A stretch of 33,886 nt of DNA, taken from positions 1 to 33,886 of the forward strand of contig CACZUL010000003.1 in the NCBI GenBank assembly GCA_902784285.1, read 5' to 3'. How positions within the stretch are numbered: position 1 is the first letter of the stretch; each line of letters begins with the position of its first letter. Under the pieces are notes generated by a model. That model had not been told where the DNA came from, ran no database searches, and worked only from the letters and a program-made list of their open reading frames with translations. The DNA is from an uncultured Pseudomonadota bacterium. Lineage in GTDB: Bacteria; Pseudomonadota; Alphaproteobacteria; Rs-D84. Below are positions 1-33,886 of the stretch, piece after piece. Made by a program: the position numbers and the translations under genes.

Positions 1-2
1 AT

Positions 3-353
3 TGGGTTGGTATAGATTACAAGGCAACCCAGACAAATTATGAAAAATTAACGGGCGTAAATATTGCATACGACCATTTAATCAAAAGTTTGGATGTGTT
101 GGCTAAAACCGGCAAACCGGCCGAGGTTCGCACAACATGCGATCCGCGATATGTGTCGCCCGATGATTTATTAAAAATTGCACACGATGTGGCGGCGCGC
201 GGATTCAAAAATTTTGCGGTGCAAAAATATGTTCCGCATTTTGAAGATACCGAACATGGCACCACGCCGGCAATGCGCAACGCATTTTTTAATGATGAGA
301 AATTGCGTGACGAGATAAATTCACTTTTTGAAACCGTAATTTGGCGGGAATAA
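3..353 (+). CDS. Anaerobic ribonucleoside-triphosphate reductase activating protein (radical SAM), 3' part
   Basis: Frame is open from the window edge: WVGIDYKA...SLDVLAKTGKPAEVRTTCDP...FAVQKY, typical of the C-terminal half of NrdG-like activases. Confidence 0.7.
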   Translation, partial: WVGIDYKATQTNYEKLTGVNIAYDHLIKSLDVLAKTGKPAEVRTTCDPRYVSPDDLLKIAHDVAARGFKNFAVQKYVPHFEDTEHGTTPAMRNAFFNDEKLRDEINSLFETVIWRE

Positions 354-355
354 TT

Positions 356-667
356 TTACATTTCATAAATAAATAGCTTATGTGGCAATTTAGTACCATG
401 CCAAATGGTACGACCATATTTTGATAGGTCAACAATTCTTGTAGGACGCATTTTAGTAATTGGGGCATCCAGTGTAATTAAAACCCGGAATTTTTTTGTT
501 GCTGATACCAATTTATCGTTCATTCCGGGTCCCAGGTAGGCAACACCAATATCTGCGCGTCTGCGCATATTATAAATATATTTGAATGCATCAGCAAAAA
601 CTGCGCGACAATTATGAGTACTGGTTATAAAATTTGATATCTTTAACACGGCAAAAGAAAATGGCAT
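356..667 (-). CDS. Hypothetical protein (103 aa)
   Basis: ORF packed in a minus-strand gene run; no recognised motif. Confidence 0.45.
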   Translation of the reverse strand: MPFSFAVLKISNFITSTHNCRAVFADAFKYIYNMRRRADIGVAYLGPGMNDKLVSATKKFRVLITLDAPITKMRPTRIVDLSKYGRTIWHGTKLPHKLFIYEM

Positions 668-671
668 ATTT

Positions 672-944
672 TCAACTGCATAAACCGTTGTATCGGTGTT
701 TTTGGCAATTTTGCGCGCGAATCCACCATATCCTGCACCAATTTCTACAACATTTTTTATTTTTTGCCCAAGGATAATTATTTCTTATTTCATGTATGAC
801 GGCCTGTCTTACTGGTTCCGGCGATACTGCAAATATAATTTGGTGAAACACAAATGTGCAAAGTATGCGTTCAATATTTTGAATTGCTTTATAAAGAACG
901 AACATACCAAGCAATACACATAAAATTATAAGAATTGTTTTCAT
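672..944 (-). CDS. Hypothetical membrane-anchored protein (~90 aa)
   Basis: Likely start MKTILIILCVLLG with an N-terminal hydrophobic helix; Cys/Trp-rich C-terminus. Confidence 0.5.
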   Translation of the reverse strand: MKTILIILCVLLGMFVLYKAIQNIERILCTFVFHQIIFAVSPEPVRQAVIHEIRNNYPWAKNKKCCRNWCRIWWIRAQNCQKHRYNGLCS

Positions 945-969
945 ATTTAAAACTTTATATTTGAAAATA

Positions 970-2244
970 TCATTTTTTACCGATGGATTGAAACATAGGT
1001 TTAATACATTCATATTGGGGGGCGGAGTTCTCTTCTACAATACCTGAACGCCTAACATGCTTGATGGTATGTTGAAAAGCAGAAGCACAAAACATATTAC
1101 AATCAAGACGGTCGGCATCCATTATCACATTACACAAAACCCATTTAGATTGTTCCGGATAAAGCATTTTACACCAACAGTCCGTCGCACCAAATTCTTG
1201 ATGAATTATGTTTGATCTGATCAAACCAAATCGGGTACCCCATGTACCATCTTGATTGTGTCCCCGATCATCTTCAAAATCTTGTGCCGCAGCTATACCT
1301 CTTATTTGTTTTACACCAGGATACTCACATTGAAATTCATCGCTATTCATCCAGTCGAAGCCACCAGCACTCCATCCATTTTCATTATAATCTATCCATG
1401 GCTTTGTCTTAAATCTTCCAATGTTTTTCCAATCAAACTCACATGGTTTGAATTCATCAATCAACGCATCTCCAATTACCCGTTCATCACTTGTATTCGC
1501 ATTTGAACCGTTTAGTTTTACAACACTAAACATCGCGGCGCGCATGGGTTCGGCACGCAGTGCGGACAAACATTCCAACGCGCACGAACGTTCGCATCCG
1601 CCCGCCATTGTGTCGCCACTTTTGTTATACACCCATGGGCTTTCTTCGGGCCCCGTCATTTTGCACCAACAATGTTCACCGCTGTTTTCATTCAGTGTGT
1701 AATTCTTATTCGCATCAATTGTATATGGTGTGCCCGCGTCCGCCGTGCATGCACTTACTCCGCGAATATATTTTGTTTGTGGGTATTGTTTTATAAATTT
1801 GGAATCTTTCATCCAGCCAAACGTCATCGCCCATTCGCCGGCCACAAGTCCCGGATTTTTATGGTATCCATCGCCACTACTGTAAGTTTGTAATCGTATC
1901 GGTTCCGGGTCCACCGATACATAGTCTGCCCAGTAAAACGGTTTTAATGTGTCATCACCCATTGCGGTAATTAAATCATTGATAAAGTTCCGGCATTTTG
2001 CGTTATCCAATTTCCCAACACCGCAAACCGTAATCAAATCTGCAATGGAAACATTGCCTTTATCATCCATAACCTCTACATACTTGTTTGCAACATCCAG
2101 TTGCAAGTTTTGCGGAAAAGTATTTTTGATAACATTGATCAGTGTTTCTGAATTGAAATAAAGGACTTTATCATTTAGCCCAAACCCATCCGCGTATGCT
2201 GGCATCAATAATACCACCGACAAAAATGCAATTAATCGTTTCAT
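970..2244 (-). CDS. Secreted Cys-rich protein with two CWCKM..P..S.WV..C..C repeats
   Basis: Signal peptide MKRLIAFLSVVLLMPAYA; duplicated IRG(V/I)..., CWCKM and SxWV motifs. Confidence 0.8.
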   Translation of the reverse strand: MKRLIAFLSVVLLMPAYADGFGLNDKVLYFNSETLINVIKNTFPQNLQLDVANKYVEVMDDKGNVSIADLITVCGVGKLDNAKCRNFINDLITAMGDDTLKPFYWADYVSVDPEPIRLQTYSSGDGYHKNPGLVAGEWAMTFGWMKDSKFIKQYPQTKYIRGVSACTADAGTPYTIDANKNYTLNENSGEHCWCKMTGPEESPWVYNKSGDTMAGGCERSCALECLSALRAEPMRAAMFSVVKLNGSNANTSDERVIGDALIDEFKPCEFDWKNIGRFKTKPWIDYNENGWSAGGFDWMNSDEFQCEYPGVKQIRGIAAAQDFEDDRGHNQDGTWGTRFGLIRSNIIHQEFGATDCWCKMLYPEQSKWVLCNVIMDADRLDCNMFCASAFQHTIKHVRRSGIVEENSAPQYECIKPMFQSIGKK

Positions 2245-3137
2245 TGTAATGTCCCTTCACATTCATCGGCAATTTTCACAATCTTTTTCACCGCAGCAAT
2301 TTGTGTTGCGTTGAATATGGTCGCAACACCACCAGCCACCGCCGTCCCGCCCGCCAAGACATTTGATGCAGTGTTTAAATTTTTTTCTTTTTGTTCATCG
2401 CCGGCCCTGACGCCATCGGAATTTGCGGATGCCGAAGTAATTGTTCCAACCGCGCCGGTCGTTGCACCAACAATGCTGGAAATCATAGCGCCACGCGCAC
2501 GGTTGTTTATTACAGATAAATCGGCATATTTCCATTCGCCACATGCGGCCGCGATCTTGCTGGCGCGTGATGTGTCAAGTTTATCAATTTGCGCCTGGGC
2601 GATCGCAGATTTTAATGCATCCACAGATTTTATGCATTCGCCTATGCGTAATTGTAAATCATCGTCAACCCGGTTGTTGCCGGCAATAACCGCGCCCGCC
2701 ACATTTGTAACGGTTGCACCACCCATAAGACCCGTACGCCAATGCCCCAATGCCTTGGATTTTTTGGACAGTGTATCTGAATCTGATTGGCTGTTTGTGG
2801 ATGTTATATGTTTATCATATACATTTAATGCTTCATCTGCCGTTGGATTTTTTGGCGGATTTTTTGCTCCTTCATCAACCCGTGCCAATATTTCACGTAA
2901 TTCTTTGTCCACAGAACTTTTTACAATTCCAACGATTGTTGCGCCCGTGGCCGCGGCCGTACCAACACCAGTGATTGCGGTATTTATTCCGGCCATGCGC
3001 TTTAAATCGGATAATTCGGCGGATATGTCGGAACATTTGGATATTGTATTATTTATTGCATTATCAAAATCATTGGCGTATGCATTCACCGCCAATCCAG
3101 ACAATAAAATAAATACAAAATATCCCGATTTAAACAT
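2241..3137 (-). CDS. Secreted/membrane protein with duplicated Gly/Ala/Thr-rich hydrophobic helical hairpins
   Basis: Signal peptide ending AVNAYA; four G/A/T-rich segments; 4-bp overlap with the downstream gene; TTGCTA-17-TAAAAT promoter upstream. Confidence 0.8.
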   Translation of the reverse strand: MFKSGYFVFILLSGLAVNAYANDFDNAINNTISKCSDISAELSDLKRMAGINTAITGVGTAAATGATIVGIVKSSVDKELREILARVDEGAKNPPKNPTADEALNVYDKHITSTNSQSDSDTLSKKSKALGHWRTGLMGGATVTNVAGAVIAGNNRVDDDLQLRIGECIKSVDALKSAIAQAQIDKLDTSRASKIAAACGEWKYADLSVINNRARGAMISSIVGATTGAVGTITSASANSDGVRAGDEQKEKNLNTASNVLAGGTAVAGGVATIFNATQIAAVKKIVKIADECEGTLQ

Positions 3138-3257
3138 ACCAACACCTATGCCCCAATTTTATCACATTTGTGGTGTGTTAGCAAGTCGCGGCAAGGCATA
3201 ATTACTATTTTATTTGCGTTTTTGAAAAAAATACTATATGATACAGACCACAGTTTA

Positions 3258-3347
3258 GGATGGTTGGCAGAGCGGTCGAATGCGGCGGTCTTGAAAACCG
3301 TTGACGGGGCAACCCGTCCGGGGGTTCGAATCCCTCACCATCCGCCA
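3258..3347 (+). tRNA. tRNA-Ser(TGA)
   Basis: GGATGGTT acceptor stem, CTTGAAA anticodon loop, long variable arm, GTTCGAATCC T-arm, encoded CCA; TTGCGT-17-TATGAT promoter upstream. Confidence 0.97.
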
Positions 3348-3540
3348 CAAAAATCAAACACCCAGATGGGTGTTTCATTTTTGTTGTGATAGGCATCGGG
3401 TTGGACACTGCAACAAAGTTGCCGGGTTCGGAACAAGCGCACAAGGTGCGCGCAGTGAAAGGGGCCCGCGAACGAAGTTCGTGGGAATTACAATCCCTCA
3501 CCATCCGCCACAAAAAACTAAACACCCAAATGGGTGTTTT
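3329..3540 (+). repeat. tRNA-linked repeat: duplicated tRNA 3' end (AATCCCTCACCATCCGCCA) plus AAACACCC-N-GGGTGTTT hairpin
   Basis: 3329-3347 is repeated at 3492-3510; each copy is followed by the same hairpin. Confidence 0.85.
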
Positions 3541-3594
3541 TTTGTTTTATTTTTCTTTCTATTTTAGTATCATACATTTGGCAAAGGAGAATTT

Positions 3595-4197
3595 ATGGAA
3601 CATCTGGATATTTATGATGAATATATGAATAAAATCGGCACCGAGACCAGAGACATAGTTCATCAAAATGGTTTATGGCACAAGACGGTTCATTGTTGGA
3701 TGTATGACGATAATGGTAATATTTATTTTCAAATTCGCGCAGATTCAAATAAATTATATACAACTGCATCTGGACATGTTTTGTCGGGCGAAACTGTGCG
3801 CGATGCGTTTCGACGCGAAATACACGAAGAAATAGGACTGGATATGGATGTGTCCTGTGCAATTCCTTTGGAAGTTGTATTTTGGCGGCAAGATAAACCA
3901 CAGAAAAATTGGCACGATCGTGCGTTTGCACATATTTACGCGAATAAATTACCGACTGAATTCACAGATTTTCATTTTCAACCAGACGAAGTTACTGGAT
4001 TAGTTCGTATAAACGCGCAAGAATGCTTAGATTTGTTGATGGATAAAAGGGCTTCTGTTTATGCGACAAAAATTACAGCCAATGCATCGACGGATATAGA
4101 TATTACAAAAAACGATTTTCTTGTTGCGTCTGACGAAAAACCTATAGTTAAATACGGTTTTGTATTACAGAGTATTATTCAACACTTGCATATTTAG
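3595..4197 (+). CDS. NUDIX hydrolase (isopentenyl-diphosphate isomerase type I-like)
   Basis: VHQNGLWHKTVHCW and Nudix box GHVLSGETVRDAFRREIHEEIGL; AAGGAG SD. Confidence 0.9.
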   Translation: MEHLDIYDEYMNKIGTETRDIVHQNGLWHKTVHCWMYDDNGNIYFQIRADSNKLYTTASGHVLSGETVRDAFRREIHEEIGLDMDVSCAIPLEVVFWRQDKPQKNWHDRAFAHIYANKLPTEFTDFHFQPDEVTGLVRINAQECLDLLMDKRASVYATKITANASTDIDITKNDFLVASDEKPIVKYGFVLQSIIQHLHI

Positions 4198-4226
4198 GTA
4201 TTGGAAAGTTTGCAACAGAATTCTAG

Positions 4227-4305
4227 TCCGCCACAAAAATCAAACACCCAGATGGGTGTTTCATTTTTGTCGTGATAGGCATCGGGTTGGACGCTGTAAC
4301 GAAGT
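4227..4305 (+). repeat. Third, partial copy of the tRNA-Ser 3' end/hairpin repeat (~79 bp, near-identical to 3341-3419)
   Basis: TCCGCCACAAAAATCAAACACCCAGATGGGTGTTTCATTTTTGT.GTGATAGGCATCGGGTTGGAC. Confidence 0.9.
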
Positions 4306-4363
4306 AATTTTTACAATTTTCTATCAAAATATTGACAATTATATATTTTTGTGCAGTATCAAC

Positions 4364-4969
4364 ATGCTGCGGCATGAAATTACTTCTGTTGAACCCATGA
4401 TTTTGGCGAAACCGCAATTAAAGGGAATTGCAAAAGACCAGCAAATGGTTTTTATGGATTGGACCAATTTAAAAAATATTGGTGCGGCATACGATTATAT
4501 CTTGAAACACAAAAAAACAACAATAGATAGGTATCAAATAAGCGAAATACAAAAATTACTGGCGAAAAATACTGATGTTCGTCCCGGCTATCGTATAAGT
4601 ATGACCATGGTGTTGGGTAAATATGCACCATCCATTGAACAGATTTATTATAAAATGGAAGAAATAGAATATCATTTACATGACGCGACATACCCCGTTT
4701 TGACACGTGCATTTGATACTCATTTTGATATTATAATGGCCCAACCATATAATGATTATAATAAACGTACCGCGCGTTTAATAATGAATTGGTTTTTGAT
4801 ACAGAATGGTTACCGTCCTATAATCTTTAACAAGAAAACAGATGCGACAGCGTATCCAAACGCGTTACATGCCCGCATTGACGGCAACCGCCGTGCATAC
4901 ACAAATTATATGGAACGCAGTATGTTGCACACCCAACAGCAAATCATAAACCTGTTAAATTCGCATTAA
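4364..4969 (+). CDS. Fic/Doc family protein with degenerate catalytic motif
   Basis: QPYNDYNKRTARLIMNWFLIQNGYRP resembles HPFxDGNGRxxRL.MN..L...GYPP; TTGACA upstream. Confidence 0.8.
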   Translation: MLRHEITSVEPMILAKPQLKGIAKDQQMVFMDWTNLKNIGAAYDYILKHKKTTIDRYQISEIQKLLAKNTDVRPGYRISMTMVLGKYAPSIEQIYYKMEEIEYHLHDATYPVLTRAFDTHFDIIMAQPYNDYNKRTARLIMNWFLIQNGYRPIIFNKKTDATAYPNALHARIDGNRRAYTNYMERSMLHTQQQIINLLNSH

Positions 4970-5037
4970 CTTCCATTAAAAAATTGACAAACTAAAATAT
5001 TTTGCTATGTTTTGACTGATATTATAAAGGGTGAAAA

Positions 5038-5775
5038 ATGGAAGTTTTAGCACATGTTTATTATACATTGGATGCCACAGATTTAGTTTTGCCATCAGAT
5101 ATGAAAAACAGGGAAGAACGTGGTTGGGCATTAAAAAATATTCCGGCCGCGGTTGATCAACGTGATAATCCTTTTGATGCATGTTTTGTTATGAGTCGGG
5201 AAGAAAAGCAGAAAACAACACGTGAACTGGTTACGGCGGTTCAAAATTTCTGTCGCAATTTGCATGATATGTCCGATGATTACACTGTGGGTCAATATGT
5301 TAGGCCGACATATGAAATAAAAATGTCCAGAAATGCGATGGTTCATATATTTGATAGTCATCTGGGCGGAGTTAATTCTTCCAACACAATGAAGTTGCGT
5401 GCGGTCAACGATGGTATATTTGGATTTATTTATAATCGGGCAAATAAATTAATCTATAAATCAAATATTCGCCAGATTTTAGGTCAAGATTTCAAATACA
5501 TTCATTCCTTAGGTCTTTATGGTTATACAGAATATACGCAATATAACCAAGAATCAAAGTTAAAGCCAAATATCCCATTGTATGTATGCAAATATAACGA
5601 TGAAGAGGTCTATGTTAAAGAAATTGCAGGTAATACAATCATTGTTAATGATAAATTATGTGAAATTTATCCAAAAGTGACGGGACATATACCCGCACAT
5701 ATGTCGCACTTGTTCAATAACAAGACAGAACCAGTATTGCGCGCATATCGTAAAGGTTGGACGCGTCATCGTTAA
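5038..5775 (+). CDS. Hypothetical protein (245 aa)
   Basis: Long ORF with an AAGGG SD-like site and a downstream hairpin. Confidence 0.75.
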   Translation: MEVLAHVYYTLDATDLVLPSDMKNREERGWALKNIPAAVDQRDNPFDACFVMSREEKQKTTRELVTAVQNFCRNLHDMSDDYTVGQYVRPTYEIKMSRNAMVHIFDSHLGGVNSSNTMKLRAVNDGIFGFIYNRANKLIYKSNIRQILGQDFKYIHSLGLYGYTEYTQYNQESKLKPNIPLYVCKYNDEEVYVKEIAGNTIIVNDKLCEIYPKVTGHIPAHMSHLFNNKTEPVLRAYRKGWTRHR

Positions 5776-5790
5776 TTTGAATATATCTAA

Positions 5791-5858
5791 AATAAAAAAC
5801 GCCCAAACGGATCCAACAAAATTGAAAGATTTTGTTGATGATTCGCGGGCGTTTTATT
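5791..5858. terminator. Long bidirectional hairpin between convergent genes
   Basis: AAAAAACGCCC...CAACAAAAT/ATTTTGTTG...GGGCGTTTT. Confidence 0.65.
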
Positions 5859-6682
5859 TATTTCAATTTTGCTTGAAGTTTCTCAACCAATGTATTTAAA
5901 CTATCGCGTTTGTGTTGAAAGTTTGCAATTGTTTGAGAAATCAAGAACCCGTTGCTTTGAATTTTATTATTCAATTCTGTAATATTATTTTTGTTACGTA
6001 TGTATTCATCGCGCATCACGGCATTTTCCGAAATTTCAAAGTTCGGTTCGTTATCATTAAAATCAGAATAAGCATGACTTAATTCTTCCAGGTATGATTC
6101 ATACAATTTTTGTTGACGGGCATCGTTAAAGAAACACAAGAAACCTTCATGAACAATCATGTCCAATGGGGCAAATTTTTCCGCCGGAATGTTCGTCACC
6201 TGTATAACATATTGAAATTGAGATAATGTAGAACGTGAATTGAAAGGCGTAAATTTCTTGACGGTGTTGTATGTATCTTGGCTGGTAATTTTATCTTTAC
6301 GCACATATGGCATAACCGTACGATTTAATTGAGCAATTTGGGTTGCGTTCATAAAGCGGCCCATCGGATACTTTTTATTTATGCGTTCTGTATATTTATT
6401 TTGGGCATTACAAAATATTTGAACATTACGATTGCGCAAAGAATCCAATGTTTTTTGCATTTGTTTGTTTTCTTTAAATTCGTCCGCGTTGACCATATAT
6501 GTGTGCAATGCCTTATCATTGTTCCGAATTTCGGTGTTAAGGCGAGCAATTTTACGACTGGTGTTTTTACGAATCATAGGTTGTGATAAAGTCGCAACCC
6601 CGATCCCAATTACGGCGAGAATCACTGTGTAAAGTGCTAAATTACTTAAATTCGGAAATTTTGAAAAAAACTTTTTATTCAT
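5858..6682 (-). CDS. Hypothetical single-TM coiled-coil protein (274 aa)
   Basis: N-terminal TM LALYTVILAVIGIGVATL; GAGG SD. Confidence 0.75.
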   Translation of the reverse strand: MNKKFFSKFPNLSNLALYTVILAVIGIGVATLSQPMIRKNTSRKIARLNTEIRNNDKALHTYMVNADEFKENKQMQKTLDSLRNRNVQIFCNAQNKYTERINKKYPMGRFMNATQIAQLNRTVMPYVRKDKITSQDTYNTVKKFTPFNSRSTLSQFQYVIQVTNIPAEKFAPLDMIVHEGFLCFFNDARQQKLYESYLEELSHAYSDFNDNEPNFEISENAVMRDEYIRNKNNITELNNKIQSNGFLISQTIANFQHKRDSLNTLVEKLQAKLK

Positions 6683-6733
6683 ATTAAAACCTCTTACTAA
6701 TACTTATAGCATAAAAAAATAAAACAGCAACAT

Positions 6734-6763
6734 AAACCCACGAAATATCATTTTCGTGGGTTT
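6734..6763 (-). terminator. Intrinsic terminator after gap
   Basis: AAACCCACGAAA-loop-TTTCGTGGGTTT inverted repeat. Confidence 0.7.
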
Positions 6764-6780
6764 GTGCTTATTTATATAGA

Positions 6781-7779
6781 TTATATCAATTTACCCATGG
6801 CAACGGCTGTATCACTCATGCGGTTAGAAAATCCCCACTCGTTGTCATACCAGGCGGTTACATGAACCAATTTGTCGTTCAATACGCGCGTTTGGGTCGC
6901 ATCAAACACAGAACTGTGCGCATCATGCGTAAAGTCAATTGATACCAATGGTAATTCATTATAACCAAATGTATCTGATACATTTGCGCGCATCGCAGCA
7001 TTTACTTTTTCAACCGTTACAGATTTTTCTGTGTTCACCACCAATTCAACAACCGAAACATCTGGGGTTGGAACACGGATTGCGATGCCGTCCAATTTGC
7101 CGGCTAATTTCGGCAAAACCAAACCGATTGCTTTGGCGGCGCCGGTACTGGTTGGAATCATAGACATACATGCGGCACGTGCGCGACGAAAATCTTTGTG
7201 ATTTTTGTCCAGCAATTGTTGGTCCCCGGTATAGGCATGAACAGTTGTCATCCATCCCGATGTAACACCAAATTTTTTATCCAAAACCGCAACCACCGGG
7301 GCAAGGCAATTTGTAGTGCACGATGCGTTGGAAACGATAATATCTTTTTTGGTTAATTTATCTTGGTTTACCCCGAATACGATGGTCTTATCTGCGCCCG
7401 CCGATGGTGCAGAAACCAAAACGCGTTTTGCACCGGCGTCAATGTGAACGCGTGCCTTGTCCGCCGCAGTAAAGATTCCGGTGCATTCCATAACTACATC
7501 AACACCCATCTTTTTCCATGGCAGTTTTGTCGGGTCTTTTTCAGATAAGCATTTTATTTTTTGATTTCCAACGATTATTGTATCGCCCTGCAATTTTACA
7601 TCCATTGGCAATTTTCCATGAACAGAATCATACTGTAACAAATATGCATTTTGTTCCGCCGGTGCCAAATCATTAACGGCGACAAATTCAATATCTTTGC
7701 GCCCCGATTCCAACGCAGCACGCAGAACCAAACGACCAATACGGCCAAATCCATTTATTGCGACTTTTACTTTTGACAT
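6781..7779 (-). CDS. gap: Type I glyceraldehyde-3-phosphate dehydrogenase
   Basis: VAINGFGRIGR, ASCTTNCL, WYDNEWG. Confidence 0.99.
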   Translation of the reverse strand: MSKVKVAINGFGRIGRLVLRAALESGRKDIEFVAVNDLAPAEQNAYLLQYDSVHGKLPMDVKLQGDTIIVGNQKIKCLSEKDPTKLPWKKMGVDVVMECTGIFTAADKARVHIDAGAKRVLVSAPSAGADKTIVFGVNQDKLTKKDIIVSNASCTTNCLAPVVAVLDKKFGVTSGWMTTVHAYTGDQQLLDKNHKDFRRARAACMSMIPTSTGAAKAIGLVLPKLAGKLDGIAIRVPTPDVSVVELVVNTEKSVTVEKVNAAMRANVSDTFGYNELPLVSIDFTHDAHSSVFDATQTRVLNDKLVHVTAWYDNEWGFSNRMSDTAVAMGKLI

Positions 7780-7867
7780 TTGTACCTTCCTTTTGTTTTT
7801 TGCATTTGTTTATGATAGCACCATTTATATAAAATTCCAATCTTAAATTTTTGCCTATGTGGCGGAC

Positions 7868-7896
7868 TTGAATTTCGGAATTTGTGCGTTTATAAT
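7868..7896 (+). promoter_or_regulatory. Sigma70-type promoter giving a leaderless miaA transcript
   Basis: TTGAAT-17-TATAAT, 6 nt before the ATG; no SD. Confidence 0.7.
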
Positions 7897-7902
7897 CGAA
7901 AT

Positions 7903-8787
7903 ATGAATAAATACAGCGCGTATATTATTACCGGACCAACCGCATCGGGCAAATCCGATTTTGCCCATCGTTTGGCACGACGGATTCATGGCGCAATCAT
8001 AAATTGCGATAGCGTGCAAATATACCGTGGTATAGAAAACATATCGGCCAGTCCTTTTGCTGAACGCGGCGTGTCCGATGAAATAGATGGTGTGCCTTAT
8101 CGTCTGTTTTCGATTTTAGGTTTGGATAAACAAATCAGTGTTGCGGACTATATCAAAATGGCGCGTGAACAATACGATGATTTAATTTCCCAAGGATATA
8201 TTCCGATTTTTGTGGGCGGCACAGGATACTATATTAACGGCATCATTAACGGTATATCTGAAATTCCAGAAATATCAGATGAAAATCGCCGTCGTGCGCG
8301 TGAATTGGTGGCGCGTGATATAAATGGCGCGCGTGCGATTGTCCCGGATTGTGGCGCAACAGATCCGCAACGTGTTGCCCGCGCATTAGAGGTTTTTTAC
8401 CAAACGGGACAACATTTATCAGAATGGCAAAAAAATCCGCGCGTGGGTGCAATAATCCCAACACCATACAGAATACTGATAAATCCACCAATTGATGAAT
8501 TACGCACTCGTATTGCCACGCGTATCCCAAAAATGATAGATGGTGGCGCATTGGATGAAGCGAAATATATAATTCAAAATAATTTTGATGCGCGCCGGGC
8601 CATTGGGGCAGAACAGTTATGCGCATACCTTGGTGGTAAAGTTTCGCACGATGTAGCGATTGAAAATTGGATTACAAAAACGAACCAATATGCAAAACGG
8701 CAAAGAACGTGGTTTAAAACACAATTCTTTGCCGATGTAACAATAAATCATGTCCCAACAGACAGTGATTTAGATTTGGTTATTTAA
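7903..8787 (+). CDS. miaA: tRNA dimethylallyltransferase
   Basis: GPTASGKS, INCDSVQIY, VGGTGYY, QYAKRQRTWF. Confidence 0.97.
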   Translation: MNKYSAYIITGPTASGKSDFAHRLARRIHGAIINCDSVQIYRGIENISASPFAERGVSDEIDGVPYRLFSILGLDKQISVADYIKMAREQYDDLISQGYIPIFVGGTGYYINGIINGISEIPEISDENRRRARELVARDINGARAIVPDCGATDPQRVARALEVFYQTGQHLSEWQKNPRVGAIIPTPYRILINPPIDELRTRIATRIPKMIDGGALDEAKYIIQNNFDARRAIGAEQLCAYLGGKVSHDVAIENWITKTNQYAKRQRTWFKTQFFADVTINHVPTDSDLDLVI

Positions 8788-9382
8788 TATGTTCGCCGAT
8801 TATACGTCGAAAATCTGCTTGATGTCTGCGTTGATATTCTTTAAGAGTATCGTAAACTGTTTCAATTATTGTTGTTTGGGTACCTGCGGTAATTGTAATT
8901 TTTTGTACGATTTTACCATCTGATTTTTTAGACAAATGTTTGTCGCATCGTTTGTTTGCTTGTTTGCGTGTCTTTTGCGGTTTTGTCGTGGTCGTTGCTT
9001 GTTTTTTTGCCTTGGCCTTGCTGTCAGATTTTCTTTTCTCGGATATTTTCAACCAAGCATCAAAAAAAGTATTTAATTGTTCACAGGCTTTTTTCTCATC
9101 GCCTTTTAATTCTGGGGCGCGTGCGACATAAACGGACAAATATCTCGCTATAAAGCGTAACATTTTTGCACGAAAATCATGATCTAATTCTGAATCAAGT
9201 AATGACATAAACAAGATAGACTGTGAGGTCAGTTCGTTTTCAATCTTTTTGTCATACCGGCGAAATTTACGCCATTTTTCACGTGTTTCGTCCACTGTCC
9301 AAAAACTGGTGTGGTTGGCGTGCATAAATTCTGCGATTTTATTCACATACGCTGTTTTCTCAACATTTAATCTTTTTGGCAT
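8780..9382 (-). CDS. Hypothetical basic protein (~200 aa)
   Basis: Start MPKRLNV preceded by an AAAGGA SD. Confidence 0.7.
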   Translation of the reverse strand: MPKRLNVEKTAYVNKIAEFMHANHTSFWTVDETREKWRKFRRYDKKIENELTSQSILFMSLLDSELDHDFRAKMLRFIARYLSVYVARAPELKGDEKKACEQLNTFFDAWLKISEKRKSDSKAKAKKQATTTTKPQKTRKQANKRCDKHLSKKSDGKIVQKITITAGTQTTIIETVYDTLKEYQRRHQADFRRIIGEHIK

Positions 9383-9514
9383 ATTATGTCCTTTTAGTTG
9401 GTTGCCTATGTGCAGATTGTAACACAATATTTTGTTTTGTCAATCTGCAAAATGCTTTATTTTGTTGTTATAAATGATATTGAAAAAAAGAAAAAATATG
9501 GGTACGTTATAATT

Positions 9515-11707
9515 ATGTTTAAGTCTGGAACAATCGTAAAAGTTTTATTGCCCAATGTAGTAAATTGCGGATATGATTATCGCCTGAATTCCGATGCAGA
9601 TTTAGGGGCCTTTGTGCGGGTTACACTTATGAACCGGCCTTATGTTGGTGTGATTTATGGGGTTGGTGATGGTGGTGTTGCCCCAGAAAAAATCAAGAAT
9701 ATATCGACGGTTTTCCCATGGAAATTATCGGTTGCTGACCTGCAGTGGATTCAAAAAATGTCTGAATGGACATTGATGGCCCCAGGTGCAGTATTACGGT
9801 TGATTATCAATGTTCCTGATGCTTTTAATGACCCAAAAACAGAACAACTTTACGTGTATAATTTTGACGCGCCGAAATCCAAGATGACTGAAAATCGCCA
9901 GATGGTTTTAGATGCATTTGAATTAAATGATAATGATCCAATGTCGGCATCTGATATTCAATCAATTGCGCGTGTTGGTCCGTCTGTGGTTAAAACGATG
10001 ATTTCGCGTGGCATGTTGATACCAACATTATCGCGTCCAATAGAACAGTCATTTGAATACCAATATCGCGATATGGGTAATATAGAATTAAATGCCGAGC
10101 AACACGCCGCAGCAGATAAAATAGGTCATGATATAGAGCAGGGTGGTTTTTCTGTAAACTTACTTGACGGTATCACGGGCAGTGGTAAGACCCAGGTTTA
10201 TTTTGATTCATTGTGGCGGGCATACAGCGCGGGAAAATCTGTATTACTGATGATGCCGGAAATTGCATTGACTACGCAATTTATCAAAAGATTTGAATCA
10301 CGATTTGGGGCTGCGCCTGTTGTGTGGCACAGTAACCTGACCGCGGCTCGCCGGCGCGATATATGGCGCGGTGTGATGCAGGAAAAAATAAAAATCGTTG
10401 TAGGAACCCGCAGCGCGCTTTTCTTGCCGTGGCAAAATCTAGGGTTGATAGTCGTTGATGAAGAACACGATTCATCCTATAAACAAGAAGATATGGGAAA
10501 TTATCATGGGCGCGATATGGCGATTCTGCGGGCCAAATTGGCGAATTTTCCCGTTGTTTTGGCATCGGCCACGCCATCCGAAGAAACAATGCATAATATT
10601 GAAATCGGACGCTATGGGCATTTGATTTTACGTTCGCGGTATGGTGGTGCAGAATTACCGAAAATTGAAACAATCGATATGCGTGAGCATCGTCCTGATG
10701 AATACAATATTGGTGAAGATGTCCGCATGGGGACATTGTCTCCGGTGTTATGCGAAGAAATTAAAAATACATTGAATAATCACCAACAGACTATGTTATT
10801 TATAAATCGGCGTGGTTTTGCCCCAATTGTTCAGTGTAAAAAATGCGGATGGGTCGCGACATGTGGCGACTGTTCTGTTGGAATGACATATCATAAAAGA
10901 TTGGGAAAATTATTATGTCATATGTGTGGTCGAACGATGACTTTGCCGAATATGTGTCCAGAATGTGGCGGTGAAATATCTATGCGTGGTGCCGGATTGG
11001 AAAAAATAGAAGAAGAAGTTCATGCGCGTTTTCCAAATGCCCGGACTGCCTTGGTGTCCAGTGATACAATGATGTCGCGTGGGGCATTGGAAAGATTGGT
11101 TGCCAAAATGGAATCGGGCGAATTAGATATAATAATCGGAACGCAAATATTGGCCAAGGGTCATCATTTTCCAAACCTTACTTTGGTCGGTGTTGTTGAT
11201 GCGGATATGGGATTGTTCGGAACAGATTTTCGTTCGTCCGAACATACTTTTCAACAGTTGTTCCAGGTTGCCGGTCGTGCTGGTCGCGGCAAAATTCCGG
11301 GGCGTGTTTTATTACAAACATATCAACCGACACATCCGGTGTTAATGGCTATTTGTAGTGGAAATCGTGATGAATTTTTGCACGCAGACATGGACGCACG
11401 TCGCAGTGCAAAAATGCCACCATTTGGACAATTAATTGCGGTTATTATTGAATGTCAAAAAGAATCTGTGTTAAAAAAATTCTGTGATGACTTGGCGCGC
11501 AATATTCCAAATGTAAACGGGGCGCGTATAATGGGACCGGTTATGGCGCAAATATATGTTGCGCGCAATTGGTATCGTATGCGCTTTTTAATATCTGGCG
11601 ATGCGCGCGCACATCTACAACCAGTGGTAAAATTGTGGTTGTCGCGTGTCCGACCACCGGCAAATGTCCGAATCAAAATAGATGTAAATCCTATGAACTT
11701 TATGTAA
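9515..11707 (+). CDS. priA: Primosomal protein N' (replication restart helicase)
   Basis: GITGSGKT, VDEEHD, four CxxC motifs, QVAGRAGR, IDVNP C-terminus. Confidence 0.98.
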   Translation: MFKSGTIVKVLLPNVVNCGYDYRLNSDADLGAFVRVTLMNRPYVGVIYGVGDGGVAPEKIKNISTVFPWKLSVADLQWIQKMSEWTLMAPGAVLRLIINVPDAFNDPKTEQLYVYNFDAPKSKMTENRQMVLDAFELNDNDPMSASDIQSIARVGPSVVKTMISRGMLIPTLSRPIEQSFEYQYRDMGNIELNAEQHAAADKIGHDIEQGGFSVNLLDGITGSGKTQVYFDSLWRAYSAGKSVLLMMPEIALTTQFIKRFESRFGAAPVVWHSNLTAARRRDIWRGVMQEKIKIVVGTRSALFLPWQNLGLIVVDEEHDSSYKQEDMGNYHGRDMAILRAKLANFPVVLASATPSEETMHNIEIGRYGHLILRSRYGGAELPKIETIDMREHRPDEYNIGEDVRMGTLSPVLCEEIKNTLNNHQQTMLFINRRGFAPIVQCKKCGWVATCGDCSVGMTYHKRLGKLLCHMCGRTMTLPNMCPECGGEISMRGAGLEKIEEEVHARFPNARTALVSSDTMMSRGALERLVAKMESGELDIIIGTQILAKGHHFPNLTLVGVVDADMGLFGTDFRSSEHTFQQLFQVAGRAGRGKIPGRVLLQTYQPTHPVLMAICSGNRDEFLHADMDARRSAKMPPFGQLIAVIIECQKESVLKKFCDDLARNIPNVNGARIMGPVMAQIYVARNWYRMRFLISGDARAHLQPVVKLWLSRVRPPANVRIKIDVNPMNFM

Positions 11708-11735
11708 AAAATACCCGCGTTCGCGGGCATTTTTT
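11707..11735. terminator. Bidirectional intrinsic terminator
   Basis: AAAAATACCCGCG-TT-CGCGGGCATTTTT. Confidence 0.65.
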
Positions 11736-12132
11736 ACCTGCTGTGATTTGGCGTGGATTTGCCTTGTTTATGTTTTGTAAACAGATTTTTTAACCCTTCA
11801 AGAAATGGTTTTTTCTTTTCGTATTTTTCGATAATTTCTTTTTCGCGATCTGGTCCTTGATATGCATACGGATTCAAAGATTGTGAACCCTTGATTGCCC
11901 GTAACAAATCTATGGTAGACAGTATTTTATTGTTGTCATTTGCATCAAATCTTTTACCTGATGTTTCCAATTCTTGGGCCATACTGTAACACATCTTAAT
12001 TTTTTCATCAATTATGCGATTAAATTCTGCCTGGTTAACAACCTGGCCTTTTGCACCAATGGCACCGACACTAAATAATTCGTGTTTCATATCATCGGTT
12101 ATTTTGTTTAGTCGTTCGTCTAAATTAAGCAT
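11734..12132 (-). CDS. Hypothetical protein (132 aa)
   Basis: ORF with an AAGGA SD. Confidence 0.7.
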   Translation of the reverse strand: MLNLDERLNKITDDMKHELFSVGAIGAKGQVVNQAEFNRIIDEKIKMCYSMAQELETSGKRFDANDNNKILSTIDLLRAIKGSQSLNPYAYQGPDREKEIIEKYEKKKPFLEGLKNLFTKHKQGKSTPNHSR

Positions 12133-12161
12133 TTTATTTTCCTTTGTTTGTGTTAAATTTT

Positions 12162-13121
12162 TTATACAACCTCGGTTACTGCACGCAATGAACCATCGCG
12201 TGATAATTGAACAACACGAATTTTTTGCTTCATTTCCGCAATCAAGTCTGTACGGTCGTATGCGGGTTGTGTATGTAAAATTCTATCGGCAAATGCGGCA
12301 TACGCGGCATCGGCACTTTCTGCGTGAATTGTTGTATAGAAATGTTCATGACCCGTCCCCAGCATTTCCCACATAACCGCCGCATTATCAGTTGAGATTT
12401 CACCACCGATTATAACATCTGGGGTCATACGAACGACCAAGTCCAGCAACCTGGCATAATTAAAGTTATTCGATTGTTCGGTGCGCGATAAAACAAAATG
12501 AACACGATTTTTCTGGGGAACGCGAACTTCGCGGGCATCTTCCACGGTGATGACACGACTGTTTTGGTCAATTAGTGTCAACATGTGGTTCAGGAAAGTT
12601 GTCTTACCGGTTGCGGTTGCACCACTTATTATAATCGGACTGCCATCATTTATGGCGGACATTAAACGGTCGTATGGATCATCGGGGCGATTCGTTTCAC
12701 GTGGTTTAACCTTCATCAACTTTTCGCCGTGCTTCAAATGATAATTTTCAAAAGACGTTTCGGCAACCCCTCCACCACGTATATTTAATGCGACCCCCCC
12801 GGTTATGTCGCGTTCATCATATTGAACGTTTGGACCGGCGATGGCGCTAAAACGATGGTTGCCGGGCAATGTGGCATAAACAACCGGCACGCCACGAATC
12901 GGGTCAAATGGTCTTTCATAGATATTTGCGATTGTATGAATTAAATCAACCAAGTATTTTTTTGTAAGTGCGGGTGCCGCATACGCAACCCATGGCACGC
13001 GTGCACCGTGCAGACGCATCCAAACCTCGCACTCGTGATTGATTGCGATTTCTTCCACAAACGACGGTCGGTAGAAATCCGACAGAGGTTTTAATAAAGA
13101 TTCCAATACTACATTTGTCAT
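12162..13121 (-). CDS. virB11: VirB11/CpaF-family secretion ATPase (orphan)
   Basis: EEIAIN, GATATGKTT, ITVEDAREV, RMTPDVIIGGE, TTIHAES. Confidence 0.8.
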   Translation of the reverse strand: MTNVVLESLLKPLSDFYRPSFVEEIAINHECEVWMRLHGARVPWVAYAAPALTKKYLVDLIHTIANIYERPFDPIRGVPVVYATLPGNHRFSAIAGPNVQYDERDITGGVALNIRGGGVAETSFENYHLKHGEKLMKVKPRETNRPDDPYDRLMSAINDGSPIIISGATATGKTTFLNHMLTLIDQNSRVITVEDAREVRVPQKNRVHFVLSRTEQSNNFNYARLLDLVVRMTPDVIIGGEISTDNAAVMWEMLGTGHEHFYTTIHAESADAAYAAFADRILHTQPAYDRTDLIAEMKQKIRVVQLSRDGSLRAVTEVV

Positions 13122-13202
13122 TTATAAAATACATTTTATCATAAATCGGCGCTTGAATCAAAATTGTTTATTTGTTAGAATTAAAAAAAAGAGAGAAAGA
13201 AA

Positions 13203-13763
13203 ATGAAAAAATTATTATTCATAATTTTTGGTCTAATGCCCGCTTTGGTTGGCTGTGCCGGTGAAGATAGGCCATACAATACCGAAGATTTTGCAAATGG
13301 TGGCGATGATGCGCCATACTATAATGAACGGACCAGTTCGTTTATGCAGGCGGATAACCAGTATGCTGGAATCGATTCTTATCGCCCAAAGTCCGATGCA
13401 GAAAAGGAAGAAAAAAATAAACGTTGGAACACTTCACGTATGAAAACACGTTGGCAAGAATACAAGGGCGCAATGGTGCGTGTTCAAATCTTGCTTGGGG
13501 ACAGTGATTTGCGCGAAATGCGTCTGCGTTTGATGCAAAATGCGGATGGTATGGATGTTGATGGCGACATTCGCACTGTTTTAGACAAGGTTGCAGATTA
13601 CGAGATGAAACGTGTGTGTGGTCGTAATGCGGACAGCATTGTGTTGGTCTATGACAATCCATCGTTTGAAACGATGCGTCCGACACCGTTCTTTGATTAT
13701 CGTATAGAGGCCGAAGGCGCAACTATGCGCGAATACGGTTTCCGTTGCGTTTACAACAAATAA
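13203..13763 (+). CDS. Hypothetical lipoprotein
   Basis: Lipobox LVGC after a hydrophobic signal. Confidence 0.8.
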   Translation: MKKLLFIIFGLMPALVGCAGEDRPYNTEDFANGGDDAPYYNERTSSFMQADNQYAGIDSYRPKSDAEKEEKNKRWNTSRMKTRWQEYKGAMVRVQILLGDSDLREMRLRLMQNADGMDVDGDIRTVLDKVADYEMKRVCGRNADSIVLVYDNPSFETMRPTPFFDYRIEAEGATMREYGFRCVYNK

Positions 13764-13790
13764 AAAAACTAACAAAAAAAAGGATGAAAA

Positions 13791-14123
13791 ATGAAAAAAA
13801 TACTTGGTGTTTTTGGTGTATGTGGCGCACTTTTCTGCGCAGGTTGTGATGCGGGTGATGTAACCGCACAAAATGGCGATACGGTCGTTATCAATTTTGC
13901 GGGTTATTTGGATGGTGTCCAATTCCCGGGTGGAACCGCAGAATCTTATCCGCTGGTTTTGGGCAGTGGCCAATTCGTTCCGGGTTTTGAAGAACAGTTG
14001 GTTGGCGCGAAAAAAGGTGAAGAACGCGATGTTAATATCACTTTCCCGACACAATATGTCCCAGATTTGGCGGGCAAAGATGTTGTGTTCAAGGTCAAAG
14101 TTGTTGATATTCAAAAGAAATAA
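13791..14123 (+). CDS. FKBP-type peptidyl-prolyl isomerase, trigger-factor-like domain, predicted lipoprotein
   Basis: GDTVVINFAGYLDGVQFPGG...LGSGQFVPGFEEQLVG...TFP..Y...LAGKDVVFKV; CAGC lipobox. Confidence 0.88.
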   Translation: MKKILGVFGVCGALFCAGCDAGDVTAQNGDTVVINFAGYLDGVQFPGGTAESYPLVLGSGQFVPGFEEQLVGAKKGEERDVNITFPTQYVPDLAGKDVVFKVKVVDIQKK

Positions 14124-14140
14124 TTTTGAATTTATGTAAT

Positions 14141-14168
14141 AAAAAACGCCGGAATTTCCGGCGTTTTT
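14141..14168. terminator. Bidirectional intrinsic terminator
   Basis: AAAAAACGCCGGAA-TT-TCCGGCGTTTTTT. Confidence 0.8.
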
Positions 14169-14998
14169 TATTTTCTTGGTTCTTTTAATCTTTCGGCCTT
14201 GCGTTGTTGGGCATCTTGAATTAGTTTTACATATTCTTCATAAGATTTAGCATGACATAATTTGTATGTTGATATTCTAACACCGAAATCCGTATATATC
14301 ACATCTTTTAAATACTTAAAGGACATTGTATCATAAAGCGGCGCCCAATAAGGATCCATTTCACTGCGTTCCACTTTGGAATCAACGGCTTTGCCTTGGG
14401 CGATAAAAGATTGTTCGGCGGTGCGCGCAATATTATAGATTCTCATGCTTAAATCTATTTTGATATTAAAAAATTCTTCTAATTCTTTTAATTTTTTTGT
14501 TAATGCGCTGGTATCTCGGCCGGCATCTTGTGCTTCACTAATCAGTTCAGACAATTTTTCCTTTGATTGAACAGAACGTCCATATACGGGGGTAATTTCT
14601 TTAATAATATGCGCAAAAATTAACTTTAAATTCCACGTTTTGTCATCGGAATTATCCGATGTGTGTTTGTGTCGAATTGGTTGCTGGACTTTTATGGAAG
14701 CAGTTTTGTGAGCCAAATCCATGAATTTTTTTGTTAAAGATTCTGAATTACAAACATGTATAAAAATCATTGTGTGCAATTGTCCAATGGAAAAATCAGA
14801 TATGTCTTGGGTAATGTCTATTTTGAACATATCCGCAATACGTTCTTTGATAAGCGCGATATCGCTTTGACCAAATATGGCTAAATCCGATAGTTTTGCG
14901 GTGGTGTCGATTTTATCTGCAAATGTAGAATTAAGTAAAATTTTGTTTACATTGTTGATAACGGAACGTCTAAGTGTTTGAGAATCTTGTTTTGTCAT
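14168..14998 (-). CDS. Hypothetical protein with ACP-like helical repeats (276 aa)
   Basis: Repeated (E/D)xFxIxI motifs; AAGGA SD. Confidence 0.7.
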   Translation of the reverse strand: MTKQDSQTLRRSVINNVNKILLNSTFADKIDTTAKLSDLAIFGQSDIALIKERIADMFKIDITQDISDFSIGQLHTMIFIHVCNSESLTKKFMDLAHKTASIKVQQPIRHKHTSDNSDDKTWNLKLIFAHIIKEITPVYGRSVQSKEKLSELISEAQDAGRDTSALTKKLKELEEFFNIKIDLSMRIYNIARTAEQSFIAQGKAVDSKVERSEMDPYWAPLYDTMSFKYLKDVIYTDFGVRISTYKLCHAKSYEEYVKLIQDAQQRKAERLKEPRK

Positions 14999-15017
14999 GA
15001 TATATTTCCTTGCTTTT

Positions 15018-15425
15018 TTATCTTTGGCGATGACGCGTAATATTAAAACCGCGTTTGGCGAACAGACCGCTGTCTGCTGCGCTCATTCCATCGGTTGGGG
15101 CCAAGGCCATATAACCACGCTTCTCTGTCATCCATTCCGCCACAGATTCAATGTCGTTGAGTGTATAATCGGCATAAATTTGAATACAAAATGCCCTTTC
15201 AATATGATGTAACTGTTTGGTCAATTTTGCGGTAATCGCACCGCCATTTTCTAAATATACATCCATCAAATCCGCTTCATAAAACATATTTGCCACGGTC
15301 TCGTTTGAATTAATATACCGATGCAGGGCATGCCCAATACGATAAGTTATCATATCGTATATCTGGCGCCGCGTCCACATATGCCGCGGCTTTTTTGGTA
15401 AAGACTGTGTGTTATTATCTGACAC
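15018..15425 (-). CDS. Hypothetical protein, paralogue of the middle domain of 14168-14998
   Basis: GTG start with AAGGGG SD; aligns by eye with its neighbour. Confidence 0.65.
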   Translation of the reverse strand: MSDNNTQSLPKKPRHMWTRRQIYDMITYRIGHALHRYINSNETVANMFYEADLMDVYLENGGAITAKLTKQLHHIERAFCIQIYADYTLNDIESVAEWMTEKRGYMALAPTDGMSAADSGLFAKRGFNITRHRQR

Positions 15426-15487
15426 AAAATAACCCCTTTAATATTTAGGGTTATTATAAACAAAAAAATTGCTTTGTCAACAATTTA

Positions 15488-16309
15488 TTAATCAACGGCC
15501 ATGATAAAAATGCCACGTTTATTGGCGGTTTTTATAACCAAATCTTTATCAACCACAAAGCATGTCCGGGCATTTACGACAATTCCGTTCAATTTTGCAT
15601 CGGCAACCGCGTTCACCGTATCAACACCAATTGCCGGAATATCAATCGTCAAATCTTGCCCCGGTTTGGTCATTTTTGCGAAAACACCGCCTTTTTTCTT
15701 GTATCCTTTTCTTATTTCAACAACGCGTTCCAACATGCGTGCCGTGCCTTCGGCGGCTTCGACCGCCAAAACCTGTTTATCAACCACAACCGATGCGCCA
15801 ATATCAGCGGCACCAATGGTGTGGGACACATCCACAGCGCGTTGGATGATTTTCTTGTCCGCGGTTGTCGGCTTTTTACGTGTAAAAATACCAGCCTTTT
15901 CAAATGTTAATTCCGGAGCCAAATCTTGGGCTGCAACCACGTTGAACCCCGCATTCGTCATAATTTTATTTAATGCCACCGCCATAGAATCATACCCCCG
16001 TTGATTTTTTAATATTTTTAACAAAGCAAAAAATGTCCACAAATCCGGTCGTAAATCTGATAAATTTGGATGCCCGATTGCGCCAACAAATATCACATTT
16101 TTTATGCCACGGCGGCGTGCCTCGTGTATTGCGGCACCCGCGCCCCCAATGCGAATAACCATATCTGGATTTAACTTTGGGTCATAAAAATTTTTAAGTC
16201 CGATTACAAAAACATTCCAACCACGTTTGCGCAATGCATCACGCACCAAGAAAGGCAGGCGCAAAGCACCAGCAACAATCGCAATTTTTTTATCAGATTT
16301 TTTTACCAT
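15488..16309 (-). CDS. lpxI: UDP-2,3-diacylglucosamine diphosphatase LpxI
   Basis: IAIVAGALRLP, RPD, DIGASVVV, AVEAAEGTARML, KPGQDLTIDIPAIGVDTV. Confidence 0.92.
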   Translation of the reverse strand: MVKKSDKKIAIVAGALRLPFLVRDALRKRGWNVFVIGLKNFYDPKLNPDMVIRIGGAGAAIHEARRRGIKNVIFVGAIGHPNLSDLRPDLWTFFALLKILKNQRGYDSMAVALNKIMTNAGFNVVAAQDLAPELTFEKAGIFTRKKPTTADKKIIQRAVDVSHTIGAADIGASVVVDKQVLAVEAAEGTARMLERVVEIRKGYKKKGGVFAKMTKPGQDLTIDIPAIGVDTVNAVADAKLNGIVVNARTCFVVDKDLVIKTANKRGIFIMAVD

Positions 16310-16398
16310 GATTATAATGGTAAGCATAAATCGCACTGGAATCAAGTTTGATTTTATGATACAATTATATGCAAGTAATATACTAAGTGGAAAATCAA

Positions 16399-17211
16399 AT
16401 GAAAAAGATATCTTGTTTTGCAATTGTTTGTGCGTGTCTAGCAATTTGTGGAAATGCGGATGCAGCGCATCGTAATCGTGCCTTTCGTGGCGAGGTTTTA
16501 CGTGGTTTGGATTCCGGACGTGTAAATTATAGTACGCGTTCTGCGGTTCCATGTGATACGCCAACCATTGATGCCACGGCGGCATCATATGCTGGTGCGT
16601 ATGGCGAATTGGGGCAAGAAGTTTTTTATGATGAATCACCCGCGAAAAATGAAGATTATAACATATATGTTCCGACATCGATGTATGTACGCATGGGGGG
16701 CGGATTAAACATCGCCGGCGCAACCAAAAAAGCACGTGTTGGAAATGAAAAACACGAATCAAGAAATTCATGGAACGTTTTAATCGGGCTTGGGTGGAAT
16801 ATGTCATCTTACGTTCGCACTGAAATTGCCTTTCAAGAATCTTCGTTCGGGTTCAAAGGTATAGATGCAAGGGCGGACTATCATACTTTAAACGGTATGC
16901 TGTATTTTGATTTTGCGCGCAGATATGTTCATCATGGTGATATAACTTATCGCCGTACATTTGTTCCGTTTATGGGAATTGGTGCCGGAATCGGTGAATA
17001 CGAATTTGCCGGTCCAGACGGCGCAGGTGGATTCTTGGTTGTCGCGCCGCGTTTGGAATTGGGTATGAATTTTATGCTGAACGACATGATTGGTTTAGAT
17101 TTGGCATACCAGTATCAAATGAATATGGGACACGGTTTTGGTTGGAATACATCGCGCAATGGTGTTGACAATATAGGCAATGTCGTGGCAACAATTCGTG
17201 TGAATTTTTAA
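16399..17211 (+). CDS. Outer-membrane beta-barrel protein (OmpA-like TM/opacity-type)
   Basis: Signal peptide; PFMGIGAGIG; LDLAYQY; C-terminal RVNF. Confidence 0.85.
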   Translation: MKKISCFAIVCACLAICGNADAAHRNRAFRGEVLRGLDSGRVNYSTRSAVPCDTPTIDATAASYAGAYGELGQEVFYDESPAKNEDYNIYVPTSMYVRMGGGLNIAGATKKARVGNEKHESRNSWNVLIGLGWNMSSYVRTEIAFQESSFGFKGIDARADYHTLNGMLYFDFARRYVHHGDITYRRTFVPFMGIGAGIGEYEFAGPDGAGGFLVVAPRLELGMNFMLNDMIGLDLAYQYQMNMGHGFGWNTSRNGVDNIGNVVATIRVNF

Positions 17212-17223
17212 CAGGGGATAATT

Positions 17224-17859
17224 ATGAAAAAATTTTTAATTTGTCTTTTATGTGTTTTACCAATGCACGCCGGAGCCGAGGTTTTATACCGTGTGCAGAA
17301 AACAGGGCTGCCTGCTGATTCGGTTAAATCAAATGATACATTTGCTTCGAATTACCGTTTCTATGTCGGGGGCATGTATGATTTGTCTTTTTGGCAGAAA
17401 GAAACTGGTGAAGATATAACATTAAAGGGCAAAACAACTTCGGGGTTTGATGCGGTTGCGGGTTTCCGCTTGTACGATACATTCCGGGTCGAGGCAGACT
17501 ATATGCACACAAATGCCAAGTGGAACGAGGCAACACTAAAAACAGATACAATTTTCATAAATGCGTTGGTTGATGCTCGGTTGAATAGTTTATATCGCTT
17601 TTTTTATAAACAATCATTGGTTCCATACGTTGGCGCTGGTATTGGTATGACATGGGTTGACGGCAAAGATACCAATGTTGAAAATGAAACAGTTGCCTCT
17701 ATGGCGGCGCTGGCTGGTTTTGGTATTGAATTAAGCGAACATGTGGCATTGGATTTGGGATACCGCTATGTCTATATGTTCAAACCCAAGGCGGAAATTT
17801 TGCCCGATATGCATCCACGTGCGCACCAAGTGCGTGCCGGTTTGCGTATAAACTTTTAA
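17224..17859 (+). CDS. Outer-membrane beta-barrel protein
   Basis: Signal peptide; FRVEADY, PYVGAGIG, LDLGYRY; C-terminal GLRINF. Confidence 0.88.
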   Translation: MKKFLICLLCVLPMHAGAEVLYRVQKTGLPADSVKSNDTFASNYRFYVGGMYDLSFWQKETGEDITLKGKTTSGFDAVAGFRLYDTFRVEADYMHTNAKWNEATLKTDTIFINALVDARLNSLYRFFYKQSLVPYVGAGIGMTWVDGKDTNVENETVASMAALAGFGIELSEHVALDLGYRYVYMFKPKAEILPDMHPRAHQVRAGLRINF

Positions 17860-17868
17860 AGGCGGTAT

Positions 17869-18792
17869 ATGAAAAAGTGTCCGTTGTTTTCCGTGTGTGG
17901 CGGTTGCCGGTACGATTTTACGGCCCCAGATTATCGCGATAAAAAAATCAAATTAATTGATGATTGGGAAACATCATTTGAACCTTTTTGGACTGATGCG
18001 GGGTGTCGTCGCCGCGCAGATTTTGCTTTTGCGGATGGACAGTTCGGGTTTTATGAGCGTGGCACAAAAAATATAGTGCCGGTGAAACACTGTCCAAATT
18101 TGGTTCCAGAAATCAATCGAGTGCTAACAAAAATTGCGGATTTGCCATTTGAAGGTGCAGGCAGTGCCTTGATAACACTGTGCGAAAACGGGATAGATTT
18201 GGCAATTACATCAAATGTGCCGTACTTTTCGCGCCAATTTAAATCTGAAGCAGAAAAATTGGGTTTTGTACGTGTTACATGGAACGGAACAGTAGTATAT
18301 CAGAAAGATACTCCGCGTATAAAGTTTGGTAACAATGTTGTTGATTATCCAATTGGCACATTTTTACAACCTACGGTGCCCAGTGAATCCGCAATGCGCC
18401 GTTTTGTTGTGGAAAACGCGGCGGGCGCGAAACACATCGCCGATTTATTCTGTGGTATTGGAAATTTTACTTTCGCGCTGAACGCGGATGGTTTTGATAT
18501 TGCCGGTATTGGGGTTCAACGCGATTTGTTTAAAAAGCCATTAACGGCAAAAATGTTAAACAATTATGATTTAGTGGTTATGGATCCGCCACGCGCCGGG
18601 GCCGAGGCACAATCCTACGAGTTGGCAAAATCAAAAGTGCCACGGATTATTTATGTTTCATGTAATCCGACAACACTGCGGCGCGATTCGCATATATTGA
18701 CGCGTGCGGGGTATAATATAACAGATATTGCGGCATTTGACCAATTCGTAGGCAGCCCACATTGGGAATTGGCCATAGTTTTCCAAAAATAA
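17869..18792 (+). CDS. RlmD/TrmA-family RNA m5U methyltransferase (compact, no TRAM domain)
   Basis: CPLFSVCGGC, FLQP, DLFCGIG, DPPRAGA, YVSCNP, DQF...HWE. Confidence 0.9.
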   Translation: MKKCPLFSVCGGCRYDFTAPDYRDKKIKLIDDWETSFEPFWTDAGCRRRADFAFADGQFGFYERGTKNIVPVKHCPNLVPEINRVLTKIADLPFEGAGSALITLCENGIDLAITSNVPYFSRQFKSEAEKLGFVRVTWNGTVVYQKDTPRIKFGNNVVDYPIGTFLQPTVPSESAMRRFVVENAAGAKHIADLFCGIGNFTFALNADGFDIAGIGVQRDLFKKPLTAKMLNNYDLVVMDPPRAGAEAQSYELAKSKVPRIIYVSCNPTTLRRDSHILTRAGYNITDIAAFDQFVGSPHWELAIVFQK

Positions 18793-18802
18793 TTTAATAA
18801 GC

Positions 18803-18993
18803 AAAAAAAAGCACCGCCGTTTCCGGCGGTGTTTCCGAATGCCCTGAAAGGAAGGAAAGGAGAAAAAGAAATGGGCATTCTAAACTTGGTTGGGGTCCAA
18901 AGTCCAGAGGAGAGAGAATGTAGGAGGGAGTCTGGAATCTCTGGGCCCCACGAACATTTAAGTGTCCGGTCATCAGGTTTTACCCCTTTGACG
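18803..18993 (-). ncRNA. Candidate trans-acting sRNA with CU-rich anti-SD loops
   Basis: TTGACA-17-TATATT promoter (19028-19000); two hairpins with CUCCCUCCU and UCUCCUUUCCUUCC loops; terminal CACCGCCG-GAAA-CGGCGGUG plus U8 terminator. Confidence 0.75.
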
Positions 18994-19146
18994 AATCGAA
19001 ATATAATACAACCAAAAGCATTTGTCAAGTGTTTTTGTCAAAAATTTTTTTATGTCAAATTAAACCCCATTGTTTCCTAGGAAATGGTGCTTGTTGTCGG
19101 CATGGCCGGTTGTGAATAGAATTTATATTGTAGCAAGGGGGAAAAT

Positions 19147-19395
19147 ATGACACACGAAGATATTTGGCGCGCAATAGAAAAATTCGCAACCGAGCACGGA
19201 ATGTCGTGTTCCGGCCTGGCGCGGTGCAGTGGGTTGGACCCAACAACATTTAATAAAAGCAAACGTTGGACCAAAGAAGGCCAACCGCGTTGGCCATCGA
19301 CCAACAGTATTTCCAAGATTTTGTCTTCAACCGGATCGTCAATCCAGGATTTTACCAAATTCGTGGATGAAACCAATCAAAACCGAATCGGTTAA
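19147..19395 (+). CDS. Alphaproteobacterial phage-repressor-like HTH protein (no S24 domain)
   Basis: THEDIWRAIE...SGLARCSGLDPTTFNKSKR...RWPST.SISKIL. Confidence 0.85.
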   Translation: MTHEDIWRAIEKFATEHGMSCSGLARCSGLDPTTFNKSKRWTKEGQPRWPSTNSISKILSSTGSSIQDFTKFVDETNQNRIG

Positions 19396-19494
19396 AAAGA
19401 CAAAATGGGCCTCTCGACAGCTCTGCCGGCACGTATAAGCGTGCCGGCCCCTTTTTTATTGGACAGTTCGCAATTGTTTGTTTATTCTTGTAAT

Positions 19495-19914
19495 ATGTTA
19501 ACAGGAATTAGAATTTTTACATCTGACCCATATTGGCGTGGAATTGTATCAGATTTAAATGCTGTGGTGGTTGATAGTGTCAATTTGGCCGATGTTGATT
19601 TAGATTCTTTGGAATTAAACATTCCGGTAACACCATTAGAATTAAAATCTGCGGTTGTTTCCGCATTAGACAATACGAAAATATTGGAATCTGTGTTTGG
19701 GAAAATTGTGTCGCTATCCCCGATTCAAAGGCGAATAGTTGTTTATCTTAAAAAAAGTGGTGGTATGACGGCGGATGAATTAAAATCTGCTTTGGGTTAT
19801 GCCCAAGATACAACAACTCATACGGTTGACACGGTTATTTATGGATTACGTAAACTATTTGGTCGTGATTTTATAAAAAACGAAAACGGAATATTTAAAA
19901 TTGGCGGGATATAA
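19495..19914 (+). CDS. Winged-helix (OmpR-type C-terminal) domain protein with degenerate N-terminus
   Basis: LGYAQDTTTHTVDTVIYGLRK...IKNENGIFKI; leaderless promoter TGGACA-17-TATTCT. Confidence 0.75.
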   Translation: MLTGIRIFTSDPYWRGIVSDLNAVVVDSVNLADVDLDSLELNIPVTPLELKSAVVSALDNTKILESVFGKIVSLSPIQRRIVVYLKKSGGMTADELKSALGYAQDTTTHTVDTVIYGLRKLFGRDFIKNENGIFKIGGI

Positions 19915-20566
19915 AGTCTTATCTTTTGATAAAATATCCAGTACGCAAAACTATGCGCACGATATGATTATGGGTGGTACGGCAAGTGATCACACTGTTG
20001 TTTGTGCTGCGGCGCAATATGCCGGCCGTGGGCGTTATCGGCGTAAATGGGTTTCGCATCATGGAAATTTATATGCAAGTTTTATATTTAAAAGCCCTGA
20101 ACGTGATCCGCGGTTATCCTATGCTGTCGCGGTTGCCATAGTGGATACTCTTGCTTCTTATGGCATAGACGCCACGATAAAGTGGCCAAATGATATATTG
20201 TTGGATGGTAAAAAGGTTTCTGGGGTTCTGATAGAATATGCTGGGCGATTCGTTATTGTTGGAATTGGTATAAATGTCCATTCAAATCCAACTGTGGATG
20301 AATATAAAACCACAAAACTGGATAAATACGCTGAAATAGAATTGCCTGATTTATTATCGCAATTGGCAAAAAAACTGGACAAGTGGATTGGTGCCGAATT
20401 CGATTCGGTGCGCCGGTTTTGGATGGATTCTGCGATGGGGCTAAACGGTTTGGTAAAATATCGCGGTGAAATGGTTGAATTGGTCGGAATAAATGACAGT
20501 GGCGCATTGGTCGTGCGACGCGGTCCCGAGTATTTTTTGGTTCACGGTGATGAAATTTTAATGTAA
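19901..20566 (+). CDS. birA: Biotin--[acetyl-CoA-carboxylase] ligase
   Basis: SSTQ, QYAGRGRYRRKW, IKWPNDILLDGKKVSGVLIE, GIGIN. Confidence 0.95.
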   Translation: MAGYKVLSFDKISSTQNYAHDMIMGGTASDHTVVCAAAQYAGRGRYRRKWVSHHGNLYASFIFKSPERDPRLSYAVAVAIVDTLASYGIDATIKWPNDILLDGKKVSGVLIEYAGRFVIVGIGINVHSNPTVDEYKTTKLDKYAEIELPDLLSQLAKKLDKWIGAEFDSVRRFWMDSAMGLNGLVKYRGEMVELVGINDSGALVVRRGPEYFLVHGDEILM

Positions 20567-20603
20567 TGAAAAGCGCATTTTTCGGGCATCGTTTATAAAA
20601 TTC

Positions 20604-20710
20604 TTGACTTTTGATGCGATTTATGATACTATAAGCAACATCAAAAGAGAAATTTATATTCACACGTTGGTGTGAATTTTTTTATGCCGTACATCTGTGC
20701 GGTTTTTTCT
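20604..20710 (+). promoter_or_regulatory. Promoter of the phage-like cluster with inverted-repeat operator and terminator-like leader hairpins
   Basis: TTGACT-17-TACTAT; CTTTTGATG/CATCAAAAG inverted repeat; ATTCACAC-GTTG-GTGTGAAT plus T-run; GCCGTACA-TC-TGTGCGGT plus T-run. Confidence 0.6.
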
Positions 20711-20730
20711 TTGCCCAAAAAGGAAGAGAG

Positions 20731-21141
20731 ATGAATCTGGATTTAATAAAAGCACAAAGCGAGACTATGACTTTGGCATATCGAATCGCACATATTGTTT
20801 ATGCTGAAACGCATGCGCGTTCATTGCGGGTGGTCGAAGCATTAACATCCATGATTTCAAATTATGCCAAAAAAAATAATCGTAATGTTTGTGATGTAAT
20901 ATCTGATGAAACAATATTCGAATCATTAAACAAAAACTCACCGCGGCATCAAGACTTAAAAACTAATTCCAATTCACGTGAATTTCAAATGTGTGTAAGA
21001 GTAGCGATTCGTATGTTGCATGGTAATTTACCAGACTTATGTTACGGGGCAACCATGTTTCATCGTGTTGAATTATTGCCAAATTGGGCGCTGGCACGTG
21101 GATATATCGCCGATATAGATGGATTTTTATTTTATGCATAA
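20731..21141 (+). CDS. Cell wall hydrolase (SleB/Hydrolase_2-like), candidate lysin
   Basis: IAHIVYAE (catalytic Glu motif), GATMFH, PNWA, C-terminal FY. Confidence 0.7.
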   Translation: MNLDLIKAQSETMTLAYRIAHIVYAETHARSLRVVEALTSMISNYAKKNNRNVCDVISDETIFESLNKNSPRHQDLKTNSNSREFQMCVRVAIRMLHGNLPDLCYGATMFHRVELLPNWALARGYIADIDGFLFYA

Positions 21142-21163
21142 TATTTTTATTTAAGGTTTGTCT

Positions 21164-21352
21164 ATGAGCAAATTTATTAGTGGCGGTTTTTTTGCAAATC
21201 GTAAAACACAAATTATGACTGTGGTTGGAATAATATCAGCAATATGTGCATATCTTGTTGGCGATTCGGATTTATTCGCTATGATTCAGGCGTTGCTTGC
21301 GGTTGGCGGAGTTTACATGTTGCATAAATCAAAACAAAACAAAGGAAAATAA
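21164..21352 (+). CDS. Small two-TM protein, holin candidate
   Basis: Two hydrophobic helices, basic C-terminus, next to the hydrolase. Confidence 0.5.
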   Translation: MSKFISGGFFANRKTQIMTVVGIISAICAYLVGDSDLFAMIQALLAVGGVYMLHKSKQNKGK

Positions 21353-21353
21353 T

Positions 21354-22010
21354 ATGGAAAACATACCAGAAAAATTTCGTAAAGAAGATGGAACGTTGAA
21401 TGCGGATGCGCTTATAAAATCCTATACAGAATTAGAAAAGAAAATTGGAACTATGGTTTCTGTGCCAAATGAAAAATCTGACGAATCGGCTGTGTTGCGC
21501 TTTCGCCGTGCAATTGGCGTTCCAGATGTGCCAGATGAATATCCAAGAAATGATATGTTTGATAATGAAAATGTACGACAAGAATTTCATAAAATTGGTT
21601 TAACAAAAAATCAGGTTGAAAAAATTTATGACATTGCACAAAAATTTTTATCACCGGTTGTGGATGAAATTTTATCTGTTGAACAAGAATCAAATGCGAT
21701 GTCAGAATTAAAAAAATTTTTTGGCGATGATGAAAAAATGCATGATGCATTTATTGCAATTAAATCATTTGGGGAAAGATTTTTACCCGCAGATGCATTT
21801 AATGAATTATGCTCTACACCCCAGGGAATACAAGGTATATATAAGATGATGCAATCCATGGAACCATCGGTTCAAACAGATTCTTCTGATATGAAAATTT
21901 TATCTGATGATGATTTGCGACGTATGATGCGTGATCCAAAATATTGGCGCGATCATGATGCGGAATATGTTCGCAAAATAGAAAACGGATTTAAAAAATT
22001 ATACTCGTGA
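21354..22010 (+). CDS. Capsid assembly scaffolding protein
   Basis: IPEKF...ALIKSYTELEKKIG, GVPDVPDEY, LRRMMRDPKYWRDHD; upstream of the capsid gene. Confidence 0.75.
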   Translation: MENIPEKFRKEDGTLNADALIKSYTELEKKIGTMVSVPNEKSDESAVLRFRRAIGVPDVPDEYPRNDMFDNENVRQEFHKIGLTKNQVEKIYDIAQKFLSPVVDEILSVEQESNAMSELKKFFGDDEKMHDAFIAIKSFGERFLPADAFNELCSTPQGIQGIYKMMQSMEPSVQTDSSDMKILSDDDLRRMMRDPKYWRDHDAEYVRKIENGFKKLYS

Positions 22011-22126
22011 TGCAATTTTTTTTATAACAAACAACTTTTCTTCTTTACTAATTTTTTTCTTTAATATAAAATGCAATCAAGAACAAAAAGAATTTGTTCT
22101 ATCCAAAAACATAAAAGGAGAGAAGG

Positions 22127-22402
22127 ATGGCATTCACATTCTTGAAAACTGCGGCAAAAAAACCTGCTGCTAAAAAACCTGCGGCAAAAAAACCTGCTGC
22201 TAAGAAACCTGCGGCAAAGAAACCTGCTGCTAAAAAAGTTGCTGCTAAAAAGCCAGTTGCTAAGAAAGTAGTTGCAAAGAAACCTGCTGCTAAGAAAGTA
22301 GCGGTTAAAAAAGTTGCTGCTAAGAAACCGGTTGCAAAGAAAACAGTTGCAAAAAAACCGGCTGCTAAGAAAGCATGTGCAAAATGTGCCAAGAAAAAAT
22401 AA
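22127..22402 (+). CDS. Histone H1-like Lys/Ala-rich DNA-binding protein (AKKPA repeats)
   Basis: About 14 pentapeptide AKK(P/V)(A/V) repeats; strong SD; own promoter-like site and terminator. Confidence 0.85.
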
Positions 22403-22421
22403 TGGCATCGCACTAAACATA

Positions 22422-22498
22422 TAAAATGCCCGTTTATCGGGCATTTTTTATTGTTGAAAAATTTCAGTCAGATATTTTTTGTCTGACTGAATTTTTTC
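22422..22498 (+). terminator. Two tandem hairpins upstream of the capsid gene
   Basis: AAAATGCCCG-TTTAT-CGGGCATTTTTT and TTCAGTCAGA-loop-TCTGACTGAA plus T-run. Confidence 0.7.
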
Positions 22499-22627
22499 CT
22501 TGGACAATCCACTATATGGATCCATTTAATTTATTTTTGGCGCCGTACACGGCATAACCATAAATAGATTTTGGGTTGGACGATATGATTCGTCTTGTTT
22601 TTAATCTTAAATAAAAAAGGAATAATA

Positions 22628-23446
22628 ATGTCTGTTTCCATAGATCAAGTATTTGTGAAACAATTTGAAGCGGATGTTCATCTTGCATACCAGCAGATGG
22701 GCACAAAACTGCGTTCTACGATTCGCAGTAAATCTGGTGTTGTTGGGGCAACCACAACATTTCAAAAAATAGGCAAGGGCACAGCCAGTACCAAATCACG
22801 TCATGGCATTGTTCCGGTTATGAATCTAAATCATACGCCGGTTGAATGTACATTACAAGATTACTATGCCGGTGATTGGGTTGATGCCTTGGATGAATTG
22901 AAAATCAATATTGACGAACGCCGTGTGGTTGCATCTGCGGGTGCGTATGCCTTGGGTCGTAAAACCGATGAATTGATTGTTGGGGCTATGAATAATGCAA
23001 CGAATTACGTTGGTGATTATTCAACTGGTCTTACCAAAACGGTGATTTTAAGCGCATTGGAAAAATTAAATGAAAACGATGTGCCAGATGATGGGCGCAG
23101 ATTCGCAGTTGTTGGCGTAAAGCAATGGAACGAATTATTGGGTATAACCGAATTTTCTTCCGCGGATTATGTCGGCGACAATATGCCGTTTATCAATGGT
23201 TGTGAAACACGGAAATGGCTTGGCATTACATGGGTTATGTATAACGATTTGCCACTTGCTTCATCCACACATCGTGATTGCTTTATCTATCACGCATCCA
23301 GTATCGGTCATGCCTGTGGTCAGGAAGTAAAGACTGATATTACATGGCATGGTGAACGCGCTGCGCACTTTATCAGCAACAGCATGTCTCAAGGTGCGGT
23401 TCTGATTGATAATGATGGAATTGTACGTGTTAAATGCGGTGAATAA
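22628..23446 (+). CDS. Major capsid protein (BPP-1-like/Rhodospirillales-type podovirus capsid), 272 aa
   Basis: IDQVFVKQFEADVHLAYQQMGTKLR, DWVDALDELK, AYALGRKTDELI, DVPDDGRR, KWLG. Confidence 0.88.
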   Translation: MSVSIDQVFVKQFEADVHLAYQQMGTKLRSTIRSKSGVVGATTTFQKIGKGTASTKSRHGIVPVMNLNHTPVECTLQDYYAGDWVDALDELKINIDERRVVASAGAYALGRKTDELIVGAMNNATNYVGDYSTGLTKTVILSALEKLNENDVPDDGRRFAVVGVKQWNELLGITEFSSADYVGDNMPFINGCETRKWLGITWVMYNDLPLASSTHRDCFIYHASSIGHACGQEVKTDITWHGERAAHFISNSMSQGAVLIDNDGIVRVKCGE

Positions 23447-23470
23447 AACAAATAGTTCAAGGGGTAAAAA

Positions 23471-23701
23471 ATGGCTTTTCAAAATAAAAATTTATCTGTG
23501 ATTGCGTATGCTAATGGTTTTACATTATGGCATTATGCCGCCAATGAAACATTGGCAACCATCACGGCAAGTGGATACTTCAACGCGGTGAAAACATTGA
23601 TGAACACCGGCGATATGATTTTGATCAATGCATCCGACAAAACATCAATCAAAAAGATTGCTGTGGGTGATAGTGCGGTTACAACCGCAGCATTGGATTA
23701 G
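23471..23701 (+). CDS. Small virion-associated protein (possible capsid decoration protein)
   Basis: LSVIAYANGFTLWHY...SGYFN...GDMIL; directly after the capsid gene; role inferred. Confidence 0.7.
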   Translation: MAFQNKNLSVIAYANGFTLWHYAANETLATITASGYFNAVKTLMNTGDMILINASDKTSIKKIAVGDSAVTTAALD

Positions 23702-23723
23702 TTCCTTGTTTGTTTGTACCAAT

Positions 23724-23752
23724 AAAAGGGGGTATTGTATAACCCCCTTTAC
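23724..23752 (+). terminator. Intrinsic terminator between head and tail genes
   Basis: AAAAGGGG...CCCCTTTT followed by T-rich tract. Confidence 0.6.
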
Positions 23753-23771
23753 TTTTGTTTAGGGGGAAATA

Positions 23772-24290
23772 ATGTTAACTAAAATAGATTTATGCTCTAT
23801 GGCATTGTTAAAACTGGGCGAAAACCCGATTCAATCTTTGTCAGATGATACGGTCGCGGCAAAATTGGGACGCACCTTGATAGACTTTGTCATAGATACA
23901 CTGTTGGCGATGCATCCGTGGAAATTTGCTTGTCGCGAATACACTATATTGAAAGACGAAAATGGAAATTTGAATATTCCATCAGATGTTTTACGCGTTA
24001 TCAAGACCGATGCGCGTATAATTGAAAATAAAATAATATCCGATTCTGATTCAGTGAAAATCATTGCAATTCGGCGCATGTTACCAGATTCGTTTCCAAG
24101 TTATTTTTCATCTGTTGTTTCAACAAAATTAGCTATGGAATTCTGCATACCATTGACATCTGATCAATCTGTGTTCAGAACATTGGTTGCTTTATACGAA
24201 TCAGAATTACAAACTGCAAAATTTATAGACAGTACAACATCGATAAATTCTGCAATAGAGAACTTTTCGTTACTGGATAGCCGCTTTTAA
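23772..24290 (+). CDS. Tail tubular protein A / adaptor (T7 gp11-like)
   Basis: IDLCSMALLKLGENPIQSL, HPWKFA, PSDVLRVI, AKFIDS. Confidence 0.8.
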   Translation: MLTKIDLCSMALLKLGENPIQSLSDDTVAAKLGRTLIDFVIDTLLAMHPWKFACREYTILKDENGNLNIPSDVLRVIKTDARIIENKIISDSDSVKIIAIRRMLPDSFPSYFSSVVSTKLAMEFCIPLTSDQSVFRTLVALYESELQTAKFIDSTTSINSAIENFSLLDSRF

Positions 24291-24301
24291 AAGGATAACT
24301 T

Positions 24302-26008
24302 ATGGGAAATTTTATCAAAACACAAACATCGTTTGCCGATGGTGAAGTTTCATCGGATTTTTTTGCTAACCAGAATTTACACGGGCTTGCGCGACTAGAA
24401 AATATGGATATTATACCTGGGGGCGGTTTGCGTCGAAGACCCGGATTAAAAAAAATTTCTAAATTACCGTCAGGAGCACGACTGATACATTTTTCGGTTT
24501 CTGAAAATGAAACATATGTTTTGGCATTAATGAACGGGATGGCGCGTATGTTTCGCGGAGATTCGTTCGTTCAAGATTTTTTCACACCGTGGTCTTTGAA
24601 TGATTTGGAACTGTTACAATATGCGGAACGTATCGGTACAATGATTTTTGTACATCCAAATCATAAACCAAAGATATTATCACGAAATAATGGTGTGTTC
24701 GGTCTTACGGATTTTGCGTTTAGTTCATCTGATGGCGGTTCCAATATAGATATGCCATTTATGCGGTTTGAAGATTCGGAAAATATAAGTATAACAATTA
24801 CAGCATCAAATAATGTTAATCACCTGAATACAAACCAAGATTTTTGGACCGCCGATAATGTTGGAGGTCATGTATCGCTGGTTGGAAAAACATGGTTAAT
24901 CACATCGTATATTGGGCCACGCGATGTTGTTGCGGTATGTAATGGTATATTTACAAACCCGAATGCCCCAGTGTCAGATTGGCAAGAAGCGGTGTTTAGT
25001 CCACGCCGTGGGTGGCCCATCAGTATCACATTTCATCAAGACAGGTTAGTTTTTGGTGGTTCAAAATCTTGGCCTGGTGGAGTATGGATGTCATGCGTTG
25101 GCGATCATACAAACTTTAATGTTGGGACTGGTTTAGACGACCAGGCAATATATTTCACATTGTTGTCATCTCGTCGTCAACATATATGCACTTTGGTTAG
25201 TTGCGAAAATCTGCAGATTCTTACATCCCAAGGCGAATGGGCGGTTTCAAATAAACCACTTACACCAGAATCAGTGGATATAAAAATGCATACCACAATC
25301 GGGTGTGCCGCCGATAGGTATTTACCACCACAAGAAATGGATGGCGCAACAGTTTTTGTTTCCAATAATAAACAAGATATACGTCAAATGGTCTTGGATG
25401 ATTGGGGACAAAATTATAAAGCAAATAATTTATGCGCGTTGGCAGAACACATGATGCAAACGCCGGTTGATATCGCATATAACAAAACAGATAAAAAACT
25501 TTTTGTTGTTATGTCAAACGGCAATATGGCTGTGTTAAACAGAAATATAGCATTGGGTATTTCAGGGTGGGCACATTACACAACAGACGGTTATTTCCGA
25601 GCAATTACTGTATCAGATAATGATACCTATGTTGTTGTGGAACGTGATTTAGAATTTTTCTTGGAAAAGTTTTCTTATGATGAACTGGTTGATGCCGGGA
25701 ACAAACCTTATACATCATTGGCATATGGAACTCCAATAATGACATCAGGACATAATGCAAAATACATAAGAATTACCAAAATAATTGCTCGTATGAATAA
25801 TTCCAAGACATTATTCATAAATAATATGCGAGCCGTATTTCCGACAGAAATTTATTCTGATGACGCACCGGCCTTTTCGGGCGATATATCTATGAATGTT
25901 TTAGGAACACTAAAAGATATGGTGGATTCACCTTGGGAAATATCTACAAATGATGAATTACCAATGACCGTCTTATCCATAACAATATATGGACGGTACC
26001 AAATATAA
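24302..26008 (+). CDS. Tail tubular protein B / nozzle (T7 gp12-like)
   Basis: QTSFADGEVS, GGLRRRPGL, RGWP.SITFHQDRLVFGGS, NFNVGTGLDDQAI, GWAH. Confidence 0.82.
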   Translation: MGNFIKTQTSFADGEVSSDFFANQNLHGLARLENMDIIPGGGLRRRPGLKKISKLPSGARLIHFSVSENETYVLALMNGMARMFRGDSFVQDFFTPWSLNDLELLQYAERIGTMIFVHPNHKPKILSRNNGVFGLTDFAFSSSDGGSNIDMPFMRFEDSENISITITASNNVNHLNTNQDFWTADNVGGHVSLVGKTWLITSYIGPRDVVAVCNGIFTNPNAPVSDWQEAVFSPRRGWPISITFHQDRLVFGGSKSWPGGVWMSCVGDHTNFNVGTGLDDQAIYFTLLSSRRQHICTLVSCENLQILTSQGEWAVSNKPLTPESVDIKMHTTIGCAADRYLPPQEMDGATVFVSNNKQDIRQMVLDDWGQNYKANNLCALAEHMMQTPVDIAYNKTDKKLFVVMSNGNMAVLNRNIALGISGWAHYTTDGYFRAITVSDNDTYVVVERDLEFFLEKFSYDELVDAGNKPYTSLAYGTPIMTSGHNAKYIRITKIIARMNNSKTLFINNMRAVFPTEIYSDDAPAFSGDISMNVLGTLKDMVDSPWEISTNDELPMTVLSITIYGRYQI

Positions 26009-26026
26009 AAAATAAAAGGATATATA

Positions 26027-26374
26027 ATGGGACAAATTATTTCAGATGTTACAGATGTTTTAAATTATCAAGATGACAAGAAAAAAGCCAAATCTACGCA
26101 AAAGGAAATATTGGCACAAATGTCATCTGATAAAATTGCCAAACAAAATCTGGTTAATAAAGTTTTGGCGACCCAGCGCGCAAAATACGGCGCATCGGGG
26201 ATGAAAAATGGCGGACAAACAGAAGACGCGGTTTTGAAAAGATTAAAAAATGAAACCGAAGAACCATATAAAGAAAAAATGCGAAACAATTTGAATAAAT
26301 TAAAAAATGCACGCGCCAAGAAAAAAAATCTGTTGTTATCAGCATTAGAACACATGGAAAAATTGGTCAAATAG
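26027..26374 (+). CDS. Putative internal virion (ejection) protein
   Basis: LATQRAKYGASG motif; helical; positioned after the tail tube genes. Confidence 0.5.
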   Translation: MGQIISDVTDVLNYQDDKKKAKSTQKEILAQMSSDKIAKQNLVNKVLATQRAKYGASGMKNGGQTEDAVLKRLKNETEEPYKEKMRNNLNKLKNARAKKKNLLLSALEHMEKLVK

Positions 26375-26375
26375 T

Positions 26376-26969
26376 ATGAGTGAATATAACCAGTTCCTGG
26401 ATGCGTGGAATCATCTGCTGGGGCTGAATACGCCATCACATCATCACAGAATGACAGATTTTTTAACGGATGTTTTAAATAATGGAAATCATCGTGGTTT
26501 ACTGATGGCGTTTCGGCATTCAGGAAAATCGACAATTGTTGGAATATTTGCTACATGTGTTCTGTTTTTACGACCCCAAACGCGAATTCTTATTTTATCC
26601 GCCCAAACACACCAAGCGTCCCGGATGGTGATGCATATACGCAACATCCTTGAAAACCATCCATGGTGCCAAGATATGATACCTAAAAATCGTCGTGAAT
26701 GGGCGGAAAATAAAATAACAATAAATCGCCCGATTGGTATACGCGAACCGTCAGTTGTGTGCCAAGGAATATATGGAAATATTACAGGTATGCGGGCGGA
26801 TTTGATAATATGCGATGATGTAGAGGTTCCAAATACATGTAACACTTCACAGAAACGCATCGCGTTGCGCGAAAGATTACGCGAATTGGATTTTGTGCTG
26901 TCGCCTTCGGGAACAATGATTTACATTGGTACCCCGCATACACTAGATACAATATACAGAACAGCCTAG
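26376..26969 (+). CDS. Large terminase, N-terminal ATPase half
   Basis: Walker A AFRHSGKST, ITGMRADLIICDDVE Walker B, coupling motif YIGTPH, then stop. Confidence 0.88.
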   Translation: MSEYNQFLDAWNHLLGLNTPSHHHRMTDFLTDVLNNGNHRGLLMAFRHSGKSTIVGIFATCVLFLRPQTRILILSAQTHQASRMVMHIRNILENHPWCQDMIPKNRREWAENKITINRPIGIREPSVVCQGIYGNITGMRADLIICDDVEVPNTCNTSQKRIALRERLRELDFVLSPSGTMIYIGTPHTLDTIYRTA

Positions 26970-26974
26970 GAATC

Positions 26975-27622
26975 TTATTCTTGGGTCGGCATTGAACTTG
27001 TAATTTTATGCAATTGTTGCAATATTTTTTTGCCGTCATCGCCAAACATTGGTAAATAGGTTTCGTATTCTGGCATCTCGACCTGAAGTTGTGCGCGTAC
27101 GCGATCGTTTATGGGCGCATTTATAATCTCGGTGGCTTGGTCTAAAACACGGTAGGCCTGCTGGGCCCGGACAATCATATCAAATTTTCGTAATTTGTCG
27201 GGTTGGGTATTCAAAGCATGTTTTATGCCGGTAATCCAATCGGAACCGAAAGTTTTGATAATTGGCAAATCCATAAATTTTTCAAGACTTTCCTGATTGG
27301 GTTCAAATTCATCAATTGCCGAAATAAGTGAATCAATTTCATCTTGGGATACATCACCGGCCCCAGTTATACTGTCCATCATACCACCATAGGGTAACAA
27401 TTCACGGGCAATGGAATTCATTGATGTTGTTCCATCGCGCAAGTTCTTGATATGTTGAACCAATAATTTGCCAGTTGGCAAATCAAGTATTTCTTTCAAA
27501 ACTTCGTCTGTGGCCTCGTCAACGAATACACGATTTACCGCCCCCCAACCACCTTCGATAACGTGGGCTTGGCGGTATAAATTTAGAAGTTTTTGTGCGA
27601 TAACGTTTGCTCTGGCTTTCAT
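26975..27622 (-). CDS. Hypothetical protein (215 aa)
   Basis: ORF downstream of the XRE regulator; GGAGG SD. Confidence 0.8.
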   Translation of the reverse strand: MKARANVIAQKLLNLYRQAHVIEGGWGAVNRVFVDEATDEVLKEILDLPTGKLLVQHIKNLRDGTTSMNSIARELLPYGGMMDSITGAGDVSQDEIDSLISAIDEFEPNQESLEKFMDLPIIKTFGSDWITGIKHALNTQPDKLRKFDMIVRAQQAYRVLDQATEIINAPINDRVRAQLQVEMPEYETYLPMFGDDGKKILQQLHKITSSMPTQE

Positions 27623-27649
27623 CTCGTTTCATCCCTCCGTTGGTCGTGT

Positions 27650-28660
27650 TTATTCGGTAATAATCATAATAACCTTATGCATGGTCTTGGCAGAAATTTT
27701 TTCTTCTGGGGATACCATTTGACCATATATTTTGCCCTTGGAATCTTGGCGAACAATTGCGATATTTGCGTTTAAAGTCTGATCTTCACCCAATGATTTA
27801 AAATCGGCATCGATGAAGACCGCCAAATCACCGACAACTGGGGCAGATTTAACATCAGCAAAAACATAAGATTTTTCTGGGATAAATCCACCAAGGCGTT
27901 TGGAATTTGGAACAACGGCATACACACCACGTCTGCCTTCAAGGCTTGCAGGGGCCGGAATCATAGTTGTATCAGATTTCTTGAACGCGATGCCTTTTCC
28001 TTCGGGTTTTCCAAACACAGGAACCAATTTTTTGCGTGCATTATCATACAATTTGGCACCATATAAATGGCCAGACATATCGCCCAAATCGGCCGAAGAA
28101 TCGCCCGGAACCAATACAGCCTTGACCCGTTCTTTTACCTTGTTCATTTGTTTGTTTAATTCTCCAGATTTATATAAATCTGCGATTTTATCAAACATGC
28201 TATCCACAGAGTGAGCGAACGAGCGCGCCAAAGGTTCAATTTCATTTTTATACACTTCGCGTTGGCCGACTTCGATTTTATGATATACCGAAAGTGTCAT
28301 GCCGGCATCTTTTGCCGCCTGGGCAATAGTTTTTCCGGCCTGTTGACGGATTTTGCGCAGACCACTTCCAAATATCTTAAGACCGCTGTCTTCGTTGTCG
28401 TTCATACGGCGTTTAATTTCGTTTTGCCATTTTGTTGCGACTTCGTCTGTATCTTTGATAAATATATCGGACAGTTTGCAACCCAATATGTTACAGATGT
28501 TAAGCAATTGTTTCTGATTCAGCCGGCGAACACCTTTTTCAATTTTTGAAACCGCCGATAAAGACAGATTTGAACGCCGCGCAAGTTCGGTCATCTTCAT
28601 ACCCGCCGCCAGACGAATGTTACGTATATTGTTTGGAAAAATGATTTCTTCTTGGGCCAT
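27650..28660 (-). CDS. Double XRE-HTH transcriptional regulator with degenerate S24-like C-terminal domain
   Basis: Two HTH_3-like units (IRNIR...LSAVSKIEKG; LRKIRQQAG...YHKIEVG); LVPVFG...YAVV...PVVGDLAV. Confidence 0.85.
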   Translation of the reverse strand: MAQEEIIFPNNIRNIRLAAGMKMTELARRSNLSLSAVSKIEKGVRRLNQKQLLNICNILGCKLSDIFIKDTDEVATKWQNEIKRRMNDNEDSGLKIFGSGLRKIRQQAGKTIAQAAKDAGMTLSVYHKIEVGQREVYKNEIEPLARSFAHSVDSMFDKIADLYKSGELNKQMNKVKERVKAVLVPGDSSADLGDMSGHLYGAKLYDNARKKLVPVFGKPEGKGIAFKKSDTTMIPAPASLEGRRGVYAVVPNSKRLGGFIPEKSYVFADVKSAPVVGDLAVFIDADFKSLGEDQTLNANIAIVRQDSKGKIYGQMVSPEEKISAKTMHKVIMIITE

Positions 28661-28682
28661 ATCAAACTCCTTGGGATAAATC

Positions 28683-28719
28683 TTGACAAAATAATAGTCA
28701 AATTTAGAAAACTTGGCAA
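28683..28719 (-). promoter_or_regulatory. XRE gene promoter with overlapping TTGAC-N9-GTCAA palindrome
   Basis: TTGCCA-17-TATTAT on the minus strand; inverted repeat at 28683-28701 covers the -10. Confidence 0.6.
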
Positions 28720-28737
28720 GAAAATAATTTAAAAAAA

Positions 28738-30279
28738 TTATGAATCTAGATCATCTGGAATATCGTCTAAATCAATTGGCGGATTTTCAGCATCTTGCGT
28801 CGGGGCAGAAAAATCTTCGGCGAACTGGACACCGCGGTTTGCCATTTCATTCAGGTTATCAAACAGACTGAATTCTGGCAAAAACGCAACGGTTATAGTG
28901 TCTGTTTTACCGTGGCGGTTTTTACTGATGATAATATCGGCCTTGCCCTTGGCTTTTTCCATTCGGTTTTGCCAAGACCCAACAGACTTTTCGTTTGCCG
29001 TCCCCGAAAGACGGAACGAAGGATCACGATTTGCCAAATAATATTCTTCACGATATGTGAACATAACGATGTCGGCATCTTGTTCAATAGACCCAGATTC
29101 ACGTAAATCAGACAATTGTGGCCGTTTATCATCGCGCATTTCAACACTGCGTGATAATTGCGACAGGGCAATAACCGGTACATTAAATTCTTTGGCCAGC
29201 ATTTTAAGACCGCGTGTTATTTCGGACAGCTCTTGCACACGGTTGTCTTTGTTTTTGCCACCCGGCGATGTAAGTAGCTGTAGATAGTCAATAACAATAA
29301 GGGCGATACCATGATATTTCCGCGCCAAACGCCGAACACGTGTGCGAATCATCGGAACAGACATTCCTGGTGTATCGTCTATGAACAACGGAACCCGACT
29401 TATAGCATCGGAAAACTGAGTCATTTTAAGAAAATCTTCATCGGTCAATGAACCTTCACGCATTGCGCTGGATGGGATTCTGGACTGAGAAGAAAGGACG
29501 CGCGCCGCCAATTCGGATTGCCCCATTTCCAAACTGAAAAATGCAACTGCCCCAGTATATTGTGGATTTGCGCGCCCGGCAAATATTGCATTTGCCGCGT
29601 TAAACGCGATGTTCATGGCCAGGGTTGTTTTACCCATACCTGGACGACCCGCAATAATAAGCAAGTTCGATTTATGCATACCACTTATGGCCTTGTCCAA
29701 ATCGGTAAATCCGGTTGTAAGACCAGAAAGTTTTCCATCCGCCTTGTATGCAATTTCGGCTTCGACAAGGGCGCTTTTTAATGCGTTGGCAATTGGGGTT
29801 ACATCATGTCCCGTGTCGCCGGTTGTCGCCATGTTGAACAGCATTTGTTCGGCATTTTCAATTTGTGTTGATACAGGATTGTCTAAATCTTCGACAAATG
29901 CGGAATCGGTTATAGATTGCCCAATTTGAATTAGTTCACGGCGCATCGCATTTTCGTGAACGATTCGACCATATTGTTCGACATTTACAACCGTTGCGCC
30001 TGCGCCGGCCAGTTGGGTAAGATAGTCGATTCCACCAACTGATTCTAATGTTCCCTGTTGGTCCAGGTAATTTTTAATGGTGATGATGTCGAACGGAATA
30101 CCAGCAGCAAATTGGCGCATTGCCAACTTATAGATTTCTTGGTGTGCGGGATGTGAAAAATCTTCGGGCCTTAAAAATTCAGATATTTTTTCTAATGCCC
30201 GATTGTTCATCAACACCGCGGCCAGAACGGCCTGTTCGGCTTCTATATTAGTTGGTAAAGTTTTGGGAGTAAAGTCCAT
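28738..30279 (-). CDS. dnaB: Replicative DNA helicase
   Basis: EAEQAVLAAVL, GRPGMGKT, FSLEM, IDYLQL, LSQLSR, DLRESGSIEQDAD, KNRHG. Confidence 0.98.
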   Translation of the reverse strand: MDFTPKTLPTNIEAEQAVLAAVLMNNRALEKISEFLRPEDFSHPAHQEIYKLAMRQFAAGIPFDIITIKNYLDQQGTLESVGGIDYLTQLAGAGATVVNVEQYGRIVHENAMRRELIQIGQSITDSAFVEDLDNPVSTQIENAEQMLFNMATTGDTGHDVTPIANALKSALVEAEIAYKADGKLSGLTTGFTDLDKAISGMHKSNLLIIAGRPGMGKTTLAMNIAFNAANAIFAGRANPQYTGAVAFFSLEMGQSELAARVLSSQSRIPSSAMREGSLTDEDFLKMTQFSDAISRVPLFIDDTPGMSVPMIRTRVRRLARKYHGIALIVIDYLQLLTSPGGKNKDNRVQELSEITRGLKMLAKEFNVPVIALSQLSRSVEMRDDKRPQLSDLRESGSIEQDADIVMFTYREEYYLANRDPSFRLSGTANEKSVGSWQNRMEKAKGKADIIISKNRHGKTDTITVAFLPEFSLFDNLNEMANRGVQFAEDFSAPTQDAENPPIDLDDIPDDLDS

Positions 30280-31126
30280 GTCAGATATAGTATATGAAAA
30301 AAAAGTTTTTTCAATTCCTTTTTTATCTGGGTATTCTGAACTGAAAATTCCGATTCTTGATTCAGACGGAAACTCCGCATGGCCGGCGTTTTTTCCGGTT
30401 GAAAAGATTGTGGAAATTCGAAAAACGGTCGGCGAAAGGCACTTTTCGGGTCAAATGATGCTGGAATTCGTGTCGCCAGACAGGGTGCGATTGGACCCCG
30501 GTTTAATCCATTTTTACGAAGACGAATTTGATACTCATACTGCACGAATTGGTGAAAATATGATATCAGGTGGAATAATTTATTGGGACCCATCGGGTGG
30601 GCGCCACCATTCAGATAACAGTGTTTGTGCTTTGATATATCGGGACGATAAAAATCGGCAAATCTTTCTGCACGATATTATGTATATGATTGTTCCCGAT
30701 GAAATAGATTATCCATTGGCATACCAGTGCGACCAAGTAATAAAGTTTGTCCTTCATCACAAAATGCATCAGATTGCCATAGAAACAAATGGCATAGGCG
30801 CGGCATTGCCCGAAATAATGCGTAATATTATAAATCGCAATGGATACCCAATCCAGATAATCAATATAACAAATTCGCGCCGCAAAGAAGATCGTATATT
30901 GGATGCATTGGAACCAATAATGACGACGGGAAGAATGTATGCGAATCGGCGAATCACCCAAACCCCATTTATATCTGAAATGTTATCGTGGACACCGATT
31001 GGTAGTGCCGAACATGACGATGGTCTGGATGCGGTTGCGGGCGCGATTTCTTGCACGCCAGTGCCGATACGGCCATTGGGAAATTCTGTGCCGCGATATA
31101 CGGCAAATACAGATTTTAAAATTTAA
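30278..31126 (+). CDS. Large terminase, C-terminal nuclease half (282 aa)
   Basis: SAWP..F, YWDPS...DNS, IETNGIG, KEDRI, HDDGLDAVAGAI RNase H-like acidic motifs; GGGAG SD before ATG 30278. Confidence 0.85.
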   Translation: MSDIVYEKKVFSIPFLSGYSELKIPILDSDGNSAWPAFFPVEKIVEIRKTVGERHFSGQMMLEFVSPDRVRLDPGLIHFYEDEFDTHTARIGENMISGGIIYWDPSGGRHHSDNSVCALIYRDDKNRQIFLHDIMYMIVPDEIDYPLAYQCDQVIKFVLHHKMHQIAIETNGIGAALPEIMRNIINRNGYPIQIINITNSRRKEDRILDALEPIMTTGRMYANRRITQTPFISEMLSWTPIGSAEHDDGLDAVAGAISCTPVPIRPLGNSVPRYTANTDFKI

Positions 31127-31148
31127 ACGTAAAACAAAAGGAAATAAT

Positions 31149-32375
31149 ATGAAATATGACTTACAACAAATGTACACCCGCGCGATAAATATGCGTGAAC
31201 CATGGATACGTCGTTGGACTGATGCGCGCAGATACACAATGCCAACAACCGATGAAGATTTGGCAACATTGTTTGATGCAACTGCGTCCGATGCCGCAGA
31301 CAATTTGGCGGCATGTATGTATTCATTACTGACCCCGCCGGAATCTTTGTGGTTGAACCTTGTTCGCGAAAGCCCCGATTCGCCAGACCCAGAAATTGCA
31401 ACAGCCGTATTGCGGGCAAATTTAAACGATTCGAATTTTTACACAACCGTTCACCAATGCTATATGGATTTAGTAACATTGGGAACTGCATGTTTATTTA
31501 TGGCGGAATCACCCATTGGTTCGGCCAGTGCGTTTTCTTTCACTGCGATACCAATTTCTGACATTGCAATTTTGCCGAATGCGATATTTCACACAGCAAC
31601 GATTTCCGCATCGGAAATTTTACGCCGTTACCCTGAATGGACACCGCCGCGTGATATAGCAGAAAAAATAAAGCAAGACGGCGAATATCAAATGCGCCTG
31701 GTTCAATCTTTGGTTGATACAGAATTTACGGCATGGGTTGATGTTGGTGGCGATTTAGAAAACAACATAGTTTCGCGCGGAACATTTGAAACGAATCCTT
31801 ATTTAATTTTCCGTTGGTCGGTTGCAAGTGGCGAATTGTACGGTCGTGGTCCGATTCTGCGTGCTTTGCCGGATATAAAAACCGCAAACAAAGTTGTAGA
31901 ATTGGTCTTGAAAAACGCGACCATCGCGGTCAGTGGTATATGGCAGGCCGATGATGACGGTGTTATAAACCTTGGCAATATCAATTTGACACCGGGCGCG
32001 ATAATTCCCAAAGCCGTGGGCAGTTCGGGTCTAACCCCACTTGCATCCGGGGCGAACTTTGATGTGTCGCAATTAATATTAAAAGATTTGCGTGAACGCA
32101 TCCGCCATACATTGTTGGCCGACAGAATCGGATTATTGTCTGAAAAAGAAATGACGGCAACGGAAATATTGGCGCGCAATGCGGATATGTTGCGCATATT
32201 GGGAGCAACATACGGTCGGTTGCTGCATGAATTCATCCGACCATTGTGCGATCGTGGGTTACAGATTTTGGCGCGCCGTGGTGTGATTGAAAAAATATCA
32301 CTGCACGGGGACGCGGAATTGAAATACATTGCACCGATTGCACAAATGGTAGCGGAAAACAACACACTGATTTAG
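31149..32375 (+). CDS. Portal / head-to-tail connector protein (podovirus type), 408 aa
   Basis: LFDATASDAADNLAA, LTPP, SNFY, DLVTLGT, RW...GELYGRGP...ALPDIK, MTATEI. Confidence 0.9.
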   Translation: MKYDLQQMYTRAINMREPWIRRWTDARRYTMPTTDEDLATLFDATASDAADNLAACMYSLLTPPESLWLNLVRESPDSPDPEIATAVLRANLNDSNFYTTVHQCYMDLVTLGTACLFMAESPIGSASAFSFTAIPISDIAILPNAIFHTATISASEILRRYPEWTPPRDIAEKIKQDGEYQMRLVQSLVDTEFTAWVDVGGDLENNIVSRGTFETNPYLIFRWSVASGELYGRGPILRALPDIKTANKVVELVLKNATIAVSGIWQADDDGVINLGNINLTPGAIIPKAVGSSGLTPLASGANFDVSQLILKDLRERIRHTLLADRIGLLSEKEMTATEILARNADMLRILGATYGRLLHEFIRPLCDRGLQILARRGVIEKISLHGDAELKYIAPIAQMVAENNTLI

Positions 32376-32385
32376 CGGGGCAAAA

Positions 32386-32592
32386 ATGGAACGTATAGAG
32401 GTCGCATACGCGCGCACATTTGGCACCGCATCGGGACAAATTGTTTTGGAACACCTGCGCAAGATTACAATAGAACGTGCGTTGGGTCCAAATGCATCTG
32501 AATCAGAACTGCGCAGTATCGAGGCACAACGCGCCATGGTTCATAAAATTGAACAGTTGGTATTACGGGGGCGGGAAAATGCAAAAACATAA
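32386..32592 (+). CDS. Bbp19-like small phage protein
   Basis: YARTFGTASGQIVLEHLR...LRSIEAQRAMV directly after the portal gene. Confidence 0.7.
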   Translation: MERIEVAYARTFGTASGQIVLEHLRKITIERALGPNASESELRSIEAQRAMVHKIEQLVLRGRENAKT

Positions 32593-32836
32593 CGGTTTAT
32601 CAAACATCATTGAAACATTACGCAGTGGTTGGTTTTTAATTGCGTTTATCGCAGGTATGATTTATTGGGTTGCCCGTCAAGATAATGCACTTGTAGAATT
32701 GGACAGATTGACGGTTCGCATGACGACATTGGAAAATCGGACGACAGTATTAGAAACAGGAATAGGGCAGTTGCAATTAAAAATAGACGGTATCAAAGAA
32801 GATGTAACATTGATTAAAACCGCTGTTATAAAGTAA
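32579..32836 (+). CDS. Single-TM coiled-coil protein (possible lysis/holin-like)
   Basis: TM WFLIAFIAGMIYWVA followed by heptad repeats; overlaps the previous gene. Confidence 0.65.
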   Translation: MQKHNGLSNIIETLRSGWFLIAFIAGMIYWVARQDNALVELDRLTVRMTTLENRTTVLETGIGQLQLKIDGIKEDVTLIKTAVIK

Positions 32837-32839
32837 AAC

Positions 32840-32873
32840 AAAATCCCGCACGTTTTGTGCGGGATTATTTTTT
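32840..32873. terminator. Terminator closing the phage-like cluster
   Basis: AATCCCGCAC-GTTTT-GTGCGGGATT plus T-run. Confidence 0.75.
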
Positions 32874-33022
32874 TAACAACCACCGGTTGCGTTACCAATC
32901 CATTTAGAAATAGAAATATCTTTGTGGAACAAGAAATCATATTCGCAATTTCCAGATTTATATGAACCTGTACATGCGGCCAATGTCAGAACGGCAAACA
33001 ATGCCAAGATAACTTTTTTCAT
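32873..33022 (-). CDS. Small lipoprotein (49 aa)
   Basis: MKKVILALFAVLTLAAC lipobox; AAGGAG SD. Confidence 0.75.
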   Translation of the reverse strand: MKKVILALFAVLTLAACTGSYKSGNCEYDFLFHKDISISKWIGNATGGC

Positions 33023-33134
33023 ACTTTCTCCTTTTGTGCTGTTGGTTCGTCCAAGATTATATTTGTATTTTTTCAAAACGCAAAATTAAAAATCGCCAAC
33101 ACCAAAGTTTTGCCGTAATCTTGGTCAATGCGGT

Positions 33135-33476
33135 TTAAAATGCCTGTTTAACCCATGTAATGCGCCATCCGTGGATTATTATTACATCAAACCGTGCATA
33201 GCCCATCCATTTTTTCTGTAACAGGTATGTTTCCGCCGCGGCGCGTAATCGTTTTGTTTGTGTCCATGTAATGGCATTCCAACCCGTCGATATGGTTTTG
33301 CGTTTTTTAACTTCGACAAACACTATCAAATTTCCACGTTTTGCGATAATGTCTATTTCTGCACGGCCAGTGTATCGGCCCGTGGTATATCGGCGCCGAA
33401 CAATTCTGAACCCATGCAACATTAAATATGCGCACGCAACAATTTCCGAAAAAATACCCTTCTGATAAGAATCCAT
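33135..33476 (-). CDS. yraN: YraN/UPF0102 family endonuclease-like protein
   Basis: G...E..A..YL, EIDIIA, VFVEVKKR, RFDVI. Confidence 0.92.
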   Translation of the reverse strand: MDSYQKGIFSEIVACAYLMLHGFRIVRRRYTTGRYTGRAEIDIIAKRGNLIVFVEVKKRKTISTGWNAITWTQTKRLRAAAETYLLQKKWMGYARFDVIIIHGWRITWVKQAF

Positions 33477-33482
33477 TTTAAA

Positions 33483-33884
33483 TTAAAACGCATAAGATTT
33501 TGCCGCAAAATTATCGGTCGCACTTTGAATATTTATCGCACTGTCTTCCGCCTGGCGACCACAGTCAACCAATTCCAGTTCACCATAGTATGCGGTCATC
33601 ATTGGGTCAAACGCATTATCCGAACTGACCCATTTGTCGGTATCTGAATTTGGATTGCCGTATTTATCCAACACATTTTGCCACCATGCCCAGATTTTCT
33701 TGTCGCGTTGATTGGCAAATTTTACGGCATCGCCTTCGACTTCATCAACATCATTTTTATATACGATTTTCCATACGACATTATTGGTCGCGTTACTGGT
33801 AAAATAAACATCGACGGTTTCGCCAGTTACATTTCGGACCAGGTGCAATTCTGCGGCATACATTACCCCACGATTTCGTGCCAA
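33483..33884 (-). CDS. Hypothetical protein, 3' part (runs off the window)
   Basis: Open frame to the window edge; WQNVLDKYGNPN. Confidence 0.7.
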   Translation of the reverse strand: MARNRGVMYAAELHLVRNVTGETVDVYFTSNATNNVVWKIVYKNDVDEVEGDAVKFANQRDKKIWAWWQNVLDKYGNPNSDTDKWVSSDNAFDPMMTAYYGELELVDCGRQAEDSAINIQSATDNFAAKSYAF

Positions 33885-33886
33885 AG

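What the first reader, a model, noticed from the sequence alone, without database searches (positions are those of the whole stretch)
26376..31126. Large terminase split in two by an antisense dnaB-XRE-hypothetical block
Seen: the ATPase half stops just after the coupling motif (GTPHTLDTIYRTA*). The remainder (PFLSGY.ELKIPILD...SAWP..., nuclease WDPS/ETNG/HDDGLDA) resumes 3.3 kb later. Both halves are intact with their catalytic motifs. Known: TerL is normally one polypeptide with ATPase and nuclease domains. Inference: it works either as a two-subunit terminase or is rejoined conditionally. An essential replicative helicase inside a packaging gene is very unusual.
Basis: partly seen in the sequence, partly recalled or inferred. 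Interest (0 to 1): 0.88.

Follow-up and report, generated by a model that had tools for sequence, protein, structure and literature searches.

The report
Two-gene terminase in domesticated phage cluster
The DNA-packaging motor gene of an old phage-derived gene cluster in a small-genome gut bacterium is permanently split into two separately translated genes, kept intact in hundreds of related species, and in this family the cell's own replication helicase gene has come to lie between the two pieces.

Summary
A T7-type large terminase (TerL) is encoded as TerL-N (26376-26969, Walker A/B and motif III) and TerL-C (30278-31126, rest of the ATPase fold plus nuclease). Between them, on the other strand, lie a hypothetical gene, a two-HTH XRE regulator and the genome's only dnaB.

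It is not a recent insertion or a misassembly. The same breakpoint occurs in every family of this order of about 0.9 Mb genomes that I examined. TerN was found in 280 of 301 genomes, and all 150 listed open frames are 198-233 aa. In three families the halves are only 170-550 nt apart yet are still separate genes.

Relatives outside the order carry one unsplit gene of about 480-510 aa, with a short variable linker exactly at the breakpoint. TerL-C has its own ATG and a Shine-Dalgarno-like motif. Both halves are under purifying selection (dN/dS 0.02-0.04 and 0.10-0.15), give congruent trees, and are predicted to dock by beta-strand complementation (ipSAE 0.91, best control 0.00). I found no intron, no room for an intein and no joined contig.

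Best reading: a two-subunit terminase of a domesticated, possibly GTA-like, T7/BPP-1-like structural cluster. Host genes (dnaB here, ftsZ in another family) moved between the two genes later.

The parts
20731..21141 (+). cell-wall hydrolase (SleB/Hydrolase_2-like, endolysin-like); first gene of the phage-derived cluster in this genus
   Evidence: PF07486 E 8.5e-6, 26.8 bits, just under the 27-bit cut-off. phrog_938 endolysin E 5e-9. It travels with the cluster in relatives.
21297..22010 (+). T7-type scaffolding (capsid assembly) protein
   Evidence: PF05396 Phage_T7_Capsid, 50 bits > 27.1. phrog_3742.
22127..22402 (+). histone H1-like lysine/alanine repeat protein (HC2-like) between the scaffold and capsid genes
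   Evidence: PF07382 HC2, 52.9 bits > 40. A similar repeat hit lies in the cluster of family f3 locus L053.
22595..23446 (+). major capsid protein
   Evidence: PF19821 Phage_capsid_2 E 1.8e-73. phrog_3437. 79-85% identical within the genus, 64-72% across the order and 47-63% to free-living Alphaproteobacteria (best segments).
23772..24290 (+). tail tubular protein A (T7 gp11-like)
   Evidence: PF17212 Tube, 22.4 bits > 22.3. phrog_394 E 2.5e-26.
24302..26008 (+). tail tubular protein B (T7 gp12-like)
   Evidence: phrog_376 tail protein E 2e-79. No Pfam hit.
26027..26374 (+). small basic helical protein of uncertain identity; its stop lies one base before the TerL-N ATG
   Evidence: Weak T7_gp14 hit, 18.3 bits < 27. 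No PHROG hit. Junction sequence read.
26376..26969 (+). TerL-N: first part of the T7-type terminase ATPase (Walker A GKS, Walker B DDVE, motif III GTPH); stops (TAG) 9 codons after GTPH
   Evidence: (T7/T3-type TerL chains 8dgc_E and 4bij_A, residues 31-211, E 1e-24). dN/dS 0.022-0.042.
26975..27622 (-). hypothetical 215-aa protein, the conserved downstream partner of the XRE gene across the order
   Evidence: No hit in Pfam, NCBIfam or PHROGs, and no usable Atlas hit. Adjacent to XRE and co-directional with it in 4 of the 5 other families searched. dN/dS 0.09-0.16.
27650..28660 (-). XRE-family regulator with two HTH domains and an unassigned C-terminal half
   Evidence: PF01381 HTH_3, two stretches. 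One copy in each of 5 other families, away from the TerL genes. dN/dS 0.037-0.095.
28738..30279 (-). dnaB, the chromosomal replicative helicase and the only copy found in the genome; its start codon overlaps the TerL-C ATG by two bases (CATG, 30277-30280)
   Evidence: dN/dS 0.043-0.056.
30265..30269 (+). Shine-Dalgarno-like GGGAG 8 nt upstream of the TerL-C ATG, inside the first dnaB codons on the other strand
   Evidence: Sequence read. GGAG or GGGAG lies at the same distance in 8 of the 9 genus loci, and GGAG/AGGAG-like motifs precede the ATG in most other families.
30278..31126 (+). TerL-C: remaining strand(s) and helices of the ATPase fold plus the RNase H-like nuclease (WDPS, ETNG, HDDGLDA)
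   Evidence: AF2 model pLDDT 84; best PDB match is the T7-like TerL chain 8dgc_E, E 1.3e-11, followed by TerL nuclease domains. dN/dS 0.10-0.15.
31149..32375 (+). T7-type portal (head-to-tail connector)
   Evidence: PF12236 E 1.8e-77. phrog_332.
32386..32592 (+). Bbp19-like small phage protein; follows the portal gene in relatives too
   Evidence: PF25181, 41.4 bits > 25. Synteny.
32477..32836 (+). 119-aa ORF that ends the cluster, followed by a strong bidirectional terminator-like hairpin (32842-32866)
   Evidence: Only a weak XhlA hit below cut-off. Conserved in the genus. Hairpin.

Best explanation
The window carries a domesticated, chromosomally fixed cluster of T7/BPP-1-like podovirus structural genes: hydrolase, scaffold, capsid, tail tube A and B, terminase, portal and a Bbp19-like gene.

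In the common ancestor of this order of about 0.9 Mb gut bacteria, the single terL gene underwent fission. The break fell in a short variable linker just after motif III of the ATPase.

Since then TerL has been made as two polypeptides from two genes. TerL-N carries Walker A, Walker B and motif III. TerL-C carries the next core strand, the remaining ATPase helices and the nuclease. TerL-C is translated from its own ATG behind its own ribosome-binding site.

The two proteins are inferred to reassemble without a covalent bond. The TerL-C strand ..ELKIPIL.. is predicted to lie against the TerL-N strand that precedes the P-loop, rebuilding one ATPase fold.

Once the halves were independent genes, nothing held them together. 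In this family dnaB, and later the XRE-hypothetical operon, came to lie between them. In another family ftsZ and the portal gene did.

Shown: the fission, its age, its exact position, purifying selection, co-retention and separate start signals. Inferred: physical reassembly, packaging activity, and that the cluster makes GTA-like particles.
For: (1) Same breakpoint everywhere.
- TerN ends 2-17 residues after GTPH..(D/N/E/H)(T/S)IY in the 25 aligned loci from six families.
- TerC starts with an ATG a few to about 25 residues before (P)FLxG(Y/F)..L.IP in all 25 loci.

(2) Age and spread.
- TerN was found in 280 of 301 genomes of the order (212 of 223 high-quality; 28 of 29 genera).
- All 150 listed matches lie in open frames of 198-233 aa; 151 further matches were not listed.
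- In the genus sample, both halves lie on one contig 3.29-3.37 kb apart in 33 of the 34 genomes that have both.

(3) Unsplit outgroups.
- In a sample of the class, 54 of 58 matches outside the order lie in open frames of 481-937 aa. The other four are 449, 436, 399 and 230 aa. The 4 in-order genomes have frames of 202-211 aa.
- Unsplit relatives of 462-510 aa read GTPH....Y, then a variable linker (about 5-17 aa in the five I read), then FLxxF.
- In all 51 outgroup loci of at least 15 kb, the TerN and TerC hits abut on one strand.

(4) One lineage.
- Both halves map collinearly onto one phage TerL: residues 17-199 and 248-526 of 557.
- They also map onto the same HMMs.
- TerN and TerC trees on the same 39 rows recover the same groups and small clades.

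(5) Selection.
- dN/dS against the 8 closest species is 0.022-0.042 for TerN, 0.10-0.15 for TerC and 0.043-0.051 for dnaB (up to 0.056 with the ninth locus, L042).
- dS is 1-2.5, close to saturation.
- Catalytic residues are invariant.

(6) Co-retention. Of the 61 genomes have both halves, 6 have neither, 2 have only N (one a weak hit) and 2 have only C.

(7) Separate translation. GGGAG lies 8 nt before the TerC ATG here. GGAG/AGGAG-like motifs lie there in most lineages.

(8) Docking.
- ipSAE was 0.91, 0.91 and 0.90; the best of 3 controls was 0.00.
- At least 88% of contacts are shared between runs, and the partner pLDDT is at least 81.
- The mark was reached by 58 of 80 solved complexes and 2 of 110 mismatched pairs.
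- The tightest contacts are TerC 19-26 with TerN 40-47.
- The tool warns that halves of a split gene can pass through likeness to solved single-chain TerL structures, so this shows fold compatibility, not binding.

(9) The insert is host DNA.
- In 5 other families dnaB lies on a different contig from TerL. In 4 of them XRE and the hypothetical gene form an adjacent pair elsewhere.
- Within the family, the content between the halves varies from 1.8 to 15.6 kb and dnaB changes strand.
Against: - No protein-level or transcript-level evidence exists. RNA-library contigs cover most of the region, but they come from polyA libraries of gut samples and may be DNA.
- TerC evolves about four times faster than TerN.
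- One 99% complete genome of family f6 (G041) has TerN next to the portal gene, but no TerC was found even with a profile.
- Two f3 genomes have TerC but no TerN. These are 93-94% complete in about 60 contigs each, so assembly gaps are possible.
- One species (G028) has both halves degraded with stop codons, and G042 has an in-frame TAG in TerN.
- The docking score may reflect the model's memory of single-chain terminases.
- The promoter scan found no more sites than shuffled sequence does (44 against 41.9 expected). How TerL-C is transcribed from inside the dnaB start region is therefore unknown.
- I identified no tail fibre, no T7 gp15/gp16-like core proteins and no clear small terminase in the cluster, so a working particle is not demonstrated.
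Confidence: 0.72

Rival explanations
1. The halves no longer work together. After the fission each took on its own role (for example TerL-C as a stand-alone nuclease, or TerL-N as an ATPase with another partner), and no functional terminase is formed.
For: - TerC is less constrained than TerN: dN/dS 0.10-0.15 against 0.02-0.04.
- G041 keeps TerN beside the portal gene, with no TerC detected.
- G054 and G055 have TerC with no TerN detected.
- The genes are not co-transcribable in this genus, because three antisense genes lie between them.
Against: - Both halves are present in 51 of 61 genomes and both absent in 6.
- TerL-N alone lacks the strand that pairs with the P-loop strand in the predicted fold, and TerL-C supplies it with high model confidence.
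- The ATPase-side residues of TerL-C (W35, G52, F56, Q59, M60, L62, Y80) are invariant across 25 sequences, like the nuclease residues.
- The two trees are congruent.
- Both genes remain linked to the capsid, tube and portal genes.
Confidence: 0.13
2. The halves are rejoined into one TerL. Possible routes are RNA splicing or trans-splicing (group I or II intron), a split intein, or a conditional DNA rearrangement that removes the intervening block.
For: - Intron-split terL genes that are restored by splicing are known in phages. Jug jumbo phages: passages read in PMC12880540. Twort terminase in three coding sequences: one passage in PMC13729910.
- In genus g17 of this family, TerN, dnaB and TerC all lie on the same strand.
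Against: - Permissive (E-value threshold) Rfam scans found no intron. They covered window 20000-33886, five loci with adjacent halves, and L157, L158 and L051.
- Every TerN ends in a stop. Every TerC has its own ATG, most with an SD-like motif.
- The summed length (479 aa) equals that of unsplit relatives (462-510 aa), which leaves no room for intein pieces.
- The only dnaB lies in the block, so excising it would remove an essential gene.
- No contig in 2 RNA and 2 DNA runs joins 26969 to 30278. Contigs can miss rare forms.
Confidence: 0.06
3. The cluster is a decaying prophage remnant, and the two ORFs are pseudogene fragments that happen to be still open.
For: - The cluster lacks replication, integration and tail-fibre genes as far as I could see.
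- Single species show decay: G028 has stops in both halves, and G042 has a TAG in TerN.
Against: - Frames are open in 150 of 150 listed matches across 28 of 29 genera.
- TerN dN/dS (0.02-0.04) is as low as that of dnaB.
- Catalytic residues are invariant.
- The capsid is 79-85% identical within the genus, at least as conserved as dnaB at 69-82%.
Confidence: 0.04
4. The arrangement is an assembly artefact of a metagenome bin.
For: The genome is a draft of 81 contigs.
Against: - The stretch is held by 20 runs of 10 studies.
- One contig of run X2 spans it whole. The tool notes that a near-identical run may be the source.
- Contigs from three other runs cross one or other junction.
- The same layout is seen in 17 of 17 fetched genus loci, and the same spacing in 33 of 34 genus genomes.
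Confidence: 0.01

Closest known systems
T7-type large terminase (T7/T3 gp19, PhiV-1 TerL; NCBIfam NF033889, phrog_38)
   Same: The same ATPase motifs and RNase H-like nuclease in the same order. TerL-N aligns to chains 8dgc_E and 4bij_A, residues 31-211. The TerL-C model's best PDB match is 8dgc_E. It sits beside T7-type portal, scaffold and tail-tube genes.
   Different: It is two polypeptides, not one. The cut lies inside the ATPase fold, after motif III, and not at the ATPase/nuclease domain boundary. About 48 residues of the phage protein between the two aligned parts have no counterpart. Identity to any of the 50,697 phage records is at most about 36% for the N half and 28% for the C half in the rows listed.
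Unsplit TerL of the same chromosomal cluster in free-living Alphaproteobacteria (record titles: Magnetospirillum, Caenispirillum, Terasakiella, Telmatospirillum, Skermanella, Micavibrio, Asaia and others)
   Same: Orthologous. TerN is 41-49% and TerC 31-38% identical to one gene there. The neighbours are the same: portal, Bbp19-like, scaffold, capsid, tube A, tube B, TerL, hydrolase. At least 590 genome stretches encode a relative.
   Different: There it is a single ORF of about 480-510 aa with a short linker where the break lies here. The gene order differs (portal first), and no host genes lie inside the cluster in the loci I looked at.
Intron-interrupted terL of phages (Jug jumbo phages, PMC12880540; Twort, PMC13729910)
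   Same: terL is present as two or three separate coding pieces.
   Different: There the pieces lie on one strand, are co-transcribed and are rejoined by group I intron splicing (passages read). Here no intron was detected. Each piece has its own stop or start, and antisense essential host genes lie between them.
Herpesvirus terminase gene UL15 (two exons with UL16 and UL17 antisense in the intron). Recalled, not checked by any search.
   Same: A terminase ATPase gene in two pieces a few kb apart, with unrelated genes on the opposite strand between them.
   Different: UL15 is rejoined by the host's mRNA splicing. A bacterium has no such machinery, and no self-splicing intron was found here.
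Gene transfer agents (RcGTA-type; reduced head-only clusters in endosymbionts, abstract of PMC9254644)
   Same: Phage structural genes fixed in the chromosome, inherited with the host, under purifying selection and retained in very small genomes. The Telmatospirillum relative has a GTA-type holin (PF11351) next to the cluster's hydrolase.
   Different: RcGTA is HK97/siphovirus-like (recalled), whereas this cluster is T7/BPP-1-like podoviral. DNA packaging and transfer are untested. No paper linking a T7-like cluster to GTAs turned up.

Membership tests
T7-type large terminase (NF033889 / phrog_38 / Terminase_6N + Terminase-T7_RNaseH-like) | ASCE ATPase with Walker A, Walker B and motif III (coupling motif) | tested here: met
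   G50-K51-S52, D147-D148-x-E150 and G185-T186-P187-H188 are invariant in 25 sequences. NF033889 scores 228.7 bits > 150 for TerL-N.
T7-type large terminase (NF033889 / phrog_38 / Terminase_6N + Terminase-T7_RNaseH-like) | C-terminal RNase H-like nuclease with three acidic catalytic residues | tested here: met
   W103-D104-P105, E169-x-N171-G172 and D247-D248..D251 are invariant in 25 sequences. PF22530 scores 40.4 bits > 27. The fold matches TerL nuclease domains. As a whole protein, TerL-C scores 118.9 bits on NF033889, below the 150 cut-off.
T7-type large terminase (NF033889 / phrog_38 / Terminase_6N + Terminase-T7_RNaseH-like) | ATPase and nuclease on one polypeptide | tested here: not met
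   A TAG stop at 26967-26969 and a new ATG at 30278. Frames are separate in all 25 in-order loci and in all 150 listed matches.
T7-type large terminase (NF033889 / phrog_38 / Terminase_6N + Terminase-T7_RNaseH-like) | Packages DNA into procapsids through the portal | not testable with these tools
   Only the gene context is available: portal, scaffold, capsid and tube genes flank the two genes.
Gene transfer agent | Phage-like structural genes fixed in the chromosome and inherited vertically under purifying selection | tested here: met
   Present in 28 of 29 genera of the order. Flanking host genes are conserved in the genus. Divergence of TerN parallels that of dnaB. dN/dS is well below 1. 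The family groups in the TerN and TerC trees follow the genome taxonomy.
Gene transfer agent | No replication or integration module of its own; the cluster is too small or incomplete to propagate as a virus | tested here: inconclusive
   The cluster genes scanned include no polymerase, integrase or tail-fibre hit. I read the neighbouring ORFs of the window as host genes by eye only. The rest of the genome was not searched for such genes.
Gene transfer agent | Particles package random host DNA and deliver it to other cells | not testable with these tools
   Needs particle purification, or sequencing of the virus-like-particle fraction.
Intron-split terL (group I intron, as in Jug phages and Twort) | A self-splicing intron between co-transcribed fragments | tested here: not met
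   No intron family was found at E <= 1 in window 20000-33886, nor at E <= 0.1 in eight related loci. Three genes on the opposite strand lie between the fragments. Rfam can only find described intron families.
Split-intein protein | N- and C-intein pieces appended at the break | tested here: not met
   TerL-N ends 2-17 residues after the last conserved TerL block, and TerL-C begins a few to about 25 residues before the next one. The lengths sum to that of unsplit relatives.
Chromosomal replicative helicase DnaB | DnaB N- and C-terminal domains above the equivalog cut-off; single copy | tested here: met
   PF00772 and PF03796 both hit. NF006606 scores 601 bits > 540; phage_DnaB TIGR03600 scores 407 < 499. 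One match in the own genome.

The most novel reading that the evidence does not exclude
The cluster is the reduced form of a previously unrecognised, podovirus-derived (T7/BPP-1-like) family of gene-transfer-agent-like particles. The family is inherited vertically in many Alphaproteobacteria: TerN matched 60 of 401 sampled genomes of the class, and at least 590 genome stretches encode the unsplit TerL.

In this order of tiny gut genomes it runs on a natural two-piece packaging ATPase whose catalytic core is assembled from two polypeptides. Its genes have become interleaved with essential host genes (dnaB, ftsZ). This fixes the element in the chromosome and may tie its expression to replication or division.
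Probability: 0.35. Interest if true: 0.85.

Novelty: new variant of a known kind. Interest (0 to 1): 0.7.

Why it matters
Large terminases are among the strongest molecular motors known and are treated as single-chain enzymes. Here the ATPase core itself is cut after motif III, and the split has been conserved across hundreds of species. That makes it a ready-made system for asking how the ATPase fold, the inter-subunit contacts and the nuclease are coupled.

It also shows that a gene which looks 'interrupted by an essential host gene' can be the late result of an old gene fission.

Beyond the finding itself, the work uncovered a T7/BPP-1-like structural cluster that is strongly conserved in an order of bacteria with genomes under 1.1 Mb and widespread in free-living Alphaproteobacteria. 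My searches found no paper describing it. If it makes particles, it would be a new GTA-like family in lineages where (as I recall) the classical RcGTA is not described.

Tried and rejected
- **Introns.** Permissive (E-value threshold) Rfam scans of window 20000-33886, of five loci with adjacent halves and of three more loci gave only sub-threshold chance hits and tRNAs.
- **Translational read-through or bypass.** The 170-550 nt gaps in families f2, f4 and f5 are in other frames with many stops, so I rejected this.
- **Split intein.** Rejected by length accounting.
- **Mobile-element origin of the dnaB-XRE-hypothetical block.** Rejected because the genes are core genes found elsewhere in the genome in other families, and dnaB is the chromosomal type.
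- **Promoters.** The sigma-70 scan gave 44 sites against 41.9 expected, so no promoter claim is made.
- **Expression.** Two polyA RNA-library runs hold 73% of the sampled words. They are contigs and may contain DNA, so they prove neither transcription nor its absence. Parts of the stretch without RNA contigs in X19 and X20 mean nothing.
- **hyp215.** No family hit and no usable Atlas hit.
- **PDB by sequence for TerL-C.** Only chance hits; the fold search was needed instead.
- **Literature.** Searches found no paper on a protein-level split TerL or on a T7-like GTA. One search returned nothing at all. PMC12306168 describes the reduced gut order Rs-D84 / Ca. Enterousia and has no occurrence of phage, capsid, terminase or gene transfer in its main text. 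That the window belongs to that taxon is my guess from genome size and habitat; no call shows it. Supplements of papers were not consulted.
- **TerL-C tree.** The careful search did not finish, so the quick tree was used.

Full report
**What is there**

- TerL-N is at 26376-26969 (+, 197 aa).
- Three genes follow on the minus strand: a hypothetical gene (26975-27622), a two-HTH XRE regulator (27650-28660) and dnaB (28738-30279).
- TerL-C lies on the plus strand, with its conserved ATG at 30278 and its stop at 31126.
- A T7-type portal gene follows (31149-32375).

Upstream lie a cell-wall hydrolase, a T7-type scaffold protein, a histone H1-like repeat protein, the capsid, tail tube A and B, and a small basic protein.

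TerL-N ends in TAG nine codons after GTPH. The stop of the convergent hypothetical gene lies five bases further on. The TerL-C ATG and the dnaB start codon overlap as CATG, and a GGGAG motif lies 8 nt before the TerL-C ATG.

**Both pieces are one terminase**

- TerL-N matches T7/T3-type TerL chains 8dgc_E and 4bij_A over residues 31-211 (E 1e-24).
- TerL-C has no PDB match by sequence. Its AlphaFold model (pLDDT 84) matches 8dgc_E best (E 1.3e-11), followed by many TerL nuclease domains.
- The halves occupy consecutive parts of NF033889 (positions 2-190 and 334-500 of 500) and of phrog_38 (274-460 and 478-707 of 760).
- They align to residues 17-199 and 248-526 of one 557-aa phage TerL.
- No phage among 50,697 records is close. 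Listed identities reach at most about 36% for the N half and 28% for the C half.

**The split is old and conserved**

In 60 relatives plus the own genome, each half was found in 53 of 61 genomes. Both occur in 51, neither in 6, only N in 2 (one a weak hit) and only C in 2.

In 33 of the 34 genus genomes with both halves, they lie on one contig 3.29-3.37 kb apart. In G018 they are on two contigs.

Across a sample of the order, TerN is present in 280 of 301 genomes (212 of 223 high-quality; 28 of 29 genera). All 150 listed matches sit in open frames of 198-233 aa; 151 further matches were not listed.

I fetched 25 loci from six families and mapped the window's proteins on them.
- The nine genus loci have the window's layout.
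- The ten loci of family f3 have TerN, then 1.8-7 kb, then portal and TerC.
- The five loci of families f5, f2 and f4 have TerN and TerC side by side.
- The f6 locus has TerN followed by portal, with no TerC.

In the side-by-side loci the two are still separate frames, 170-550 nt apart.

TerN stops 2-17 residues after GTPH..(D/N/E/H)(T/S)IY in the 25 aligned loci. TerC starts at an ATG shortly before (P)FLxG(Y/F)..L.IP in all 25 loci, mostly behind a GGAG/AGGAG-like motif.

**Unsplit relatives define the breakpoint**

A search of 1.84 billion representatives with TerL-N found many proteins of 460-515 aa that are 45-51% identical to it. In the five I read, the sequence runs GTPH....Y, then a variable linker (about 5-17 aa), then FLxxF. 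The fission therefore removed only a linker.

A scan of species genomes found at least 590 stretches encoding such a TerL. Record titles are mostly Rhodospirillales and other Alphaproteobacteria. In all 51 loci of at least 15 kb, the TerN and TerC hits abut on one strand. Where enough flank was held, the order is portal, Bbp19-like, scaffold, capsid, tube A, tube B, TerL, hydrolase.

In one locus (Telmatospirillum) the hydrolase is followed by a GTA-type holin (PF11351) and then by host genes.

In a sample of the class, 60 of 401 genomes have a TerN match at E <= 1e-20.
- The four in-order genomes have frames of 202-211 aa.
- Of the 58 matches outside the order, 54 lie in frames of 481-937 aa. 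The other four are 449, 436, 399 and 230 aa.

In the trees, the 11 unsplit outgroup rows form one side of a well-supported branch. The split rows form the other side, so a single origin of the split is not contradicted.

**Selection and shared history**

Against the eight closest species, Nei-Gojobori dN/dS is:
- 0.022-0.042 for TerL-N
- 0.10-0.15 for TerL-C
- 0.043-0.051 for dnaB
- 0.037-0.095 for XRE
- 0.09-0.16 for the hypothetical gene, where it could be computed

dS is 1-2.5, so the ratios are rough.

The Walker A, Walker B and motif III residues, the three nuclease motifs and several ATPase-side residues of TerL-C are invariant.

The TerN tree (careful search) and the TerC tree (quick search, because the careful one did not finish) on the same 39 rows recover the same family groups and small clades.

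**How the two proteins may work**

The complex prediction gave ipSAE 0.91, 0.91 and 0.90, against 0.00 for the best of three controls. At least 88% of contacts are shared between runs, and the partner pLDDT is at least 81. The mark was reached by 58 of 80 solved complexes and 2 of 110 mismatched pairs.

The tightest contacts pair TerL-C residues 19-26 (SELKIPIL) with TerL-N residues 40-47 (GLLMAFRH), the strand just before the P-loop. From general knowledge of ASCE ATPases (recalled), the strand after motif III lies next to the P-loop strand. The cut would therefore fall between two neighbouring core strands, and TerL-C would complete the sheet.

The tool warns that split genes pass through likeness to solved single chains. 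The result shows that the halves are still compatible with one fold; it does not show that they bind.

**The block between the halves**

dnaB is the only DnaB_C match in the genome and is of the chromosomal type.

In five other families dnaB lies on a different contig from the TerL genes. In four of them XRE and the hypothetical gene form an adjacent, co-directional pair on a third contig.

Within the family, all five other genera examined have dnaB between the halves, but the layout varies:
- g17: TerN, dnaB and TerC all on one strand, with nothing else between.
- g16: dnaB co-directional with the halves, XRE-hypothetical antisense.
- g15: as in the window.
- g13 and g14: 9.2 and 15.6 kb between the halves, with further ORFs.

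In family f3 an ORF that I read as ftsZ by eye, and in L051 a tRNA gene, lie between TerN and portal-TerC.

The 'insert' is therefore host DNA that settled between two independent genes. It is not the cause of the split.

**Assembly and rejoining**

The stretch 26000-31500 is held by 20 runs of 10 studies, by their records from animal guts.

A 21,580-nt contig of run X2 covers it whole with 10 differences. The tool notes that such a run may be the source of this DNA. Contigs of X3, X19 and X20 cross one or other junction. No contig joins the two halves directly. Contigs cannot exclude rare joined RNAs.

**Against my reading**

- There is no direct evidence of expression or assembly.
- TerL-C evolves faster than TerL-N.
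- G041 (99% complete) has TerN but no TerC, even with a profile search.
- G054 and G055 have TerC but no TerN.
- G028 has both halves degraded, and G042 has a TAG in TerN.
- Promoter-like sites are no more frequent than in shuffled sequence.
- I identified no tail fibre, no T7 gp15/16-like proteins and no clear small terminase.

**Known and new**

The split terL genes that my searches found in print are intron-interrupted and are repaired by RNA splicing. These are the Jug phages (passages read in PMC12880540) and Twort (one passage in PMC13729910).

Herpesvirus UL15, with antisense genes in its intron, is a recalled analogue. GTA head clusters retained in reduced endosymbiont genomes are described for RcGTA-type genes (abstract of PMC9254644).

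I found no paper on a protein-level fission of TerL or on a T7-like GTA-type cluster. I rate the finding a new variant of a known kind. The bolder reading, a new podovirus-derived GTA-like family with a two-piece motor, remains open.

Noticed in passing
window 20731-32836; loci L069-L148: The whole T7/BPP-1-like structural cluster (portal, Bbp19-like, scaffold, capsid, tube A, tube B, TerL, hydrolase) recurs as one copy in many free-living Alphaproteobacteria. At least 590 genome stretches encode the TerL, and 60 of 401 genomes in the class sample match TerN. The capsid is 47-63% identical to the window's (best segments). In Telmatospirillum a GTA-type holin (PF11351) follows the hydrolase. 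No paper on this was found.
   Followed up: partly
window 22127-22402 (+); L053 758-1060: A 91-aa lysine/alanine repeat protein (HC2 histone H1-like, 52.9 bits) sits between the scaffold and capsid genes, followed by a bidirectional terminator-like hairpin at 22423-22447. A similar repeat lies in the cluster of a family f3 genome. A DNA-condensing protein inside a capsid gene cluster is unusual.
   Followed up: no
window 30277-30280: The divergent dnaB and TerL-C start codons overlap by two bases (CATG). The ribosome-binding region of each gene, and presumably its promoter, therefore lies inside the other gene's first codons. The overlap is kept in 7 of the 9 genus loci and in L159, judged from the tblastn coordinates.
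   Followed up: partly
L051 5374-6957; L053 10220-11974: In family f3 an ORF that I read as ftsZ by eye (GGAGCNAV motif), and in L051 a tRNA gene, lie between TerL-N and portal-TerL-C. A second essential host gene is thus interleaved with the cluster.
   Followed up: no
window 26975-28660 (-); G044:C17, G039:C6, G041:C52, G051:C19: The two-HTH XRE regulator and the 215-aa hypothetical protein form a gene pair conserved across the order. It lies beside TerL-N, in convergent orientation, in 5 of the 6 genera of the window's family that I examined. Whether it regulates the cluster is unknown. The hypothetical protein has no detectable family.
   Followed up: partly
G041:C64 (L066); G028:C1; G042 (L064); G488; P0028: Exceptions and possible parallels. 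G041 has TerL-N but no detectable TerL-C. G028 has both halves degraded. G042 has an in-frame TAG in TerL-N. One out-of-order genome (G488, 230-aa frame) and one 210-aa representative (P0028, which ends 10 aa after the ..TIY of motif III) may be independent fissions or truncations.
   Followed up: no
window 2241-3201: Two long ORFs of about 297 aa overlap almost completely on opposite strands: 2241-3137 (-) and 2311-3201 (+). Both are rich in Ala, Gly and Thr. At most one is likely to be real.
   Followed up: no
window 32842-32866: A strong bidirectional terminator-like hairpin (11 pairs, 6 G-C) closes the cluster. After it come a small DUF4223 lipoprotein gene and a gene that I read as YraN-like by eye, both on the other strand.
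   Followed up: no
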